This document shows, one piece after another, positions 1 to 64,000 of a stretch of 64,000 nt of DNA. The position numbers and the translations under genes are program-made. Position 1 is the first letter of the stretch. Each line of letters opens with the position of its first letter. A model generated the notes under the pieces. That model was not told the DNA's origin. It searched no databases and saw nothing but the letters and a program-made list of their open reading frames with translations. Source of the stretch: Poseidonia sp. (lineage in GTDB: Archaea; Thermoplasmatota; Poseidoniia; Poseidoniales; Poseidoniaceae); assembly GCA_049600935.1 (NCBI GenBank), contig JBMYQB010000001.1, positions 14,095-78,094 of the forward strand, given 5' to 3'.

Positions 1-1872
1 TTTGCTCGGTTCGCCGACGTACACGACCAAACGGGAACGGTCTCTTATCGTGCTGTTCTCAGCGGTTCAGGTGTTGAACTTGAACACAGTGAACTTCGCT
101 TCAACATCACCATTGCCGACGTGCAGGCAGGCTCGAAAGTAGGGTTGTCGCTTCCAACCGGTGAAGTTGCCGTCGATTTCGTCGGCCTCGATGATGGAGG
201 CTTGTTGTTCACCACCGTGGACGGTGAACTTCACGCACGGACCATCACCTCAACGCTTGCCATGGTGGGCGGTGTGGTCCTTGAGGAAAATTGGGGCGGT
301 GAACTGGCCGTCTATCACCGAGATGACGGTCTCGTTCAGGTCGCATGGAGCCGACGCTCGCTCAGTGTTGAGGGCTACATCCTCACGGACATTGCGATGA
401 CGTCCATTTCCGCTGCGGGCAAAACCACGCCGAAGCACTATCACATGCCAGCACTCAAACTCTCAGAGGGGTCCTACTACGGCTTCTCATTTGACCAATA
501 TGACGGAACGATGGTTCTTGCAGGTTATCACCGCGACCTCTCAACCAGTGGCTCCTGGCAAGACATCACCTCACTCTTTGTCATCTCGTCTACTTCACCC
601 GACCGTGGCAATTCATGGACCAGCCCCGTCACCGTGCTGTCCGACATCGACATACGTCCCGGTGATGTTCAACCTCTGGCCGTGGGGCTCGGTGAAGAAT
701 ACCTCCATCTACTGTATCAGGAATACAGGGATGACGTAACTGGCATCGAGCGAGTTGGCCTGATGTATACGCACGGGTCGCCCACGTCCTCGTCGTGGAG
801 TTTCCAGTATTCTGTGGGTGATGACGCTCACGAACCGGCGATTGAAGTTCTCGTTGAAGATGAAGAAGACCGTTTGATTGCGACGTGGATTGAAGGTGAA
901 GGAAAAGTTGCAAACGTCGTTGTTGCCAACACCAACTCACTGTGGAGCGGTGATGCGGTTCAACGGACCCTCGCACCGGGCGTTTCCACCCTCGGTTTTG
1001 CCCTACGTGAGGATGGCGTCTTCCTCTATCATGACGAAATTAACGTCTACGGACCCGTTCATCGAATGGGCCTCATCGCTGATGAGGACGGTTTGCCGCT
1101 GGCCGGCATGTCCAACATGATCGACGATGGCTATCTGTTTGGCATCGGCGTGATGGAAGACGACACCGTGATTTGTTCCATAACACCGGCCGGTTCCCTC
1201 AGTTTGAGCAAGGTAGCCTCGCTCAAAGGCTCAAACGCTCCCGTTGATTCACCAAGCCTTCTCGAGACCTTGCTCGACTATCTTCCTGGCGGCTCGGACG
1301 AAGTGAAATACCGTATTCTCGGCGTCAGCCTGGGCATTCTGGTGCTTTTCCTCGGCGTCGTTGTCGTCATGGTCCGTCGTTCACGAAACGAAGTTGAGGA
1401 ACTCCTCGAGGAATTGGGCGAGGACGCTGACACCGTTGAATTGATGATCACTCCCGAGCACGATGCAGGCCCGTTGGTCTCCATCGATGAGGACGAGGAA
1501 CTCACCGTTGAAGAATCACAGCTCACGGCCGTGATGGACGATGAAGATGAGAGTCTTGCAGCAGAACTCGAGCGGAAGTTAGAGGAAGGGGAAGGCAACG
1601 CTCGTCTTGAGCGCCGAATGAAGCGGAAGCAACAGCGAGAGATGGCGGAAATTTTGCAACAAGGGCTGCCGCCGCTACCAACTCCAGAACTCCCTGTGCC
1701 TGCCGTGCTTCCCCCGCTTGACGGAACCCTACCGCTTCCTGCTCCCGCTCTGCCGTTGCCCGACCTGAAACGTGAAGTCAACTGTCCGTCATGCCAGGCC
1801 AAATTTGGGGTAAAAGACTTGATGCTCAAGCGCGTGAAGTGCCCTGTTTGCGACCAGACTTTCGACCTGTGA
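1..1872 (+). CDS. Type I membrane surface protein, 5' end truncated by the window edge (BNR/Asp-box ectodomain, one TM helix, acidic/Pro-rich/zinc-ribbon cytoplasmic tail)
   Basis: The frame of ORF 121..1872 stays open back to nt 1, so the listed GTG start is probably internal. Asp-box SPDRGNSW. TM ILGVSLGILVLFLGVVVVMV followed by RRSR. C-terminal CPSC-x15-CPVC. Confidence 0.6.
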   Translation, partial: FARFADVHDQTGTVSYRAVLSGSGVELEHSELRFNITIADVQAGSKVGLSLPTGEVAVDFVGLDDGGLLFTTVDGELHARTITSTLAMVGGVVLEENWGGELAVYHRDDGLVQVAWSRRSLSVEGYILTDIAMTSISAAGKTTPKHYHMPALKLSEGSYYGFSFDQYDGTMVLAGYHRDLSTSGSWQDITSLFVISSTSPDRGNSWTSPVTVLSDIDIRPGDVQPLAVGLGEEYLHLLYQEYRDDVTGIERVGLMYTHGSPTSSSWSFQYSVGDDAHEPAIEVLVEDEEDRLIATWIEGEGKVANVVVANTNSLWSGDAVQRTLAPGVSTLGFALREDGVFLYHDEINVYGPVHRMGLIADEDGLPLAGMSNMIDDGYLFGIGVMEDDTVICSITPAGSLSLSKVASLKGSNAPVDSPSLLETLLDYLPGGSDEVKYRILGVSLGILVLFLGVVVVMVRRSRNEVEELLEELGEDADTVELMITPEHDAGPLVSIDEDEELTVEESQLTAVMDDEDESLAAELERKLEEGEGNARLERRMKRKQQREMAEILQQGLPPLPTPELPVPAVLPPLDGTLPLPAPALPLPDLKREVNCPSCQAKFGVKDLMLKRVKCPVCDQTFDL

Positions 1873-1881
1873 AGTGATTCC

Positions 1882-3705
1882 ATGTGCGGTATTTTTGGCT
1901 ACATCGGACACCAACAAGCCCTCCCCATTTTGGTCGAGGGTTTGCGGCGATTGGAATACAGGGGATACGACTCCACGGGTGTCGCCGTTGATGACGGGTC
2001 GGTCATTCACACGCACAAAACTGTGGGAAAGGTTGCTGATTTGAAGTCGGTTCTTCCCCGGACGGTGGAAGGCACCCGAGGCATTGCCCACACCCGTTGG
2101 GCCACTCACGGCGGAGTCACGCAGGTCAACACGCACCCCCACGCATCTCATGACGGGGCCATTCACCTCGTCCACAACGGCATCATTGAGAATTATCAGC
2201 ACCTTCGGCGAGGCCTCGCTGCTCGAGGAATTGACTGCGTCAGCGAGACCGATTCAGAAGTGCTCGTTCAGATGATGGCGTTGGAACTCCAGAAGGGCGC
2301 GACACCTTTGCAGTCCGTTCAAAAAACCCTCAAGGTTGTCCGTGGAACATGGGGTCTTTGCATTCTGTTCAAGGAACACGACATCCTCATTTGTGCTCGC
2401 AACGGCTCTCCGCTCATCATCGGGCAAGGAGAGGGCGAGACCTTCGTTTCAAGCGACCCGCATCCGTTGACCTCGCACACCCAACGGGTGGTCTATTTGG
2501 AAGACGGTGATGTCGCTGTCATCGAGAGGGGTTCCTTCAGCATCACAACCACAAAAGGAGGGAGAGTTGAGCCCAACATCACGGTCTTGGAAGATGCATG
2601 GGGCGAGGCAGAACTTGGCGATGCACCCCACTACATGTATAAGGAAATCTACGAGCAACCCGATGCTTTGCGCCAATGCATTGGAGGCCGTGTTGACAGA
2701 GAGATGGGAACCGGACGTCTTGGAGGTATGGGCCTTGACCACAACACCCTTGTCCAAGCGCCGCACGTGCGCCTGCTTGGATGTGGCACCGCAGCGTTCG
2801 CCGCAGAAATCGGGCAGATGCTCATTGAGAAAATGGGACGAATTCCAGCGGTCACCCACATCTCGAGTGAATTTCGAAACAACGACCCCGTGATCAATCC
2901 CAAGGCCTTGTATCTCGCCGTTTCGCAATCGGGTGAAACCGCAGATACCATCTCGGCGGTGAAGGAAATCAAACTCAAGGGTGGGCAGGTCTTTGGTGTG
3001 GTGAACGTGGTTGGCTCAACCATCGCTCGACTCTGCGGCCAGGGCGTCTACATCCATTCAGGCCCCGAACAATCCGTTGCATCAACCAAGGCCTTCACCA
3101 ACATGGTCGCGGCTTTGACCATTTTTGCAACACAACTTGGACGTACACGGCACCTCTCGAAAGACGATGGGCGGGAGTTGATTCAACACCTGCAGCAAGC
3201 ACCTCACTTGATGGAGACCTACTTTGAAGACACGGGCCCCGTCAATGAGGCGGTGGAACTCCTCAGTTCAGCGAAGTCTGTTCTGTTCTTGGGGCGTGGC
3301 CTCTCAGCACCCGTTGCGAAGGAAGGTGCACTGAAACTCATGGAGTTGGCTTACATTCCCTGCTTGGCTTACCCTGCAGGAGAGATGAAACACGGCCCCA
3401 TTGCCTTGCTCGAAGAGGGCAGCCCCGTCGTGGTCGTGGCACCCAACGACCACCTGAAGGAAAAGACGATGTCGGCCCTCCATGAATGCAAAGCAAGAGG
3501 TGCAAAGATCATCCTGATTCACGAAAAAGGCGACGCCATCGCATCCGAGGGCGATGTGTCCATCGCCGTTCCTGCCATCCACCCTTGGTTGACCCCCCTT
3601 CTCACGGTCTTGCCGCTGCAGTTGATGGCGTACGAGACCGCCGTCAAGCTCGGTCGGGATGTGGACCGTCCACGAAACCTCGCCAAATCGGTCACGGTTG
3701 AGTGA
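1882..3705 (+). CDS. glmS: Glutamine--fructose-6-phosphate aminotransferase (isomerizing)
   Basis: N-terminal MCGIFGY catalytic Cys2. Two SIS domains (SQSGETADT). Typical length of 607 aa. C-terminal KSVTVE. Confidence 0.95.
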   Translation: MCGIFGYIGHQQALPILVEGLRRLEYRGYDSTGVAVDDGSVIHTHKTVGKVADLKSVLPRTVEGTRGIAHTRWATHGGVTQVNTHPHASHDGAIHLVHNGIIENYQHLRRGLAARGIDCVSETDSEVLVQMMALELQKGATPLQSVQKTLKVVRGTWGLCILFKEHDILICARNGSPLIIGQGEGETFVSSDPHPLTSHTQRVVYLEDGDVAVIERGSFSITTTKGGRVEPNITVLEDAWGEAELGDAPHYMYKEIYEQPDALRQCIGGRVDREMGTGRLGGMGLDHNTLVQAPHVRLLGCGTAAFAAEIGQMLIEKMGRIPAVTHISSEFRNNDPVINPKALYLAVSQSGETADTISAVKEIKLKGGQVFGVVNVVGSTIARLCGQGVYIHSGPEQSVASTKAFTNMVAALTIFATQLGRTRHLSKDDGRELIQHLQQAPHLMETYFEDTGPVNEAVELLSSAKSVLFLGRGLSAPVAKEGALKLMELAYIPCLAYPAGEMKHGPIALLEEGSPVVVVAPNDHLKEKTMSALHECKARGAKIILIHEKGDAIASEGDVSIAVPAIHPWLTPLLTVLPLQLMAYETAVKLGRDVDRPRNLAKSVTVE

Positions 3706-3707
3706 AC

Positions 3708-4436
3708 TCAAAGGATGGTGAAGCGTTGCTCACCCTCTTTCCAATTGAAGGGCTTGTAGCCAAGCACGTGGTTCGTATGTCGCATTTTGACAATGCCGAG
3801 TTTGCGGTGGACATCGTCTCCTGAGCGTTCCATAACCAGATGCATCACGCCGTCAGAGAGGTAGTCTTCAACACCGTATTCTCCGAATTGCTTGTGGTCT
3901 TCGCCCGTCATTTCACAGATGAAGAACGAAGTGAGTTCAAGGCGGCGAACGGCCTCAAAGAGTCGGAAAATTTCGTCACGTGGGTTTTCCATTTTGGTTA
4001 GCGTGAAAAACGCACCCAATGAGTCAAACACAAGCAGTTCAAACCCGATGGATTGGCGATAGGAGGTCAACTGCTTGATGAGTTGTCCCATCCAGTCCAC
4101 TCGGTTGCTCATCCCTTGTTCATCGAGTTGAACACGAAGGTCTGCAAGGTCAATGATGGCGATGCGATTTCGGACGCGTGGGTCGTCGACGTTCATACCC
4201 ATGTTCGCCATGTGCGAGCGAAGCGAATCCTTTCCTTGCTCGAGAGTGACGTAAATCCCGCTCGTCTCGCCGTAGAGGACGGCGTTGTAGAGCATTGAAA
4301 ATGTCAAACTCGACTTCATGGCACCCGAGGCGCCAGCGACAATGCAGATGTGGCCTTGTGGGATGCCTCCCTGCATCTTTTCGTCGAGGCCTTCGATATG
4401 TGTGGGGATTCGGTCCATCTCTGACATGGTGCTCAC
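3708..4436 (-). CDS. KaiC/RecA-superfamily ATPase-like protein with a degenerate Walker A
   Basis: Opening IPTHIEGLDEKMQGGIPQGHICIVAGASGAMKSS is typical of single-domain archaeal KaiC-like proteins. Walker B-like LLVFDS. The P-loop reads GASGAMKS (Met where the second Gly is expected). Confidence 0.65.
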   Translation of the reverse strand: MSTMSEMDRIPTHIEGLDEKMQGGIPQGHICIVAGASGAMKSSLTFSMLYNAVLYGETSGIYVTLEQGKDSLRSHMANMGMNVDDPRVRNRIAIIDLADLRVQLDEQGMSNRVDWMGQLIKQLTSYRQSIGFELLVFDSLGAFFTLTKMENPRDEIFRLFEAVRRLELTSFFICEMTGEDHKQFGEYGVEDYLSDGVMHLVMERSGDDVHRKLGIVKMRHTNHVLGYKPFNWKEGEQRFTIL

Positions 4437-4523
4437 TCGTGCCTCGGTGGACCCTCCGATTCTTCAATATCACCCACGCATTTGATGGGCAATCTCCAAG
4501 GCCCGCGTGTACTCGTTCGCAAC

Positions 4524-5090
4524 ATGGACGTGTGGCTGGCATCGAATTCAGAGCGCCGCCAAGCCCTCTTGGCTCCACTCTTTTCCTCCCTTCACCACAA
4601 GGGCTTGGACGATGTGGATGAGACCCCACCGTCCGGAACGGTCGAACATCAAGTGTTGACCATTTGTCAGCGTAAGGCGCAAGCCTTACCCGAAACGACG
4701 CACGATGTGGTCATTGTTTCTGATACCATGCTCAGCGACCCTGACGATCATTCTCTGAGCATGGGCAAACCACGAGACACCGCTCACGCTGCTGTCATGC
4801 TGCACCGGCTCAGCGGCCGACTTCATCAGGTGTGGTCCGCCACTGGGGTGCGTTGGAACGGAGCGTGGCATTACTGGTGCGAATCCGCGGTGGTGTCCAT
4901 TCCCGACTTAACCCCTGAACAACTCGATGCCCTACTGAAGTCCAATTCGTGGGAAGGAAAGGCGGGTGGCTACGACCTTCACGGTGCCATGGGGCAACAC
5001 GCTCGACTGGTCGAGGGAGCTGAGTGCACCGTGCTCGGCATTGCTGGCGAAGCGATGGCGTTTTTGGAAACGCTGGCTTCGACGTTGTAG
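4524..5090 (+). CDS. maf: Maf-family nucleoside triphosphate pyrophosphatase
   Basis: VWLASNSERRQALL, SDT, GKPRD...A..ML.RLSGRLHQVWS and GKAGGYDLHG match Maf family motifs. Start chosen at the ATG giving MDVWLAS; the longer ORF begins at 4482. Confidence 0.8.
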   Translation: MDVWLASNSERRQALLAPLFSSLHHKGLDDVDETPPSGTVEHQVLTICQRKAQALPETTHDVVIVSDTMLSDPDDHSLSMGKPRDTAHAAVMLHRLSGRLHQVWSATGVRWNGAWHYWCESAVVSIPDLTPEQLDALLKSNSWEGKAGGYDLHGAMGQHARLVEGAECTVLGIAGEAMAFLETLASTL

Positions 5091-5091
5091 G

Positions 5092-5664
5092 TCAAAGAAG
5101 GGGGGTTAATCCCAGTTCGTGTTTGTGCATGTCAACAACAACGTTTTGTCCGGGGATCATCAACAATTTGTCCTCTGCATCCAAGGAAAACACACTGACC
5201 CTCGCTTGGTCAGCCATGTGCTTGATGTCCCGCCGACAAGCCATTTGGTGGCTTTCCATGTGAACGAGCGAACGTAGGTCAACGATGGCGGTATCGCCTT
5301 GCATGACGCGTTCCAACATGTCCCTCGTGGGAATGCGCTTCATGACGTCCGGTGCGATATAACGCAGGGCTTTGTTGGGATGAGGTGCTCGCCGTTCAAC
5401 CGGAACACCGAGGTCGTGAAAGGCCTCGCCGTCGGGGGTCAGTGGGCCGTTCCAGCCCAATGGAGGTGTCCGTAGTCCACTCACGTCTGGTTGGAGACGG
5501 GCTGGAGGAACGGTTGATTGCGTCGCAGGTTCCGGTTGAAGCTCAGGTTCAGGCGATGGTGACAACGATACGGGTCGCTGTTCGGAGGGGCTTGGTTGGG
5601 GGCGGGGGTCGGGTGTTCCACCTTCCGGGTCGGGCAGGCCGAAAAAATTCCACAAACTTCCCAT
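5092..5664 (-). CDS. sepF: Archaeal SepF-like cell division protein
   Basis: N-terminal amphipathic MGSLWNFFGL, then a long Pro-rich linker. The C-terminal core (YIAPDVMKRIPTRDMLERVMQGDTAIVDLRSL...VSVFSLDAEDKLLMIPGQNVVVD) has the beta-alpha-beta-alpha-beta pattern of SepF/DUF552. Confidence 0.6.
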   Translation of the reverse strand: MGSLWNFFGLPDPEGGTPDPRPQPSPSEQRPVSLSPSPEPELQPEPATQSTVPPARLQPDVSGLRTPPLGWNGPLTPDGEAFHDLGVPVERRAPHPNKALRYIAPDVMKRIPTRDMLERVMQGDTAIVDLRSLVHMESHQMACRRDIKHMADQARVSVFSLDAEDKLLMIPGQNVVVDMHKHELGLTPLL

Positions 5665-5673
5665 GCTGCTTCC

Positions 5674-8600
5674 TCAGAAGTCCAAATCGTCAAGCAACGA
5701 TTGCAACTCTGCTGAGGCAGGTGTTGGTGGAGTTTGTGAAACTATGGGTTGTACAGGCGCTGGAGCAGGTGGATTGGCAGCCAACCATTGCTCGCCGTAG
5801 TAATTCCACTGCTCCATCGTCCATCCCTCTGGAAGCCCAGTTGCTGGAATCGGGGGCCCCGTGTTGACCGCCTGTGCCGTTTCCATCGGAGCAACAGCAA
5901 CCGTTGCTGAAGGGTCAGCTTGGACGGCTTGCGCAGGTGCCGCTGGTTGCGCTGCAGGGAGCGGTGCCATCGTCTTGGCGGTTGCGTATTGACTCTGGTC
6001 AAACATGCTGTAGTCTTCGGCTGACGTGGCTCCTTGCCGGGTGAAGAGGAGGAAGATGACCAGGCCGATGATGATGATGCCGAGGAGACCGATGATGACC
6101 GCCGTCGTGGTGCCAACCGTGCTGGTGATGCTTTCGAGGATTCCTTCTGCAGGGGCCTCGGCCACCAGAACGATGATCTCCGCTTGCGTGGATTCACCAT
6201 CGTCGTCCGTCACGGTGAGGGTAAAGGTCCACGTTCCGGCCGGAAGATCCTCCACCGTCCAAGTCGGACCTGTGAAATCGATATCGCCAGTCTTTTGTCC
6301 GTCAAGGTCGGTGTCCAGGTGAGAACTGTCCCACGCATAGACAAGGTTCTCTTTGTCCCCAGCGGTCTCCACTGAATTCGTACCCGAAAGGGTAAGGTTG
6401 TCGCCTTCGGTCAAACCGTCAAGTACTGAGATTTCGGAGATGACTGCAGTGGGCGGGAGGTTCAACACGCTCACGTTCATGCTCTGTTGGGCGATAGCAC
6501 CGTCGTCGTCGGTTACGGTGACCGTGATCATTCGCACGCCTCGAGTGTCCCATGAGGGGGCAACGCTGAGCCCGCTGAGTTCGCAGTCGTTGTCGTTAAC
6601 ACCGTCGCCGTTGCTGTCAAGAGCGGCGTCAAGGTCCCAACACACCTCGAGCGAGGCAAGGTCCGAGGCGGTGTCCGAGGCCACAACGGTCAAGTTCAAC
6701 ACGTCGTTTTCAAACACCGGTGTGTTTCCGGGAAGTCCAGTGACGGTTGGTGGAACGTTGTGAATCATCACCATCGCTTGTTGAACCTCTGACGAAGCAC
6801 CATCAGCGTCGATGGCTCGAACCTGAACGGTGTGCATCCCTGATGTGTTCCACGATACAGCTTCGGATGAGGCAATACCGATGCTGGAAATGGTCCAGTT
6901 TTCATCTTCCAACGAAGGGTGCCATTCGATGATGACCGTGCCTTCGTCGTTGGCGGTATCGCTTGCGGTGGCCCGCAGAAGCGCTACTTCGTCCTCGTTC
7001 AAGTGCCAGGTTCCGTTTTCGTCCGGCATGACCTCTTCCCCGCCCTTAAACAAGGACGGGGCCGAAAGCGTCGGTGCGACGTTCAGCACCATCACTTCAC
7101 TGGTCAAGGTGGTGGTGGCTCCATCGTCGTCTGTAGCGACGGCGGTGATGTTCATCGGTCCTTCAAACATCGGCGTGAACGTGCACCTTGGCTGCGTGAG
7201 GCCCTCATCACATTCAAGACCGGGCCAAGAGATTGAGACTTGTTGGCCAGTGGGCGAGGAGGTGTCAATGTCCTCAATGTCCACGGCCTCGAGGGTGATG
7301 GAGGATTCCACTTCAACCGAGGCAGGATGCGTCAAATTGAACGTCGGCGCTCGATTCAACACCACCACGTCGACCACCATCTCGTCCGTATCCAATTCTT
7401 CATCGACGACGAGAACCTTCACGCTCCATGACCCGCTGTTTGACCAGTTCCACTGCGTCCAGCAGTCAGGTGCCTCGATGACATCGATGAGGCCTGCTCG
7501 CGACTCGATCTCAAACCGACAGTCAACATCTCCTCCGTCAATATCAAAACTCTGAGTGGCGTTCAGCGTGACGTTTTCGAACGTGTATTTGCCTTCGTCA
7601 ACAACGAGCGATGCGTTGGGGGCACGACCGATGAAGACCGAGATGGACGCATCGTTGTTGCTGCGGTTGGCATCGGCCGTCACGTTTTGGTCGGGATCGA
7701 CCGTGAAGGTGAGTTGTGCTGTTCCAATTTGCATGTCGGCCGGCACCGACCAGTCGACCAGGATGCGTTCCTCTGCATAGGGTGCGATGGATGGCAGAGG
7801 GCTCCTCGAAACCGTACCATCGGGCGTTTCAATCTCCATGAAGGTGGATGGAGCTGACAGGACGCCACGGTTTTGTGCGGGTAGTGAGAAACTCAGGACG
7901 TCACCGGGAAGTGCGTTGTATCCAATGGAGGCGCCCAGCGTTGACGTGTCGCCGTTGCGTGTTCGCTCCACGATGACGGAACTCGCTTGTGCCACCAAAT
8001 CAATACCAACCACGCTCAAATCTTGCACGATGGTGGTGGCACCAACGACATCGCCAACGGGGTCGTACACCACCACACCGTTGCTGGTGTAGTCATCGCT
8101 TGCCGGTGTATCGTCTACTTCGTCCGAGACGTTGAGCGAAACTTGGGCTTGGCCGTTGTTATCCGTTGTTGGATTGATGATGGTGTCGGCGATTTCGTAT
8201 CGGAGTTGGAGGTTGGTGTTCTTGATGGGGATGCTCGGCGAACCTGCCACGCTGTATTCAATGGAAAGTTGTTCGACGGCGTCGGGTAAGGTGGCCGTGG
8301 TGGCGGTGCTCACGTGGATTTGTGTGTTCCTGCCACCGGGCGAGGAAGATGAAATCACGCTGTTTGAGTCAGCAGGGTCGTAGGTTTTGAGCAGCCAATC
8401 AATGCTGAATCCTGCGGGATTCACGATACGATTCCAAACGCTTCCTCGGACAGCAGGACAATACCAGTTGAACCCGAGGTTCACGCCCGTAGCGTTCCAT
8501 TCTGAGATTTTGTATGAATCATCGCAGCCCGTGTATTGGGGTGCATCGCCATCTTCGCTCGGGGCTTCGTTTTTCACGACTTGCCACGAATTGTTCTCGT

Positions 8601-9267
8601 CTTCTTGGGCGTCAAACTCTGACGGGTCGAAGTAGTCGGATGTGCCGCTCACCTCCGTGGTGGCTTCGAATTCCATGTACCACTGGTCGCCGTTGCGAAG
8701 TGGGAAATCATGGCGTTCCTTGGCCGGTGAATAGGTGTTGTCGAAGGTGACGATACCAAGCGTCTGCTCGAGGAATCCGAGATTGAACGGACGGAATCGG
8801 ACATCCAACGTGAAATCACTGGTTACCGTAGCGAGGTCTCGGGCTCGAAGAATGTCAATCCCGTCGTAATCGATGTTGAGACGTCCGGTGACGCCTTCCA
8901 AGGTGGCCCCGCTGTTGCCCGAGGTGAAACTCCCGCTGATCTCAATTTCATAAGCAAGAATCGTATCACCGTTGTCGTCGGTTTCATAGAAAATGTCGGT
9001 GACTTCGTTGACCGTGTCGCCCGTAAGCGTGTTGAGCGATGCTGAGACATTGGCTTGGGCAAGAAGTTGAGCGACATCGAATTTGGTCTCGTACACCCAC
9101 TTGTCGCCGACCCGATAGGTTGGCACATCAACGGCGCCGCTGGCGCTTTGCGAACGATGCTCTACGGCGTCTTGCTGCTGAAGGACGGTGGACTCAACCA
9201 CGCCGAGTCCCGTGGACAATACGAAGAGCGCGACGAGAAAACCGGCTTGCAAGGCTCGTCCCAACAT
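5674..9267 (-). CDS. Giant surface protein (signal peptide, N-terminal domain shared with its upstream paralog, multiple PKD-like repeats, C-terminal TM, cytoplasmic tail)
   Basis: Signal-like MLGRALQAGFLVALFVLSTGLG. Repeated PKD hallmarks (VTVTDDDGA, LTVTDDDGE, AVATDDDGA ... VLN.PP). Many N-x-S/T sequons. TM AVIIGLLGIIIIGLVIFLLF. Tail motif GLPEGWTMEQWNYYGEQWL. Confidence 0.85.
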   Translation of the reverse strand: MLGRALQAGFLVALFVLSTGLGVVESTVLQQQDAVEHRSQSASGAVDVPTYRVGDKWVYETKFDVAQLLAQANVSASLNTLTGDTVNEVTDIFYETDDNGDTILAYEIEISGSFTSGNSGATLEGVTGRLNIDYDGIDILRARDLATVTSDFTLDVRFRPFNLGFLEQTLGIVTFDNTYSPAKERHDFPLRNGDQWYMEFEATTEVSGTSDYFDPSEFDAQEDENNSWQVVKNEAPSEDGDAPQYTGCDDSYKISEWNATGVNLGFNWYCPAVRGSVWNRIVNPAGFSIDWLLKTYDPADSNSVISSSSPGGRNTQIHVSTATTATLPDAVEQLSIEYSVAGSPSIPIKNTNLQLRYEIADTIINPTTDNNGQAQVSLNVSDEVDDTPASDDYTSNGVVVYDPVGDVVGATTIVQDLSVVGIDLVAQASSVIVERTRNGDTSTLGASIGYNALPGDVLSFSLPAQNRGVLSAPSTFMEIETPDGTVSRSPLPSIAPYAEERILVDWSVPADMQIGTAQLTFTVDPDQNVTADANRSNNDASISVFIGRAPNASLVVDEGKYTFENVTLNATQSFDIDGGDVDCRFEIESRAGLIDVIEAPDCWTQWNWSNSGSWSVKVLVVDEELDTDEMVVDVVVLNRAPTFNLTHPASVEVESSITLEAVDIEDIDTSSPTGQQVSISWPGLECDEGLTQPRCTFTPMFEGPMNITAVATDDDGATTTLTSEVMVLNVAPTLSAPSLFKGGEEVMPDENGTWHLNEDEVALLRATASDTANDEGTVIIEWHPSLEDENWTISSIGIASSEAVSWNTSGMHTVQVRAIDADGASSEVQQAMVMIHNVPPTVTGLPGNTPVFENDVLNLTVVASDTASDLASLEVCWDLDAALDSNGDGVNDNDCELSGLSVAPSWDTRGVRMITVTVTDDDGAIAQQSMNVSVLNLPPTAVISEISVLDGLTEGDNLTLSGTNSVETAGDKENLVYAWDSSHLDTDLDGQKTGDIDFTGPTWTVEDLPAGTWTFTLTVTDDDGESTQAEIIVLVAEAPAEGILESITSTVGTTTAVIIGLLGIIIIGLVIFLLFTRQGATSAEDYSMFDQSQYATAKTMAPLPAAQPAAPAQAVQADPSATVAVAPMETAQAVNTGPPIPATGLPEGWTMEQWNYYGEQWLAANPPAPAPVQPIVSQTPPTPASAELQSLLDDLDF

Positions 9268-9318
9268 GGTTACAGGTGGGCCTTCTGATACAAAAGAGAA
9301 TGTCCTCCTTGCGGAGCA

Positions 9319-12300
9319 TCAGGTTTGAGAGTCAAGCCACTGTTGTCCGTAATGCTCCCATTGTTCCATGGTCCATCCCTCTGGTAATCCTGTGGGTGGG
9401 AGCGGTGGAGCGCTTGGGGATGATTGAGCAGCGCCGGGGGCGTTTTGCAGGGCTTGCTGGAAGAGATAATCCGGCGGGGGGCCTTCCGGACGTTTTTGCC
9501 GCAATCGTTCTTCCCGGTCCGTGAACAGGTCGCCAGCCAACGCATCAGAGACTTCATCCCACACATTGCTTGGTGTTTCCACCCGACGTCGGCGCCTCGA
9601 AAACAGCACCACGAGGAGCAACACGAAGACGAGGAGGCTGAGTTGAATCACAGGGTTGGCTTCTTCACCCGCCAAGGATGCTCCGAGATTTTCCAGCGGT
9701 GTTCGGTCTGCGGGAAGAACGGCAAAGGTGATCACTTTCGTTCCCGGCCGCTCGGGGTCTTCGTCCCAAGCCATCACCTTGACGGATTGCAAACCGTCTT
9801 GTCTGAAGGTGTAGGTGACCGATTTACCGATGAGGTCAGCATCGTTGTCCAGTATGCCGTCTTCGTTGCTGTCGTCGTTCACGTCAACGTCCCATGCGAT
9901 GGTCAAATCGTTGAGGTCGTTAAGTGCGTCGAGGGTGCTGCTTGCATCCAACAAACACGGCTGATAGGCCATGCATGAAAACGGAGCGGTGCGAACGATG
10001 GGCGGGGTGTTGAGCACCAACACTTCAAGCACTTCGCTCGAATGAGCACCGTCGTCATCCGTCACGTGGTAGACCAGCTTGTGGGTGCCGCTTCGGTTCC
10101 ATGACACGGTCAAGTTGTCGCCAATGACATCGCAATCATCGTCTGCGCTTCCAAAATCATCGGAGTCCATGCTCGGGTCAATGTCCCAGCAGCGCACCAG
10201 CGTGCTCACATCCGAGGCGGTGTCGGTGGATTGCCCTGAAACACTGATGCTTTGGCCTTCTGCAACGGGGAGAACAGGGGGGATGGGTTCGATGATTGGT
10301 GCAACGTTTTGCACGCTGACCCATCGCTCCTCAATACCGCTCGAAGCTCCTTCGGAGTCCGTCACTTCAAGCCGCATTTTGTGCAGGCCTGCTTCGAGCC
10401 AGACCATTTCGAACTCAGATGTTCGCCCGTCAAACACGCGCACGAGCGAGGGTTGGGCATCGTCAGGCCACCACGTGTGGGTCAAGTCTTCAATGTCGTC
10501 CACCGAATCTTGGGCTTGGCCTTTGACGGTGACGATCTGATCTTCCTCGACATGCCATGTGTCTTGGGCATCCATGATGATGGGTCCTTCGGCGCTCACC
10601 ATCTGAACGTTGATGCTGTGCGGCCGAATGTTCGTGAATTTGACGTCAAAAGTTGCGGTGGAAACGGCTCCGTCATCGTCGGTTCCCACAGCTGTGAAGG
10701 TTTTCCAACCCTCTACGTTTGACGTGGTGGTGCAGGTTCGGGTGTAGTAGCCTTCCTTGCAGTTGGCACCCGGCCAGTAAATGTCGACCACACCCGGCCA
10801 TACCTTTTCGGAATCGGAATCGTTGGCGTAGGCGTAAAGGGTGATCGGATATTCCACCTTCGCCTCTGTTCGTTGGCTTCGCACCTCAATCTTCGGGTCT
10901 CTGTTTTGCACGGTCACGTTCAGAATCATGACCGACTCATCACGCTCTTCGTCCTCAACGGTGATTTCAACAGGGTAGACGCCGTCATCGATCCACGTGT
11001 AATTCAAGACGCAGGACGGTGAAACGATGCGTTCGTAGTCCCATGTTCTGGTGCCGTCATCAAAGGGCACGTAAAATTCACAGGAAACATTCCCGCCGTC
11101 TTCGTCATAACTTTCACTGGCGTTGATGAAAATGGTTTCTTGGGTCATGCCGATGGGTTCTGGCGCCACGGGCGTGGGCAATCGTCCAACAAAGAGTTCA
11201 ATGGTTCCGATGTTGTTCTGGAAGTTGGCATCGGCGGTGTTCAAGCGGGCGGTATCGGCTTCCCATTGGATTTGGAGCGAACCGATACCGGCGTCGTCAG
11301 GAACGACCCATTCTTGCAACATTTTGTGGGCCTGATATGTTTGTAACGCAGGCAATTCCTCGGTCAGGGTCACACCGTCAGGCGTCGTCAATCGTGCATC
11401 CGTGACGGTGGAGGTCGTGATGCCTCGATTGGTAAAGGCGACTTCAATGGAAAGTTTGTCGCCGGGGAGCACATTGAAGCCGGAGAGGGCGTTGAGTTGA
11501 GTCAGCGTACAAACATCCCCAATGCACCGTTCTCGCAGGATGACGGCCGCCCCTTCGTCAGCGAAGACATCCAAGCCAACGAGGTACTCATCAAGCGTGA
11601 CCGTTGCTGCACCGACCTTGTTTCCTGCCTTGGCCACAAGTCCGTGACTGGCGTAATCGAGTTGTGTCGCTGACGAGTCGAAGGCGTCACCAATGTCGAC
11701 CATGGACCAAGCACTTCCGTTTGTCGCCGTGGTCAGGGTTGTAACGAAACCCTCAACCTCGTGATGCAATTCGAGTTGCAAACCGGCCGTGTTGGAGAAA
11801 CACGAAGCGGAGGCGTTCACCCACACCTGCATTGGCGTGTTCAATGCGGTGATGGACCGTTCAGGGACCACGTCGAGGCAGTCCGAACGCGTGCCGGGAT
11901 TGGTGTATGGTTCCACCCCGGTCGAGCCAACAGGGTCGTACCGCTTGAGCTTGAAATCAATGACCAACCCGATGTCGTCAGCCGTGTGAAGCCAGGCATA
12001 GTTTCGCACCTCAGGGCAATACCAGCGGTAGCCTTCTGATACGCCATCGCTGTTGAACGAGGTCATCTCGTACGATTCGTTGCAGCCGCCATAATCGATG
12101 GTTTGACCGACGTTATTCGTCGGTTTGCCGACGTTGGTGACCACCCATGTGGTGGTGTTTGTATCCGTCTCGGGTGGAGGGAAGGGCGTGATGTAATCGC
12201 TTTGACCCGACCACTGCGAAGAGGAGGTGGTTGTGGTGGTCCAACGTTCGTCCATGCGGAGCGGGAAGTCGTAATTCTCGTTGACAGGAGAATAGGTGGT

Positions 12301-12849
12301 GGTGATGGTGATGTCGCCGAGAATTTGCTCAAGGAAGGAGATGCCGCTGGGAACGAAGCGTATGTACAGGTCCAGTTCACTTCGAATGGGTGAAAGGTCG
12401 CTCACCCGCAGGTACTCGGTTTGGGTGAACTGAATGTAGACATTGCCGGTGTAGCCTTCGAGGGAGACCCCGGATTTGTCGAAATTCGCTGAGGTTCGCA
12501 GCGTGTAGGCCAGGACCGACATGTTGTCCACGTTCTGAGTGGTGATGCCGGTGACTTCTGAGGTGGTATCGCCCTGAATTTCACCGACCGTGGCGTCAAC
12601 GCCCGTGTCCGTCACAAGGACGGTGGGGTCGAAGGTTCCAGCGTAGATCCAACGGTCGCCGATGCGCCATGTCGGGACATCAGAAACACCCGGGTCGCCG
12701 GCGATGGCATGTTGAACAGAGGCGTCGGGGAGGTGCTCGTGGTGTGAGAGGGGCACCATGTTCAGAAGGAGCAGCAGCACCAAGGCCAACGGGACGGTGC
12801 GGCCCAAGCGTACCTCTCCCATGGTATGGCCACGGGCACGGGAGGACAT
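9319..12849 (-). CDS. Giant surface protein, paralog of 5674..9267
   Basis: Same architecture and an alignable N-terminal domain (VPTWRIGDRWIY vs VPTYRVGDKWVY; FLEQILG vs FLEQTLG). PKD repeats (HVTDDDGA, AVGTDDDGA). TM then tail GLPEGWTMEQWEHYGQQWL. Start set at the ATG at 12849 (MSSRARGHTMGEVRLGRTVPLALVLLLLL) with AGGAG upstream, because the longer ORF to 13014 would overlap tbp. Confidence 0.8.
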   Translation of the reverse strand: MSSRARGHTMGEVRLGRTVPLALVLLLLLNMVPLSHHEHLPDASVQHAIAGDPGVSDVPTWRIGDRWIYAGTFDPTVLVTDTGVDATVGEIQGDTTSEVTGITTQNVDNMSVLAYTLRTSANFDKSGVSLEGYTGNVYIQFTQTEYLRVSDLSPIRSELDLYIRFVPSGISFLEQILGDITITTTYSPVNENYDFPLRMDERWTTTTTSSSQWSGQSDYITPFPPPETDTNTTTWVVTNVGKPTNNVGQTIDYGGCNESYEMTSFNSDGVSEGYRWYCPEVRNYAWLHTADDIGLVIDFKLKRYDPVGSTGVEPYTNPGTRSDCLDVVPERSITALNTPMQVWVNASASCFSNTAGLQLELHHEVEGFVTTLTTATNGSAWSMVDIGDAFDSSATQLDYASHGLVAKAGNKVGAATVTLDEYLVGLDVFADEGAAVILRERCIGDVCTLTQLNALSGFNVLPGDKLSIEVAFTNRGITTSTVTDARLTTPDGVTLTEELPALQTYQAHKMLQEWVVPDDAGIGSLQIQWEADTARLNTADANFQNNIGTIELFVGRLPTPVAPEPIGMTQETIFINASESYDEDGGNVSCEFYVPFDDGTRTWDYERIVSPSCVLNYTWIDDGVYPVEITVEDEERDESVMILNVTVQNRDPKIEVRSQRTEAKVEYPITLYAYANDSDSEKVWPGVVDIYWPGANCKEGYYTRTCTTTSNVEGWKTFTAVGTDDDGAVSTATFDVKFTNIRPHSINVQMVSAEGPIIMDAQDTWHVEEDQIVTVKGQAQDSVDDIEDLTHTWWPDDAQPSLVRVFDGRTSEFEMVWLEAGLHKMRLEVTDSEGASSGIEERWVSVQNVAPIIEPIPPVLPVAEGQSISVSGQSTDTASDVSTLVRCWDIDPSMDSDDFGSADDDCDVIGDNLTVSWNRSGTHKLVYHVTDDDGAHSSEVLEVLVLNTPPIVRTAPFSCMAYQPCLLDASSTLDALNDLNDLTIAWDVDVNDDSNEDGILDNDADLIGKSVTYTFRQDGLQSVKVMAWDEDPERPGTKVITFAVLPADRTPLENLGASLAGEEANPVIQLSLLVFVLLLVVLFSRRRRRVETPSNVWDEVSDALAGDLFTDREERLRQKRPEGPPPDYLFQQALQNAPGAAQSSPSAPPLPPTGLPEGWTMEQWEHYGQQWLDSQT

Positions 12850-12886
12850 CAAGACTTCTCCTCTAGCCCGTTGGCTGAGGGTGTGC

Positions 12887-13501
12887 TCAAAGCAGGTCAG
12901 CCAGTTCGTCCTTGATGATTTCAACCGCTTCGAGAATCTCGTCTTTGTGACGGGCGCCGGTGATGACCATCTTTCCGGAACCGAAGATGAGACAGACCAC
13001 CTTGGGGTCGTCAAGTCGGTAGATCAGACCGGGGAACTGTTCTGGCTCGTACTCCACCTTGTCAAAGGGCAAGTGGAAGGTCAGGTGGTTGAGGTTGAGT
13101 TTGCGCGGAACGCCTGCTTGTGGCTCGCCGGTGAACTTGTCAACACCGTCGTAGTCTTCTGGGTAGTGAAGGGCGTAGGTGGCGACCATGTTCTGGACTT
13201 CGATGGTGACGTCCTTGAGGTCCCATGTTTCGATACCAGCAGCACGCAAATCCTTGATCATGCGGTCAATACCGGTGTGGATGTTATCCTCGTCCTTACC
13301 ACCAGTGCAGACGGCACGGCCGGAGCGGAACATAAGAATGGCAAGTTTTGGTTCGGTGACACGGTAAACGACACCGGGGAATTGCTCGGGCTCGTACTCA
13401 CAGTTGAGTTGGATGGCAATGTCGGGGAGGTCAAGTTCTTCGGCAACACGGGTGCTGGCGACAACGTTCACAACAGTTAGGCGTTCTTCATCGGTGGTCA
13501 T
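12887..13501 (-). CDS. tbp: TATA-box binding protein
   Basis: Two direct repeats, each with EYEPEQFPG(V/L)(V/I)YR and F.SG....TG. Start at the ATG at 13501 (MTTDEERLTVVNVVAS), 12 nt inside the listed TTG ORF start. Confidence 0.93.
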   Translation of the reverse strand: MTTDEERLTVVNVVASTRVAEELDLPDIAIQLNCEYEPEQFPGVVYRVTEPKLAILMFRSGRAVCTGGKDEDNIHTGIDRMIKDLRAAGIETWDLKDVTIEVQNMVATYALHYPEDYDGVDKFTGEPQAGVPRKLNLNHLTFHLPFDKVEYEPEQFPGLIYRLDDPKVVCLIFGSGKMVITGARHKDEILEAVEIIKDELADLL

Positions 13502-13523
13502 ATAAAGGCCCAATGGTCTTTAG

Positions 13524-13540
13524 TATATAAAAGGAATTTC
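13524..13540 (-). promoter_or_regulatory. Archaeal TATA box (TTTTATATA) with a purine-rich BRE-like element upstream, promoter of tbp
   Basis: The minus strand reads ccgAAATTCC-TTTTATATA-ctaaagaccattgggcctttat-ATG. The TATA centre is about 27 nt upstream of the ATG at 13501, which implies a leaderless or near-leaderless mRNA. Confidence 0.7.
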
Positions 13541-13565
13541 GGCACCGGCCATGCTCGCGGGTCGG

Positions 13566-14552
13566 TCAATCTTCATCAACGGCCACGCCTTTGCAACCTA
13601 TTTTCGAAACGAGCGTGCGTCCACCGGCCAACTCGATGGCCTGACTCGTTTCGGTTGGTTGGCGTGTAAGCGCCACCATGCATCCTCCACCGCCTGCTCC
13701 GGTTAACTTCACGCCAAGTGAAGAAGGAGCAGCGGCTTGAATGAGGGTTTCCAGTTCGCTTGACGAGACACCTAAATTTCGCAAAAGCAGGTGGTTCTCG
13801 CTCATTGCATGGCCAACAGCCTCGTAGTCCCCTCGAGTCAAGGCATCAATCCCACGACGAGCAACCGTTCCGATGGCTTCGATTTCCAGCATGCGATGTG
13901 GATCGGCAGCCAAGGCTTTGGCCACCATCGCCACTTGGCGGGATGTAGGAGCGTGGACACCGGTGTTCCCAAGGACGAGGTACACATCGTCGCTGGGCAC
14001 CGATAAACTGTGAACCTCCCATGTCCGCTCTCCCTCCGGCGTGGTGAGGCGGCGCGTGTAGAGCCAATCACCGAAGGTTTCTCGCACATCAGAGAGCACG
14101 ACGACGCCTCCCTCGACGCTGGTGGAGGCGTCCATCGGCGAAGCTCTTCCGTTTTGTGCGCTCGCCTCGGCAAGGTGTGCCAGTGCGCTCAAGCGGTCCT
14201 TGTCCAGGGGCTTGTCGGTGCCGGAACACCGATGCATTGCAGCGCCAGCCGCAGCGCTCAACGCTGCACTTGAACCCAAACCTGAGGCATTGGGGATGTC
14301 GCCGGTGATGTGAATCGCCATGGCACCGTCATCACTCATCAAGGCCTCTTTGAGCATCGTGATGTGCGGGTGCTTTCGCTCGTTCAAAGGCCCCCCATCC
14401 ACGCTCCATGACGGCGCAGGCGTCAGCGATACCGAGAGACGTTGCTCGATGGCAACGGCCACAGCAGGTTGGCCGTAGACGACGGCATGCTCGCCGAAGA
14501 GGATGCATTTACCCGGCGCACTCGCCGACACTCGCGACAAGGCTTCATCCAT
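13566..14552 (-). CDS. mvk: Mevalonate kinase
   Basis: APGKCILFGEHAVVYGQPAVAVAI. GHMP kinase motif PNASGLGSSAA. C-terminal KLTGAGGGGCMVAL. Start at the ATG giving MDEALSRVSASAPGK; the longer ORF to 14693 would overlap the divergent neighbour. Confidence 0.9.
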   Translation of the reverse strand: MDEALSRVSASAPGKCILFGEHAVVYGQPAVAVAIEQRLSVSLTPAPSWSVDGGPLNERKHPHITMLKEALMSDDGAMAIHITGDIPNASGLGSSAALSAAAGAAMHRCSGTDKPLDKDRLSALAHLAEASAQNGRASPMDASTSVEGGVVVLSDVRETFGDWLYTRRLTTPEGERTWEVHSLSVPSDDVYLVLGNTGVHAPTSRQVAMVAKALAADPHRMLEIEAIGTVARRGIDALTRGDYEAVGHAMSENHLLLRNLGVSSSELETLIQAAAPSSLGVKLTGAGGGGCMVALTRQPTETSQAIELAGGRTLVSKIGCKGVAVDED

Positions 14553-14684
14553 GAGCAGAACACGGGCTCCGGCTTCATATTCCTTGTTGCGCAGTGAACG
14601 ATTTCGTTGTTCTTTTGACGGTGCATTGAAAGTGCGTCTTGAACTGGGAAGGATAAGCGCCTGCGGGCGACACCGGTGAGGAAC

Positions 14685-16742
14685 ATGGAACATCCCTTGT
14701 TTATGGATTACGGCCCGCTTCCAGGTTGGGTCATTTTGCTGCTCATGTTTGCCGTCTCGGGTGGGTTCTTTGGCTATCAGGTGGTCAAGGCATCTCGCCT
14801 CGTCCTCAAAGGAAAACCTGAGAACCGTTTTGACAACTGGGGCGCACGAATTTCCGAAGTGCTCAGCGGATGGCTAGGACAGAAAAAGGTGCTCAAGGAC
14901 CGGGTGGCCGGTGGCATCCACGTCCTCATGTTCTGGGGTTTCTTGATGCTCTCAACCGACATGTTTGACCTCGCAAGCGGGAACCAATTCTCACAAAAGG
15001 TCCTGCCCGAACTCGTTCGGGGACCTTGGAATTTGATGGTGGAAGTGGGCTACACCATCGCCTTCGTCGGTTGTGTACTGGCCCTTGTTCGCCGTGTGGT
15101 GTTTACACCAGAGAAACTCAAGGGGAAATCGCAACTTGAAGGCAACGTCATTCTCCTTCTCATCATGACCATCACCACCACGTCGTTCGTTGTTGAGGCT
15201 GGTGAGTCAACCGTTTCCTCGACTTGGGAGCCCATCGGTGCGTGGGTGGCGTCAACCCTCGTCCCGTCCACAAGCGTCATCGTCGCTGCCTACTGGGCCC
15301 ACATGCTGGCCATCTGTGTGTTCCTGTTCCTCATTCCGCTGTCCAAGCACATGCACCTGGTCATGGCCTTCCCCAATGTGTTCTTCCACGACCTTCGACC
15401 CATGGCGACCATGGAGCCATTGGCTCGAGGCGAGAACGGAAAAGCAGTCTTGCTCGATGAGTTGGACATCGAATCCTTTGGTGCCGTCAACTACACGGAT
15501 TTTACCTGGCGAGACCTTATTGACGGATGGGCCTGCACGTCGTGCGCTCGCTGTCAAGATGTCTGCCCGGCTTACGCCAGCGGCAAAGCCCTCAACCCGA
15601 TGCAGATCATCCACGACGTCCGCCATTACGCCAACGACCACGCCACCAGCATCTTCGCCGGTGAAACGCCTGAAGAAGACATCATTGCCCGCTTTGGTGA
15701 AGACGCCATTTGGGCGTGCACCACCTGCCACGCCTGCGTTGAGGCATGCCCGATTTACATTGACCACGTCCCCAAACTTACCGACGCTCGCCGCCACCTG
15801 ATGATGGAACGCATGGAGTTCGACGAGAGCGTCGAAGACACGGTCATGCCGCTCATGGCCACCATTGAGAATCTTGAATCGGATTCCAACCCCTACGGCC
15901 TGCCCTCCCACGAGCGTGGCGATTGGGCAGAAGGGCTTGACGTGAAGGTGGCAGAGCCCGCTGAATACATTTACTTCGCTGGCTGCGCTGCCTCGTTTGA
16001 CGAGCGCAACAAGAAGGTCGCAAGGGACACCATCAGCATCATGAAAGAAGCCGGTCTTGACGTCGGTATCCTCGGTATGCAGGAGGGTTGCAGCGGTGAT
16101 GCCGCACGCCGAGCGGGGAACGAATACTTGTTCCAGATGCTTGCCGAAACCAACCTTTCCACCTTTGAGGAAATCGGCGTCAAGAAGATCGTCGCCTCCT
16201 GCCCGCATTGCTTCCACACGCTTGGAAAGGAGTACAAGGACTACGGCGGAGAAGACATCGAGGTCATGCATCATTCGCAACTCATCAACCATCTTCAGGT
16301 CGAGGGCAAACTTCCAGAGCCCAAGCACGACGGAACGGTCACCTACCACGACCCCTGCTATCTCGGGCGAATCGGTGGCGAACTCGACGCTCCACGCGAC
16401 GCCATCGGTGGTGTGGATGTTGAAGCCGAGCGCCACGGACGTGATTCCTTCTGTTGCGGCGCAGGTGGTGCACAAATGTGGATGGAAGAGCACGTTGACG
16501 AAGGCCACGACCGTGTCAACATCATTCGTTCCAAGGAATTGGCAGCGACCGGTGCCGAAACCGTGGCCGTGGGCTGTCCCTTCTGTTCGACCATGGTCAC
16601 CGACGGGTTGAGCGCCATCGGCTCGGAGATGGAAGTCAAGGACGTCGCCGAACTCGTGTGGGAGCAAATCAAGGCCAACGATGCAAAGATCGAAGCGGCC
16701 AAAGCCTCGGCCGAATCCGCCGCTGAACCCGCTGAAGCCTGA
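14685..16742 (+). CDS. Membrane-bound Fe-S oxidoreductase: N-terminal multi-TM His-rich (NarI/HdrE/DsrM-like) domain fused to an HdrD/GlpC-like 2x[4Fe-4S] + CCG-domain module
   Basis: Several N-terminal TM helices with conserved His (GGIHVLMFWGF, YWAHMLAICVF, SKHMHLVMAF). CTSCARCQDVCP and CTTCHACVEACP ferredoxin motifs. CCG-type motifs ASCPHCFHTL and CCGAGG...GCPFCSTM. Confidence 0.8.
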   Translation: MEHPLFMDYGPLPGWVILLLMFAVSGGFFGYQVVKASRLVLKGKPENRFDNWGARISEVLSGWLGQKKVLKDRVAGGIHVLMFWGFLMLSTDMFDLASGNQFSQKVLPELVRGPWNLMVEVGYTIAFVGCVLALVRRVVFTPEKLKGKSQLEGNVILLLIMTITTTSFVVEAGESTVSSTWEPIGAWVASTLVPSTSVIVAAYWAHMLAICVFLFLIPLSKHMHLVMAFPNVFFHDLRPMATMEPLARGENGKAVLLDELDIESFGAVNYTDFTWRDLIDGWACTSCARCQDVCPAYASGKALNPMQIIHDVRHYANDHATSIFAGETPEEDIIARFGEDAIWACTTCHACVEACPIYIDHVPKLTDARRHLMMERMEFDESVEDTVMPLMATIENLESDSNPYGLPSHERGDWAEGLDVKVAEPAEYIYFAGCAASFDERNKKVARDTISIMKEAGLDVGILGMQEGCSGDAARRAGNEYLFQMLAETNLSTFEEIGVKKIVASCPHCFHTLGKEYKDYGGEDIEVMHHSQLINHLQVEGKLPEPKHDGTVTYHDPCYLGRIGGELDAPRDAIGGVDVEAERHGRDSFCCGAGGAQMWMEEHVDEGHDRVNIIRSKELAATGAETVAVGCPFCSTMVTDGLSAIGSEMEVKDVAELVWEQIKANDAKIEAAKASAESAAEPAEA

Positions 16743-16751
16743 GGTTGAGGC

Positions 16752-17729
16752 GTGTTATCAACGAACGACCAGCAGGCATTGTTGGCGTGGTACGATGAAC
16801 ATCAACGGGACTTGCCTTGGCGCAGAACCAACGACCCTTGGGCCATCCTTCTCAGCGAAACATTGCTGCAGCAAACCCAGGTCAGTCGAGGCCTCGTCTA
16901 TTGGCATCGCATGGTCGAGGCCTTCCCGACGGTGGCTTCGATGGCTGAGGCTCCCGTCGATGCGGTGCTCAAGGCTTGGGAAGGTGCGGGCTACTACAGC
17001 CGTGCCCGCCGACTTCACGCCCTGAGCCAACGCGTGATGCTTCCAGAGACCGAGGGCGGGTTTGATGGACGATTACCTTCGACCTACGACGAACTTCTGT
17101 CCCTGCCCGGTATTGGGCCCTACACTGCCGCAGCGGTGGCCAGCATTGCGTTTGGCCAGCCCGTGGCCTGTGTTGACGGCAACATCCGAAGAGTCATGGC
17201 ACGACAAACTACGCAGCCCAACCCGACACCAAAGCAAGTTCAGGCGTGGGCCGACGCATCCCTCCATGGCGGGCGAGCAGGGGATTGGAATCAAGCCCTG
17301 ATGGAACTCGGCGCAACGGTGTGCACGCCAAGACGATGGACATGCGAAGTCTGCCCGATTCGAACATCCTGCGCTGGAAAAAAAGACCCGGGAATGTATC
17401 CAGCGCCTAAGAAACAACGGGTATCGTCTCTCACCTTGACAGCGCTTGTGGAGGTCGCTCGCGACGGCCACCCTGTTCTCCATCAACGCCCCATGTCGGG
17501 TCTGTTTGCTGGGCTTTGGGGGCCCGAATACAAGGACGGTCTTTCTGAGAATGGCGATGGATGGCGGATGTGCGGCACCGTTCGCCACCAGTTGAGTCAT
17601 CGCAAACTCGAAGTTTGCGTCTATCTAAAGCAGAACGGCATTGCAACGCACGGTACGGCCCGTGCCGATGTCGCCCTCTCGACCCTCGACGAGAAGGTCT
17701 TGGACCTCGCTGCTCAATTCACGACGTGA
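16752..17729 (+). CDS. mutY: A/G-specific adenine DNA glycosylase
   Basis: LLAWYDEHQRDLPWR, ILLSETLLQQTQV and an HhH-GPD core. Fe-S loop C-x6-C-x2-C-x5-C (CTPRRWTCEVCPIRTSC). NUDIX-like C-terminal domain. GTG start. Confidence 0.88.
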   Translation: MLSTNDQQALLAWYDEHQRDLPWRRTNDPWAILLSETLLQQTQVSRGLVYWHRMVEAFPTVASMAEAPVDAVLKAWEGAGYYSRARRLHALSQRVMLPETEGGFDGRLPSTYDELLSLPGIGPYTAAAVASIAFGQPVACVDGNIRRVMARQTTQPNPTPKQVQAWADASLHGGRAGDWNQALMELGATVCTPRRWTCEVCPIRTSCAGKKDPGMYPAPKKQRVSSLTLTALVEVARDGHPVLHQRPMSGLFAGLWGPEYKDGLSENGDGWRMCGTVRHQLSHRKLEVCVYLKQNGIATHGTARADVALSTLDEKVLDLAAQFTT

Positions 17730-17787
17730 GGACGGCCGGATATCGCCGGGTGCAAAGGGCTAAACGGCAGCGTTTTGACCGTCGGTC

Positions 17788-18096
17788 GTGGGATTGAATC
17801 TCGAGCAAGATTGGGAGATGATTTCAGCTCGCTTCGGCGAGATGTTCCGTGGCCTTGGCCTCGTGTCAACGGATTCATCCATGCTGACCTTTCGCTCCAA
17901 ACCTCCAGCCGTTCCCACAGGTATCAGTCTTGACCGTCAAGGGCGCCTCTTGGCCAACATGCCGCTTCATTCCATCGAGTCGTCCTTCACGACCGTGTTC
18001 TTTGACGACGCCTTGACCTTTCTCCGATTGGAAGGGCCAGAAGCGCGCTACACCTACACCGTACCTTCGGAAATCCTCGCTCTGCGGGAGGATTAG
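17788..18096 (+). CDS. Hypothetical protein
   Basis: This is the only ORF filling the gap between mutY and the convergent lipoprotein gene. No recognisable motif. An alternative ATG start lies at 17818. Confidence 0.35.
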   Translation: MGLNLEQDWEMISARFGEMFRGLGLVSTDSSMLTFRSKPPAVPTGISLDRQGRLLANMPLHSIESSFTTVFFDDALTFLRLEGPEARYTYTVPSEILALRED

Positions 18097-18098
18097 AG

Positions 18099-18674
18099 CT
18101 ACACGGTGGCCGTGGTGTTCCAACCCGTTTCTGGAGAAAATGTAGCGGTGGAAACGCTGTTCCAAAGGTCGGCGATGTAGGTTTGATTGGTTTCTTTTCC
18201 AATCTCAACGTGGTAGACGTAGCCTTGATGATTAACGAAGACAGCGTGTGGAATGGATTTGGCTTCAACCTCCATGGCCAGATCTGGATGAAGGATGAAC
18301 GGACGATTGAAGGTGCGGTTGAGGTTTTGTTCGGTGGTGTTGTGCCACTCGCTCATGTTGGCGTATTCTTCACGGGATTCTCGTGAAAACACCACCAACT
18401 TGTCCTCTGGAACGACTTGGTCGTAGGCGTCCAGCGTCGATTCGCAATGAGCACACCACGGAGCGGAAAAATATGCAAGATAGGACGTGTTGTCAAACTG
18501 ATTCATCGATCGTGAAGTGTTGGTGTGGTCCACGCCATCCCATTGTGGAAAGACCACGGCAATGGGGGCTTCTGCCTGTTCCTCCTGAACCTCCGGAACG
18601 GTCTCCTTGGTGACACAGCCCGCCAGAACGAGGCTGAGACAAAGCAGAACGCTCGTCCATCGCTTCATGTACAT
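18099..18674 (-). CDS. Thioredoxin-fold thiol-disulfide oxidoreductase lipoprotein (TlpA/ResA-like)
   Basis: Lipobox signal MYMKRWTSVLLCLSLVLAGC. Active-site FSAPWCAHCE (CxxC). Confidence 0.75.
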   Translation of the reverse strand: MYMKRWTSVLLCLSLVLAGCVTKETVPEVQEEQAEAPIAVVFPQWDGVDHTNTSRSMNQFDNTSYLAYFSAPWCAHCESTLDAYDQVVPEDKLVVFSRESREEYANMSEWHNTTEQNLNRTFNRPFILHPDLAMEVEAKSIPHAVFVNHQGYVYHVEIGKETNQTYIADLWNSVSTATFSPETGWNTTATV

Positions 18675-18692
18675 GGATGTGGCCTCCGTTTC

Positions 18693-19397
18693 TTAATCCT
18701 GTTGTGATGCTGCCTTAGCGTCGTAGAGTTCGTAGGAGAAGGAGGCCAGACACAACATCAGGCCCCCAACCAGGATGTATTCGGCAGGCGCTGCAATTCG
18801 AATGCCTTGTTGCGCTTGGTTGAGGAATTCAACGGTGTTCATTCCCGTGGGGTCAACCTCGCTCGCTGCGGATTGAAAGGCGACGACCATGACGACAAAA
18901 CCAACGGCAGCCATTCCAAATCCAAGGTTGCGTAGACGCTTTCCCTTCGCTGTGGCTTGATGCCCAAGAGCAACACTCGCCAACAAGGCCCAAACGACGC
19001 CTCCCCCAAAGGCCAACATGGCCGTGAGAATGTGCGGGTTGATGTGTTCGTACATGTCGTAATGGCTGACCAGGATGGTATTCAACGAGGCTAGCATGCC
19101 AATGAGTGTAGCCAAGAACCAGAGATGAGGACGTTGCGCCTCTAGCGTGTGATACAGATGCCATGCGTAGGTCATTTGCACCGCACCACCGACGGTCAAA
19201 CCAAGGGTGAACACCGCACCGTCCAAGCCTGTGAAATCGGCTTCCGAGATGAAGAACGGTACGGCGCGTGGACCTGCGAGTGCGTGAAGGGACATGGCCA
19301 CCAAAATCGTGATGGTTGGTACGAGATAACTCGCTCGAGCAAGGAGCAGGCCCTGGTCGTGGGTCAAAGGAAGACGTCGACCGTATCTTGGATGCAT
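18693..19397 (-). CDS. Hypothetical polytopic membrane protein
   Basis: Six or more hydrophobic helices are visible. The 5' end overlaps the upstream SDR gene by 34 nt, so the true start may be internal. Confidence 0.55.
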   Translation of the reverse strand: MHPRYGRRLPLTHDQGLLLARASYLVPTITILVAMSLHALAGPRAVPFFISEADFTGLDGAVFTLGLTVGGAVQMTYAWHLYHTLEAQRPHLWFLATLIGMLASLNTILVSHYDMYEHINPHILTAMLAFGGGVVWALLASVALGHQATAKGKRLRNLGFGMAAVGFVVMVVAFQSAASEVDPTGMNTVEFLNQAQQGIRIAAPAEYILVGGLMLCLASFSYELYDAKAASQQD

Positions 19398-20383
19398 GTG
19401 TCAAAGTCCTCCCATTCCAGCCCCAGCACCTTCTCTGCTTTGGCACTTGAGTAGTCGGTATCACCGCCCATCATGTTCTTCGCCACGGCTCGGGTCAGGT
19501 AGCGTTGACGGCCAAACTTTCCACCCAACCAGTCTTGGAACACCGCCAGCGGCACGAGGACATTGGGAAGGCTGTATTTGGGGGCCTTGGTGGTTGGATT
19601 GAGGGTCCGTATACGCTTGCAGATGGTGGCCAGCGTGATGTTGGCGTGGGGCGCCAAAATGAACCGACCTTCCGCTTCGTCCACCTCAAAGGCTCGTCGG
19701 TGAGCCTTTGCAACGTCTCGAACGTGAACCACCGACATGGGAAACTTCGGCACAACAGGGTAGCTCCCTGCGATGGCGTCCCCGAAGAAATCCACGCTGG
19801 GCGTTGGTCGCACGAACCCACCTCCGAGCACAGCGGTGGGGTTGATGACCCGAAGGTCCAAACCGAGTTCTTCTGCAAGATTCCACGCAAGTCGCTCCGA
19901 TTGGGTCTTGGCGGTGGTGTAGGGCAGCGATGTATCGGTGTTCCAGACGGATTCGTCTTTGGTGGTTCCTTTTGGAGACGTACCCACAGCGGCGGTACTC
20001 GAGGTGTAGATGACACGTTGAATCCCCGTTTCTGCGGCTGCATGGAGCAGGTGAGTCGTACCTTTGTTGGCCGTGTCTAAAATGGTGGTCGCTGTTGCGC
20101 GGGTCGAATACATGGTGGCGGTGTGAAACAACCCGTCGCAACCCTCCAGCATCTCGCTCCAGCCGTCGGCCTCCAGCACGTCACCCTCAACGAGTTCCAA
20201 CCGATCCTCAAGGCCGAGCTTCGTTGCGTGCGCTCTAACATGATCGGTTTTGGAGGCGTCGTTGAGGTCGCGAACCGACCCACGAACGCGGTAGCCGTTC
20301 TCCAGCAGGTCTCGGACGATGTGGTTGCCAATGTGGCCGTTGACGCCCGTAACGAAGATTCGCTGACGAGACTCACCCTCCAT
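19364..20383 (-). CDS. NAD(P)-dependent SDR-family oxidoreductase (extended SDR, aldehyde/dihydroflavonol reductase-like)
   Basis: Rossmann motif IFVTGVNGHIGNHIVRDLL. Catalytic YTTAK (YxxxK). Confidence 0.8.
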   Translation of the reverse strand: MEGESRQRIFVTGVNGHIGNHIVRDLLENGYRVRGSVRDLNDASKTDHVRAHATKLGLEDRLELVEGDVLEADGWSEMLEGCDGLFHTATMYSTRATATTILDTANKGTTHLLHAAAETGIQRVIYTSSTAAVGTSPKGTTKDESVWNTDTSLPYTTAKTQSERLAWNLAEELGLDLRVINPTAVLGGGFVRPTPSVDFFGDAIAGSYPVVPKFPMSVVHVRDVAKAHRRAFEVDEAEGRFILAPHANITLATICKRIRTLNPTTKAPKYSLPNVLVPLAVFQDWLGGKFGRQRYLTRAVAKNMMGGDTDYSSAKAEKVLGLEWEDFDTCIQDTVDVFL

Positions 20384-20451
20384 AGGCCACGGGAGGGGCG
20401 CGTCCCGTATGAACCTTCAAGTGCAACCCATCGCAGCGAGAATTGAAGCCC

Positions 20452-21939
20452 ATGCCCATTCGCTTGCACGACACCCGTCGACGAGAAAAGGTGAATTTCA
20501 CCACGCTCGAACCCGGAAAGGTGTCCATGTACGTATGTGGTGTCACCGTATACGACCGCTGTCATCTTGGTCATGCTCGGTGCTACTTGGCGTTCGATTT
20601 GATTCATCGTTGGCTTGAGGCAAGCGGTTACGATGTTCATTATGTGCAAAATTTCACCGATATTGACGACAAAATCATTCACCGAGCGAACGAACTCGAT
20701 GGAGACTGGCAATCCTTGGTTGAGCAAAACATTGAGGCCTATTACGAGGACATGGACGCCTTGAACATCCTGAGGGCTGATGTCTATCCTCGATGCACGG
20801 AATACGTTGACGACATGATTCGTATCACGCAGGACCTTATCGACAAAGGTCACGCCTACGAGGCGAACGACGGTGTCTACTTCCATGTTGAATCCGCTCC
20901 AGAAAAGTACGGTCAGCTGACGGGTCAGTCCATTGATGCCGTGCGTTCGGGGGCAGGAGGGCGCGTTGACGAGACAGGTTCGGGCAAGCGGGACCACAAG
21001 GACTTCGCCCTTTGGAAAGCGGCCAAGCCCGGCGAACCAACATGGGAATCACCTTGGGGGCCAGGTCGACCGGGATGGCACATTGAATGTACGGCGATGT
21101 CGCTTGACCATTTTGAAAAGGAATTTGACATTCATGGAGGGGGCCACGACCTACGTTTCCCTCATCACGAGGCTGAAATTTTTCAAGGCGAGTGCCACAC
21201 CGGCCATTCCCCCGTTGTTCATCACTGGTTGCACAACGGTTTTGTCAACATTGACGGCGAGAAAATGAGCAAATCCCTCGATAATTTTTGGACGATTCGA
21301 GACATTCTGGCACAGGTTGATGCCATGGTGCTTCGTTTCGCTCTCATCAATGCGCACTACCGTTCCCCCATCGACATGAACGAGGCCTTGCTCAACGATG
21401 CAGAACGAAATTACAATCGGTTGTTGGCGTGTTACGTCGAGGCCCTCAAGGCACAGATTCATCCTTCTCCCGTCGCGCTGCCTCAACCCGATGTTTCGTC
21501 CTCCTTGCCCCTTGCTCGCTCCCTCGGACTGCTCGAGAAAATGGGGGAAGGTTTTGCCATGGCGATGGACGATGATTTCAATTCACGGGAAGCCGTTGCC
21601 AAGGTCCTTGGTATGGTTCGAGAGATCACCAAAGTGCTCAACACGGAGATGGAAGCGGCTGACCGCAATGCGTTTGCCCACTACGCTGTGGATTTGCTTG
21701 AGGAAACAGCCGGCCGAGTGTTGGGTGTGCTTCCACCCCAGGACGTGGCGTTGGCTGAACCAGAAGAAGACCCTCGTAAGGCGGAAATCGCCGATGAAGT
21801 CGAGGCGCTCCTGCTCCAACGCAGTGAGGCAAGAGCCAGCAAAGATTGGGCGCTGGCCGACGAAATACGAGACCAACTCAACGCACTGGGTGTGGTGGTA
21901 ACCGACACGGCCAGCGGGCCTGAATGGGACCTTGCCTGA
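20452..21939 (+). CDS. cysS: Cysteine--tRNA ligase
   Basis: YVCGVTVYDRCHLGHAR (HIGH region). GEKMSKSLDNF (KMSKS). WHIECTAM zinc-site region. Start at the ATG giving MPIRLHDTRRREKVNF. Confidence 0.95.
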   Translation: MPIRLHDTRRREKVNFTTLEPGKVSMYVCGVTVYDRCHLGHARCYLAFDLIHRWLEASGYDVHYVQNFTDIDDKIIHRANELDGDWQSLVEQNIEAYYEDMDALNILRADVYPRCTEYVDDMIRITQDLIDKGHAYEANDGVYFHVESAPEKYGQLTGQSIDAVRSGAGGRVDETGSGKRDHKDFALWKAAKPGEPTWESPWGPGRPGWHIECTAMSLDHFEKEFDIHGGGHDLRFPHHEAEIFQGECHTGHSPVVHHWLHNGFVNIDGEKMSKSLDNFWTIRDILAQVDAMVLRFALINAHYRSPIDMNEALLNDAERNYNRLLACYVEALKAQIHPSPVALPQPDVSSSLPLARSLGLLEKMGEGFAMAMDDDFNSREAVAKVLGMVREITKVLNTEMEAADRNAFAHYAVDLLEETAGRVLGVLPPQDVALAEPEEDPRKAEIADEVEALLLQRSEARASKDWALADEIRDQLNALGVVVTDTASGPEWDLA

Positions 21940-24480
21940 TCACTCGTTTTCATCGCCGGGCGGTGCCATCGGCGGTGGTGCAGGAACGAAAGCGGCTGAA
22001 GCCGCTGCCTCGGTTTCTTGTTCGTCCCACATTTTCTCGATTTGAACTTCGGCGGCTAAGGCGTCCTCCCCTCCTCGAGAAACAAAATACAATGTGGTCA
22101 ACATCACGGCGATTAAGGCAAAGAAGAGAAGAAGGGCCTGGTCCTCCACGTTGTCCTCTTCTGCTTGCGAGGTGTCCACGGGCGTGCCGACATCGTCGTT
22201 GTTCTGATTTGTATCAGGTTCCGTGGTCGTATCGGTGGTGTCATCGTTGGTTCCGGTGGTGTCATCGTTGATTCCGGTCGTATCGTCGTTGGATTCACAC
22301 GGAGGTTGTGTGCCGTCCTCACACGGTTCCGGCGTTGGCTCTTCGACGATTTCGAGTTCCGCGACGGCGTCCAGTGTTTCGGCCCGGTCGTAATACCGGT
22401 CGTACAACAGGGACATGTCCCACTGGAAATTGGCCGTCCCTGAATTGTTGAGGACGTTGAAATAACGCTCGTCGCCGTAGGTGTACCACGGGTCGAGACC
22501 CACGTTGGTCATGCCTCGAGTGACACTGTCAAAGTCGTTGGCGTCGCCGAAGGCAGCGGTCATCTCTTCCACATCGAAGCGCATGGCCATGGTCAAATTC
22601 TCAACGATGCTGCTCCACGATTGAGCGCCGTCCGGCGCAGCGAGGTAGGTGACGTCCACGGATTTGCCAAACTTACCTGCAGGTTCGATATCCTCGCCTT
22701 TCAAGCCCCGCATGATGTCTTCGTCGCCGTAAACGGCAAGACCGCCAACCACGGTGAGTCGTACGTCGGGGTCGATGGCGTTGATGAGGTTTCGATAGGG
22801 GTTGGCGTGGATGTTGTCGACCACAACCAAATCTGCGACCTTGCCCGCCTCGAGCGTTCCGACTTCGTTGTCCCAGTTGGTGGCGATGGCTGCGCTAGAG
22901 GTGACCATCTCAACCAATTCATAATCGGTGAAGATATCACCCAGCATCTCATCGTCCCACAGATCGGCGACCTTCAGTTCGTGCAGGGGGGATTTGGAAC
23001 CGGAGGGTGCCCAGTCGGGTGCGAGCGCAATGTGAACACCTGCGGCCTTTGCAGCAGCAATGTCGGCGGTTTGGCCGTAGAGAAGAAGGTTGGAGAGGGG
23101 CGACCACACCAGCGTCGCTCCAACGTTGGCCATCTGCGTGAATTCTTGTTGACCGAGGGCCACACCGTGGATGAGGACCAGTTCACCGACGAGCAGGTTG
23201 TTTTGCACGAGAATGTCAAACTCAGCACGACTGCGCTCATCAACGCCCTCGGCGATGTGGATGAACCAAGCGTCAAGTTCTCCGCTGGCATTCCCCGTCT
23301 TGATGTGGTTGCCGACATAATCTGAGGTGAGTTCGGTCACCTTGGTATGGATTTCATCCCTGCCGAAGTTGTAGTCCTCAATGTTCCTTGAGAGAACGGT
23401 GGCGTAGCTGTCGTCGGGGTTGCTTGGTCCACCCTGGGCCGCCGTAGCACCACCGACAAGGGACTTCATTTCGATGTATTTCATCGCTTGCGATTCCATG
23501 TTCCAGTAGGGACCTGAATGCACGAGCATCTTGGGCTTGGTCACCTGTTCGCTGTAGTCTGGATGATTTTTCCATTCGTAGCGGTTGTTGTAGCCGCCCC
23601 ATGCGTTTCGATTGTTCTCGGGAAGGTGAGGCGTCATGTCCCAGAGCGGTGCCTGGTTGTAGTGAAGGTGATTGTGCAGGTCAAGCAGCCCGGGGTAGAT
23701 GGTCCCGTTCGTTTCAAGAATGGGTACATTCGTAAGTTGAATGTCGGAAGGGACCTCGTCTTCCCACACGGCTTCAATCATCCCGTCTTTGACCAGAATA
23801 TGCCCTTCGTTGATGACGTCGGCCTCACCCGTCATGGGCACAATTCGGCCCTTCAGCACGTAGGCGCCTTCGTGGACGTTGTCGTTGAGGCCGTAGCATC
23901 GTACCATGTTCTGCGCCACCGAATAGGTCGCATCATCGCCCCATCCGGGTGTCGGAGGCGAGACCTTGGAAACGGTGCCGTTAGCCGCCTTGACGTAGGA
24001 GGTATCCCACCACGAGTCCTCCTCGGGGAAGGAGAGCGTGTCAATGACGTTGCCAAAGCTGTCAGAGATGGTGGCGGTGTCACCGTCCCAATAATCGAGT
24101 TCAATACGGGAACTGTCTCGGAAGATGACGATGTACGAATCGGGTTCAATGGTGGTGTTCCACGCCAGCCGACAAGGAGCAGAACCACCACCTGTCATGT
24201 CGTCAAGCAACCAATCAGAAACGTCCACCGGTTCACTTCCTGAGTTCCATAGTTCAATGAATTGGTCGGAGGAAGAGCCAATGTCGCCGTCGTTGTTCCA
24301 GTCGGTGCCGTTGTACTCTGCCGAAGAGGCCGAGACGAGGATTTCGGTGATGCGCACATCGTTCGCACCACGAGCAGCGGTCTCGCTTTCTTGGGCACTG
24401 GCGACCGAAAGTATGCCGCCAGCGCTCTGACCGACGAAGAGGACGAGAATCAAGAGAGCGAGAGCCACGGGTCTGCGCAT
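21940..24480 (-). CDS. Membrane-anchored secreted amidohydrolase with an N-terminal lamin-tail (LTD) domain
   Basis: Signal MRRPVALALLILVLFVGQSAGG. LTD-like ITEILVSASS...DQFIELWNSGSEPVDVSDWLLDD. Amidohydrolase HxH (LLDLHNHLHYN), IHIAEG, LIHGV and APDWAPSGS. Thr/Asp-rich linker, C-terminal TM LLLFFALIAVMLTTLYFV. Confidence 0.8.
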   Translation of the reverse strand: MRRPVALALLILVLFVGQSAGGILSVASAQESETAARGANDVRITEILVSASSAEYNGTDWNNDGDIGSSSDQFIELWNSGSEPVDVSDWLLDDMTGGGSAPCRLAWNTTIEPDSYIVIFRDSSRIELDYWDGDTATISDSFGNVIDTLSFPEEDSWWDTSYVKAANGTVSKVSPPTPGWGDDATYSVAQNMVRCYGLNDNVHEGAYVLKGRIVPMTGEADVINEGHILVKDGMIEAVWEDEVPSDIQLTNVPILETNGTIYPGLLDLHNHLHYNQAPLWDMTPHLPENNRNAWGGYNNRYEWKNHPDYSEQVTKPKMLVHSGPYWNMESQAMKYIEMKSLVGGATAAQGGPSNPDDSYATVLSRNIEDYNFGRDEIHTKVTELTSDYVGNHIKTGNASGELDAWFIHIAEGVDERSRAEFDILVQNNLLVGELVLIHGVALGQQEFTQMANVGATLVWSPLSNLLLYGQTADIAAAKAAGVHIALAPDWAPSGSKSPLHELKVADLWDDEMLGDIFTDYELVEMVTSSAAIATNWDNEVGTLEAGKVADLVVVDNIHANPYRNLINAIDPDVRLTVVGGLAVYGDEDIMRGLKGEDIEPAGKFGKSVDVTYLAAPDGAQSWSSIVENLTMAMRFDVEEMTAAFGDANDFDSVTRGMTNVGLDPWYTYGDERYFNVLNNSGTANFQWDMSLLYDRYYDRAETLDAVAELEIVEEPTPEPCEDGTQPPCESNDDTTGINDDTTGTNDDTTDTTTEPDTNQNNDDVGTPVDTSQAEEDNVEDQALLLFFALIAVMLTTLYFVSRGGEDALAAEVQIEKMWDEQETEAAASAAFVPAPPPMAPPGDENE
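22231..22296 (-). repeat. Imperfect tandem repeat (about 21-24 nt unit, 3 copies) inside the amidohydrolase linker, encoding (D)DTTG(I/T)NDDTT
   Basis: Plus strand reads ggtggtgtcatcgttggttcc / ggtggtgtcatcgttgattcc / ggtcgtatcgtcgttggattc. Confidence 0.7.
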
Positions 24481-24571
24481 GGCTGTTGGAACAAATCACG
24501 GCTCATAAGTCCCTCTACGATGCGTGCAGGGTTTCACATGCCTTCAAGAAGGGTGGACGTGAGGCTTTCTT

Positions 24572-24952
24572 ATGGCCACCCTCGAAATCAGCGAGCCCAT
24601 GTTCGCCGAGACCATTGAAAACAACGAACTCGTTCTGCTCGATTTTTGGGCGGAGTGGTGCGGACCCTGCAAGGCCTACGGGCCCGTTTACGAACGTGTT
24701 TCCAACGACTTTCCCGACGTTGTTTTTGGAAAGATTGACACCGAAGAACAACAAGCACTCGCAGGAATGTTCGGTATTCGTTCCATTCCCACCACAATTG
24801 CGTTCAAAGAGGGCATCGGCGTCTTTATGCAGCCAGGTGCTCTTCCAGAAGATGCGCTTCGTGATTTGGTTCAGCAACTCCAAGGGCTGGACATGGACGA
24901 GGTCCGTGCTGAAATCGCCGCCAAGGAAGGCGAAGAGAGCAAGGACGATTGA
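24572..24952 (+). CDS. trxA: Thioredoxin
   Basis: LLDFWAEWCGPCK active site. 126 aa. SIPT cis-Pro region. Confidence 0.93.
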   Translation: MATLEISEPMFAETIENNELVLLDFWAEWCGPCKAYGPVYERVSNDFPDVVFGKIDTEEQQALAGMFGIRSIPTTIAFKEGIGVFMQPGALPEDALRDLVQQLQGLDMDEVRAEIAAKEGEESKDD

Positions 24953-25003
24953 ACGAATCACGCCTCCGATTGATTCAAATCACTCCTTTGTGCCCCTTTG
25001 GCC

Positions 25004-26809
25004 ATGGACCTGAAACCCGTGCTGGTCGTGCTGCTCTTTTCGACCAGCATGCTCGCTGGTTGTTTCGGAGAAACCGAGGTCGTGGACCAAGACGGTTCAT
25101 CGGAAAATGTCTACCCCGAACCTTGGGATAGGGCTTCCTTGACCTACGACGATTCGGACATCTACGCACGTGTCAGCGTCAACGGTTCGTATGCCATCGA
25201 TGCGGTGCGCTCTGTTTACGTGCCCGTACCAACAATCACCGCTGCTGATGGAGGCGCAGGACTCACGGGCGATGCCACCGTTCACTTGGGCCTCTGGCTA
25301 CCGGTCATCGAAGGCTGCGACTGGGAAAGTGAATCCCTCGACACCTCGTGCCAGGTCCCCGTCATCGCCGAGGTTGGGCCGTATTACAACGACGGCGATG
25401 TTGATGCGCTGACGCCCGCCGATCGACTCGGCAAGATGCTGATTGAAAACTACGTGCCGCATGGTTTCGGCGTGGCTCAAGTCTCCGTGTTTGGTACTGG
25501 CGAATCCAACCACTGCATGGACCTCATGGGCACCGATGAACAGCGGGGCATTGACGCCGCCGTCACGTGGTTGGGAACACAGGCATGGTCCAACGGCAAG
25601 GTGGGCATGATCGGCAAGTCCTACGATGGCTCGACACCATGGCAGGCCGCCACCTTTGGCAACCCTCACCTTGCGACCATCGTTCCGATGTCCGGCCTCA
25701 TCGGCGTCCACGAATTGATGTGGCGCAACGGGAGCATGGAAGCGAGAGGCATGATTATGCACAACGGCGTCTACGGCTCCTTCGGTATCGACGGCGACAG
25801 CGAAGACGCTCACACGCTCTGTGAGGGCTACATGGAAGGCTACGTCAACGGTCCAGCAGCTTACCTTTCGGGCGGCATGGTCACCTACGCCGGCAACGAT
25901 TATTGGACCGAGCGCTCGTTCCTCGACAGGGTCATTGAGAATTACAACGGTTCGGTCTACATCATTCAGGGCATGCAAGATTGGAACGTTGATCCGCACA
26001 TGTCCTTCCCTACCCATCAAATCGTTGAGGAGGCTGGCATTGAAATCAAGACATTGGCCGGTCAATGGGCTCACGACTATCCTGACCGAACATCAGGTCA
26101 TAGCGCTCTGCCAAGCGGTGAAGGATTGGAGGCCTACCCCTACACGCTGCGATGGGATTGGGCCGATGAAATGCTCTACTGGTTCGACTGGTACCTGAAA
26201 GGGGAAGGCCGAGCACCGACCCTCGGTGTTGAGATGCAGGACAACCGTGGTGGGTGGCGATTTGAAAGCACCTACCCCGCACTGGACACTGAGTATCTCG
26301 AAATCTCCGCCGCGGATTTGAGCCCCTCGGGAGCTTCCATGGTCACCACGACCGAAACCATCACCATGACCTACGGGCCCTTTGAGGAGGACGTCTACAT
26401 CGCCGGCATGCCCACTTTCCACATCGCCGTAACTCCCCACACCGCCAACGGTGCTCACGGCTACCTCGAGATGAGCGACGGCAACGGTCTTCGCCTCGGT
26501 CATGCCGTGATGGATTTCCGTTTCCACGAAGGTGGACGAGACGGACAAGAGGCGCTGGTTGGGTTCCAAACGGTGCTCGGGAAAATGGAATTCATGGCGA
26601 TGGATATTTTCCTCGAACAAGGCGACACCCTCGTCATCACGATGTCCCAAACGGGGCGCGACTACGTGCCTTCACCCGCTGCCGCCGGTGGTTATTCCAT
26701 CAACTGGGCGGAGTCCACTCTAACACTGCCGATTGTCAAGCGCACCTGCGACGACCTGTTCCAGGCGCCAATGCAAGACTACGGTGGCGAAGGCCAACGC
26801 ATCTGCTGA
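25004..26809 (+). CDS. CocE/NonD-family (S15, X-Pro dipeptidyl-peptidase-like) serine hydrolase, lipoprotein
   Basis: Lipobox MDLKPVLVVLLFSTSMLAGC. Nucleophile motif GKSYDGSTPW (GxSYxG). Large C-terminal beta-sandwich region. Confidence 0.75.
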   Translation: MDLKPVLVVLLFSTSMLAGCFGETEVVDQDGSSENVYPEPWDRASLTYDDSDIYARVSVNGSYAIDAVRSVYVPVPTITAADGGAGLTGDATVHLGLWLPVIEGCDWESESLDTSCQVPVIAEVGPYYNDGDVDALTPADRLGKMLIENYVPHGFGVAQVSVFGTGESNHCMDLMGTDEQRGIDAAVTWLGTQAWSNGKVGMIGKSYDGSTPWQAATFGNPHLATIVPMSGLIGVHELMWRNGSMEARGMIMHNGVYGSFGIDGDSEDAHTLCEGYMEGYVNGPAAYLSGGMVTYAGNDYWTERSFLDRVIENYNGSVYIIQGMQDWNVDPHMSFPTHQIVEEAGIEIKTLAGQWAHDYPDRTSGHSALPSGEGLEAYPYTLRWDWADEMLYWFDWYLKGEGRAPTLGVEMQDNRGGWRFESTYPALDTEYLEISAADLSPSGASMVTTTETITMTYGPFEEDVYIAGMPTFHIAVTPHTANGAHGYLEMSDGNGLRLGHAVMDFRFHEGGRDGQEALVGFQTVLGKMEFMAMDIFLEQGDTLVITMSQTGRDYVPSPAAAGGYSINWAESTLTLPIVKRTCDDLFQAPMQDYGGEGQRIC

Positions 26810-26811
26810 AC

Positions 26812-27081
26812 CTAAGACTTGAGCGGCTCGTCCAGCGGAGAAATCTGGCCGCGAACACCAATGGTCCAGCGCAGCGTATCAACCACGGCTTTCGCCCGTG
26901 TGTACTTCATCAACGCCCGCATCTTGTCTGCCTTTGGTCCGGTCATCTTTCTCAGTTTGTACTTCGCTCGTTGTGATTTCATCTCTTGAACGGCTTGTTC
27001 AAGCAACGCGTCAATTTCGACCCACGTGCGGTCATAACTTGCGGTATCTGTCGCCGCCATGTGTTCTTTCATTAATCCCAT
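26812..27081 (-). CDS. Hypothetical small basic helical protein
   Basis: 89-aa ORF in an otherwise uncovered interval. No recognisable motif. Confidence 0.4.
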   Translation of the reverse strand: MGLMKEHMAATDTASYDRTWVEIDALLEQAVQEMKSQRAKYKLRKMTGPKADKMRALMKYTRAKAVVDTLRWTIGVRGQISPLDEPLKS

Positions 27082-27214
27082 GTTGCTTGCCCGACCACCG
27101 AAAACGACACGAACGTTCTCTGTAGATTCTCAATAGACGGGTTCAGTTTCACTCCTGTTCAAACGGCTTTCCTCGCCCACCTCCAGCGTCATCCTCTTAA
27201 GCCCTTGACAAACG

Positions 27215-29218
27215 ATGGTCTGCATGGTTTTGACTAAACTTCCCGGTGTTACTGAACGCATGGCGTCGAAAATGAAAGATCACTTCGGCTCCGAGGAAGC
27301 CGTCGTCTCCACGCTCGCTTCGGGCGACGTGGGTCGTTTGGCAGAGGTTGAGGGGCTGTCCGTAAAGCGAGCGCTGTCGCTGGCTCGGTCCTATGCAGGT
27401 GGAGAAGGTTCCTTCCTCGCCACCAAAGAAGCACAGAAACTCCATCAACACCTCCTCGCCCACATTCAATCCTTTGCGTCTTGCTCTGCGACCCGAGAGC
27501 GCATGGGTCTCTTGATGCCGGTGGCCGACCCCGAGCCCCGACGCCGCATGGCGGCAGCAGCCATGGAACTTGATGCTGCTTGGCTTGAGGCTCAACACGA
27601 AGCATGGAGCCATCTCGGGCGCCTCAAGGAAAAGCAAGAACGCTACGAGCGGGTGGTCGTATCGCCCGAACCGCTGGATCATCTCAAGAAATTCTGCCGT
27701 GTCCTGCAACCCACCGAACAAGAATCGTGGAAGGACTACACCGTGTTCAAAACGGTGTCGTGGTTGGGTCCTGGTGCGCCGATGGAAGCCCCCGACGGCT
27801 GGTTGGTCTTGGGCTCAGCGCCCGAAGAAGCGCTCATCGTCCCCGAGCGTACCATTGATTGGTTCACGCATAACAGGAAAACCTTGGATGTGCTTTGCGG
27901 CGTCATCGAAGCCATGAACGCCAACCTCCTGCCGGAGAACGACGCATTGGAGGCGCTTTGCTCTGCGCTCAAGCCCCTGTCAACCCTTCCTGAAACCATG
28001 TCGATGCTCGGTGATGCTTCGTCCATCGAAGAGGTCGCCCGAATCAAAGATGAATTATGGGGCACGGTCAAACAGCTCGAGGAAGACGTCAATCAACAGG
28101 TTGAGAGCGCCATGAACGATGCCAAGATGGCACTTTCGGGTGCCGAATTGCTCGAAGCATTGGCCGATGGCACGGCGTTTCAGCGAAAGCTACGAGACGC
28201 CACCGGGCACGTGATTCAAGAAGCGATGCAGCAAGCCAGGGAACACCTTGCCACCTTCCTTGAACCGGCTCGTTTACGCTGTCCCTTCGATATCTTCACC
28301 GATTCGTGGCCGGCTAAAATTGACCGACAGACCATTGATGGCATCGATGCAGCCCTTGAATCCAAACTCAAGGCGGAGCAGACCGACCACCTCGTCAACC
28401 TCGCTCGTCAACTCGGCCCGCTCAAGCCACATTGTGAGGTGGCGGTCAGTCGCCTCATTGAGGCGGACCAGTGGTTGTCCATCGCTCGCTGGGCCCATCA
28501 TGACCGTTGTGTGATTCCGGAACTCGTTGACCATGGCATGTGGCTTGAAGAAGGCCGACACGTGTTGTTGGGCGTCACGCCTGACCCTGTCACCTACGGG
28601 TTGGGTCAAGCCGCCATCAAAGGCGACCAACAATCGTTAGCATTGTTGACGGGTGCCAATTCGGGTGGCAAAACCACCTTGCTGGAATGCATGGCTTACG
28701 CTTGCATCCTCGGCCACATGGGCCTTCCTGTGCCAGCAAAAGCCGCACGAATTGGGAAGGTGGAGGCGCTCCACATCCTCGCTAAAGCGGGTGGAACCCA
28801 GAGTGCAGGGGCCCTTGAACAAACGCTGGTGGAGTTGGCAACCGTGGTTAGCGACCCCACCCCGAAATTGATTCTCGCCGACGAATTGGAAGCGATTACT
28901 GAACCTGGTGCGGGTGCTCGAATCATTGCGGGTATGCTCCTAGCGGCTGAGGCCCAAGCCGACACGACGATGTTGCTGGTCACCCACCTTGCACCCGCCA
29001 TCCTCGGTGCAACCGGTCGCGACGACCTCCGCGTTGACGGGATTGAAGCAAGTGGCTTGGGGGCCGATTTGGAATTGCTGGTCGACCGTACACCAAAGCG
29101 AAATCACCTCGCTCGCTCAACTCCTGAACTGATTGTCAAGCGCCTGGTCGAAAAGAGCAGCGGCGAGGCAAAAGCGCTCTTTGGCGACATCCTCCAGATG
29201 TTTGCCGTAGAGGACTGA
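27215..29218 (+). CDS. Archaeal MutS-like ATPase (MutS domain V only, N-terminal helix-hairpin-helix; MutS2/MutS5-like, no Smr domain seen)
   Basis: HhH-like LTKLPGVTERMASKM ... LAEVEGLSVKRALSL. Walker A LLTGANSGGKTTLLEC. Walker B KLILADELEAITEP. THL motif. Confidence 0.75.
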   Translation: MVCMVLTKLPGVTERMASKMKDHFGSEEAVVSTLASGDVGRLAEVEGLSVKRALSLARSYAGGEGSFLATKEAQKLHQHLLAHIQSFASCSATRERMGLLMPVADPEPRRRMAAAAMELDAAWLEAQHEAWSHLGRLKEKQERYERVVVSPEPLDHLKKFCRVLQPTEQESWKDYTVFKTVSWLGPGAPMEAPDGWLVLGSAPEEALIVPERTIDWFTHNRKTLDVLCGVIEAMNANLLPENDALEALCSALKPLSTLPETMSMLGDASSIEEVARIKDELWGTVKQLEEDVNQQVESAMNDAKMALSGAELLEALADGTAFQRKLRDATGHVIQEAMQQAREHLATFLEPARLRCPFDIFTDSWPAKIDRQTIDGIDAALESKLKAEQTDHLVNLARQLGPLKPHCEVAVSRLIEADQWLSIARWAHHDRCVIPELVDHGMWLEEGRHVLLGVTPDPVTYGLGQAAIKGDQQSLALLTGANSGGKTTLLECMAYACILGHMGLPVPAKAARIGKVEALHILAKAGGTQSAGALEQTLVELATVVSDPTPKLILADELEAITEPGAGARIIAGMLLAAEAQADTTMLLVTHLAPAILGATGRDDLRVDGIEASGLGADLELLVDRTPKRNHLARSTPELIVKRLVEKSSGEAKALFGDILQMFAVED

Positions 29219-30610
29219 TCAGGGCAACTCAAGTTCGACGGCAAAGAGCGGGTCGGGGTCGGTAGAATCGTGATAGGCGACCACCACGCCGCCGTCATTG
29301 AGAATGGCGAGGGAAGCGAAATCAAATCGGATATCGTTGCCGGCGCCGGAGGTCGAATCAAGGTCGCCTTGACCGATGTAGGTCAGGGTGTCGGGCGACA
29401 TGTCCTCGGAGTAGCCTCGGACGTGGTAGACGGTGTCCACGTCAGGACCTTCGGTGGATTGGTATCGCACGTTGAGAATGAACAAATCGAGTTCACCGTT
29501 GGCTTGGAATTCCCACTCCTCAATTTGCGAGGCGGTGGCGTCGAGGGAGTAGGTGTAATTTGACCAGGTCAATGCACCGTCGGTTGACATGTAATGTGTG
29601 AAGGTTGTGCCGGAATTGGCCACGCAGTGGAGCGTTCCGGTGCGGTCAATTTGGCAGTATTCGGATGGGAATTGCACCTCGAGCTCGTTCCATGAGAGGG
29701 TCGTATCCATGTAGGCTGCGTTGCCGTTGTTGTAATACGAAGGGAAGATGAGGCCGCCGCTTGGCATCGAGAAGGCTCGCATTTCCTTGTGGGGTTTGTT
29801 GACGTCCCAGTAGGCAGGGAGGTCGGCGTTGGTGAAATCAAGGTCGAGTTCGATAACAGGGTCGCCGCCGTCACGGCCCGGGAATTGGAAGGGATAGTAG
29901 TTGAGACCGTCAACGCTGATTTGACCGCCTGCGTTCTGGGTTTGGTGCCAGAAGTTGGAGACCACGATACTGGCCCACTCTCCATCACCGATGGATGAAC
30001 TGATGGGTCCAATCACCTCAACTTGCCACGAACGGTCATAGAACGGTTCGGTAATTCGATTGTAGCACCACTTCCATTCGCCTTCTGATTCGTCGTAAAG
30101 GATGGCGTAGAATTTGTCAAGTTTGAGGTCGCCTCCGATGTAGGGGAACCACGACATCGAGATGATGTCACCGTTGGTGGCCTGCACGATGCTGCCTTCA
30201 CCCAACCCTTCTTGCCCCGGGTTGGTGGGCACGAACGTGCGACACTGTGAATCTGGGAGGGCGGGGGGGACGTAGGTGTCCCAAAGGTGTCCACGGTCGG
30301 CTGAAAACACGGGGTATTCGCCCCCAATGTTCAAAATCTGACCGTCGATGTCGGTTGCGAGATAGTGCTCGCAGCAATTACCGCCATAGGAGGCATCAAA
30401 CACCGCCCACGTGGTGTTGGTTGATTCGTTGGTGCGCAAGTCAATGGTCGTGAACATCCGCTCAACTTCGTGCGGTTGTGCGTCGATGCGATTGTAGGAC
30501 TCCCAAATGGAGGAGGTCTCTTCGGGAGCGACCGTGCCGCTGCCATCACCAAAACAACCGGCGAGCACCATGGACGAAGCCATGGCGAGCACGAGGAGCC
30601 ATCGGCGCAT
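29219..30610 (-). CDS. Secreted lipoprotein, probable beta-propeller (Asp-box/BNR-like)
   Basis: Lipobox MRRWLLVLAMASSMVLAGC. Asp-box-like SADRGHLW and STDGALTW. Confidence 0.6.
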   Translation of the reverse strand: MRRWLLVLAMASSMVLAGCFGDGSGTVAPEETSSIWESYNRIDAQPHEVERMFTTIDLRTNESTNTTWAVFDASYGGNCCEHYLATDIDGQILNIGGEYPVFSADRGHLWDTYVPPALPDSQCRTFVPTNPGQEGLGEGSIVQATNGDIISMSWFPYIGGDLKLDKFYAILYDESEGEWKWCYNRITEPFYDRSWQVEVIGPISSSIGDGEWASIVVSNFWHQTQNAGGQISVDGLNYYPFQFPGRDGGDPVIELDLDFTNADLPAYWDVNKPHKEMRAFSMPSGGLIFPSYYNNGNAAYMDTTLSWNELEVQFPSEYCQIDRTGTLHCVANSGTTFTHYMSTDGALTWSNYTYSLDATASQIEEWEFQANGELDLFILNVRYQSTEGPDVDTVYHVRGYSEDMSPDTLTYIGQGDLDSTSGAGNDIRFDFASLAILNDGGVVVAYHDSTDPDPLFAVELELP

Positions 30611-30676
30611 GGTCCTGCCTCGTTGGGGCGTGATTTGAAGCCGTCGCTTCGCCGAGTATGCAGTGAACGCGCGTGT

Positions 30677-31426
30677 TTACGAAGACACGTCACCACTCAA
30701 ACGGCGCAAACCCGAAAGCGTTCTGGTTCCCATCCACGTCAAGTCCTCACCGTCGATAAAGTGCAGCGTGGGCGGACGGTCCGTTAGCGCCCGAAGTGCG
30801 TCGAGCAACGCATCGCCTTCTTCGGTGGTGAATTCATGGGGTTCGCTGGAAAGAAAGAGGTCGGTGATGCCGTATTGAATCAAGGATTCCATGCTCACCT
30901 CGGGGTAACCCGTGCCGTCCGGCTCAATATCGGGTACATTGTAGCCCATGCATGCGAGTATGTTTCCCGCGTAGGTGTTGCCGTTGGCCGCCATCAACGG
31001 GTCATGCCAAATCAAGGGCAAAGCAATACGTTCGTTTGAGGCTGGTACGGCCTTGAGTTGGTCCTCGATCTTTCTGGCCCATGTCTCGGCTTCCTCCGAC
31101 CGTTTCACCACCTTTCCGAGTTCTCTCAACATATCGGGAACATCACGAGGATGCTGAACATGGCAAACGAATGTCTCGTAGCCTTGTTCAAGACACCATT
31201 CGTACACCGCTTTGGGATTTTCATCTCGATCCATCACGACCACGTCGGGTTTGGCTGCTTTGATTTTCCCAAGATTGGGCGTTTTGGTGCCGCCAACCAC
31301 CGGTACATTGCTTACTTCGTCTGCAGGATGAATGCACCACGGTGTGCGACCGACAATGGACGTCGCATCCAATCCAAAATCAAAGAGTGTCAGCGTCAGA
31401 CTGGGGACCAGCGAAACGATGCGCAC
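30677..31426 (-). CDS. TroA/BtuF-like (helical-backbone) cobalamin/metal-binding protein without signal peptide
   Basis: MRIVSLVPSLTLTLFDFGL...IVGRTPWC...VGGTKTPNLGKIKAAKPDVVVMDRDENP matches periplasmic-binding-protein type 2 (PF01497-like) openings. Confidence 0.6.
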   Translation of the reverse strand: MRIVSLVPSLTLTLFDFGLDATSIVGRTPWCIHPADEVSNVPVVGGTKTPNLGKIKAAKPDVVVMDRDENPKAVYEWCLEQGYETFVCHVQHPRDVPDMLRELGKVVKRSEEAETWARKIEDQLKAVPASNERIALPLIWHDPLMAANGNTYAGNILACMGYNVPDIEPDGTGYPEVSMESLIQYGITDLFLSSEPHEFTTEEGDALLDALRALTDRPPTLHFIDGEDLTWMGTRTLSGLRRLSGDVSS

Positions 31427-31435
31427 GTCGAGGCC

Positions 31436-34400
31436 TCACTTGACCGTGAAATGAACCGAGGTGCCGTCCACCTCAAAGTGCTCAGCTCCTGTTGGTGGTG
31501 TTGCACCCTCAGGATGGAAGACACACCCTGCGGCTCGAGTTTCTGTGGCTACCCAGGCTTCGTCCTCGGTTTGCATCTCCGGTGCGTTTTCAAGCCAGAC
31601 CTCAAGGTCGATGGTGGCCTCAATTTCGAGGTTCAAATCCTTGCGCTTAGCTTGGACGCGACGGACAATGTCTCGTGCCATACCTTTGGAGAGAAGGGCC
31701 GGTGTATCGTTCATGTCCAATACCAGACTGACGTGAAGTTGCTCACCTTCGGTTTCCATCTCCACGGTTTGAGCCGCGAAGCCTTCTCGCTCCACACGCT
31801 TGACCTCCACATCACCGCTCTCTACGAGGACACCCAATACATCGGCTCCTCCGTCGTTGATGGAGGCCAGCAAGGCCACGGGGTCTTCATGCGAACGGAT
31901 GGCGTTGGCCACATTGTTGACTTCGGCTCGTGCCTTCGGAGCGAGCGCACGGAAATTCGGTGCCAACTCGATTTGCTGGAAACGGTCAAGGTCGTCCTCA
32001 ACTTGAATGGCTTCAACGTTCAGTTCCTCAGCCAGGAGGTCATGGAACGCCGAGAGATCGGGGCCTGCGACGATCCAGCCTTGAGCGCACGGCAAGCGTT
32101 GGCGCCGTCCACCGTCAATGCGAATGCGTCGTCCGGCTTCGGCGAGTTCTCTCACGAGCGCCATGGTTTGTTCGAGCCCGAGGTCTTGGGGTGGAAGATG
32201 GGCTGTGGCCTTGGCGGCCGTTTCGTCCCATGCATCAGCGGTTGCCCCCTCAAGGGTTCCTGGAACACCGAGTGGCCAGTCAGCGGTGTGAACCGAGGCA
32301 CCGGTCAAGTTTCGATGGATGTGGTCAACCATGAAGGGGGAGACAGGAGCCACCAGTTTGCACACCGTTTCAAGCACCTCATGGAGGGTGTGTTGGCAGG
32401 CCAGCTTGTCGTTGCTGTCCGCTTCGTCCCAGAGCCTTCGGCGGCTTCGTCGAACGTACCAGTTTGAGACATCGTTGACCATGAAGTCCTCGAGGTCTCG
32501 GCATGCCTTGTGGAATTGCCAATTGGTGAAATTCTCGTGATAGGCCGTGGCGACGGTGTGAAGTCGGGAAAGAATCCATCGGTCCAGAGCGCTGCGCTGC
32601 TCGACGGGTACGTCCTGCGCCTCTGGGTCAAAACCGTCCAGAGCGGCGTAGTCCGCATGGAATTTGTAGACGTTCCACGTGGTGAGGAACATCTTGGCGT
32701 AGGTCTCCCTCACACCGTTCGGGTCGAATTTCATGGGGTTCCAAGGAGCACCGGCCGTGACCATGTACCAGCGAGTGGCGTCCGCTCCTTCCCTGTTGAA
32801 ATGGTCCCAGGGGTCGACGATGTTGCCTCGGGATTTGGACATCTTCTTGCCCTCTGCGTCCAAAATAAGACCCAACGAAAGGCATCGTTTGTAGGCCATG
32901 TCGTCAAAGACGGTGGCCGAAACGGCGAGCAGGGTGTAGAACCAGCCACGGGTTTGGTCAACACCTTCGCAGATGTAGTCCACCGGGAACGAGGCGTTGA
33001 ACGTGGATTCGTTGTCAAACGGATGGTGCCACTGAGCGAACGGTGCGCACCCTGAATCGAACCAACAGTCCATCACGAAGGGTTCTCGCTTCATCGGAGC
33101 ACCGCTGTCGGAAACGAGCGTGAAGCCGTCAACGATCGGTCGATGGAGGTCGACATCGTCAGGGCAATCAGGATTTTCAAATCCTGCGGCCACGGCTTTG
33201 GCCACTTCTTCTTGCAATTCTTGGATGGAACCAACGCACTTCATCTCGCCGCTTTCGCTTCGCCATACGGGCAGGGGCGTGCCCCAGTATCGCTCTCGGG
33301 AAATGGCCCAGTCCTTGACGTTTCGAAGCCATTCACCAAAGCGACCTTCTCCAACCCAATCAGGGGCCCATTCGACTTGGTCGTTGAACTTGAGCAGGTT
33401 TTCCTTGACCGCCGTCATGCGAACAAACCAGGAATCCATGGCGTAATAGAGCAAGGGATGGTCGGTTCGCCAACAATGTGGGTAGTCGTGGAGGTAGTCC
33501 TTCTCGCGATAGAGCAACCCGCTTTCTGGCCCCTTTCCGTTGCTCCCGTTGGGTGCGGACAGCAGGGCGATGATGGTCTCGTCGCAGGATTTCACGTACT
33601 TGCCGTCGAGTTCAGGGTGGGTGCCGTCAACAAAGGCACCGTCCATGCCCACGGTGTGATGAGCTGGAAGGCCAGCCTCCATACCCAGGTTGTAGTCGTC
33701 CTCACCGTACATCACGGCGGTGTGGACCACGCCCGTACCGTCCGTGGTCGTGACCCAGTCGGCGGCAAGCACGGTCCAGGCCGTCGTTGAGTCGCCTCGT
33801 GGAACGGCCTCAGGGAAGAGCGGTTCGTACGAACGACCAACCAAATCCGACCCGGGGAATTCATCGACGATGTCGACATGATGCCGAAGAACTTCCTTCA
33901 TGAGTTCCTTCGCCAAAATGACCTCCTCGCCAACTTCGGCACCGCCGGCGCCCGTCCATGCCTCTCCAGCCGCTTCCTTGATACGGCATCGAGCATAGGT
34001 GACGTCGGGTCCAACGGCCAAGCCAACGTTTCCTGGCAAGGTCCACGGTGTCGTTGTCCACGCCAAGATGGAAGCGTCGTCGTCGGTCAGTTTGAATTTG
34101 ACATAGACAGAGGGCTCTTCCACTTCTTTGTAGCCCAACGCCACTTCGTGGCTGGAGTACGACGTACCCGTTTGCGGGCAGTACGGCAACACCTTGTGGC
34201 CTCTGTAGAGCAGGCCCTTGTCGAACATCTGCTTCAACGCCCACCAAGCCGATTCGACGTAGTCGTTGTGGAGGGTCACGTAGGGGTTGTCGAGGTCAAC
34301 CCAATACGCCATGCGCTCGGTCATCTCTCGCCATGCTGCTTCGTAGGTCCAAACGGACTCACGACAGGCTTGGTTGAATTCCGCCATGCCGAAGGCTTCA

Positions 34401-34726
34401 ATCGCTTCGTTGCTCATGAGGTCAAGTCGCTTTTGGACTTCAATTTCAACGGGGAGGCCGTGGGTGTCCCAGCCCCCTTTTCGCTCAACGAGGAAGCCTT
34501 CCATGGCTTTCCAGCGGCAAACGAGATCTTTGTAGGTTCGAGCGACCACGTGGTGAATGCCAGGTTTACCGTTGGCGGTGGGCGGTCCTTCGAGGAAGAT
34601 GAACGGTGCGTTGTTGCGGCGCCCGTCAATGGAGGATTGGAACGTTTTCTCGGCCGCCCACTGTTCGAGGAGCCCCGTTTCCAAATTCACGGCGTTCAAT
34701 TCACCTGCCGATGAAGGTTGAGCCAT
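31436..34726 (-). CDS. ileS: Isoleucine--tRNA ligase
   Basis: PPTANGKPGIHHV (HIGH). GKKMSKSRGN (KMSKS). CP1 editing-domain length. 1,096 aa. Confidence 0.95.
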   Translation of the reverse strand: MAQPSSAGELNAVNLETGLLEQWAAEKTFQSSIDGRRNNAPFIFLEGPPTANGKPGIHHVVARTYKDLVCRWKAMEGFLVERKGGWDTHGLPVEIEVQKRLDLMSNEAIEAFGMAEFNQACRESVWTYEAAWREMTERMAYWVDLDNPYVTLHNDYVESAWWALKQMFDKGLLYRGHKVLPYCPQTGTSYSSHEVALGYKEVEEPSVYVKFKLTDDDASILAWTTTPWTLPGNVGLAVGPDVTYARCRIKEAAGEAWTGAGGAEVGEEVILAKELMKEVLRHHVDIVDEFPGSDLVGRSYEPLFPEAVPRGDSTTAWTVLAADWVTTTDGTGVVHTAVMYGEDDYNLGMEAGLPAHHTVGMDGAFVDGTHPELDGKYVKSCDETIIALLSAPNGSNGKGPESGLLYREKDYLHDYPHCWRTDHPLLYYAMDSWFVRMTAVKENLLKFNDQVEWAPDWVGEGRFGEWLRNVKDWAISRERYWGTPLPVWRSESGEMKCVGSIQELQEEVAKAVAAGFENPDCPDDVDLHRPIVDGFTLVSDSGAPMKREPFVMDCWFDSGCAPFAQWHHPFDNESTFNASFPVDYICEGVDQTRGWFYTLLAVSATVFDDMAYKRCLSLGLILDAEGKKMSKSRGNIVDPWDHFNREGADATRWYMVTAGAPWNPMKFDPNGVRETYAKMFLTTWNVYKFHADYAALDGFDPEAQDVPVEQRSALDRWILSRLHTVATAYHENFTNWQFHKACRDLEDFMVNDVSNWYVRRSRRRLWDEADSNDKLACQHTLHEVLETVCKLVAPVSPFMVDHIHRNLTGASVHTADWPLGVPGTLEGATADAWDETAAKATAHLPPQDLGLEQTMALVRELAEAGRRIRIDGGRRQRLPCAQGWIVAGPDLSAFHDLLAEELNVEAIQVEDDLDRFQQIELAPNFRALAPKARAEVNNVANAIRSHEDPVALLASINDGGADVLGVLVESGDVEVKRVEREGFAAQTVEMETEGEQLHVSLVLDMNDTPALLSKGMARDIVRRVQAKRKDLNLEIEATIDLEVWLENAPEMQTEDEAWVATETRAAGCVFHPEGATPPTGAEHFEVDGTSVHFTVK

Positions 34727-34896
34727 GGTTCACCGACCGAGGACGCGGTTTTGAACACTACTCCACATTTTGTTCATTTTTGTTCACTCGTCCTTGATTT
34801 TTAGGTGAGGAAAAACACAAGACGGAGCGGATAAATCCAAATTGCGGGAAAATAGAGAGGGGCATCCTTCAAGTCCTTCAATGGGCACCGTAAACC

Positions 34897-37800
34897 ATGG
34901 CGGGTAGGCGTGCCCATGCACAGGCTCTCATCTTGGTCGTGCTTTTTGTCATGAGCAGTTGGCTCAATGCGGTCGCTCCGTCCACTGAAGAGACGTCAGT
35001 TTTGGAGGCAGAACATGAGGTCATGCAAGTCGGTCAGGGCGACGATATGGACCTGACCCTGACGACCAATCCAAACACGATGTTCAAGTTGGATTTACCC
35101 AGCGGGGAGCCACTGGTCAACGCCGAGTTGAAATTCACACCAAAGGTGCTGCCCACGCAGTCCGGTTTTGTTTGGGACAGCGAGAGTGACTGGAACCATG
35201 CTGACGCCATCTCCAACGGCTCCACCGTGTCCAGCGGTGTTCTGACGGGGTCTTCTCCAGGCCTTCTTTGGGATTTCAACACCAACAATCAGGGATGGAC
35301 CTTCTCAAATTCCTACACCGCAAGAGTCTCCTCTCCCTCCTGCGGGTACAACGGCACCTCCGGGGGTTCGCTTCGAACCTACGCAGGCTCGACCTACGGT
35401 ACATCACCGGTGGTGAACCTCGCAGGCGGTGCGAACATCCCGTTCCACGCCTGGGTCCACGAAGGGCGCTCGGGGTGCGGTGAAACGCCGGACAGCGGTG
35501 AAAACCTCCAGTTCCAATACAAAACCGCTGCAGGCGGATGGACCGTGTTCCAAACCTTTAGCGGCGGCGGGGCTCAAACCTCCAACTTTCAATTTATGAC
35601 CACCCTGCCAGCGGCTGCGATTCACGCCAATTCGCAATTCCGTATCCATCAAACCAGCGGGAGCAGCACCTGCTGCGATTATTGGTTTGTTGACGACATC
35701 CACATCGCAACGCCGCCTGAGTCCAATTGGACCAGCCCAACGATGGGTCACAAGGTCGGTTCAACCCAGACCCTCGCAGCCGACACCTATGCGCCACTTT
35801 ACATCGAAGCGAACATCCCCAACGGGGCCTTCCTCAACTGGTCGGTTCTCAACAGTGCAGGTGAGGTTCTACCTGGCATGCAGGGCACGAACGAACTCAT
35901 CGTTCCCCTGAACCTCCTCGACCACGATCTGGTGGACCAGTTCCGTCTTCATCTCGAGTTCAAGGGAAGCGAATCGGGCATCCCAGAGGTGCACTCCATC
36001 ACCGGCGACGGTGCGTACCGAGAAACCTTCGTCACCGACCCGACCGCCCGCGGTTGGACCTTGAGCGATGCAGCCTACGTCACCGGAATCGGTGTCATTG
36101 GCTCCCAAGCGAACTCGACCTTGACCTCTCCGTGGATGTTGGCGCACGCACCGCTGTATGATGTGGGCCTTGACGGTTCGGTGGCCAGCGGGCAAGTTCA
36201 GGTGCGCTATCATCCCGACGAGGCCTGGATGAACGTCTCCTTGCCTTTCACACCGACACCCGACCAAAACACCGTGGGTATGCAAGCCCGTGTGGTTTCC
36301 GTTCTTCCTGCCGACGGCAACATGAGCAACTTCACTGCGTGGAACGTTGAAGCTCTCGAAATGGACATGTTTGGCGGCCAGCACCCTGCACGCCCCACCC
36401 TCGATTTCAACTTGGACGAGCGCTACGAATGGGGCGGTGAAGACGCCCGTGTGGGCACATGGGGCTGGCAAGACCGCTTTGCCAACGCCGAGGAACGGAT
36501 GGACCTCGCTCTCACCTCCGGCGCCCCCACAGATGCAAAGGTCTGGGTGCCATCGGAGGACTTGAGTTCCTTCGGATTCAGTTACGCTGCCGAAACGGGT
36601 ACGGTGGTTGAACTCGCCCTGTTTGTTCAGAACACCTTGGTCGCCAACAGGAGCACCAATTCAGCGACCAGCGGGATGTTCCATCTCAACGGCAGCGAGT
36701 TGACCGATTTCACCAATGCGTTGGCGAACACGGGCAATTCGGTCGATATTTTGGGTACGGACTTTACCGAGGCTCGAATTGAAGTCTCAGGAAGCGGCAC
36801 AGCCGTCCTTGCCGGCCTTCGGGCCACCTACAACGCCTCACACAACCTCGTTGCCGATGCGTCGTCGTCCTTCGTGATGGGCGTGAACGAGGCCCGCACG
36901 AGCGTCCAGAACATCGGTGGAATGCAAGCCATACCGTTGCCGTTCATGGCTGACCAACGTGGCGGGCTTACGATTGAAGTCGTTGCGCTCCAAACCTCCA
37001 GCACGGTTCTGCTTCAAAACGGCGGCATGGTGGACGCACAATCGGTTCTCACGCCTTCAAAGGAATGGCAGACCATCACCACCGAATACCAAGTCATCGG
37101 CGGAACCATCACTCACCACCGGCTCGACGTGTACAGCAAATCGCACCAAGCCACTTACTTGTTCCCTGCCGAAGGCGGCGGAGCTGCTGGCCTGGGCGAT
37201 GCCTCCATGGTCGAACTTCATCCAACCGACGCCATTGAGATCACGGAAGATGGCATGAACATCATGACCAACATCACCTTCCGTCTTCGTCCGATGTGGG
37301 ACGATGAAATGCAGCTGACCGCCACCTCTCGCCTCGTCTTGCAAAGCGGTGTCATCTCAATCCCGTTTTCCCACACTTGGGGTTCGTTGAGCGCACAGGG
37401 CTATGAGAACGACCTCACGCTGAAGTCCGTGGTCTTCTCCGAAGACGGCGTTGACATGACCCCCACGCGACAGTACCTGCGAGGTGGAGAATCGATGAAC
37501 CTCTCCATTGAGGTCGGGTTTGAGGATGTCCCTGACGCCCGCGGTTTCGTTGACGGCGATGCAGAGGTCACGCTCTATCGGGACGGTGTGGCCGTTCGAA
37601 ACACCACCACCCTCGACGGCGCGTACTGGAACTTCACCGAAAACATCCCCTTCACCTACGGTGATGTAACATGGGAGGTGGGTCTGGTCTCGCTCAACGG
37701 TTCAACGGTGGTTGAACCCAGTTCGCTGAGCCGAACCTTCACGGTGGATTCCGTCAAACCGAGGGTAACCGAGACCTCGATGTATCGCTACGACCATCGC

Positions 37801-39987
37801 ACACCAAGTCCAACGCAAGTCATGCAGGTCACCATCATGGACCAACCCGTTCTTCCATCAGCGGTCACGGCCATGGTCTGGAAGGAATGGGTGGACGATG
37901 CCAACATGAACGGCTGGCCAGACGCTGGCGAATTCAACCCCGTGGCGATGCTCGTTCCTAGCGACTTAACGGCCCTCACGGGTATTTACACGCTGATGAT
38001 TGACGATACCGACGGAAGCCTCGGTCAAAAGGTGGCCGTCTACCTCGAGGGAACCGACCCTTCGGGTTACGCCATTCAAGACGGCGGAAGTGCTGAGGAA
38101 GGCGAGCAACTCTTCGTCTATCAGTTGGCTGTTGACGGTGCCCCTGACCTCGCACCCGATGCCTTTTCCTGGGCAGAAGGACGAATGGCGTGGCTTCACC
38201 CAGCACAGCCTTACGAACTCAACGTGAAGATCAGCGAACCCAACGGCGGTTCGGATTTATCCACGGTTGAGGTCATGCTCGCCAGCAACCAAGGCAGCGA
38301 TTCCATGAGCATTCACTGGGCCTTTGAAACGGGGGCCTGCACCACCACCTCAACGCATGTCTTCATTGACCAATGCACCATGTTGGGACAAAACGGCATC
38401 GCTGACCCGTACGAGAAGGACCTGGTGCTCAACATCCATCTCCACCTTGGTTGGAACACGCCCGACTTAGGAGAGAACCGACGAGAACCTGCCATTCTCG
38501 TGGTCGACCGAGCCGGTCAAGAGGAAATGCGAAACTTCCCTGAACATCGTTGGCGATTCTCTGCGGGACTCGCCATCCCCGAAGAGAGCGTGAATCTTCA
38601 CCTGACCCGAGGTTCTTTCCTTGGGGACGGTGCTCGAGTAACGCCCCTCACGCCCATGGAAATCTCAGGCGGTTTGGTGTTTGCAGAGACCTCAACCGTG
38701 CCCGACTTTGACTGTCAGGTCGACGTGTTGTTTGCAGGAAAGACCTACTCGGCCACAGCCATTGACGGTATTTGGTCCATGGCCGTTGAAGCACCGGTTG
38801 CATCGGGCTCGCTCCCCATGACGTGGGAGGTTGGTTGCCTTGAGGGCCAAGGGTTCGACATGACCGACCAAGAAACATCGGTGAAATGGATCGTCGTTGA
38901 CGGCACGGGTCCCGCACCCCAAGAGGTGCTCTCACCCCGCCCACTCGCCATCCTCGGTGGGGAAAATCACGAAGTTCGTGTTGTCGTTGAGGAACTAGGT
39001 GGACTTGACCTTCAATCCCTTGAGCTCGTGTGGCAGGTTGAGGACTTCGAAACAGGCGATGTCATTCGTTCAGGACGAGAACCGCTTGCACTTGAGGGAG
39101 CAGAACTCGACGGTCTGCGCCTTGAACTCTACGCCGACATGAACCTCAGCGAAATCACCAACGAGATGCTGATTGACCGCATGGTGGTCAAAATCAGCAT
39201 CGCCGGTCGAGACCTTGCTGGCAACAGCGTCACCGGACTCAACGGCAATCTCAACAACCCGTTCTTGGCGACATGGAACATGGAATGGCTTCAGCCAAAG
39301 TTCACCGTCGCACCCTCGGCCATGACGTATTCGAGACTGCTGATGGAGGTCGGTGATACCACCTCCATCCAACTCGAGGTGGAAAACGTCGGTACGCTTC
39401 AGGGTGAGATTGCGGTGACCTTTGAAACGGTCAACATGGACGGTGAACGTACCCTCATTCAGCGAGAGACGGTCGCTGCAGAGGCGGGTGCCATCGGACT
39501 TGTGTCTGTTGATTGGCGCCCTGAACTCGCTGGCATGCAGTGGGTTGAGGCCACGCTGGATAACGGCATGACGGTCAGCGGTCCGACCGTTGATGTTCGT
39601 GTCGCAGACGAGCCAACCTTCTCTCAGAAAATTTTTGGCGACGTGAACCCCATCATCGGTAGCATCACCGGATTGCTTCTGCTTTGCGTTGTCGTTGCCC
39701 TCCTGACTTGGATGCGACGCATGACCGTAAATGCTGGCTCCAAGGTGGACTACGACTGGGACGAGTATTCTTCGGAATTTGAGGACGATGAAGACGATGA
39801 CGAGGAGCACATTCCCGCAGCGACCGCAACGGCAGCGACCACCTCGGTTACCGCTGAAACCTCCGCCTCCACTCAAGAGGAAACGGATTGGGTCATGGGT
39901 TCGGATGGCTACTGGTGGTATCACGATAAAGCCACCAACGAATGGTGGTACAAGGACGCCAACGGTGAAATCGTCAAGCACCCTTGA
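34897..39987 (+). CDS. Giant (1,696 aa) surface protein: signal peptide, MAM/CUB-like N-terminal module, long beta-rich ectodomain, C-terminal TM, acidic cytoplasmic tail ending in a Trp/Tyr-rich motif
   Basis: Signal MAGRRAHAQALILVVLFVMSSWLNAVA. WTFSNS...CCDYWFVDDIHI resembles MAM-type jelly-roll ends. TM IIGSITGLLLLCVVVALLTWM followed by RRM. Tail DWVMGSDGYWWYHDKATNEWWYKDANGEIVKHP. Confidence 0.85.
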   Translation: MAGRRAHAQALILVVLFVMSSWLNAVAPSTEETSVLEAEHEVMQVGQGDDMDLTLTTNPNTMFKLDLPSGEPLVNAELKFTPKVLPTQSGFVWDSESDWNHADAISNGSTVSSGVLTGSSPGLLWDFNTNNQGWTFSNSYTARVSSPSCGYNGTSGGSLRTYAGSTYGTSPVVNLAGGANIPFHAWVHEGRSGCGETPDSGENLQFQYKTAAGGWTVFQTFSGGGAQTSNFQFMTTLPAAAIHANSQFRIHQTSGSSTCCDYWFVDDIHIATPPESNWTSPTMGHKVGSTQTLAADTYAPLYIEANIPNGAFLNWSVLNSAGEVLPGMQGTNELIVPLNLLDHDLVDQFRLHLEFKGSESGIPEVHSITGDGAYRETFVTDPTARGWTLSDAAYVTGIGVIGSQANSTLTSPWMLAHAPLYDVGLDGSVASGQVQVRYHPDEAWMNVSLPFTPTPDQNTVGMQARVVSVLPADGNMSNFTAWNVEALEMDMFGGQHPARPTLDFNLDERYEWGGEDARVGTWGWQDRFANAEERMDLALTSGAPTDAKVWVPSEDLSSFGFSYAAETGTVVELALFVQNTLVANRSTNSATSGMFHLNGSELTDFTNALANTGNSVDILGTDFTEARIEVSGSGTAVLAGLRATYNASHNLVADASSSFVMGVNEARTSVQNIGGMQAIPLPFMADQRGGLTIEVVALQTSSTVLLQNGGMVDAQSVLTPSKEWQTITTEYQVIGGTITHHRLDVYSKSHQATYLFPAEGGGAAGLGDASMVELHPTDAIEITEDGMNIMTNITFRLRPMWDDEMQLTATSRLVLQSGVISIPFSHTWGSLSAQGYENDLTLKSVVFSEDGVDMTPTRQYLRGGESMNLSIEVGFEDVPDARGFVDGDAEVTLYRDGVAVRNTTTLDGAYWNFTENIPFTYGDVTWEVGLVSLNGSTVVEPSSLSRTFTVDSVKPRVTETSMYRYDHRTPSPTQVMQVTIMDQPVLPSAVTAMVWKEWVDDANMNGWPDAGEFNPVAMLVPSDLTALTGIYTLMIDDTDGSLGQKVAVYLEGTDPSGYAIQDGGSAEEGEQLFVYQLAVDGAPDLAPDAFSWAEGRMAWLHPAQPYELNVKISEPNGGSDLSTVEVMLASNQGSDSMSIHWAFETGACTTTSTHVFIDQCTMLGQNGIADPYEKDLVLNIHLHLGWNTPDLGENRREPAILVVDRAGQEEMRNFPEHRWRFSAGLAIPEESVNLHLTRGSFLGDGARVTPLTPMEISGGLVFAETSTVPDFDCQVDVLFAGKTYSATAIDGIWSMAVEAPVASGSLPMTWEVGCLEGQGFDMTDQETSVKWIVVDGTGPAPQEVLSPRPLAILGGENHEVRVVVEELGGLDLQSLELVWQVEDFETGDVIRSGREPLALEGAELDGLRLELYADMNLSEITNEMLIDRMVVKISIAGRDLAGNSVTGLNGNLNNPFLATWNMEWLQPKFTVAPSAMTYSRLLMEVGDTTSIQLEVENVGTLQGEIAVTFETVNMDGERTLIQRETVAAEAGAIGLVSVDWRPELAGMQWVEATLDNGMTVSGPTVDVRVADEPTFSQKIFGDVNPIIGSITGLLLLCVVVALLTWMRRMTVNAGSKVDYDWDEYSSEFEDDEDDDEEHIPAATATAATTSVTAETSASTQEETDWVMGSDGYWWYHDKATNEWWYKDANGEIVKHP

Positions 39988-40007
39988 GGTCGTTTGGGGG
40001 CGATTGA

Positions 40008-41774
40008 ATGAGCAAGGTCGGTTTGTTGCAATTTGACCCGACCGTTGGTGATTTGGAACAGAACTGTCAGAGGTTAACCTCGCTCGCTCACCAAGCCCAA
40101 GATGCGGGAGCGAATGTCGGCGTTTCAACCGAACTGGCCGTGTGTGGCTATCCTCCACGAGACCTGTTGATGGAGCGTGATTTCATTCAGCGGTCGATGT
40201 CGGCTGCGCTCAACGTGTCCACGCCCATGCCCGTGTTGATCGGCACGCCCATCCCTGCTGAAGACGACCGAACCCTCCCTACCAACGGCGTGGTGCGTTC
40301 AGGTCCTGAATCGACGAGCATCACCAACGACGAACACGGGCGAATCGTTGCAGAGAAGCAACTTCTCCCCACTTACGATGTATTTGATGAGGCTCGTTAT
40401 TTTGCGGCCAAAAACAGGTCGGGTTTAGCCCGCTCGCTCGCCGGCATGACCTTGGGCGTGACCGTGTGCGAGGACGCTTGGCAGTCTGCGGGCATGACGC
40501 CTTCTTCCTATGCCCAAGACCCGATTGAACACATTGCAGAATGGTGCCGTCAAGGCGTGGACATCAACGCCACCGTGAATCTTTCAGCCTCGCCATTTCA
40601 CAGTGAGAAATTCACCACGAGGCTTGCGGTTGCTCGACACGCTGCGGCGGTGTTGAATCATCCATTTTTGCTTGCCAATCAGGTCGGCGGTAACGACGAC
40701 CTTCTCTTTGACGGCCGCAGCCTTGTCGTGTGGCCTGACGGTCGTGCTGTCGTTGCTCCATCGTGGCAGGAAGGTGTGCTGGTGGTTGATTTGAACAGCC
40801 CCGAAGCGTGCCATTGGGTGGCGAGTGCTGCCGAGGATGCCTTGTGCATCGGAGCCGCTGAGGTGATGGTGCTCGAACCGGGCGACGACGGTGCGGACTT
40901 GATTGACACCATCGAAGAATTGACCAACGCCGTCGTCACTGGGCTTGCAGACTATTGCCGCAAGTCTTCGATTTCTTCCATTGTGTTGGGGCTCTCTGGT
41001 GGGATTGATTCTGCGGTTGCGGCCTGCGTGGCCGCCGAGGCCATCGGCCCAGCGAACGTGACGGGCCTGGCCATGCCGAGTCGTCATTCCTCGCAACACT
41101 CCATCGATGACGCCCTCCACACGGCCCAAGCCCTTGGCCTCCAGCACCACGTTCACGCCATTGATACCATGCACACCAGCGTTGAAACCACCCTCGCTGA
41201 CGTCCTCTACAACGGCGCTCCGGTTGCCGGCGAAAACCTTCAGGCTCGTCTTCGGGCCATCTTGGTGATGGGATACGCCAACGCCAACGGCAGCATGGCG
41301 GTGACCACCGGCAACAAATCGGAAATCGCTCAGGGTTATTGCACGCTTTACGGCGACATGGCTGGAGGCTATGCACCGCTTGGCGACGTGTACAAAATGG
41401 ACGTCTACGCCATGGCCGAACGTTTCAATCAGCGGGCAGCCGCACAAGGTCTGCCCGAACCTGTATCGGCGTCAACCATGACCAAACCACCATCTGCGGA
41501 ATTGGCTCCCGACCAAACCGACCAAGACACGCTGCCTCCCTACGAACTTCTTGACACCATCCTGCGAGCCCATATTGAAGGCGGATTGAATGCGGATGAC
41601 CTCGTCGCAAAGGGCCACGAGCCAGCCACGGTGATGGACGTGCTGACACGTCTCGAGCGAAACGAACACAAGCGTTGGCAGATGCCACCCGCCCCCCGAG
41701 TTTCACCTCGCGCCTTTGGGCAAGGTTGGCGACGTCCACTCGCTTCAAACCATGATTGGCGAAGCGTGGAGTGA
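40008..41774 (+). CDS. nadE: Glutamine-dependent NAD+ synthetase
   Basis: N-terminal CN-hydrolase domain (VCEDAW). C-terminal NAD synthetase with the PP-loop LGLSGGIDSAV. Confidence 0.92.
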   Translation: MSKVGLLQFDPTVGDLEQNCQRLTSLAHQAQDAGANVGVSTELAVCGYPPRDLLMERDFIQRSMSAALNVSTPMPVLIGTPIPAEDDRTLPTNGVVRSGPESTSITNDEHGRIVAEKQLLPTYDVFDEARYFAAKNRSGLARSLAGMTLGVTVCEDAWQSAGMTPSSYAQDPIEHIAEWCRQGVDINATVNLSASPFHSEKFTTRLAVARHAAAVLNHPFLLANQVGGNDDLLFDGRSLVVWPDGRAVVAPSWQEGVLVVDLNSPEACHWVASAAEDALCIGAAEVMVLEPGDDGADLIDTIEELTNAVVTGLADYCRKSSISSIVLGLSGGIDSAVAACVAAEAIGPANVTGLAMPSRHSSQHSIDDALHTAQALGLQHHVHAIDTMHTSVETTLADVLYNGAPVAGENLQARLRAILVMGYANANGSMAVTTGNKSEIAQGYCTLYGDMAGGYAPLGDVYKMDVYAMAERFNQRAAAQGLPEPVSASTMTKPPSAELAPDQTDQDTLPPYELLDTILRAHIEGGLNADDLVAKGHEPATVMDVLTRLERNEHKRWQMPPAPRVSPRAFGQGWRRPLASNHDWRSVE

Positions 41775-41792
41775 CGTCGGTGAACTCAAAAA

Positions 41793-42662
41793 GTGGATTT
41801 TCCACGGTCTTTTGTGTCCGGCTCCATCAAGAACATTGCCGGCTATCGGTTCGTTGACCTTGACGACCGAGATGCACTCCAGTCGAGTTTGCGCAGCCTC
41901 TGCGTGGATTTGGGTCTGAAGGGCACGGTGTTGTTGGCCCCCGAGGGCATCAATTTCTTTCTGGCCGGTCGGTCCACGTCCATTGATGGGTTCATCGACG
42001 TTCTCGAGAAGGATGAGCGGTTCACCGATATCCCCCTGAAGGTCTCGTTCACGGATTACCAGCCGTTCAATCGGATGAACGTACGCAAGAAGAACGAGAT
42101 CATCTCGGTGGGTCTGGACCACATCCGTCCCGCAGAGATGACCGGAGAGGAGATTGAACCGACTGAGTTCAAAGCCATGCTCGATGCGGGAGAACCCGTT
42201 CATGTCCTCGACACGAGGAACGACTACGAGTTGCGGGTCGGGACGTTTGAGAACGCCATCGACCTGAACATCCGTACCTTCCGGGCCTTCCCCGAAGCCA
42301 TTCAGCGCCTTCCTGCATCGATGAAGGACGAACCTGTGGTCATGTTTTGCACGGGTGGCATTCGATGTGAGAAAGCCAGTGCCATCATGATGGAGGCCGG
42401 TTTTACCAACGTAAAGCAACTCAAGGGGGGGGTGCTCGGGTATTTTGAGAACGTTGGCGGAGACCATTGGGACGGGGATTGCTTCGTGTTTGACCAGCGC
42501 GTCGCAGTGGACCCCTCGCTCAAGGAAACGGACGTTGTCGTGTGCTTTGCCTGCCGAGAACCGCTTTCCTCCGAGGAACAAACCTCGCCTGATTACGCGA
42601 TTGGTGTCTCCTGTCCCTACTGCATCGACCGAGCGAATCTCGTTCCCATCAGCGATGAATGA
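41793..42662 (+). CDS. trhO: Rhodanese-domain tRNA uridine(34) hydroxylase (YceA/TrhO, UPF0176 family)
   Basis: YRFVDL...LGLKGTVLLAPEGINFFLAG, VLDTRNDYE, the active-site loop CTGGIRCEKA and W.GDCFVFDQR. GTG start is uncertain (alternative at 41814). Confidence 0.85.
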   Translation: MDFPRSFVSGSIKNIAGYRFVDLDDRDALQSSLRSLCVDLGLKGTVLLAPEGINFFLAGRSTSIDGFIDVLEKDERFTDIPLKVSFTDYQPFNRMNVRKKNEIISVGLDHIRPAEMTGEEIEPTEFKAMLDAGEPVHVLDTRNDYELRVGTFENAIDLNIRTFRAFPEAIQRLPASMKDEPVVMFCTGGIRCEKASAIMMEAGFTNVKQLKGGVLGYFENVGGDHWDGDCFVFDQRVAVDPSLKETDVVVCFACREPLSSEEQTSPDYAIGVSCPYCIDRANLVPISDE

Positions 42663-44793
42663 CGATCCAATCGTCCGAGAGTTCACCATGACTGAACCGA
42701 TGCCACTCATGGCCGTGTCCACCATCGTGAGCGATGAACCACGCTTGGGTGGGTGAGATGAGCAGCTGGCCGTAGGTCAACGCTTCAGAGGAATTGCCGT
42801 TTCCCGTCCACGGGTCGCTCACCAAACGCATGGCCGTTCCTTCAACCGCCCACAAGGCGACCCCTTGCGAAACGCCATCAACCAGTCCGTCGCTGACGAC
42901 CAGCCAGCCTTCGCCGACCGCAGCAATGCCGCGAAGGTCAGAGGACATCAGTCCCGGTGTCAAATCGTGGAGCACATGGCTCCCCTGCGGCGTACCATCG
43001 GTGATGCAGGTCTCCATGCCCGTGGTCGCCGTCAGGCAATCAAACAGCAGGCGTTCTCCCGTATTGGCCACGCCGACCTGTGCTCCGGGAGAGAGGATGG
43101 TGGTGCTGAGTTGAAGGGTGATGCCGTTGGCGAGGTTCGTGGTCCACAAACGAGCCTCGTTGGACGAAACCACGGCATCGTAGACCAAGTTGTCGCCGAT
43201 GCGTTGCAAGCCCATCCCTGCGCCCAGGTTGGTGTCGCCGGACACCGGAGCGATGGAGGTCAGCCATGCATGCGAACCGTCGTCGTTGAGTCGAATCACC
43301 TGCTTTACCCCGCCACGAACGCCAACGGCCAGAACATCGTCGCCATCGCTGAGCAGGTCGGAAAGTTGGGAGCTCCCAAAGTCGTTCACGGACCAGGTGG
43401 TCAGGGTTCCATCATGCTCAAGGCGGTACGGCTCGACGTCCCCAAATTCATCAGCGGCGCTGAACCACATGGCCTGTTCATCGGTGTGAAACCACGCTTC
43501 ACCGATGTGGTCCAGGTCGGCGAGAAGGTCTTGCACGCTCTGCTGCAGACTGGTGTTCCACGAAGGGAGGGTTAACCAGTCTCGTAAATCGGTGCCGTTG
43601 GTCCACATCAGTTGATGACTTGGTGAGCGAAACAGCAACCCTTCCGCCCAGGGCACGGGCTGAACAATCTCGACGGGGCCCAACAGCGCAGTGCCGTTTG
43701 CCGTACCGTCGCTGGCCCAAAGTTGGCGCCCGTTCGTCCCGTCGTCGGCGTCAAACACCAACATGGCACCGTTGTGGAGCGTGTTCAGGCCAAGGTACCG
43801 TCCAGGCATTGATTCCCCGTTTCCGTGAAGGTCAACGACGAGTGATGTGGTGTTCGATTCAGGATGATGGACGTGCAATTCACAACCGTTCACGCCGTCG
43901 TTGGCGGCGAAGAAGAAGCCTGACATGGCGTTGGACCACGCCGCAGCGTCGCATCCTGTCGTCATCGAGTTTCCAGAATTTGGAAATACGTCGGTTACTC
44001 GTTCGGAGCGCAGCGGTTCGAAGCAGAAGTTGAGCGTTTCACGCACCTCGTCGTCTTCGAGCACACCGTTGAAAGCGAGGCCCTGCCCGAGTCCGTCGTC
44101 TACACCGAACCGAATGAGAAACCCGTCTGCACAGATGTAAGACGGTGCGGCGACCTTGTCGACAAGCGCCGTCGCCCCGCTCGTTCCGTGTTCCCCGTCG
44201 ATGCCGTCCAACCCCAAGGCTCCGTTGCAGAGCACCGTTTCGTTGAGGACCTCACTTTCCTCAAGCATCTGGTTCTGATTGAGGTCAAGTCCGCTGGTCA
44301 TCATCGCTCCACCTTCGGGGCACGTGTCGTTCCCTTCCTGAAGGGTGGTGGTTTCCAGCACCTGATGAACGGCATCCACGCCGTTGATACCGGCCTGCCC
44401 TTGAGGCCCCGAAAGGCCGCGTAGCCCGTTGCAGAGGACGGCGGTGTCCATGCGTTCACCCGCATCGAGGAGGTTGTTGCCGTTGACGTCAAAGCCCGTG
44501 TGAAGGCGAATTCCGCCCTCGTTGCACGGCTCGAGGGGAGCAAAGGGTTCGGATTCTACCAGCCACGGCGTGGCGAGGTCCTCTTGGGGTGCCGTGTTGA
44601 GGAGGGCGTTGTTGTACACGGCGAGGAGCAATACCCCCACCAAGGTGAGGGTTTGGAGCACCGTGAACCAACGTCGATGACGGTGGTGGGGTGGTTGTTC
44701 TTCGTGCTGTTCTTCGTTTGTTTCAGAAGAGGAACGGCGTTGTTGTTCCTCGTTGGCTGCAGATGGTTGCATGACGGGAAAGAAGGGCGTCAA
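42649..44793 (-). CDS. Type II-anchored surface protein with Cys-bounded modules, collagen-like G-X-Y runs and ELWxxDGT-type repeats
   Basis: N-terminal charged region, then signal anchor WFTVLQTLTLVGVLLLAV. Two modules C.EGG...G.D.N.N..L...E...VLCNG followed by six G-X-Y triplets each. Later RQLWASDGTANGT, ARLWTTN and VALWAVEGT repeats. Confidence 0.75.
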   Translation of the reverse strand: MTPFFPVMQPSAANEEQQRRSSSETNEEQHEEQPPHHRHRRWFTVLQTLTLVGVLLLAVYNNALLNTAPQEDLATPWLVESEPFAPLEPCNEGGIRLHTGFDVNGNNLLDAGERMDTAVLCNGLRGLSGPQGQAGINGVDAVHQVLETTTLQEGNDTCPEGGAMMTSGLDLNQNQMLEESEVLNETVLCNGALGLDGIDGEHGTSGATALVDKVAAPSYICADGFLIRFGVDDGLGQGLAFNGVLEDDEVRETLNFCFEPLRSERVTDVFPNSGNSMTTGCDAAAWSNAMSGFFFAANDGVNGCELHVHHPESNTTSLVVDLHGNGESMPGRYLGLNTLHNGAMLVFDADDGTNGRQLWASDGTANGTALLGPVEIVQPVPWAEGLLFRSPSHQLMWTNGTDLRDWLTLPSWNTSLQQSVQDLLADLDHIGEAWFHTDEQAMWFSAADEFGDVEPYRLEHDGTLTTWSVNDFGSSQLSDLLSDGDDVLAVGVRGGVKQVIRLNDDGSHAWLTSIAPVSGDTNLGAGMGLQRIGDNLVYDAVVSSNEARLWTTNLANGITLQLSTTILSPGAQVGVANTGERLLFDCLTATTGMETCITDGTPQGSHVLHDLTPGLMSSDLRGIAAVGEGWLVVSDGLVDGVSQGVALWAVEGTAMRLVSDPWTGNGNSSEALTYGQLLISPTQAWFIAHDGGHGHEWHRFSHGELSDDWIVIHR

Positions 44794-44878
44794 TCGTTCT
44801 TAATCTACCGCCGTTCATTATCGTTCAAGGTGGAATGTTGAGGGGTGAGTTCATGAGGTTTCAACGGGTGGAAAGGTC

Positions 44879-46651
44879 ATGGAGCCTCCAGCACGTCTGC
44901 TCGCCCAACTGGCGGGGGATGAAGGGAAGACGAGGCAGAAGGCGGCCCGTTTGGTCATCGACCTTGCCGATACGGCCAACGCCGACGGGTACATCCCCGT
45001 TGTTCACGCTCACGTCTCGGGCGTTTCCGTCATCACAGGCGGCCACGGGTTGCGTCGTTTCCTGCAGGATTTGTCAGCCGATGGCGACGGACAGGTGGCC
45101 ATTCCCACGACGTTGAATTCGGCCGGTTGCGACCGTGAGAAGATGGAAGAGATGGACATTGCATGGCCTGATTTTCTCGAGCAGCAATTCGAAATCGTTC
45201 ATGCCTACGAACAACTTGGCATCGACGCCACCCTTTCCTGTACCCCGTACGACCGAGGCATAGAAAGCGAATCCGGCATCGCTTCATGGGCGGAATCCAA
45301 CGCTGTCTGTTTTTCCAACACGTGGACCTCCCTTATCACCAATCGAGAATCCGGTCTCTCAGCCCTCGCGACCGCCCTCACCGGCTATGCCCCTCGCTGG
45401 GGGTTGCACCTGGAAGCGAATCGGACGCCGAACCTGCGCGTCCACGTTGACTGCGACATGAACAATTTGGCCGACTGGTCGGTGCTTGGCGACTGGATCG
45501 GGAAGCAAGTGCGCCCCGATTGGGACATGCCTTACGGCCCCATGCCTTACATCACCGGCCTACCCGCCCACATGTCGTTCGCCTCCAAGAAAGCCTTGAC
45601 CGCTGCTGCGGCGAACTACGGCTGCGCCATGTTGTGGGCGGAAGGCCACACCGTAGCACCTCCTTTGCAGCGTGCAAACGACGGCTCCTCTGCGCCCGAG
45701 GGCGGTTGGCAGGGCGAGTTGACCTTCACCGAAGCGGACCTCCAGCAACGCTACGAAGCGCTTGCACCTCAAGGGCAAGTGGATTTGGTGGTCATCGGTT
45801 GCCCGCAAGCCAGCCTGGAAGAGTTACGCATCACGGCCTCGGCGCTTCGCTCTCACATGGAGATGGGCCGCCGGATCCCCGATCATCGATTGTGGGTGTT
45901 CACCAGCGGTGAGAATTACGAATTGGCGCTGGCGGACGGGACGATTGAACTGCTCGAGGAAGGTGGAGCGCTCTTGCTCAAGGACACGTGTCCTGAGGTT
46001 ACGCCCTACAATCGCTCAAAGTACAACCATCTGCTCACGAATTCCCTCAAAGCCGAACACTACCTCACCAGCGGCTTGAATCGCTTGCCAACCTCGGTGA
46101 TGCCCATTGAGGCGTGCGTGGCTCACGCCGTCGACGCCACCCTGAGTCAAGGCGATGTGCCCGTGCTCAAGCCCAAGGCGCAACCGCAGCATGCAAGCGC
46201 GAAAACACCTCAAGTTGGGCCCGCCGTACTCACGGGGTCCGGTCTTCGCTCGCAAGCTGAATTCTCCGTGCGGGGCAAGGCCCTCGTGACCGACGTTCCC
46301 ATCACCTACCTCGGCTACGTCAACCGAGACACCGGTGTGATTGAGGAGCCTGGTCATCCACTGGACGGCGTGGCGATTGAAGATACGGTGCTCATCTATC
46401 CCAAAGGTTCGGGCTCTACCGTCGCCCCCTACGTGCTCATGGGCCTCATCTACACCGGAAAAGGCCCGAAGGCCGTGGTCAATCGGGACATCTGTCCGCT
46501 GACACTTCCCGCTTGTTCGCTACTCGGCCTACCTTACGGCCACGGCTTTGACGACGACCCGTGCATGACCGTGAACACGGGGGATACGGTTGAATTCACC
46601 CGCACGGCATCGGGGGTCGAACTCGTGGTCGTGGAGCGTGCAACATCATGA
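44879..46651 (+). CDS. Aconitase X family protein, fused catalytic (DUF521) and swivel (DUF126) domains
   Basis: 590 aa. The large N-terminal domain has AcnX-like features (VHAHVSGVS..., KDTCPEV). The C-terminal ~130 aa (ALVTDVPITYLGYVNRDTGVI...YPKGSGSTVAPYVL) matches the small-subunit/DUF126 pattern. Confidence 0.7.
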   Translation: MEPPARLLAQLAGDEGKTRQKAARLVIDLADTANADGYIPVVHAHVSGVSVITGGHGLRRFLQDLSADGDGQVAIPTTLNSAGCDREKMEEMDIAWPDFLEQQFEIVHAYEQLGIDATLSCTPYDRGIESESGIASWAESNAVCFSNTWTSLITNRESGLSALATALTGYAPRWGLHLEANRTPNLRVHVDCDMNNLADWSVLGDWIGKQVRPDWDMPYGPMPYITGLPAHMSFASKKALTAAAANYGCAMLWAEGHTVAPPLQRANDGSSAPEGGWQGELTFTEADLQQRYEALAPQGQVDLVVIGCPQASLEELRITASALRSHMEMGRRIPDHRLWVFTSGENYELALADGTIELLEEGGALLLKDTCPEVTPYNRSKYNHLLTNSLKAEHYLTSGLNRLPTSVMPIEACVAHAVDATLSQGDVPVLKPKAQPQHASAKTPQVGPAVLTGSGLRSQAEFSVRGKALVTDVPITYLGYVNRDTGVIEEPGHPLDGVAIEDTVLIYPKGSGSTVAPYVLMGLIYTGKGPKAVVNRDICPLTLPACSLLGLPYGHGFDDDPCMTVNTGDTVEFTRTASGVELVVVERATS

Positions 46652-47634
46652 GCAAGCGCGTTGTTGTCACCGGTGGCGCTGGCTTTCTGGGTGCCGCTTT
46701 GGTCAAGCATTTGTTGACGGAGGGGCATCAGGTGGCCGTTCTGGATAATTTTTGGCGCGGCAAACGCGCCAACCTCGCAGGCCATGAAGGCAACACGTCC
46801 CTGTTTGTTATCGAAGGCGACGTGACCGTTTCAGCGGACCTTGACCGCTGCGCAGCCGCCCTTGGCGGGGTTGACCTCATCCATCACATGGCTGCTGTCA
46901 ACGGGACTCGTTGGTTTGATGAAGCCCCGCTAAAGGTGATTGATGTCAACATCAACGGAACGTTGGCGGTGCTCAAGAAAGCGGTAGAATGGGGTGCAAG
47001 GACGGTCTTGGCATCCTCTCCAGAAGCCTTTGGGGAAAACGAGACCATGCCGCTACGAGCTGAAGACCAGAGTCGTTTTCCAGCCGCTGCCCAACACCAG
47101 CGTTTTTCCTACGGGGCGAGCAAATACCTCGACGAGGTGGCCCTGCAACACGCCGTTCGCCACGGCTTGGACGGTCGTATCGTTCGCCCGTTCAACGCCT
47201 ATGGAGCGGGCATGATGGGCGATGAATACGGCCAGGTGGTCGGTATGTTCTTCCACGCCATCATGCATCAGGAAGCCATGAAGGTCCACGGCGATGGACG
47301 TCAAACACGAAGCATGACCTACATCGACGACGTGGTTGAGGGATTCTATCTTGCGGGCGAACTGGATGTCGGGGTTGATGGCTCGGCCCTCGCAGGAGCA
47401 TCGTTCAACATCGGTTCCCAAGAAGAGGTGAGCATGCGTTCGCTCGCTGAGGCCGTCAACCAAACGGTGGGCACGATGGCGGTTGACATGGTCATCGGGG
47501 GAGGCTACCCCGGAGATTCGCAGCGGCGGTTGCCCGACATCTCAACAGCGACCACGGCTCTTGGATGGACGCCCAAGGTCTCACTTGAGCAGGGCTTGGC
47601 TTTGACGTGGAAGAACCTTCAGACTGGCCCGTAG
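46648..47634 (+). CDS. NAD-dependent nucleotide-sugar epimerase/dehydratase (extended SDR)
   Basis: VVVTGGAGFLGAALVKHLL. Catalytic YGASK. The start ATG overlaps the upstream stop (ATGA, 4-nt overlap). Confidence 0.85.
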   Translation: MSKRVVVTGGAGFLGAALVKHLLTEGHQVAVLDNFWRGKRANLAGHEGNTSLFVIEGDVTVSADLDRCAAALGGVDLIHHMAAVNGTRWFDEAPLKVIDVNINGTLAVLKKAVEWGARTVLASSPEAFGENETMPLRAEDQSRFPAAAQHQRFSYGASKYLDEVALQHAVRHGLDGRIVRPFNAYGAGMMGDEYGQVVGMFFHAIMHQEAMKVHGDGRQTRSMTYIDDVVEGFYLAGELDVGVDGSALAGASFNIGSQEEVSMRSLAEAVNQTVGTMAVDMVIGGGYPGDSQRRLPDISTATTALGWTPKVSLEQGLALTWKNLQTGP

Positions 47635-48428
47635 TGCTTCTCGACGCGTTGCGTCCAACCTTGAGGCGAGGGAGTCATGTCGTCCCTGCCGTGCTGACAC
47701 AGTACGTCCAAGCCTCCTGCTGGCGTGGTTGAAGACGAAAACCACACGGCGTCCACCCGAAGCACCACGAGGGTCGCCACCGCATCAGGAAGAGCATGCT
47801 CTTCGACAAACGATCCTTCGATAGCCGCCACAGCCTCTTGCAGGAGAAGCGGTTGGTCGTCCACGTTTTCAAGGGGCATGAGGCTGCCTTCGTCCTCGCC
47901 TTTGGGCAGCGGCGTGGCCGTTTCGTCCACGATGCTTGCGCCGCGGGGCGTGGGCGGCATCACGTTGAGCATGACCTTGGAACCTTCACGCAGATTCTGC
48001 AGGGTGTCCCGTGGCCGCTTGTCCTTGTGGATGGAGAGGGAGGCCGTGAGGTAGGGGGGAGCGGTGGAAACTTGCATGACCGAAGAGAGGGGGGCAAAGT
48101 TTCGCTCGCCCTTGGGACTCATGGTGCCTGCGATGACGACAGGACGAGGAGAAAGGACGCTGTTGAGCCAAATACTACGCTCGACGTGTTCCATTTCGTC
48201 AACGGGCAATCGATGAACCGGAGCCGATGCCTCGTCGTTTCCGGTGAACCATCGGTCGAGTGTACCATTGGCGATTTCTTCGAGGGCATGTTCGTTGAAT
48301 TCGATGTAGGATTCCCACTTTTCGATCTCCCCTTCTTCACCTCGGGCTCGCTTGCGTTCAATGGAGGCCTGCGCATACACGTTGCATTTGCGCAGGAATT
48401 CAGCAACAGCGGTTCGGTCATCGCTCAT
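47619..48428 (-). CDS. Flavin reductase-like (FMN-binding split-barrel) domain protein with an ~80-aa N-terminal extension
   Basis: RPVVIAGTMSPKGERNFAPLSSVMQVSTAPPYLTASL...RDTLQNLREGSKVMLNV resembles flavin reductase domain openings. Confidence 0.5.
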   Translation of the reverse strand: MSDDRTAVAEFLRKCNVYAQASIERKRARGEEGEIEKWESYIEFNEHALEEIANGTLDRWFTGNDEASAPVHRLPVDEMEHVERSIWLNSVLSPRPVVIAGTMSPKGERNFAPLSSVMQVSTAPPYLTASLSIHKDKRPRDTLQNLREGSKVMLNVMPPTPRGASIVDETATPLPKGEDEGSLMPLENVDDQPLLLQEAVAAIEGSFVEEHALPDAVATLVVLRVDAVWFSSSTTPAGGLDVLCQHGRDDMTPSPQGWTQRVEKHYGPV

Positions 48429-48934
48429 GTGTCGGCCTCCCGTTGTTGTTCGTAGGCCTCTCTGGTCATGAGGAAAACGGCGGGGTTTCCCGCCCAGACT
48501 TCACCGGCAGGCAAGGGTTTGGTCAACACCGCACCGGCGGCCAACACTGCCCGCTCTCCGATGTTGTTGCCAGGTATGACGGTGGCGTTGCCTCCGATGA
48601 CGGCATGGTTGCCGACCTCGACCGGTTTCCATTTCGCTCGGTTGTTTGAGGGCGGGTATTTGTCGTTCAAGAGCACAGCAGAGGGGCCGATGAAGACGCC
48701 CTCACCGAGGATGCATTCGTCTGCAATGTAGGCGCTGCCCTGTATTTTGCAGGCTTTCCCCATTTCCACTCGCTGACCGATGTGGGCCAGTGCGCCAATG
48801 GAACAACCCGGTCCAATCTTTGCCTCTTTTCCGATATGGCAGGGCCACCACGCTACGCTATCACCTTCAAGGTCAATCCGCTGACCGGTGAGAGGGTGTT
48901 CCTCCATGCACGTCGCCTCACTCGCCGAGGCCAA
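48425..48934 (-). CDS. Left-handed beta-helix (hexapeptide repeat) acyl/acetyltransferase
   Basis: Hexapeptide runs IGPGCSIGALAHIGQRVEMGKACKIQGSAYI...VGNHAVIGGNATVIPGNNIGERAVLAAGAVL. An alternative ATG start at 48907 would remove the 17-nt overlap with bcp. Confidence 0.8.
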   Translation of the reverse strand: MASASEATCMEEHPLTGQRIDLEGDSVAWWPCHIGKEAKIGPGCSIGALAHIGQRVEMGKACKIQGSAYIADECILGEGVFIGPSAVLLNDKYPPSNNRAKWKPVEVGNHAVIGGNATVIPGNNIGERAVLAAGAVLTKPLPAGEVWAGNPAVFLMTREAYEQQREADT

Positions 48935-49403
48935 GTTCTCGCATCAACATGCCAACGTGGCCTTTGGCCTTGACGTTGTAGCGGCACCATCCAACGGTCC
49001 CGTCGGGTTGGATCACAAAGGTCGAGCGAGCACATCCCATGTATTCTCGTCCGTAATTCATCTTGAGTCGCCACGTGCCAAAGGCGTGGTGCAGAGTCAG
49101 GTCCTCATCGACGAGCAGTGGGAAGTTGAGTTCTTGCTTCTCTACAAAGCGCTGGTGGGATTTACCAGAGTCCTTTGAGACGCCAAGGACAACGTAATCC
49201 TCGCCGTTTAAACGGCCCATGTTGTCTCGAAAATCACAAGCTTGGGTGGTGCAACCCGGTGTTGAGTCCTTCGGGTAGAAGTACAGAATCACCGATTTAC
49301 CCTTGTCAAGGTAGTGTTGCAGGGTGTGCTGTTCTCCGTTTTCGTCCACGGCCGAGAAGGCCGGTGCTTCGTCGCCTGGCTTGAGTTCTACTGCATCGCT
49401 CAT
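48918..49403 (-). CDS. bcp: Thiol peroxidase / peroxiredoxin (Bcp type)
   Basis: ILYFYPKDSTPGCTTQACDFRD with the peroxidatic Cys in the PxxxTxxC context. 161 aa. Confidence 0.9.
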   Translation of the reverse strand: MSDAVELKPGDEAPAFSAVDENGEQHTLQHYLDKGKSVILYFYPKDSTPGCTTQACDFRDNMGRLNGEDYVVLGVSKDSGKSHQRFVEKQELNFPLLVDEDLTLHHAFGTWRLKMNYGREYMGCARSTFVIQPDGTVGWCRYNVKAKGHVGMLMRELGLGE

Positions 49404-49505
49404 GGATTCTTCTCGGATGGTCGCCTCTAAAGGAATTGCTTTGCAAAATGATACACTTTTTGGGTGTTTTTCACCAGTTTAGGCCTTTCATGCGTCGTTT
49501 ATGCA

Positions 49506-49567
49506 CTTTGAATAATTTAGCCCGCACCTTGGGTATTTCAACCCTGAACCACCGATTCTTTGAATAA
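49506..49567 (+). promoter_or_regulatory. AT-rich divergent promoter region with a 10-nt direct repeat CTTTGAATAA (49506..49515 and 49558..49567)
   Basis: The second copy is centred about 27 nt upstream of the ATG at 49590, which is the spacing of an archaeal TATA element for a leaderless transcript. The repeat spacing is 52 nt. Confidence 0.4.
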
Positions 49568-49589
49568 CTGGCAGAGCACAGAGTGACCC

Positions 49590-50027
49590 ATGGTCGGTGC
49601 GCGAATGTCTCGTAAGGCGCGTCGTCATTTCAAAAAAATACAGCGAGCAGAGAGCAAATACACGCTCCAGGAAATCGCAAGCGCCATCCAAACCGACCTC
49701 GACAAGCGACACTTGAGCTACGACGAGGCGCTCATGCTGGGCAACATGATACAAAACCGTGCGGATCAAGTGCCGGGCGACTCCATCGTCTACGCCATTT
49801 CCGACCGTGACGCCTATCGCCGCACGCTGGAATTGTATCTTCGAGATGCCTTGCTCACCCGAACAGAACAACTTCTCCTGTGGGAAGAGCGTCGCCGACT
49901 CGGCATTTCCGATGCCGAACACGAGGCCCTGCTCAATCAACTGCTCGCTCAATGGCAACGACAGGGCAAGTCCGTCACCATTGACCGATTCAAGAAGCCA
50001 GAGAAAGGAGGTGCGGAACCTGTCTAA
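49590..50027 (+). CDS. Small basic helical protein with an HTH-like segment, first gene of the archaellum-associated gene string
   Basis: MSRKARRHFKKIQRAESKYTLQEIASAIQTDLDKRHLS has a basic arm plus an HTH-like xTLQEIAxxI pattern. Its 3' end overlaps the next gene by 17 nt. Confidence 0.55.
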   Translation: MVGARMSRKARRHFKKIQRAESKYTLQEIASAIQTDLDKRHLSYDEALMLGNMIQNRADQVPGDSIVYAISDRDAYRRTLELYLRDALLTRTEQLLLWEERRRLGISDAEHEALLNQLLAQWQRQGKSVTIDRFKKPEKGGAEPV

Positions 50028-53000
50028 GCCCACCGTCCCCCTTGCCTTGGTCGCCCTGATGTTGGTTGCAAGCCTCACACCCCTTGCCGTGGCCGACAGC
50101 GGGCGCTCAACCCCCGATTTCGTCGTGACGTCCTTCACGCTTGGCGATGCGGGTTCCATGAACCTCGGTGCAGGAATTGAGGTCGAGGACGCCACCCACA
50201 TCGTTCGGGTTCAGGTGCAGAACATCGGACTCGCTGCAGGCCAGGCCAGCCTCACCCTTCTCCTCCAAGGAACCTCTTCGTCAGGCGATGTGGTTTTGGA
50301 CAGCACCGACCTTGGTGTGATTGGTGCAGGCCAATCAAGTGCGGTCACGGTCTTTTCCTGGTCTGCAACGCTCGGCAACAATCAGATTCTCAAAGCTCGC
50401 ATCACCTCAACCACGGACATCAACACCAACAACAACGAAGACCAACTCATCGTCAACGTGAGCCGCTACCAAGACAGTGCAGTATCGAGCCACGACCTTC
50501 CCGTGCCTTCTGGTGGTGGAAGCAGCGTGGTATGGTCGCCTATCGTACACGATTTCACCGTCAACGTCGTCAATACGGGCGTGAAGAATCAATCCGCTCA
50601 ATTCTGGCTGAACTTTACCGAAGTCGGCAACCCAAGCAACACGTTCTCGCAACAATCGGAAATTGTCAGCGTCGTCCGTCCGGGCTCGTTGCATGCTGGT
50701 GGCGCGACTCCGTATCCCGTGGAAATGGAATTTGATGCCACGTCCATCGCTGGTCAGTGGGACGTCATCGGCGAGATGCACGTTGAGGGCATTGCTTCTT
50801 GGGCAGACAGCATAGAATTCCTCAACCAAACGGTGGTCTTTTCATCGTTTGATTTTGAACTGACGGCCGCTCACGACCGCAGCGTTGAACCCGGGCAAAC
50901 CACGCAACTGACCTTCTCTGTCAAAAACACAGGTGTAAGCGTTGACAGCTACAACATCGCTGCATCGAGCGCTTCGGGTTGGATCACGAGCGTCAGCCCA
51001 ACGACAACAACTCCGACGGCGATGCCAGGAAGCACGGAGTACGTGTTTGTCGCCGTCACGGTGCCCGCAACGGCTCAGCGAGATGACGCCGATTTGATCA
51101 CCTTCACCCTGACATCTTCCAGCGACAGCCTCATCACCAGGACCGTTTCAACCGCTGTCCTTGCTGGCGAATCGTACAACGTCAGCATCGTCATGGACAG
51201 TGATATCAAAGACCTCACGCCAGGTCAAGCCTTCCCGCTTCAGGTCAACATCACCAACGACGGCAACGCCGATTCGGTGTTCCTGCTCTCCGGTGGCATC
51301 TCTTCAAACCCTCTCAACTGGGACCTGGAATTCTCAAGCGCTTACACGGGCATCCTTGAACCCGGTGAATCCGTCAACGTGACGCTCACGGTTACACCTC
51401 CCGTCATCAAGAACCCGCTCGTTGAAGCAGAATCCAACGGACACGGGGATACGCTTTCCGTTTGGGCCCAAGCCGTCTCGGCTGATGGGGGCGTACCCAA
51501 GGTGGATTCAACGCCGGTTCAAATTCTTCCCGTGATCGTGGTCGACCCCGGCCTGCCTACGAACGTCATCGACATGACGGTGGAACAAGTTCAGCAGGCT
51601 CAACTCGGTCAAGGCCTCCAAGAAATTCTCGATTTGGAGGTTGAGGTCCGGCACAACTTGGCAACAGAACTCAGCGAAACAGTGGACACCACGCTCACAC
51701 TCGGTACGCCCGTGTTCACCTCAGATTCCTCAGGAGGCTTTGACGAAGCCAACCGTTGGGCCATTGGATTGACGCCTTCGTTTATTCCTGACATGACCTT
51801 GGGCGAAACCAGTCAAGCCGTGATGACCATTCAGGGTCCGGCCGACAATTATTCCGTGGCCGGTTCCTTGAGCATCCCTCTCACGGCCACGCCCACGCTC
51901 GGCGCAGCACACACCAGTTCCAACGTGATTCCAACGGCCATCACGCAATCCCTCGTGATCAACGTCCCTCCGGTGTTGGATGCTGTGGGTCATAACGGGA
52001 CGATACTCGATGCGATGGTCGGAGAGAAAACAGATTTCGAGATCGACATTGCCAACACCGGCAACAACATGACCTCGTACCGTCTTTCGTTGACCGACGG
52101 CGTCCCCGACGGATGGGATGTTTCGTTCTCAACCTCCAGCATCATGCCGTCGACGACGGTCATCGATGTCCCTGCAGATGTTGCCAACCACCCGTCGAAT
52201 GAAACGGACCACATCGTGAAATTCCCGCTTTCGGTCACCACCGACCCCATGGCTCCTGCAAACAGCATTGAAACCATCACCATCGAAGTTCGGGAGATGA
52301 GCACGGGAATTTACATCACCACCTTTGATGTCCCTGTCAAGGTCGGCGAGAAGGTCAATGCGTCGGTTTCTCCAACGAGCCAGACGGTGAATTTGTCCAT
52401 CGGCGACACCATCACCACCAGCATCATCATCAGCAACGATGGAAATACACCAGCGCTCTTCGGCGTCTATCTCGACACCTCAAACGCAGGCGAAATTGAC
52501 TTCACGCTCGAGACCCCAACCGTTGTACAAATCGGCGCGGGCTACGAATCCACCGTCCGCGTTCGCATGACGCCCACAGCCGACGCTCTTGCCGCTGCCA
52601 ATTACTATGCTACGGTTTGGGTGTCCAACGCCGATTCGGGACTCAATCTCTCTGCCAACATCCTTGGAAATATCAGTGAACAACACGGCATGGTTTTGAG
52701 CTCACTTGACGAGATTGGGGTCGTTCCAGGGGAATCGCAAACGGTGGATTTCTCCCTCGTCAACAACGGCAATCTTGTTGAAAACGTCGTCATCGAAACG
52801 AGCGTTGCGGATAATTGGAGCGTCACCCCAGCAAGTATTCCACTCACCCTCGACGTGGGTGAGACCTACTCGAGCACGTTTGATGTGGACGTTCCCTCGC
52901 TTGGCGACGATGACAGTATGCTGAACGGGGCCATCTATCCTGTCACCATGCGCGTCCTCAACGCCACGACACAGGATGAATTGGAAGTGCACCGCTTCAA

Positions 53001-54930
53001 CCTCATCGTTGCACCGCTGTTCATCGTCGAGGTCGAGGATTGGCCGAGTTCCATGGATTATCACCGCGGCATCAGCAGGGACTGGGACGTCCGCCTCATC
53101 AACACCGGGAACAAGGACGTGGAAGTCAACATCAACTACACGCTCCTTCAAGGCGGGCTGACCACGCCCAGTACGGATTGGGAAATCTCAAACGATGCTC
53201 CGTCGACCTTGTTGTTGCGAAGAGGCATTCCAGAAGACCTGACCTTTACCGTCAGAAGCGTGGCTATCGAACCACCGTTGACGTTGGTCGCCAACCTCGT
53301 GGTCACCCTTGAGCCTGTGGAAGAAGCCGTTCAGGGAAGTGCAGAGTACTACACTGACTTGCGAATGAACCGATTCTTTGAGCAAGGCGATACGGCGGTC
53401 TCACCACCAGCCGATAACGGGGCCCAAACCTTCCCCATCACCTATTCCCACATCCCGGTTGGACCTGAAAGCGCTGTGGCCTATGAACTGGAACTTTGTC
53501 GTGCCGAGCGACTGTTGGATGTTGGCGATTTGGGCCAAAACGCCTCGTTCTACGAGTGGTCGTTTGCTGTTCGGGTTGACAACACCGACTACCCCCTCAA
53601 CATGTCCGCCTATTGCGGTTCCACCTCCCTTGGAGCTGACTCGAGAATCACGCTTCCAAGTCGACAACCGTGGGTCACCAGCGATCCAATTCAGTTGATC
53701 ATTGACGCACCCAACACGCCCTACATCCTGTCCGGTGACGGTTGGGACCTAACCTTCCGTTTGTATCACCCCGATGAAAACATCGGCTACACCGTTTACG
53801 AAGAGGACACGTTCACCTACCAACTGGCCGTCTTTGCCAATCCGGCAATTATTGCCCAAGGCCCTGCCGAACCCGACGCCTTCCTCGAAGGCGTGGACAC
53901 CACCTACACCGTGACCGTTCAGAACCTCGGCACGGCCCAAGCACTCGGTGTATCGGCAGCGCTGGATTGCCACGGTGATGTTGACATTCTTTCAACACCT
54001 GAGATGCATCCATTACTCGCCTCAACCGAATCGCACACCTTCACGTGGGATGTCCGACCGAAGACCATCGACTGGTGGGAAGTTGACAAGGACATTCTGT
54101 GCGATGCTTCGCTGTCCTACCTCTACGTTGGCCCGGGCAATGACGAAAGCAACGATAACTCTGCGAGCCTCCGTGAATCAGGTCAAGAACTGGGCGTCGA
54201 GACGGTACAGTCCTGGTCGCCCGACCTTTCCATTGCGTTCATTGCTTGTGTGGTTGCCGCCCTCCTTTCGTTTATCTTTGTCCGCTTGGCCAGCCAGTCC
54301 GAAAAGTGGCAACTCGGCGGTGTGTATGCTGGTGTTCTCGCCTTCGGATTTGCTTTCCATCTGTTCACCGTCCAATATTGGGGTCCCGCCGTACTTACAC
54401 TCTGTGGCCTGTGGATTTGGCGCATGACGTGGAAGAGCAGCGACGAGTTCCGCCTGATACACGAGGATTACCAGCGGGCTCGAAAGGGCGTTTCAACCGT
54501 GTATTCCGACCATTTCGAAGCCCTGAAGGACAGTCGTCGACAGCTGACCATCATTCTGTCCATCCCCGTTTTGGGCATGCTGGCCATCGTACTCGGGCTT
54601 CCTCCGCAACTTTCCACCGACACCGACAACCTCGTGGCCATGGTCTCGTATTTCCTTATCATCATGATTGGCGTATGGTTCCTGCTGAAGCGGTCGGACA
54701 AGATGTACGGAAACCTCTACGGTCGCATGACGGATGCAGAAATCAAGTCGATTCGCATCGAGCGAGACCTTGGTGATCCTGCCCGTCTGTTGAACGACCT
54801 CGCCGATGACGGCCTTGACTTTACAGCGATTCTGGGTGAGGATGCACCTGAACCAGCGGAAGAACCCGCAAAGGCGCCAGCGGGTGACCTTGATTTCTCA
54901 ACAACCTCGGAGGTGGAAAGCGATGTCTGA
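50011..54930 (+). CDS. Giant (~1,640 aa) surface protein with about nine CARDB/NEW3-like beta-sandwich modules and a C-terminal five-helix membrane domain (COG1470-like)
   Basis: GTG at 50011 is preceded by AGGAG and gives the signal VRNLSKPTVPLALVALMLVASLTPLAVADSG. Recurrent (V/I)xNxGN modules (VKNTGVSVDSY, ITNDGNADSVF, IANTGNNMTSYRLSL..VPDGWDVSFS, ISNDGNTPALF, LVNNGNLVENV, LINTGNKDVEV, VQNLGTAQAL). Five hydrophobic helices between about 54225 and 54700. Confidence 0.8.
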   Translation: MRNLSKPTVPLALVALMLVASLTPLAVADSGRSTPDFVVTSFTLGDAGSMNLGAGIEVEDATHIVRVQVQNIGLAAGQASLTLLLQGTSSSGDVVLDSTDLGVIGAGQSSAVTVFSWSATLGNNQILKARITSTTDINTNNNEDQLIVNVSRYQDSAVSSHDLPVPSGGGSSVVWSPIVHDFTVNVVNTGVKNQSAQFWLNFTEVGNPSNTFSQQSEIVSVVRPGSLHAGGATPYPVEMEFDATSIAGQWDVIGEMHVEGIASWADSIEFLNQTVVFSSFDFELTAAHDRSVEPGQTTQLTFSVKNTGVSVDSYNIAASSASGWITSVSPTTTTPTAMPGSTEYVFVAVTVPATAQRDDADLITFTLTSSSDSLITRTVSTAVLAGESYNVSIVMDSDIKDLTPGQAFPLQVNITNDGNADSVFLLSGGISSNPLNWDLEFSSAYTGILEPGESVNVTLTVTPPVIKNPLVEAESNGHGDTLSVWAQAVSADGGVPKVDSTPVQILPVIVVDPGLPTNVIDMTVEQVQQAQLGQGLQEILDLEVEVRHNLATELSETVDTTLTLGTPVFTSDSSGGFDEANRWAIGLTPSFIPDMTLGETSQAVMTIQGPADNYSVAGSLSIPLTATPTLGAAHTSSNVIPTAITQSLVINVPPVLDAVGHNGTILDAMVGEKTDFEIDIANTGNNMTSYRLSLTDGVPDGWDVSFSTSSIMPSTTVIDVPADVANHPSNETDHIVKFPLSVTTDPMAPANSIETITIEVREMSTGIYITTFDVPVKVGEKVNASVSPTSQTVNLSIGDTITTSIIISNDGNTPALFGVYLDTSNAGEIDFTLETPTVVQIGAGYESTVRVRMTPTADALAAANYYATVWVSNADSGLNLSANILGNISEQHGMVLSSLDEIGVVPGESQTVDFSLVNNGNLVENVVIETSVADNWSVTPASIPLTLDVGETYSSTFDVDVPSLGDDDSMLNGAIYPVTMRVLNATTQDELEVHRFNLIVAPLFIVEVEDWPSSMDYHRGISRDWDVRLINTGNKDVEVNINYTLLQGGLTTPSTDWEISNDAPSTLLLRRGIPEDLTFTVRSVAIEPPLTLVANLVVTLEPVEEAVQGSAEYYTDLRMNRFFEQGDTAVSPPADNGAQTFPITYSHIPVGPESAVAYELELCRAERLLDVGDLGQNASFYEWSFAVRVDNTDYPLNMSAYCGSTSLGADSRITLPSRQPWVTSDPIQLIIDAPNTPYILSGDGWDLTFRLYHPDENIGYTVYEEDTFTYQLAVFANPAIIAQGPAEPDAFLEGVDTTYTVTVQNLGTAQALGVSAALDCHGDVDILSTPEMHPLLASTESHTFTWDVRPKTIDWWEVDKDILCDASLSYLYVGPGNDESNDNSASLRESGQELGVETVQSWSPDLSIAFIACVVAALLSFIFVRLASQSEKWQLGGVYAGVLAFGFAFHLFTVQYWGPAVLTLCGLWIWRMTWKSSDEFRLIHEDYQRARKGVSTVYSDHFEALKDSRRQLTIILSIPVLGMLAIVLGLPPQLSTDTDNLVAMVSYFLIIMIGVWFLLKRSDKMYGNLYGRMTDAEIKSIRIERDLGDPARLLNDLADDGLDFTAILGEDAPEPAEEPAKAPAGDLDFSTTSEVESDV

Positions 54931-55870
54931 TGATGTTGACAATGTCCCCGAAGATGTCCGCCGTGAGGACAGGGCCTTGAGGGAGCAAGGTATTCTTGAA
55001 GCATCGCAAACCTTGGAGCGTATCGCTCGACAAGCCGCCAAGCGCGAGAATCCTTCGCTTGCTGAAACCGACATGGACTTGGGAGAAGTCAAGGTTCACT
55101 TGAGCCTGCACCAACTCGGCAGGGCACGGAAGACGCTCAAGCGAGCCGAGCGCACTCTCGAGGAACTTGAGGAAGACGTCCTTCACCTGCGACGCAGCAT
55201 TGCCATGCTCCATCGCCTGTTGGTCCACAAGCATATTTCTCTTGAAGAAGCCGAGCGAATTCTCTACAAGTTGCGTGAAGCCACCGCTGCAGCCGAAATC
55301 GGCGACATCCGGGCTTCGACCGACGAGGTCGAGGATTTGCTCGAGGACATGATCGGTGGCAACACCTCAACCCTCAATCCGTTCCTCTTCCGTCATTTCT
55401 GGATGGGCGTGGACACCCGCTGGCCTGCCGGAGGCGAAACGGGCGTCCTCCTCGTACGCATCATCAACGACGGCCCCATTCCTATGCCCATGCTTCGCCT
55501 CAAACCTCCAGTCCCCGAGGGATGGACGGCCAACCCCCCCAACGTCGACCTGCCCATCATCGCCCCGGGCGGAAACATTCCGCTTCGCTTTGACATCCAA
55601 CCGGACTACCGTCTTTCTTCCGAAGATATTCCGCTGACTCGCAAACTTTCGGTGGCGACTGCCTACGAAATGCGCTCTGGTGAAATCACGGTGACCATGC
55701 GCGTCCAGAATCGCTCGATGGAACCTCTATCCGAAGTGCTGCTCACGCCCTGGATTCCCTCAGGATATTCCACTGACGAAGTTCCGTTCATCCGCAATCT
55801 CGCTCCCGACGAAGTGGCCGTCATCCGCATGCCGCTTCGCATCAACCTCGGTCAAGGAGGTGCTCTTTGA
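54923..55870 (+). CDS. Coiled-coil protein with a C-terminal NEW3/CARDB-like beta-sandwich, no signal peptide
   Basis: The ATG at 54923 overlaps the upstream stop (ATGTCTGA, 8 nt). The N-terminal ~170 aa are heptad-like and charged. The C-terminus reads VLLVRIINDGPIPMPMLRLKPPVPEGWTANPPNVDLPIIAPGGNIPLRFDIQP. Confidence 0.7.
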   Translation: MSDDVDNVPEDVRREDRALREQGILEASQTLERIARQAAKRENPSLAETDMDLGEVKVHLSLHQLGRARKTLKRAERTLEELEEDVLHLRRSIAMLHRLLVHKHISLEEAERILYKLREATAAAEIGDIRASTDEVEDLLEDMIGGNTSTLNPFLFRHFWMGVDTRWPAGGETGVLLVRIINDGPIPMPMLRLKPPVPEGWTANPPNVDLPIIAPGGNIPLRFDIQPDYRLSSEDIPLTRKLSVATAYEMRSGEITVTMRVQNRSMEPLSEVLLTPWIPSGYSTDEVPFIRNLAPDEVAVIRMPLRINLGQGGAL

Positions 55871-55914
55871 CCGCATCCTGTTCCACCCGCAGAGGCGGGG
55901 GAAAAAACAAAAAA

Positions 55915-56529
55915 ATGGTGAAAAACATGAAAAACGAAATGAAGAACGAAAACCGCGATGACCTCGGGGCCATCGGTATTGGTGCAATGATTGTGTTCAT
56001 TGCGCTGATTCTTGTGGCTGCGGTGGCTTCAGCAGTCATTATCCAGACTGCTGAAAAATTGCAACAAAACGCCCAGAGTACGGGTGAAGATACGACGGAC
56101 ATGATGGCCGGAAAGATCTTCATCACCTCGGTCGTTTTGGTGAACGCCCCAACCGCTGGTGCTGCTGCAGATGACCTGTACATCACCTTCGAACTGGCAC
56201 CTGGGTCTGACCCCATCGATCCTGTCGATGTTGAGTACAACCTCATCTGCCTGGAAACCGGGGCTCGAACGGGTGCAGCAACCCAGTCCGGAAACTTCGG
56301 AACGGTCGCTGGTATCACTGCCACGGCTGCTTCGGCACTCGGAACCGCTGGTGCAGCTGACCCGCTCAACCCTGCAGTGACCTACACTGTGACGCTGACG
56401 CCCACGGGCGACTGTGCTCCACAGGTCAACACCGACGACACGTTCGTTATCCAAGCCGGAGGCGGCGGATTCACGTACGAGATCTTCAAATACGGCGGTG
56501 GCATTGATCCCGGTGAGGTGGTCGTTTGA
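55915..56529 (+). CDS. arlB1: Archaellin (archaeal flagellin) 1
   Basis: Class III signal plus the conserved hydrophobic N-terminus DLG/AIGIGAMIVFIALILVAAVASAVIIQTAEKLQQNAQSTG. In-frame alternative ATGs at 55927 and 55939. Confidence 0.92.
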   Translation: MVKNMKNEMKNENRDDLGAIGIGAMIVFIALILVAAVASAVIIQTAEKLQQNAQSTGEDTTDMMAGKIFITSVVLVNAPTAGAAADDLYITFELAPGSDPIDPVDVEYNLICLETGARTGAATQSGNFGTVAGITATAASALGTAGAADPLNPAVTYTVTLTPTGDCAPQVNTDDTFVIQAGGGGFTYEIFKYGGGIDPGEVVV

Positions 56530-56552
56530 AGACCAACAACCAACACTCCTCA

Positions 56553-57092
56553 ATGGAAGATGACAAATTCGCAGCCATCGGTATTGGCGCCATGATCGTG
56601 TTCATTGCACTGATCCTTGTCGCTGCTGTCGCTGCTGCCGTCATCATTCAGACCGCAGAAAAACTCCAACAGAACGCCCAGTCCACGGGTGATGACACCT
56701 CGCAATCCATGAACGGTAAGATCATGGTCAGCACGGTCGTTGCAGGAACCGGTGCAGCAACGGATTACGAAATCTATGCTCGCTTGGCCCCTGGTAGCGA
56801 ACCGCTTGCCACCGACCAAATCTTCTACCAAATCATCTGTGAGAACAGTGCAACACCCATCGAAGGCTCTGACCCAATCGTTGACGAAATGGACCAGACC
56901 AACGCCGACATTGATACCATTCTGCCCAGTATGCCCGTGATGATCACCATCCCAGGCGCAGGTTGTGCACCAAACGCTGCAAACAACCTCAACACGGGTG
57001 TGCAATTGTACATCCATGCTGGTGGCGGTGGCACGTCCTTCGAGACGCTGAACATCCCTGCTCAGGTTGACCCAGGCACGCCATTGATCTGA
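56553..57092 (+). CDS. arlB2: Archaellin (archaeal flagellin) 2
   Basis: MEDDKFA/AIGIGAMIVFIALILVAAVAAAVIIQTAEKLQQNAQSTG. The listed ORF begins at a TTG at 56526 that overlaps the arlB1 stop. Confidence 0.92.
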   Translation: MEDDKFAAIGIGAMIVFIALILVAAVAAAVIIQTAEKLQQNAQSTGDDTSQSMNGKIMVSTVVAGTGAATDYEIYARLAPGSEPLATDQIFYQIICENSATPIEGSDPIVDEMDQTNADIDTILPSMPVMITIPGAGCAPNAANNLNTGVQLYIHAGGGGTSFETLNIPAQVDPGTPLI

Positions 57093-57134
57093 TGTTTGAA
57101 ACGAGTTCTCTCGTTTCAATATGGAGGAATATCA

Positions 57135-57995
57135 ATGGCATGGCCATTTAGTGGGAATTCCGGTGGAAGCAAAAGCGCAGACCAAGCATTGAGTGAAGAG
57201 CGCCTGAAGATTTTGGCCAACGTGGCCATTGAACAGGTGCCTTTTCCCGAACAGGGGATGCTCTCTGAAGAGGATGCGTGGACGATTTCACCTGGACCGA
57301 CCCGAGCTCGGATTAACAGTCAGCAAAGTGTGCCGAATGTGGCCGCCACGCTCGCACCTGCAGCAGCTCCTGCTCCTGCAGTCTCTGCAACGGTGGACAC
57401 CTCTGGTCTTGAACGGCTCATCAGCAGCCGTCTTGACATGGTCGAGGATGTCCTTCGCATGGTTGAACACCGACTTGATGAAGGTGTATCCGTAAGCGAA
57501 TCGTCTGCAGACGAAGGCGAAGGCGAATACGAAGATGACGAAGAAGGAAGCGAAGACGGGTCCACCGGAGACCGCATCATCACAGCCAGTGGTGAAGTGG
57601 TCGAAGTCGGCGGTACTGCTCGCATGATGGAAGACGACCAAGGGCAACTCGTGGAACTCTACGAGGCACAAGCCTTGGCGGCGAACCCTTTCTTGGTCGC
57701 TCCGCGCTCAAGCGGCTCCGGAAACGGACAGTCAAGCACAGGTGCACCAACCGTGGCTGCACTGTTGCTGGACCACATGTCCGGTATGGCTGCGGTGAGT
57801 TTCACCCAGAAAGCCATGGAGTCCGGTATGCTGACGCAAGAAGAAGGCGATGCAGTGCTAGCGATTGTACAACTTGCTGAACCTGGCGACCCTGAAACCG
57901 CTTTGGAAGACCATTTGCCCCACCGACAATTGTTGGTGTTCTCCGCATTGGTCTCCTCGTGGCGTCAACTTCACATGCTACGAGGTGAAGAGTGA
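57135..57995 (+). CDS. Acidic hypothetical protein at the operon position normally held by FlaC/D/E (ArlC/D/E)
   Basis: ATG preceded by GGAGG. Ala/Pro-rich segment, an acidic run SADEGEGEYEDDEEGSEDGS, and a helical C-terminus. No confident FlaD/E motif recognised. Confidence 0.6.
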   Translation: MAWPFSGNSGGSKSADQALSEERLKILANVAIEQVPFPEQGMLSEEDAWTISPGPTRARINSQQSVPNVAATLAPAAAPAPAVSATVDTSGLERLISSRLDMVEDVLRMVEHRLDEGVSVSESSADEGEGEYEDDEEGSEDGSTGDRIITASGEVVEVGGTARMMEDDQGQLVELYEAQALAANPFLVAPRSSGSGNGQSSTGAPTVAALLLDHMSGMAAVSFTQKAMESGMLTQEEGDAVLAIVQLAEPGDPETALEDHLPHRQLLVFSALVSSWRQLHMLRGEE

Positions 57996-57996
57996 C

Positions 57997-58647
57997 ATGG
58001 GTGCATCGGTTGGTGTTGGCGGATTGATCATCGGCATTTCGATGCTGGTGGTGTTTTCCATGGCCTATCAGGCCATTTCTTTGCAGGTTGATTCTGGTAT
58101 AGACCGAATCGACGATGCAGCAAATGAACCTACACCAACCTTCACCATTGACGATGCAATCATCTACACGGGTGCCATCGTGGATGTCACCATCAACGAC
58201 GGTGGTTCAGGATACAGCAGCGGCGGAACAATCGAAGCATCAGGCGGTACTGGCGGCTTTTCGGCAACGTACACAGTCAACGGGAATGGAAACATTACGT
58301 CCGTGGTCATCACCAGCCACGGCAATTATTCTTCGCTTCCAACCCTGGTTGTGAACGGTGGCGGAACACCGACAGCGACGGCGAGTTTCACAGCTGTCCG
58401 CGGCAGTGTGGTATACGCAAACATGACGAATACGGGCTCAACGACCATCGACCACGACGACATGTGGTTGTACCTCGACGGTCGGAACGCTACGCAATTT
58501 TCATCAGCGTATGTATCGCAAATCAATTCTGAACTCTGGTTCTCAGGAGAATCGCTCAGCCTTCGGTGGTTTGACACCGGGCTACCAGGCGATGAACGAC
58601 TGGCCCTTGCGGTGGGTTCCACCATCGTTGGGCACGCATTGTGGTGA
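57997..58647 (+). CDS. arlF: Archaellum assembly protein FlaF/ArlF-like, with an inserted Gly/Ser/Thr-rich module
   Basis: N-terminal MGASVGVGGLIIGISMLVVFSMAY (FlaF-type helix). Beta-sandwich motif VVYANMTNTGSTTIDHDDMWLYLDG. Operon position before arlG. Confidence 0.7.
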   Translation: MGASVGVGGLIIGISMLVVFSMAYQAISLQVDSGIDRIDDAANEPTPTFTIDDAIIYTGAIVDVTINDGGSGYSSGGTIEASGGTGGFSATYTVNGNGNITSVVITSHGNYSSLPTLVVNGGGTPTATASFTAVRGSVVYANMTNTGSTTIDHDDMWLYLDGRNATQFSSAYVSQINSELWFSGESLSLRWFDTGLPGDERLALAVGSTIVGHALW

Positions 58648-58651
58648 TGAA

Positions 58652-59140
58652 ATGGCGGATGGAGGTGCTTCTTCGATGATTATGCTCGTAACCGGGCTTT
58701 TGATTTCTGGAAGCGCCAGCGTCATTTTGATTGCCGAATGGAGCGATATGGTCCGAGTTGCGGCACTCAACGAGCGGTCACAATCCGACAAGGACGAAAT
58801 CGGTGTCGCCATCAGTGGCGATCATGCGATGGTTACCTACGACGCTTCGGCAGGAGAAATCACCCTGTTCCTCGTCAACACTGGCGAGCATGAGTTAAAC
58901 ACTACGAACTACGAGTTCTTGGTTGACGGTGAAGCGCCCACCTCGGTTTCAGGCACCGTTCTTCCCACCGGGACAGATTGGTTGCCTGGGTACTTGACGG
59001 AAGTCGTTTTGACAGACACGAATTGGAATTACGCCGATGGCGACGACATCTCTGTGTTCTTTGTTGGCACATCTGAGCCTGTTAACGGCATTGTTCACAC
59101 CGTCACCACCAATGCGGAGGTGAGGTTGAATGGCGTTTGA
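58652..59140 (+). CDS. arlG: Archaellum assembly protein FlaG/ArlG-like
   Basis: N-terminal helix SSMIMLVTGLLISGSASVILIA. Motif ITLFLVNTGEHELNTTNYEFLVDGE. Operon position between arlF and arlH. Confidence 0.7.
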   Translation: MADGGASSMIMLVTGLLISGSASVILIAEWSDMVRVAALNERSQSDKDEIGVAISGDHAMVTYDASAGEITLFLVNTGEHELNTTNYEFLVDGEAPTSVSGTVLPTGTDWLPGYLTEVVLTDTNWNYADGDDISVFFVGTSEPVNGIVHTVTTNAEVRLNGV

Positions 59141-59864
59141 TGACAACCCGTTTATGACGGCTCACAAACCCGTTGAGGACGGATTCCCCTTTGTGGTGGA
59201 GACGGATTCGCTTGCTGACTCCATGGGGCTACGATTGCCAAACCGTTCGTTGTACTTGCTTCAAGGAAAGGTCGGTGCGGGCAAATCCCTCATTGCTCAG
59301 CGGCTCATTCACGGCATGGTCCACAACGGCGTCAAGGTGCTCGTCATCACGACAGAGTTGACCACTCGTGGTTGGGTCGAACAAATGGAGAGCATCGGAT
59401 ACGGCATGACCGAGGCCATGCGCAAGGGCCAAGTCATGGTCATGAGCAGGTACGGTACCATTGCCGATTCTCGCCACGACGTGAGCCTTCAGGAGGTCTT
59501 GAGCAGCCCAGCCATCCCAGCAGCCGACGTGATTGTCCTGGACTCTGCCAGTTCACTGATGCCAGAAGAAGGCACAAAAGCCGACCATTATGCCCTGATA
59601 CAACAACTTCGAAAAATCGCTTCCGACGGTCGCTCGTTCATGCTTTGCGCGGACCCTGAAGAGATGGATGAAACACTGCTTCACACCCTTCGGGCATCAG
59701 CCGAAGTGGTGCTTGATTTGGATAACGCCATGATCGGTGGAGAACTCAAGCGCAACATCATCATCACCCGTTTCCTTCGAGCAGCTGGCCCGATTCAAAC
59801 ATCAATTGGATGGCGTGTTGAGCCCGGCATGGGCTTCATCGTGGACATCACGGCGGTAAGCTAG
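59130..59864 (+). CDS. arlH: Archaellum KaiC-like ATPase FlaH/ArlH
   Basis: Walker A LLQGKVGAGKSLIAQRL. Walker B VIVLDS. Overlaps the arlG stop by 11 nt. Confidence 0.88.
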   Translation: MAFDDNPFMTAHKPVEDGFPFVVETDSLADSMGLRLPNRSLYLLQGKVGAGKSLIAQRLIHGMVHNGVKVLVITTELTTRGWVEQMESIGYGMTEAMRKGQVMVMSRYGTIADSRHDVSLQEVLSSPAIPAADVIVLDSASSLMPEEGTKADHYALIQQLRKIASDGRSFMLCADPEEMDETLLHTLRASAEVVLDLDNAMIGGELKRNIIITRFLRAAGPIQTSIGWRVEPGMGFIVDITAVS

Positions 59865-59876
59865 GGGGGGAGATGA

Positions 59877-61592
59877 ATGAGTGACGAGCCACGTTTCCAA
59901 AAGGGCGACCTCAACGGCGTCATGGCTGCCTATCCGCACGTTGCGGAGTGGGTGCGTGATTTCGAGATGCGGTACGGTTCTCGCCCCATCTACTACGGTC
60001 CCCTTGATAGAGATGCCAAAAAGCAACGCCCTCTCAATTTGATTTACGTTACTCGCGAACCAATCTTCGTCCACATTTACGAACCACCCGCTGACGATGA
60101 CGGTGGTGGTACCATTCTCTGGTTCGGACTGGAACCTCAACTCACCGAAGAAGAGGAAAACATTCGCCGTGAACTTGTGGAAACGCTCCTTCAGGAAGCG
60201 CCCACGGCCCCGTCATTTACCACGGATAACGAATTTGAAAATATCCTTGGTCAAATGATTGAGCGGTACACCATTCTGGATTCAGAAGCCAACAACCTCG
60301 TTCGCCGCCAAGGACGCTTGTGGGAGATGGTTGGTATGGACGACAAACGATTGACGGTGACTCAAGCCCAACGGGAACGTCTCAACTATGTCGTGATTCG
60401 AGACCTTATTCGAAATGGACCGCTCGAGCCCCTGTTGTCTGACGAGATGTTGGAAGACATACACTCGGTGGGTCTCAAGCACATCCACATGGACCACAAG
60501 GTGTTTGGAATGGTCACCTCCAACATCCGATTTCGAGAACGAGAATTGCTCTCTCGGTACCTGCGTGCCATGTCCGAGCGTATCGGACGTCCTGTTTCGG
60601 ACAACAAACCCATCATCGACGGTGTGCTGCTTGATGGTTCTCGTATCAATATCATTTTCTCCGACGATGTCTCCATGCTTGGACCGTCGTTCACCATCCG
60701 TAAATTCGCAGAAGAGACCATCTCGGTTATTCAACTCATCAAATGGGGCACCATGTCGGCCCAGCAAGCCGCCTACATCTGGATTTGTCTCGAATACGGA
60801 ATGTCCGTCCTGGTGTCTGGAGAAACAGCATCCGGAAAGACCACGACGCTCAACGCCATCTTACCGTTCATTGATCACAACGTGAAGATTTACTCGGCAG
60901 AAGACACACCTGAAGTGAAGGTCCGCCACAAAATCTGGCAGCGACTGGTCACTCGCGATGCCAAGAACGAAGACTCGCGTGTTGAGATGTTTGACCTGCT
61001 CAAAGCAGCACTTCGAAGCCGTCCTCGATACATCATCATCGGTGAAATCCGTGGTGTCGAAGGAGCGACGGCGTTCCAAGCCATGCAGACCGGCCACCCG
61101 GTTATTGCGACCTTCCACGCATCGTCCATCGTCAAGATGATTCAGCGTTTCACTGGTGATCCGATCAACGTCCCAATTCGGTTCTTTGACAACCTCAACT
61201 TCGCCATCTTTCAAGAAGTCGTTGAGGCACCAGGCGGCGGTATCGCCCGTCGTATCACCGGTATTGACGAGGTCATCGGCTACAACAAACACAGCGACGG
61301 TGTGCTTACCCGTGGCATGTTCGAATGGGACCCCGTTAAAGACAAGCACTACTTCCGTGGTATGTTCCAATCCCACTTGCTGGAAAACAAAATCGCCGCC
61401 ATGGCAGGGTTTGCAAACAAGCGTGACATCTACGACGAAATGCTGCGCCGTGCCGACGCCATTCAACGGATGGCCGACCGCGACTTGACCCACTACGATG
61501 ACGTGTTTGACCTGCTTGGCCTGTACTATTCCAACGGTTGGGACCACTTTAGCCGAGCCATTGACACCTGGGTCGGGGTCAACCACAACTGA
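59877..61592 (+). CDS. arlI: Archaellum motor ATPase FlaI/ArlI (type II/IV secretion ATPase family)
   Basis: Walker A VLVSGETASGKTTTLNAI. Asp/His boxes (PRYIIIGEIRGVEGATAFQAMQTGHPVIATFHA). 571 aa. Confidence 0.95.
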   Translation: MSDEPRFQKGDLNGVMAAYPHVAEWVRDFEMRYGSRPIYYGPLDRDAKKQRPLNLIYVTREPIFVHIYEPPADDDGGGTILWFGLEPQLTEEEENIRRELVETLLQEAPTAPSFTTDNEFENILGQMIERYTILDSEANNLVRRQGRLWEMVGMDDKRLTVTQAQRERLNYVVIRDLIRNGPLEPLLSDEMLEDIHSVGLKHIHMDHKVFGMVTSNIRFRERELLSRYLRAMSERIGRPVSDNKPIIDGVLLDGSRINIIFSDDVSMLGPSFTIRKFAEETISVIQLIKWGTMSAQQAAYIWICLEYGMSVLVSGETASGKTTTLNAILPFIDHNVKIYSAEDTPEVKVRHKIWQRLVTRDAKNEDSRVEMFDLLKAALRSRPRYIIIGEIRGVEGATAFQAMQTGHPVIATFHASSIVKMIQRFTGDPINVPIRFFDNLNFAIFQEVVEAPGGGIARRITGIDEVIGYNKHSDGVLTRGMFEWDPVKDKHYFRGMFQSHLLENKIAAMAGFANKRDIYDEMLRRADAIQRMADRDLTHYDDVFDLLGLYYSNGWDHFSRAIDTWVGVNHN

Positions 61593-61604
61593 GGATGATG
61601 AGAC

Positions 61605-63407
61605 ATGGAGCGCATGCCGATTTGGCAAATCGCCCTGCGTCGGCTGGAAATGCCCGTTCCTCGCTTTCTCACCCTCTATGTCGCACCCATCGTTGTGGCG
61701 ACCTTTTTCATCGCCATCATCGTTGTTTTCCTAACCGGTGGTTTGGCAGAAGGAGCGCTCTTTGCTGGATTCACAGGTGTCCTTTTCGTTCTCCTACTCA
61801 CCGCCATGTCAACACTTGCCGCAGTGGCCTTTCCTTTGCTTGAAGTCCAGCGCTCAGCCACGCTAATTGAAGAAGAAATGCACATGTTCATCACGCGCAT
61901 GGGCATTTTGTCGATTGGAGAAGTGGGCGCTCAGTCCATCTTTGACATTCTCAAACAAATGCGAGATTACGGTGAATTGGCTTCAGAGGTGAAGCGTATT
62001 GAGACACTGGTTGACAAGTGGCATACTTCGCTCCCCGAAGCGGCCCGTATCGTTGCCCACCAAAGCCCCAGTCCGCTTTGGTCAGATTTCCTTGACCGGA
62101 TGGCCTTTTCCATCGAGGCTGGACAACCCATTGACGAGTTCATGCGCTCAGAGCAAGAAACCGTCGCCGAGCAATACAATACGCTCTATGACACCCGCTT
62201 GGAATCCGTGGATACGCTGAAGGAAATTTATGTCTCGCTCACCACAGCCGGTCTTTTCGGTTTGGTCATTGCTGGCATTCACCTCGTTCTCTTTGAAGTG
62301 GGTGGCGTTAACGATACGCCAATCGAAGTCGCCAGTCGACTGCGGTTTTTGCTGTTAGCATCACTGGTGTTTTTGTTCATTCAAGTGGTGGCAGTTTTTG
62401 CTTTCCGTGCGACCATTCCCAAGGATGCTACCTTTGCTCGAGACGAAATGGACACACCGTTCCGAATTAATTTCCGTCGCTCGTTGTTGCTTTCGGGGGC
62501 TGTTTCCCTCGGACTTGTGGTGTTGGCAACGTTCACGCTCATTTGGACATGGGAGGTCATCACCTCGCAATGGGATAAATACGGCCTCTTGTTCATTGCC
62601 GTGCCATTTTCCCCCTTGCTCATCCCTGCGTTGATGGTCCGACGAGAAGAAAATCAAATTCAACGGCGCGATGAGACGTATCCCGATTTCATACGTGCAC
62701 TGGGTGGAACTGCACAAGCACGTTCGGCTGAGCCTTCGGCCACCATCAAGGCCCTACGAGGGATTGATTTTGGTATGCTGGACAACTCAATTGACCGTCT
62801 GGAAAAGCGACTCTCCACTCGTATTGATTCCGACCGAGCGTGGGATTACTTCACGGCAGACACCAACTCCGCCGTTATTTCCCGTTACACCCGTATCTAC
62901 ATCGAAGGGTCCCAATCCTCCGGCCAGCCTGCTGGAACCGCTGAAATGGTTTCGAGGAGCGTCGGAAACCTCCTATCGTTGCGAAACCGCCGCTCTCTTT
63001 CCGCCAATACCATGTGGGGTGTAGCTCTTGGTCTGTTAATTTCAAGCGTCGCATCGCTCAATGTCACCACCGCCATTGTTCTCCAATTGGGGGAAGCCAT
63101 TGCAGGTGTGGCCAGCGGTTTGGTCGACACGGATGTGAGCATGCTCACGGAGTTTGCAGGAGGCATCGCACTCCCGGTGATGGAGGATGCATCATCGGTC
63201 GAGGACAACATTCGAATGTTCAAAATCATCATCTCGTTGTTGATATTGATGCAGGTGGTGGCCGTTTCATCCATCGCAACGCGACTGCGAGGTGGTACGC
63301 GAATGAGTGCCGTAGGGCAGATGATTCAACTCACCTGGGTCGCCGGCCTGGCCTCATTTTTCACCGCCATCGTTCTCGACCAGGCAAGCAGCATCTTCAG
63401 TGTTTGA
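61605..63407 (+). CDS. arlJ: Archaellum polytopic membrane platform protein FlaJ/ArlJ
   Basis: 600 aa with multiple TM helices flanking two soluble T2SS-F-like domains. Position immediately after arlI. Confidence 0.88.
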   Translation: MERMPIWQIALRRLEMPVPRFLTLYVAPIVVATFFIAIIVVFLTGGLAEGALFAGFTGVLFVLLLTAMSTLAAVAFPLLEVQRSATLIEEEMHMFITRMGILSIGEVGAQSIFDILKQMRDYGELASEVKRIETLVDKWHTSLPEAARIVAHQSPSPLWSDFLDRMAFSIEAGQPIDEFMRSEQETVAEQYNTLYDTRLESVDTLKEIYVSLTTAGLFGLVIAGIHLVLFEVGGVNDTPIEVASRLRFLLLASLVFLFIQVVAVFAFRATIPKDATFARDEMDTPFRINFRRSLLLSGAVSLGLVVLATFTLIWTWEVITSQWDKYGLLFIAVPFSPLLIPALMVRREENQIQRRDETYPDFIRALGGTAQARSAEPSATIKALRGIDFGMLDNSIDRLEKRLSTRIDSDRAWDYFTADTNSAVISRYTRIYIEGSQSSGQPAGTAEMVSRSVGNLLSLRNRRSLSANTMWGVALGLLISSVASLNVTTAIVLQLGEAIAGVASGLVDTDVSMLTEFAGGIALPVMEDASSVEDNIRMFKIIISLLILMQVVAVSSIATRLRGGTRMSAVGQMIQLTWVAGLASFFTAIVLDQASSIFSV

Positions 63408-63880
63408 TGCTTGGGAACATTCATACTCCCGCTCACCCAGTTTCAACCATGCAAGCCCCGCTCCCGCCCCCGCCAGCAGCAGCCTCACCCTACCAGCCTC
63501 CAGCAGCCAGCATGGCAAAAGGGAGCATGTACACTTTCCAAAAATGGTTGATGATCGGTGCAGCCCTCCTGGTGTTTGCCACCGTCTTTGCTCAATTTCC
63601 GCTCTCGTCTTCGGAGCCCAACATTACCGACTACGACCTCGCTGACGAGAAAGAGGCTCAACAATACCTCGATGACGTGGACGGCTATGAGGGGCAAGTG
63701 GCCCTCTTTGGTGCCATGGCCACGATTCTTCAAACGGGTGCGCTGACCCTGTTGGCCTATGCCTTCTTCCGTGAGGCCCAGGAAGATGAAGGGCAACACG
63801 TGGCGGTTCGCATCACGATGATATTGGCTGGTATCATTCTGGTCACCAGCATCGTCGGTCGGAGCTTTTCCCTCTTCTGA
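63407..63880 (+). CDS. Small membrane protein (Pro-rich N-terminus, 3 predicted TM helices), last gene of the arl string
   Basis: The ATG shares one base with the arlJ stop (TGATG). MQAPLPPPPAAASPYQPPAAS, then WLMIGAALLVFATVFAQF, VALFGAMATILQTGALTLLAYAFF and ITMILAGIILVTSIVG. Alternative internal ATGs are possible. Confidence 0.55.
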   Translation: MLGNIHTPAHPVSTMQAPLPPPPAAASPYQPPAASMAKGSMYTFQKWLMIGAALLVFATVFAQFPLSSSEPNITDYDLADEKEAQQYLDDVDGYEGQVALFGAMATILQTGALTLLAYAFFREAQEDEGQHVAVRITMILAGIILVTSIVGRSFSLF

Positions 63881-63882
63881 GG

Positions 63883-64000
63883 TCAACGCTTCATCTCGTC
63901 ACGAATTCGCTTTTTGGTGGCTGCCCACGAGCAGATGGGACATGTCGTCAAATCGTGGAACCTTGCCGGGCAATATTCTCTTCCAAAGAAGATAATCTGC
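63883..64000 (-). CDS. 3' end of an HhH-GPD / endonuclease III-like gene (partial, continues beyond the window)
   Basis: The reverse frame reads ..IIFFGREYCPARFHDLTTCPICSWAATKKRIRDEMKR-stop. The FGRxxCxAR...CxxC pattern is typical of the C-terminus of Nth-like glycosylases. Only 39 codons are visible. Confidence 0.4.
   Translation of the reverse strand, partial: QIIFFGREYCPARFHDLTTCPICSWAATKKRIRDEMKR

What the first reader, a model, noticed from the sequence alone, without database searches (positions are those of the whole stretch)
5674..12849. Tandem giant PKD-repeat paralogs share a short cytoplasmic tail motif maintained at the protein level
The two co-directional genes (51-nt gap) encode about 1,180-1,200-aa type I membrane proteins with an alignable N-terminal domain and PKD repeats. 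Their cytoplasmic tails are otherwise unalignable by eye but share a 19-aa block:
- GLPEGWTMEQWNYYGEQWL at nt 5782..5838.
- GLPEGWTMEQWEHYGQQWL at nt 9334..9390.

By hand, 16 of 19 residues are identical. Eight of those 16 use different synonymous codons (for example GGG/GGA, CTT/TTA, ACG/ACC, GAG/GAA). The identity therefore reflects purifying selection on the peptide rather than recent gene conversion. A conserved Trp-rich peptide on the cytoplasmic side of huge surface proteins suggests a docking site for an intracellular partner, such as the cytoskeleton, division machinery, or a sorting or quality-control factor.
Basis: seen in the sequence. Interest (0 to 1): 0.6.

Follow-up and report, generated by a model that had tools for sequence, protein, structure and literature searches.

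The report
Shared cytoplasmic tail module, Poseidoniales
The 19-residue block shared by the two giant surface proteins is the core of an undescribed 26-residue proline/tryptophan module that every sampled Marine Group II (Poseidoniales) genome attaches to the intracellular tails of several unrelated surface proteins, most likely as a common docking handle whose partner is still unknown.

Summary
It is far beyond chance (shuffled tails give at most 9/19).

The block is not specific to these paralogs. It is the core of a 26-aa module, PP[LVI]PxxGLPxGW[TS]M[ED]QWx[HYW]YGx[QE][WY]L.
- In this MAG it ends 8 large type I membrane proteins. Apart from A/B, their ectodomains are unrelated (for example an S8 subtilase and an Ig-like protein).
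- It always lies 37-156 aa after the C-terminal TM helix, on the Lys/Arg-rich (cytoplasmic) side. One metagenomic type II protein carries it N-terminally, also on the inside.
- All sampled Poseidoniales genomes have it (about 110 distinct across three samples). None of 45 sister-order genomes or 159 other Thermoplasmatota genomes does.
- No Pfam, NCBIfam, PDB or paper match was found.
- AlphaFold2 predicts an extended Pro-rich segment followed by an amphipathic aromatic helix, not a WW fold.

Protein A also ends in a second conserved peptide, LLDDLDF. Nine nt downstream lies a very divergent SepF (fold match only). That peptide, not the Trp block, resembles the FtsZ tail that SepF binds.

Best reading: a tethered docking handle for a shared, unidentified cytoplasmic partner. 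This is inferred, not shown.

The parts
9319..12849 (-). Gene B: 1176-aa type I surface protein (signal peptide, PKD repeats, one C-terminal TM helix, 92-aa cytoplasmic tail)
   Evidence: ORF; Pfam PKD_4 and PKD; hydropathy scan; 32% identical to A over 1151 aa
9598..9654 (-). B transmembrane helix PVIQLSLLVFVLLLVVLFS, followed by RRRRR
   Evidence: Hydropathy scan and K/R count; coordinates
9409..9597 (-). B tail linker: 63 aa, low complexity, charged and Pro-rich
9331..9408 (-). B copy of the 26-aa tail module PPLPPTGLPEGWTMEQWEHYGQQWLD.
5674..9267 (-). Gene A: 1197-aa type I surface protein (signal peptide, CARDB, PKD repeats, one C-terminal TM helix, 122-aa cytoplasmic tail)
   Evidence: ORF; Pfam K319L-like_PKD, PKD and CARDB; hydropathy scan
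6043..6105 (-). A transmembrane helix TAVIIGLLGIIIIGLVIFLLF
5857..6042 (-). A tail linker: 62 aa, Ala/Pro-rich. Least conserved part of the protein (0.39 mean pairwise identity among orthologs).
5779..5856 (-). A copy of the 26-aa tail module PPIPATGLPEGWTMEQWNYYGEQWLA. Mean pairwise identity among orthologs is 0.87.
   Evidence: AF2: Pro-rich part extended, helix over MEQWNYYGEQWLAA, pLDDT 84-88.
5701..5778 (-). A-specific extension after the module (ANPPAPAPVQPIVSQTPPTPASAELQ)
   Evidence: Carriers other than A orthologs stop 3-8 aa after the module.
5677..5700 (-). A extreme C-terminal acidic/hydrophobic peptide SLLDDLDF. It is a second conserved tail element (0.95 identity among orthologs). 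An equivalent peptide is kept in the giant protein upstream of sepF across the order, even where the Trp module is absent.
   Evidence: It resembles the SepF-binding FtsZ peptide NEDQLDDFIDGIF of M. smithii (PMC8178401).
5092..5664 (-). Divergent sepF, 9 nt downstream of A: N-terminal amphipathic helix MGSLWNFFGLP, Pro-rich linker, and C-terminal core (residues 99-190, nt 5095-5370)
   Evidence: - No Pfam hit.
- Profile's top PDB hit is 3ZIE, SepF-like, E=0.058.
- AF2 core pLDDT 94-96.
- Foldseek's top 8 hits are all SepF, target-normalised TM-score (TMt) 0.68-0.78.
- Single copy in 31/31 genomes.
- Always directly downstream of the A-type gene.

Best explanation
Shown by sequence analysis:
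- The 19-aa block is the core of a portable 26-aa module, PP[LVI]PxxGLPxGW[TS]M[ED]QWx[HYW]YGx[QE][WY]L.
- In Poseidoniales (Marine Group II archaea) the module caps the cytoplasmic tails of a defined subset of single-pass surface proteins.
- In this genome the carriers are the A/B PKD giants, an S8 subtilase, an Ig-like protein, a beta-propeller-like protein and three of unknown fold.
- The anatomy is constant: signal peptide, large ectodomain, one TM helix, a K/R cluster, a 37-156-aa disordered acidic/Pro/Ala linker, the module, then 3-8 residues and the stop.
- The module was already on several client families in the order's common ancestor. Its few variable positions follow client type rather than genome.
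- It has been held almost invariant since then.

Inferred:
- The module is a tethered docking handle. A short Pro-rich segment plus an aromatic-faced helix is held on a flexible leash under the membrane.
- One conserved cytoplasmic reader would bind it, connecting this set of surface enzymes and adhesins to a common intracellular structure or machine.

Protein A carries a second, separable element, the terminal peptide LLDDLDF. Its gene sits 9 nt upstream of a divergent sepF, with a Shine-Dalgarno-like GAGGA overlapping its stop codon, which suggests translational coupling. That peptide, not the Trp module, is the candidate link to the SepF/FtsZ division machinery.
For: - Real and non-random: 16/19 against at most 9/19 in shuffled tails.
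- Protein-level selection: 8/12 synonymous differences in the block against 52% in the ectodomain. Ortholog identity is 0.87 in the module and 0.39 in the linker.
- Portable: a six-frame HMM scan of the MAG finds 8 strong copies (E 2e-16 to 1.5e-14) at the ends of 626-1808-aa ORFs. Only A and B have related ectodomains. Pfam finds an S8 subtilase, an Ig-like domain, a WD40-like domain and PKD/CARDB.
- Cytoplasmic: K+R in the 15-aa flanks is 4 outside and 31 inside. All 47 sampled carriers in relatives have a TM helix 37-156 aa upstream. Of the 150 best database clusters, 120 end 10 aa or less after the module, and 61 of the 69 with at least 100 upstream residues show the TM helix. A complete 237-aa type II protein carries the module at residues 4-30, before a K/R cluster and its TM helix.
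- Lineage-wide and lineage-specific: 31/31 relatives; 106/106 order genomes against 0/45 sister-order genomes; 42/42 against 0/159 other Thermoplasmatota. There are 642 clusters among 1.84 billion proteins. Record titles read Poseidoniales, Poseidonia or MG-II.
- Near-invariance: P4, G7, P9, G11, W12, Q16, W17 and G21 are 150/150.
- Variable positions follow client type across families, for example DQWRWYGHEWL in the beta-propeller-like (C18-type) client.
- Structure: AF2 gives pLDDT 84-88 over the module, with a helix from M to A and an aromatic face M/W/Y-G/W/L.
- Undescribed: no Pfam or NCBIfam hit even at E<=10, no Foldseek PDB hit, no paper.
Against: - No partner has been identified, and there is no experimental or co-folding evidence.
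- Docking is inferred only from anatomy and conservation.
- Strong conservation would also follow from self-association of tails, or from recognition by a protease or chaperone.
- Topology rests on my own hydropathy scan and the positive-inside rule, not on experiment.
- The invariance figures come from the 150 best-scoring clusters, which are biased towards the consensus.
- The AF2 model is of a 66-aa fragment (mean pLDDT 71). I could not inspect its coordinates, so I cannot say whether the Pro-rich arm packs on the helix.
Confidence: 0.55

Rival explanations
1. Clustering motif. The modules bind each other, homotypically or between clients. This would gather the marked surface proteins into patches or a lattice under the membrane without a separate reader protein.
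For: - Many-to-many compatibility would explain near-invariance across all clients.
- The aromatic-faced helix could zip with another copy.
- There are several clients per cell.
Against: - Genus g6 keeps the module on a single client, where heterotypic clustering has no purpose.
- Invariant Pro and Gly residues and Q16 look more like a specific interface than a simple zipper.
- No direct test was possible.
Confidence: 0.13
2. Turnover or quality-control tag. The module is recognised by a cytoplasmic or membrane AAA+ protease, unfoldase or chaperone. This would control the amount of complete surface proteins or extract them. It is a special case of docking with a different consequence.
For: - The module lies at or near the end of the polypeptide, so it marks completed chains.
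- It sits on a long disordered leash of the kind unfoldases use as initiation sites.
- The clients are very large, costly proteins.
Against: - The module also works N-terminally in a type II protein.
- In A orthologs it is followed by 17-113 further residues, so a free terminus is not needed.
- Nothing links it to a protease gene.
Confidence: 0.15
3. Membrane-interface anchor. The Trp-rich helix folds back and lies in the cytoplasmic leaflet. It would stabilise or orient the single-pass anchor, or sense curvature.
For: - Trp and Tyr favour the lipid interface.
- The helix is amphipathic.
- The leash is long enough to reach back to the membrane.
Against: - The hydrophobic moment is only 0.20-0.34 and mean hydrophobicity is about 0.
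- The module is net acidic and has no flanking basic residues. This is unlike SepF or MinD membrane-targeting helices.
- Lipid binding would not require invariant P4, G7, P9, G11, Q16 and G21.
Confidence: 0.07
4. Sortase-type C-terminal sorting signal (analogous to PGF-CTERM, LPXTG or PEP-CTERM). It would be cleaved off during anchoring.
For: It is a recurrent C-terminal element on many surface proteins of one lineage.
Against: - The order of elements is wrong. Here it is TM, basic cluster, long linker, motif. Sorting signals are motif, TM, basic tail.
- The motif is on the cytoplasmic side, where such transpeptidases do not act.
- No exosortase or archaeosortase (PF09721) was found in the MAG, although the control for this search was weak.
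Confidence: 0.02
5. Chance similarity, or recent gene conversion between the tandem paralogs, with no function.
For: The two genes are adjacent and paralogous.
Against: - Shuffled tails reach at most 9/19.
- Synonymous sites are diverged.
- The same module is on unrelated proteins on other contigs and in every sampled genome of the order.
Confidence: 0.01

Closest known systems
FtsZ C-terminal linker plus conserved C-terminal peptide, which docks on SepF, FtsA or ZipA (M. smithii SepF-FtsZ CTD, PDB 7AL2; PMC8178401)
   Same: - Same design: a short, highly conserved peptide on a long, poorly conserved, disordered leash, read by a partner at the membrane.
- A's terminal LLDDLDF resembles the LDDFI core of NEDQLDDFIDGIF.
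- A's gene is directly followed by sepF.
   Different: - The Trp module has no sequence likeness to any FtsZ CTD.
- It is attached to integral surface proteins, not to a cytoskeletal polymer.
- It occurs on 8 clients per genome here, most of them unlinked to sepF.
- Its partner is unknown.
- Poseidoniales FtsZ1 and FtsZ2 end in ..IEFVN and ..FQRFD, without the archaeal GID motif.
C-terminal NWETF pentapeptide of high-abundance bacterial chemoreceptors (Tar/Tsr), which tethers CheR and CheB (from general knowledge)
   Same: An aromatic-containing peptide at the end of a flexible cytoplasmic tail of a membrane protein, used only to recruit a soluble partner.
   Different: - It is 26 residues with a predicted helix, not 5 residues.
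- It is on many unrelated ectoproteins, not one receptor family.
- It is archaeal and lineage-specific.
WW domain (Pfam PF00397)
   Same: - A local resemblance of GLPxGW to the LPxGW start of WW domains.
- Trp-rich, and adjacent to a PPLP string.
   Different: - No HMM hit at E<=10.
- Only about 26 residues.
- W-W spacings are 5, 7 and 12, not 20-22.
- AF2 predicts a helix, not a three-stranded sheet.
Prokaryotic C-terminal sorting tags (PGF-CTERM/archaeosortase, LPXTG/sortase, PEP-CTERM/exosortase)
   Same: A lineage-wide C-terminal tag shared by otherwise unrelated surface proteins.
   Different: - The order of elements is reversed (TM, basic cluster, linker, motif).
- The tag is cytoplasmic.
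- No cognate sortase was found.
Cytoplasmic tail motifs of eukaryotic type I adhesion receptors (integrin beta NPxY-talin, cadherin-catenin) (from general knowledge)
   Same: Single-pass surface proteins with large ectodomains whose short tails carry conserved peptides that couple them to intracellular structures.
   Different: There is no homology. This is a functional analogy only, and no archaeal cortical partner is known.

Membership tests
WW domain (PF00397) | Match to the family HMM | tested here: not met
   No Pfam family at E<=10 for either tail or for the isolated module
WW domain (PF00397) | Domain of about 35-40 aa forming a three-stranded antiparallel sheet, with two signature Trp 20-22 residues apart | tested here: not met
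   The module is 26 aa. Trp spacings are 5, 7 and 12. AF2 predicts an alpha-helix over MEQW..WLAA.
Sortase-type C-terminal sorting signal (PGF-CTERM, LPXTG, PEP-CTERM) | Tripartite order: signature motif, then hydrophobic helix, then basic residues at the extreme C-terminus | tested here: not met
   All 10 carriers here and 47 in relatives have TM, then K/R, then a 37-156-aa linker, then the module
Sortase-type C-terminal sorting signal (PGF-CTERM, LPXTG, PEP-CTERM) | Cognate exosortase or archaeosortase encoded in the genome | tested here: inconclusive
   PF09721 gives no hit in the 85%-complete MAG. The control search detected only M. jannaschii, so sensitivity for archaeosortases is doubtful.
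Tethered docking peptide (FtsZ-CTP or NWETF type; a functional class, not a homology family) | Conserved short element at the end of a poorly conserved, compositionally biased, disordered linker | tested here: met
   Module 0.87 against linker 0.39 identity. Linkers are 8-19% Pro and 9-20% Asp+Glu among the eight strong carriers. AF2 pLDDT is low outside the module.
Tethered docking peptide (FtsZ-CTP or NWETF type; a functional class, not a homology family) | Demonstrated binding to a defined partner | not testable with these tools
PP-fold or Trp-cage-like mini-protein (polyproline arm packed on an aromatic helix) | Pro-rich extended segment packed against the aromatic face of the following helix | tested here: inconclusive
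   AF2 gives an extended PPxPxxGLPxGW followed by a helix at pLDDT 84-88. Coordinates could not be inspected, and Foldseek found no PDB match.
SepF (PF04472) - for the neighbouring ORF 5092-5664 | Match to the family HMM | tested here: not met
   No hit for the protein or anywhere in the genome at E<=10
SepF (PF04472) - for the neighbouring ORF 5092-5664 | SepF alpha/beta core fold | tested here: met
   AF2 core pLDDT 94-96. Foldseek's top 8 hits are SepF from A. fulgidus, P. furiosus, B. subtilis and M. smithii, target-normalised TM-score (TMt) 0.68-0.78, probability 1.00. The profile's top PDB hit is 3ZIE, E=0.058.
SepF (PF04472) - for the neighbouring ORF 5092-5664 | N-terminal amphipathic membrane-targeting helix plus flexible linker; one copy per FtsZ-containing archaeal genome | tested here: met
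   MGSLWNFFGLP is conserved, and AF2 predicts a short helix over residues 5-8 within it. There is a single copy in 31/31 genomes. FtsZ1 and FtsZ2 are present.
PKD-repeat surface proteins (for A and B) | PKD-type Ig-like repeats above the Pfam threshold | tested here: met
   A: K319L-like_PKD 37.3 bits, PKD 29.4 bits, CARDB 27.6 bits. B: PKD_4 44.3 bits, PKD 35.8 bits.

The most novel reading that the evidence does not exclude
Poseidoniales may use a modular 'tail code' that wires their membrane-anchored surface proteome to the cell interior.
- The Trp module would plug a core set of clients into one cortical reader. This set includes the S8 subtilase, the Ig-like protein, the unknown-fold C2-type protein with an N-terminal CGHC motif, and the A/B giants.
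- A second code would be LDDLF-type acidic end peptides. A's LLDDLDF is one example, and similar peptides end or repeat in several other membrane proteins. These would mimic the FtsZ C-terminal peptide and bind the FtsZ groove of the adjacent, highly divergent SepF.
- Together these would physically couple the envelope to the division ring.
Probability: 0.2. Interest if true: 0.85.

Novelty: new variant of a known kind. Interest (0 to 1): 0.6.

Why it matters
Marine Group II archaea are among the most abundant planktonic archaea, and they are uncultured. Their large surface proteases and adhesins are thought to underlie their role in degrading high-molecular-weight organic matter. An almost invariant, order-specific cytoplasmic module shared by these otherwise unrelated surface proteins implies an unrecognised intracellular component that organises, positions or regulates the surface proteome. 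No comparable shared cytoplasmic tail module turned up for any archaeon in the libraries and papers I searched. The module is a 26-residue peptide, so it is a ready bait for pull-downs or in-silico interaction screens. It is also a sharp sequence marker for Poseidoniales surface proteins and for mis-binned contigs. The adjacent A-SepF pairing gives a concrete, testable hypothesis for how the envelope and the FtsZ/SepF divisome might be coupled.

Tried and rejected
- Pfam and NCBIfam on whole proteins, tails and the isolated module at E<=10: nothing for the tail.
- Foldseek of the tail model against the PDB: no hits.
- WW-domain reading: rejected on the HMM, Trp spacing and predicted helix.
- Sortase-signal reading: rejected on the order of elements.
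- Gene conversion or chance: rejected.
- Membrane-anchor helix: disfavoured by a low hydrophobic moment and net acidic charge.
- Search for soluble carriers: the 8 database hits with more than 100 upstream residues and no TM helix are fragments of long-linker clients, some starting inside the TM helix. The one apparent exception among relatives (L042) is an N-masked gap.
- Viral carriers: none confirmed in IMG/VR.
- Pfam SepF on ORF 5092-5664 and on the whole genome: negative. The identification rests on fold.
- FtsZ tails of Poseidoniales (..IEFVN..FQRFD) are only loosely like A's LLDDLDF, so 'FtsZ-tail mimic' stays a hypothesis.
- Two bacterial-labelled MAG contigs carrying the module are mis-binned or probably mis-binned Poseidoniales DNA.

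Full report
**Observation.** The window encodes two co-directional minus-strand genes. A is 5674..9267 (1197 aa). The longest ORF for B starts at a TTG at 13014 and would overlap the upstream TBP gene. The A-B gap is 51 nt.
- Both proteins hit PKD-type Pfam families, and A also hits CARDB.
- They are clear paralogs: 32% identity over 1151 aa, E=3e-173.
- Each has an N-terminal hydrophobic signal and a single C-terminal TM helix.
- The two 19-aa blocks are at the stated coordinates, with 16/19 residues identical, 8 of those 16 using different codons, and 41/57 nt identical.
- Shuffling the two tails 1000 times gives a best 19-mer match of 6.4 on average and never more than 9.
- Among identical residues that have synonymous choices, 8/12 differ in the block against 52% across the ectodomain. 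The block is as old as the duplication at silent sites, so the identity is kept by selection on the peptide and not by recent gene conversion.

**What the block belongs to.** A regular-expression scan and then a small-HMM scan of all six frames of the whole 1.87-Mb MAG show that the block is not a property of this gene pair.
- Eight ORFs of 626-1808 aa, on six contigs, end in PP[LVI]PxxGLPxGW[TS]xEQWxxYGxx[WY]L (E 2e-16 to 1.5e-14). Two more have degenerate relatives of it. The next best hit has E about 1.
- All ten have the same anatomy: an N-terminal hydrophobic signal (the contig-edge ORF on C31 lacks its 5' end), a huge ectodomain, one TM helix, a K/R cluster, an 84-156-aa tail rich in Pro/Ala or Asp/Glu, and then the module 3-8 residues before the stop.
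- A is the exception at the end. It continues for 34 residues after the module.
- Apart from A/B, the ectodomains share no detectable similarity. Pfam finds an S8 subtilase with CARDB, an Ig-like domain and a WD40-like propeller. In the two degenerate-tail proteins it finds PA14+LamG and LTD+phospholipase D.

**Which side of the membrane.**
- Over the ten carriers, the 15 residues before the TM helix hold 4 K/R and the 15 after it hold 31. Together with the N-terminal signals, this places the tails in the cytoplasm by the positive-inside rule.
- All 47 carriers I extracted from related genomes have a TM helix 37-156 aa upstream. The single apparent exception is a reading frame interrupted by masked bases.
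- In the 150 best of 642 matching clusters from a 1.84-billion-protein library, 120 end within 10 residues of the module, and 28 have 11-70 further residues, mostly A orthologs.
- Of the 69 with at least 100 upstream residues, 61 show the TM helix. The other 8 are fragments of long-linker clients.
- One cluster (P0150) is a complete 237-aa gene found on four marine contigs beside archaeal housekeeping genes. It carries the module at residues 4-30, followed by a linker, K/R, a TM helix and an ectodomain.
- P0150 is the mirror-image (type II) arrangement. It keeps the module on the inside and shows that a free C-terminus is not required.

**Distribution.**
- The module is present in 31/31 nearest genomes (three families, ten genera).
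- It is in all 106 genomes of the order in a class-wide sample and in none of 45 genomes of the sister-order families.
- It is in 42/42 order genomes against 0/159 other genomes of the phylum. The three samples overlap and cover about 110 distinct order genomes.
- Record titles of 80 matching loci read Candidatus Poseidoniales, Poseidonia, Poseidoniaceae, Thalassarchaeaceae or MG-II. They include the original MG-II assembly CM001443.
- Two contigs labelled Verrucomicrobiales and Yoonia are mis-binned or probably so. One is the A-SepF-Maf locus at 76-84% protein identity to this window. The other is a 3.3-kb contig whose ORF is only 24.5% identical to one client type here.
- The window's own family has 5-11 copies per genome (mostly 7-11), and the second large family has 1-8.
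- In the small genomes with three copies, the clients are orthologs of the unknown-fold C2-type protein, the Ig-like protein and the S8 subtilase. The genus with one copy keeps it on the C2-type protein.
- The few variable positions follow client type across families, for example DQWRWYGHEWL in the propeller-like client and YGHE[WY]LK in the subtilase. The module was therefore already on several clients in the common ancestor and has been inherited vertically under very strong constraint.
- In the 150 best clusters, P4, G7, P9, G11, W12, Q16, W17 and G21 are invariant.
- Among A orthologs the module (0.87) and the last eight residues (0.95) are conservation islands. The ectodomain scores 0.64 and the linker 0.39.

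**Structure and known families.**
- Neither Pfam nor NCBIfam matches the tails, even at E<=10.
- AlphaFold2 was run on A's last 66 residues with a 36-row alignment. It gives pLDDT 84-88 over the module, an extended PPxPxxGLPxGW segment, and a helix over MEQWNYYGEQWLAA. The rest has low confidence except a weaker helix over the terminal peptide.
- Foldseek finds nothing in the PDB.
- On a helical wheel, M, W, Y/G, W and L form one face. The hydrophobic moment is only 0.20-0.34, and the module is acidic with no flanking basic residues. It is a poor candidate for a lipid-binding helix.
- It fails the WW-domain definition on the HMM, the Trp spacing and the predicted secondary structure.
- It fails the sortase-signal definition because the element order is TM, basic cluster, linker, motif, and because the motif is cytoplasmic. 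PF09721 is also absent from the MAG, although the control for that search was weak.
- Full-text searches for the motif strings, for Poseidoniales with 'cytoplasmic tail', and for MGII surface proteins returned nothing relevant.

**The neighbour and A's second motif.**
- ORF 5092..5664 starts 9 nt after A's stop, and a GAGGA overlaps the stop codon.
- It has no Pfam hit, and PF04472 finds nothing in the genome.
- A 13-row profile has the A. fulgidus SepF-like protein 3ZIE as its top PDB hit, E=0.058.
- Its AF2 core has pLDDT 94-96.
- The eight best Foldseek hits are all SepF, with target-normalised TM-scores (TMt) of 0.68-0.78 and probability 1.00.
- It has a conserved N-terminal amphipathic M..LW.FFGLP segment and a Pro-rich linker. 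It is single-copy in 31/31 genomes.
- I accept it as a very divergent SepF.
- Across the order the string mevalonate kinase, TBP, (B), A-type giant, sepF is conserved.
- A orthologs end in an acidic/hydrophobic peptide: LLDDLDF, DLDLDDLF, PWEFDL, ALDFDL, EDIEALFDD or MIDLDEL. This holds even in genera where this ortholog lacks the Trp module.
- The M. smithii FtsZ peptide crystallised in SepF is NEDQLDDFIDGIF, with LDDFI in the conserved groove (PMC8178401).
- The local FtsZ1 and FtsZ2 end in conserved ..R.IEFVN and ..GFQRFD, without the archaeal GID motif.
- A's terminal peptide is therefore a reasonable but untested SepF ligand.
- The Trp module has no such link, because most of its clients are elsewhere in the genome.

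**How it most likely works.**
- Shown: a portable, cytoplasmic, order-specific, nearly invariant 26-aa element on a flexible leash, on a defined subset of single-pass surface proteins. That subset is 8 of roughly 59 candidate type I proteins of at least 500 aa in a crude census.
- Inferred: it is a docking handle read by one conserved cytoplasmic partner (confidence about 0.55).
- Rivals: a turnover or quality-control tag (0.15), tail-tail clustering (0.13), a membrane-interface helix (0.07), a sortase-type signal (0.02), and chance or gene conversion (0.01).
- The closest known design is the FtsZ linker plus C-terminal peptide, or the chemoreceptor NWETF tether. This is an analogy of mechanism, not membership of a family.

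**Novelty and caveats.**
- I found no database family or paper that describes the module. I rate it a new variant of a known kind (tethered docking peptides). It is unusual in being shared across unrelated surface proteins of a whole archaeal order.
- Several earlier AI notes of this scan reached the same reading in other Poseidoniales genomes.
- No partner is known, and topology and fold are predictions.

Noticed in passing
window 5092-5664 (-): A very divergent SepF lies 9 nt downstream of gene A. It is invisible to Pfam PF04472 and identified by fold only. It has a conserved N-terminal M..LW.FFGLP helix and an extra conserved FHDLG...W...RY..PD segment before the core.
   Followed up: yes
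window 5677-5700 (-): A's extreme C-terminal peptide SLLDDLDF is the most conserved stretch of the protein (0.95 identity). A-type orthologs across the order keep an equivalent acidic/hydrophobic end even where they lack the Trp module. It resembles the SepF-binding FtsZ peptide core LDDFI.
   Followed up: partly
window 34894-39987 (+) and other contigs of the genome (C2:35333-44491, C7:28205-32533, C25:7439-11683, C62:2064-6194, C26:17373-22930, C4:11566-16020): A different Trp-rich tail class ends at least eight other giant type I proteins. It looks like a WW/DUF2510-type hairpin, for example ..GSDGYWWYHDKATNEWWYKDANGEIV.
   Followed up: partly
genome contigs C30:654-5969, C27:7423-12303, C15:28930-34890, C14:8694-15056: Further recurrent tail classes appear on surface proteins. 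One is GWTxEQ/GWTxDQ doublets, which look like degenerate relatives of the module, on PA14-LamG and LTD-PLD proteins. Others are zinc-ribbon tails (C1:10774-15966, whose 3' end is window 1-1872; C63; C16) and AQGY/YAQQY tails (C18:27373-34083, C22:23382-26882).
   Followed up: no
genome contigs C19:14982-23327, C14:34813-39756, C4:52219-54867, C15:25519-26667, C12:24107-25000: LDDLF-type acidic end peptides recur on tails of other membrane proteins: ..FLDDLL, ..ELDLDFD, ..IDDLEF, LDDLDLSELDDLF, and DLPDLDDLF twice. By a crude criterion such ends are enriched in the type I set: 4/59 against 16/1783, odds ratio 8, p=0.003.
   Followed up: partly
L097-L099 (marine metagenome contigs; protein P0150): A 237-aa type II membrane protein carries the module at its N-terminus (residues 4-30), before K/R and its TM helix. 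The module is therefore orientation-independent but always cytoplasmic.
   Followed up: yes
genome contigs C40:11784-13310 and C84:2608-3531; loci L070-L088: Poseidoniales FtsZ1 and FtsZ2 have conserved C-termini, ..R.IEFVN and ..GFQRFD. They lack the GID motif reported as nearly invariant in archaeal FtsZ tails.
   Followed up: partly
L106 (NZEQ01000049.1, labelled Verrucomicrobiales) and L148 (CAXRJJ010000014.1, labelled Yoonia): Two contigs in bacterial MAGs carry the module. L106 is the A-SepF-Maf locus at 76-84% protein identity to this window, so it is mis-binned Poseidonia DNA. L148 is a 3.3-kb contig whose ORF is only 24.5% identical to one client type here, so it is probably mis-binned too. 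The module works as a marker for mis-binning.
   Followed up: yes
genome contig C2:9810-13310 (-): This is the most widely retained client of the module, and the only one in one genus. It has no Pfam domain but shows a thioredoxin-like CGHC motif near its N-terminus.
   Followed up: no
window 5092-14693 (-): The gene string mevalonate kinase, TBP, B, A, sepF is co-directional, with gaps of 37 nt (TBP-B), 51 nt (B-A) and 9 nt (A-sepF). It is conserved across the order. B is missing in most genera of the second large family.
   Followed up: partly

Follow-up and report, generated by a model that had tools for sequence, protein, structure and literature searches.

A giant membrane protein and a coiled-coil partner encoded upstream of the archaellum genes in Poseidoniales: a probable lineage-specific addition to the machinery of motility or adhesion

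Among the planktonic archaea of the surface ocean, the Poseidoniales are the most abundant, and whether their archaella serve for swimming or for particle attachment is debated. Lineage-specific cytoplasmic coiled-coil or ring proteins, encoded within arl clusters, are known around or beneath the ArlH/I/J motor of archaella, i.e., ArlX in Crenarchaeota, ArlC/D/E in Euryarchaeota and the 'polar cap'. In bacterial flagella, clade-restricted and envelope-spanning add-ons such as the PflA/PflB/FlgP disks of Campylobacter and the H/T rings of Vibrio, whose genes lie among those of the motor or close to them, brace the stator. ArlF and ArlG reportedly form a stator with S-layer anchoring in Sulfolobus and Pyrococcus, as Banerjee in 2015 and Tsai in 2020 are said to have described.

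We analyzed a 64,000-nt stretch of DNA (the window, from whose first nucleotide all coordinates are counted) from Poseidonia sp. (Marine Group II a), in which three genes, here called A, B and C, are followed by arlB1-arlB2-X-arlF-G-H-I-J. These genes were included in the 'putative MGII motility operon' of Tully et al. (2019; Nat Commun 10:271, PMC6336850, Fig. 4, Suppl. Table 3), who noted conserved unannotated proteins and a change of content between MGIIa and MGIIb, and whose operon census was seeded from flaHIJ plus flagellin, independently of B and C. Their SAT95 operon (PAJM01000030: 39983-54291, 12 proteins) starts exactly at gene A of our locus L075 and ends behind the small ORF 3' of arlJ, the small protein being the operon's last gene; their NP65 and NAT37 operons match loci L034 and L053 likewise. 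Furthermore, all of their operons of 10-12 proteins that do not start at a contig end measure 12.1-14.6 kb, in MGIIa as well as MGIIb.10, and must therefore include the 4.9-kb gene B; the shorter operons listed (5.1-9.6 kb, 5-10 proteins) lie outside this argument since they may be truncated. The synteny is therefore not new. In that study, the upstream genes stayed black-box 'hypothetical proteins', whose domain architecture, topology, B-C coupling and pattern of conservation went unreported; no census was built around A, B and C, and no function was proposed. What is new here is the anatomy of proteins B and C and the order-wide census. The view of the initial annotation that no described archaellum component resembles these genes thus stands as to function, but not as to the genes themselves, which already figured in the published operon as unannotated hypotheticals.

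By ORF calls, every gene between 49590 and 63880 in the window lies on the plus strand, and the tight one-strand packing that had been claimed from 49590 was borne out. Gene A (49590..50027) overlaps gene B (50011..54930) by 17 nt, conditional on B starting at the GTG at 50011, a candidate start that yields a canonical signal peptide (MRNLSKPTVPLALVALMLVASLTPLAVA|DS). B in turn overlaps gene C (54923..55870) by 8 nt (ATGTCTGA). An 8-nt or 0-1-nt B/C junction is kept in loci L001, L084, L086 and L088, and the predicted reading frames show B and C to be translationally coupled. The gap between C and arlB1 is 44 nt to the ATG at 55915 or 56 nt to that at 55927, the latter being the start preceded by a conserved GGTGA ribosome-binding motif, and the junctions after the arlB1 start are overlaps or gaps of at most 12 nt. 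Likewise, the supposedly AT-rich intergenic region upstream of A (49404-49589) proved to be a local GC minimum (0.49 vs. 0.55-0.62).

The downstream genes make up a recognizable archaellum cluster, all on the plus strand. Both archaellins, arlB1 (55915 or 55927 to 56529) and arlB2 (56526-57092), matched Pfam Arch_flagellin (PF01917; E=5.6e-19 and 1.8e-18, respectively), with a visible class III signal peptide motif (DDLG|AIGIGAMIVFIALILVAAV). They are followed, beyond X299, by ArlF-like (58000-58647; NCBIfam ArlF, E=2.1e-9, 37.7 bits) and ArlG-like (58649-59140; NCBIfam ArlG, E=3.8e-14, 53 bits) genes, whose matches both fall below the curated 110-bit cut-off and whose position and size fit. 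ArlH (59130-59864), ArlI (59877-61592) and ArlJ (61605-63407) are 70-99% identical to their Poseidoniaceae orthologs, of which those in loci L001/L084 matched ATPase (KaiC-like; PF06745), T2SSE (PF00437) and T2SSF (PF00482). A small membrane protein with a weak DUF202 match (ORF 63512..63880; alternative starts at 63407 and 63449) closes the cluster. X299, an unannotated acidic protein of 299 aa (57096..57995), occupies the normal place of arlC/D/E or arlX. It belongs to no Pfam or NCBIfam family, its homologs gave only one, sub-threshold FlaC_arch match (E=0.075), and it is kept in all loci, including those of Thalassarchaeaceae at 29-30% identity. As Pfam and NCBIfam searches detected no ArlC/D/E or ArlX family member in the cluster, nothing formally fills an anchoring or ring role, X299 excepted. 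With regard to any proposal of a further anchor, X299 already sits in the arlC/D/E/X slot and could serve as a ring, and the presence of ArlF/G-like stator proteins means that another anchor is not obviously needed.

The census comprised 118 loci, i.e., 80 GTDB species genomes, 30 metagenome contigs and eight further places, and its counts take only loci with enough flanking sequence. The C-terminal region of B lay directly upstream of C in 107/107 loci, an archaellin followed C within 400 nt in 101/101, and arlH/I/J were found farther downstream in 49/49; random scatter of the genes relative to arl operons, named beforehand as the sign that would speak against a link, was thus not seen. The 'three-gene module' of the initial annotation held in part: the conserved order-wide core is the B-C pair, while gene A is confined to Poseidoniaceae and absent from all 15 distant loci. 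Synteny inside one family is weak proof, because the upstream housekeeping genes (AhpC, hexapeptide transferase, epimerase) are equally syntenic within Poseidoniaceae, as would be expected if the adjacency were inherited gene order without functional meaning and B-C an unrelated envelope system beside arl. Between families, however, the flanks are replaced (primase, DUF373 and PolC-DP2 vs. AcnX, epimerase and AhpC) whereas B-C-arlB stays intact, the order persisting in Thalassarchaeaceae and other lineages at 25-37% C identity and across GC contents from 0.34 to 0.65. Moreover, homologs of C (63 clusters at 50% identity among 1.84 billion representative proteins) were never found outside the arl context, either in that search or in the locus census, and the genes share one strand, overlapping or abutting frames and, in Poseidoniaceae, a 44-nt spacer free of terminator or promoter signals. 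Mere inheritance of gene order is therefore very improbable, and the B-C pair is shown to be bound to arlB-arlJ throughout the order.

A strong terminator and promoter between 55870 and 55915 would have spoken for separate transcription; at the level of sequence, the Poseidoniaceae C-arlB1 spacers (37-119 nt long, for the most part 40-90 nt, and 44 nt in this window) contain no oligo-T terminator and no recognizable promoter or TATA box. They do contain a hairpin (55882..55902, plus strand; core CCCGC-AGAG-GCGGG at 55886-55899), followed 3' by an A-rich tract and then the GGTGA ribosome-binding site of arlB1. All of the distinct Poseidoniaceae spacers (47/47) have this hairpin, whose stem shows compensatory changes (CCTGC/GCAGG, CTCGC/GCGAG, CCCTC/GAGGG, CCCAC/GTGGG); the mean MFE was -11.5 vs. 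-4.0 kcal/mol for shuffles, and no Rfam family was matched. The Thalassarchaeaceae C-arlB spacers (74-116 nt) carry a TATA-like TAATATCATAA; arlB therefore probably has its own promoter there, and could be transcribed independently of B-C.

Protein B (1639 aa) is a giant envelope protein with a Sec signal peptide. Hydropathy and the helices of an AF2 model agreed with the five membrane helices and acidic tail first read from the sequence, the helices being C-terminal at approximately residues 1401-1561 (model of residues 1301-1639). B passes as a NEW3/CARDB Ig-like domain protein (COG1470), since it matched Pfam NEW3 (NPCBM_assoc, PF10633; E=3.9e-22, 78.7 bits, cut-off 24.4) and CARDB (PF07705; E=2.3e-11, 44.3 bits, cut-off 22.7) above the gathering scores. 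Where about nine (V/I)xNxGN modules had been estimated, exactly nine [VI]xNxG motifs were counted (residues 69, 186, 304, 414, 680, 807, 916, 1029 and 1303); two motif-free gaps of ~270 aa each leave space for ~4 further divergent domains, suggesting about 12-13 Ig-like domains in total, nine of them recognizable. The ectodomain (~1370 aa) is acidic and S/T-rich, with 21 N-glycosylation sequons. Other giant Ig-repeat surface proteins are numerous in MGII genomes, several being encoded in this window, so that the B ectodomain is not unusual in itself.

Conservation per 60-residue block was 0.51-0.70 (mostly 0.55-0.66) in the ectodomain and peaked at 0.81 in TM2-3 plus the cytoplasmic loop, with 0.72 in TM4-5 plus the tail; by these scores the predicted ectodomain is fast-evolving, and the predicted membrane and cytoplasmic part is the best-conserved region. 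In the predicted topology, the conserved loop (EFRLIHEDYQRARKG..DHF) and tail (YGxLYGRxT..IERDLGDPARLL) are both cytoplasmic. Thalassarchaeaceae B orthologs have the same topology, with IHxD..A..G/DH motifs common to both. No tracking of ectodomain divergence with archaellin type was seen. A MotA/ExbB/TolQ-type stator was rejected for the membrane domain, as residues 1390-1639 gave no Pfam or NCBIfam match, and Foldseek on the low-confidence AF2 model returned neither a PDB fold nor a membrane-protein match for this part. Like ArlF/ArlG, which are thought to hold the motor static against the envelope, B is extracytoplasmic, membrane-anchored, beta-sandwich-rich and arl-encoded. Unlike them, however, it has 1639 aa and five TM helices and no sequence relation to these small, single-pass proteins with archaellin-like N-termini; with ArlF/G-like proteins already present, B would be an additional layer and not a replacement.

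Protein C (315 aa), the predicted cytoplasmic partner, consists of a variable acidic N-terminus, a helical/coiled-coil half (residues 10-145) and an Ig-like NEW3-type beta-sandwich (159-307), with an invariant linker (GGNTSTLNPFLFRHFW.G.DTRWPAGG) in alignments. The AF2 model (pLDDT 74) thus matched the coiled coil and single NEW3-like module first described, and hydropathy confirmed the absence of a signal peptide, revealing no hydrophobic segment and no TM helix. C is a predicted soluble protein that joins a coiled coil to an Ig domain, and it is strongly conserved. The NEW3 match of the window C is weak (E=0.03; 15 bits against a cut-off of 24.4), and 13/22 family members matched NEW3, the best at E=4.7e-5; one C homolog bears the UniRef label 'COG1470 family protein'. 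Foldseek found generic Ig/ASH/NEW3 sandwiches only, the sandwich aligning with the 9fyn NEW3-type domain and the FixG-related 2r39 (probability 0.99-1.0) over only ~100 residues. C resembles ArlX and ArlC/D/E in size and coiled-coil content, but differs in its Ig-like NEW3 domain and in lying upstream of arlB beside a giant membrane protein, not between arlB and arlF. It was rejected as an ArlX, which has one TM helix, because it has no hydrophobic segment, lies upstream of arlB and gave no sequence match, and as an ArlC/D/E because neither C nor 21 relatives matched FlaC_arch (PF05377) or Arch_fla_DE, i.e., the Pfam FlaC and FlaD-E families.

Sequence and fold searches revealed no similarity of B or C to a known archaellum, pilus or flagellar component, and no match to an unrelated characterized system, the other sign named as adverse, emerged from profile and structure searches; the archaellum linkage is therefore strong, and the function is one that we infer. 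The B ectodomain is made of the same domains as the archaeal COG1470/NEW3 (PF10633)/CARDB (PF07705) surface proteins, above Pfam thresholds, but these modules are generic Ig-like ones, silent on function, and neither a cytoplasmic NEW3-like domain (C) nor a conserved five-TM base with HEDYQRAR/DPARL motifs (B) is a known feature of the described families.

Taken together, B and C probably belong to the apparatus of motility or adhesion as an uncharacterized accessory specific to this lineage, for which we favour the role of an envelope-spanning anchor or scaffold, with a co-regulated adhesin as the main rival. That the two form a membrane-spanning complex, integral to the Poseidoniales archaellum as a lineage-specific accessory, is a tentative reading to which we give slightly less than an even chance. 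C would be bound by the conserved cytoplasmic loop and tail of B and would oligomerize through its helical half beneath the membrane, and the two would provide a fixed envelope anchor or collar for the motor, with ArlF/G outside and ArlH/I/J/X299 inside. Such an anchor would take the part played in other archaea by the 'polar cap', by ArlX/ArlCDE rings or by attachment to the S-layer. The more specific picture of a previously unrecognized component class, with an outer Ig-repeat ectodomain ring, a five-helix base and an inner coiled-coil/Ig lattice as anchoring collar that would immobilize the ATP-driven motor in an envelope that may be without a conventional S-layer, is doubtful. B-C would be alike in concept to PflA/PflB/FlgP and the H/T rings, but is not homologous to them, and both the type of motor (ATP-driven here) and the envelope differ.

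Alternatively, B might act at the cell surface as an adhesin or as part of a surface layer, sharing no more than its regulation with the archaellum, with C as a cytoplasmic assembly or anchoring partner that makes no motor contact, so that cells deploying archaella for particle attachment would display B simultaneously. Rinke et al. (2018; PMC6461757) argue from the absence of chemotaxis genes that MGII archaella serve adhesion, and a long CARDB/NEW3 string with many sequons is what adhesins and surface glycoproteins typically have; in addition, the B ectodomain matches other exposed proteins in its rate of evolution, and MGII encode many such giants. This leaves unexplained, however, both why B is invariably paired with a cytoplasmic coiled-coil protein of high conservation and why the best-conserved part of B is cytoplasmic. 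Co-regulated independent genes, moreover, usually part over order-level divergence with rearranged flanks, which B-C and arl never do, and we regard an adhesin as unlikely. For B as a universal wall (S-layer) protein, an obligate neighbour never met away from arl genes in the sequences searched argues against such a role.

The conserved cytoplasmic motifs joined to the large B ectodomain, and the adaptor-like two-domain design of C, could also suit a transmembrane signalling or control device, in which B would sense surface contact or a ligand and C would relay this to switch, brake or localize the archaellum. B-C would then substitute for the missing chemotaxis/ArlCDE input, the cluster having no ArlC/D/E and chemotaxis genes being reported absent in MGII (PMC6461757). 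Pfam and NCBIfam, however, recognized no kinase, HAMP, receiver, GGDEF or similar domain in A, B or C, and genes coupled stoichiometrically in translation more typically encode structural partners; a signalling device is accordingly improbable.

The two largest uncharacterized genes of the motility cluster are thus an obligate, order-wide pair with a clear inside-outside architecture. If the favoured anchor or scaffold is correct and B-C is structural, the archaellum parts list would grow beyond ArlB-J/X/CDE, and archaella would prove to resemble bacterial flagella in gaining envelope scaffolds specific to a clade; a collar might offer a first molecular way into the euryarchaeal 'polar cap'/anchoring problem. 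If B-C is instead an adhesin module, the adhesion hypothesis gains support, and B-C a use as surface marker for motile/attached MGII ecotypes. Either way, the cytoplasmic HEDYQRAR/DPARL motifs of B and the NPFLFRHFW linker of C are concrete targets when interactions are modelled or enrichments studied by metaproteomics and cryo-ET.

Finally, gene A encodes a basic protein of 145 aa (26 K+R vs. 21 D+E), the core of which (VYAISDRDAYRRTLELYLRDALLTRTEQLLLWEERRRLGI) is invariant. This gene was found in 61/61 Poseidoniaceae loci at 72-93% identity, protein A being more conserved across them than the neighbouring AhpC. The label 'HTH-like' given to it initially is not supported, in that Pfam and NCBIfam searches of 15 orthologs found no HTH family; protein A had no Pfam, NCBIfam or PDB-profile match, the best PDB-profile hit being an acetyltransferase at E=0.035. 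Gene A is an addition confined to Poseidoniaceae, heads the transcription unit behind a promoter-like motif, and may be a regulator. This conserved non-coding motif, ACCGATTCTTTGAATAACTGGCAG (49551..49574, plus strand), lies 16-39 nt upstream of A and occurs once in the window; compared over roughly 70 different upstream regions of Poseidoniaceae, it is near-invariant within a variable spacer, and it is probably the BRE/TATA promoter of the unit. Of CTTTGAATAA, a second copy is located at 49506-49515.

The 12 genes called between 49590 and 63880 are closely packed on one strand (+). Two archaellin genes, arlB1 and arlB2 (55915-57092), were identified by Pfam (Arch_flagellin, E about 1e-18 to 1e-19) and are followed by a gene for an acidic, unannotated 299-aa protein (X299; 57096-57995), by ArlF-like and ArlG-like genes with NCBIfam matches that were both under cut-off, and by ArlH, ArlI and ArlJ, whose orthologs in related loci carry KaiC-like ATPase, T2SSE and T2SSF domains. 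A small protein with 2-3 TM segments (63512-63880) closes the cluster. The packing of the three leading genes agreed with the initial annotation. Gene A (49590-50027) overlaps gene B (50011-54930; 1639 aa) by 17 nt, conditional on the putative GTG start of B at 50011, which yields a textbook signal peptide; B overlaps gene C (54923-55870) by 8 nt, ATGTCTGA; and C is separated from arlB1 by 44 nt to the first ATG, or by 56 nt to the ATG preceded by a conserved GGTGA ribosome-binding site. The spacer described as AT-rich, 49404-49589, was indeed the local GC minimum. An arlB1 extended N-terminally from a TTG overlapping the C stop (ORF 55867-56529) was rejected because 1-nt indels in relatives disrupt its frame.

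The initial annotation proposed that these genes belong with the archaellum, as opposed to being scattered at random with respect to it. We assembled 118 loci i.e., 80 GTDB species genomes, 30 metagenome contigs recovered by using the most divergent C family members as queries, and eight places from exact-protein look-up. The GTDB scan used a closer C set, with distant clades being reached by protein search and the metagenome scan. Amongst loci with enough sequence, an archaellin gene lay within 400 nt downstream of C in all 101, the C-terminal region of B was adjacent upstream of C in 107/107, and arlH, arlI and arlJ followed further downstream in each of 49; no random scatter was seen. Synteny within the Poseidoniaceae alone is weak proof of linkage, since the housekeeping genes lying upstream (for AhpC, a hexapeptide transferase and an epimerase) keep their order just as well. 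The question is decided by loci of the Thalassarchaeaceae (MGIIb) and other divergent contigs, in which C is only 25-37% identical and GC content ranges from 0.34 to 0.65. There, DNA primase, DUF373 and PolC-DP2 replace the Poseidoniaceae housekeeping genes in the flanks, and the order B (1630-1643 aa)-C-arlB-arlB-X-F-G-H-I-J is unchanged. The 8-nt B/C overlap was present in the window and in the related loci L001 and L088, with direct abutment in the Thalassarchaeaceae loci L084 and L086. A meaningless, inherited adjacency of B-C to the arl genes is contradicted by the replaced flanks and strikes us as very improbable; that the pair is functionally linked to the archaellum in some way is, in our judgement, highly probable.

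The proposed three-gene module stood only in part. B and C were kept together across the order, whereas A was present in 61/61 Poseidoniaceae loci but in 0/15 distant loci, which leaves the B-C pair as the conserved core. Moreover, Pfam, NCBIfam and PDB profile searches gave A no family match supporting its "HTH-like" label, the sole descriptive point of the initial annotation to go unsupported. A 237-aa minus-strand ORF (49488-50201) overlaps the promoter region and the whole of A, and is most likely spurious, given the strong protein-level conservation of A on the plus strand. One related locus, L007 (NZEQ01000038.1), was deposited as "Verrucomicrobiales bacterium isolate ARS100", yet it has the entire Poseidonia A-B-C-arl cluster, its C being 96% identical; the contig is evidently archaeal and was mis-binned.

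An independent, inverse census of B linkage is provided by the operon list of Tully et al. (2019), who started from flaH/I/J plus flagellin and gave "proposed operon" coordinates in their Supplementary Table 3 (PMC6336850). In that table, operons of 10-12 proteins not starting at a contig end span 12.1-14.6 kb in MGIIa and MGIIb.10, and must therefore include the 4.9-kb gene B; shorter operons of 5.1-9.6 kb and 5-10 proteins, possibly truncated, are also listed. The SAT95 operon (PAJM01000030: 39983-54291, 12 proteins; PMC6336850) starts exactly at gene A of our locus L075, and the NP65 and NAT37 operons likewise match L034 and L053. The synteny has thus already been published, as has the assignment of all three genes to a "putative MGII motility operon", in which they are drawn only as black "hypothetical proteins" (PMC6336850). 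What is new here is that the conserved unit is defined as the B-C pair, A being an addition specific to one family; also new are the domain make-up and topology of B and C, the finding that B is conserved chiefly on its cytoplasmic side, the extremely tight confinement of the C family to the archaellum-cluster context, and the conserved non-coding elements. Taken together, these describe an archaellum cluster with a predicted clade-specific, envelope-spanning accessory pair.

The architecture first ascribed to B i.e., a signal peptide, about nine (V/I)xNxGN-type modules and five C-terminal helices, was borne out by Pfam, motif counts and topology. B scored above the Pfam thresholds for NEW3 and CARDB, and contains exactly nine [VI]xNxG motifs spaced about 110-125 aa apart, with two wider gaps that leave room for about four further divergent domains. 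Its ectodomain is S/T/D-rich and K-poor, and the protein carries 21 N-glycosylation sequons; its C-terminal part contains five hydrophobic helices. With the ectodomain placed outside, the conserved basic TM3-TM4 loop and the last 80 residues are predicted to be cytoplasmic. Amongst 62 Poseidoniaceae orthologs, per-column conservation was 0.51-0.70 (mostly 0.55-0.66) in the ectodomain, 0.81 over TM2-TM3 and the cytoplasmic loop EFRLIHEDYQRARKGxSTxYxDHF, and 0.72 over TM4-TM5 and the tail YGxLYGRxTxxExxxxRIERDLGDPARLL. Thalassarchaeaceae B proteins share this topology, and the IHxD..A..G, DH and LYG motifs recur in them. BLAST revealed neither internal repeats in B nor paralogy with the other very large secreted or membrane proteins of the window (34897-39987 (+), 5674-9267 (-), 9319-13014 (-) and 21940-24480 (-)), the second and third of which have a common C-terminal motif, TGLPEGWTMEQW..YG.QWL.

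C was described as pairing a long coiled coil with a NEW3-like module. Consistent with this, its AlphaFold2 model (22-sequence alignment, pLDDT 74) comprises helices at 10-145 and an Ig-like sandwich at 159-307, joined by an invariant GGNTSTLNPFLFRHFW.G.DTRWPAGG segment, and the protein is without a hydrophobic segment. Identity within the Poseidoniaceae is 60-97%, higher than for B, and the closest relatives (97%) come from MAGs labelled Poseidonia sp., Candidatus Poseidoniaceae or Poseidoniales, which assigns the window to a Marine Group IIa archaeon. When 1.84 billion cluster representatives were searched with a C profile, only 63 clusters matched, eight of them full-length lineages; because the family is so small, C is a useful probe. 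Searches of Pfam, NCBIfam and PDB profiles, and Foldseek with two AlphaFold2 models, placed neither A, C nor the B membrane domain in a known family. In the Foldseek comparison with the PDB, C matched only generic Ig/ASH/NEW3-type sandwiches and the B membrane domain matched nothing, and anything beyond generic Ig-like sandwiches was coiled-coil noise, e.g., EzrA and SNARE. Nor did these searches confidently match B to an unrelated characterised system.

We tentatively favour a role for B-C as a structural anchor or scaffold of the archaellum, because B is most strongly constrained on its cytoplasmic side, because B and C are translationally coupled, and because the cluster has no recognisable ring protein, be it ArlC/D/E, ArlX or another. 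In such an arrangement, the Ig-repeat ectodomain of B would form an exposed outer layer, its conserved five-helix base would display the cytoplasmic motifs, and C, through its coiled-coil and Ig regions, would oligomerise beneath and brace the motor. Alternatively, B could be a co-regulated adhesin with C as cytoplasmic partner. This matches the B ectodomain and the adhesion hypothesis of Rinke et al. (2018), who covered flaH/I/J only and favoured adhesion over motility in view of missing chemotaxis genes (PMC6461757); however, it leaves the conservation pattern unexplained, and we consider it rather unlikely. A sensory or control device standing in for the missing chemotaxis input appears improbable. 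As a possible anchor or scaffold, the B-C pair offers a testable lead in an ecologically dominant, uncultured archaeal group.

X299 fills the usual arlC/D/E or arlX slot and had no family match. It is kept in every locus, including those of the Thalassarchaeaceae (29-30% identity), and we regard it as a candidate ring or switch protein specific to the lineage. The ArlF-like protein (58000-58647) is long, at 215 aa, with a Gly/Ser/Thr-rich insertion that weakly matches Big_13 (Ig-like) and precedes its ArlF-like C-terminal part. Whereas the window cluster ends with the small 2-3-TM protein, Thalassarchaeaceae clusters end with a 328-342-aa protein (L084:18924-19910, L086:18426-19454); a weak match to the C-terminal domain of archaeal A24 peptidases suggests that this is probably the prearchaellin peptidase ArlK.

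A 24-nt motif, ACCGATTCTTTGAATAACTGGCAG (49551-49574), lies 16-39 nt upstream of A; it is unique in the window and near-invariant across about 70 species amid variable surroundings. It is likely the BRE/TATA promoter of the transcription unit, with a very short leader. A second copy of CTTTGAATAA occurs at 49506-49515, and TTTATGCA..TGAAT elements lie upstream, around 49500-49520; these semi-palindromic ATGCA/TGAAT elements look like an operator.

No strong terminator and promoter, which would have spoken against a single unit, was seen at the sequence level between C and arlB1, the Poseidoniaceae spacer having neither a T-run nor a TATA-like box. Directly 3' of the C stop, all 47 distinct Poseidoniaceae spacers contain a hairpin (55882-55902; core stem 55886-55899) with compensatory stem substitutions and a variable loop, followed by an A-tract and then GGTGA-N5-7-ATG of arlB1. 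As an A-run follows the stem and T-runs are absent, it does not resemble an archaeal or intrinsic terminator. Because loop lengths vary, RNAalifold found just three pairs in the MAFFT alignment; per-sequence folding gave the full stem, and Rfam had no match in the region. One possible role for the hairpin is in the processing or stability of the archaellin mRNA. In the last 15 codons of C (55823-55867), synonymous diversity falls to 0.51, compared with about 0.85 elsewhere in the gene. The two C-terminal glycines are encoded by GGA GGN in 80/81 orthologs and by GGG GGT in one, giving a near-invariant GGAGG (GGGGG in the exception) 9-13 nt 5' of the stop, which suggests an overlapping nucleotide-level signal. 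These features are compatible with read-through transcription and an RNA element that would set archaellin mRNA fate. In the Thalassarchaeaceae, the C-arlB spacer is 74-116 nt and carries TAATATCATAA within a short palindrome, probably an arlB promoter or operator; physical co-transcription would hence not be universal, although adjacency is. A literature search for expression or TSS data on the locus (PMC9723583, PMC5069720) yielded nothing usable.

Archaellin identity to the window ranged from 46% to 95%, even in genomes with C 93-97% identical. In loci L004-L006 (C 96-97% identical), arlB1 and arlB2 were 46-48% identical to those of the window, and in L016 (C 93% identical) 89-95%. Across L004-L043, the archaellins (55915-57092 in the window) behave like exchangeable cassettes, which points to recombination or to diversifying selection acting on the filament. 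B divergence did not track archaellin type. The fast evolution of the B ectodomain parallels that of the archaellins and fits its predicted surface exposure.
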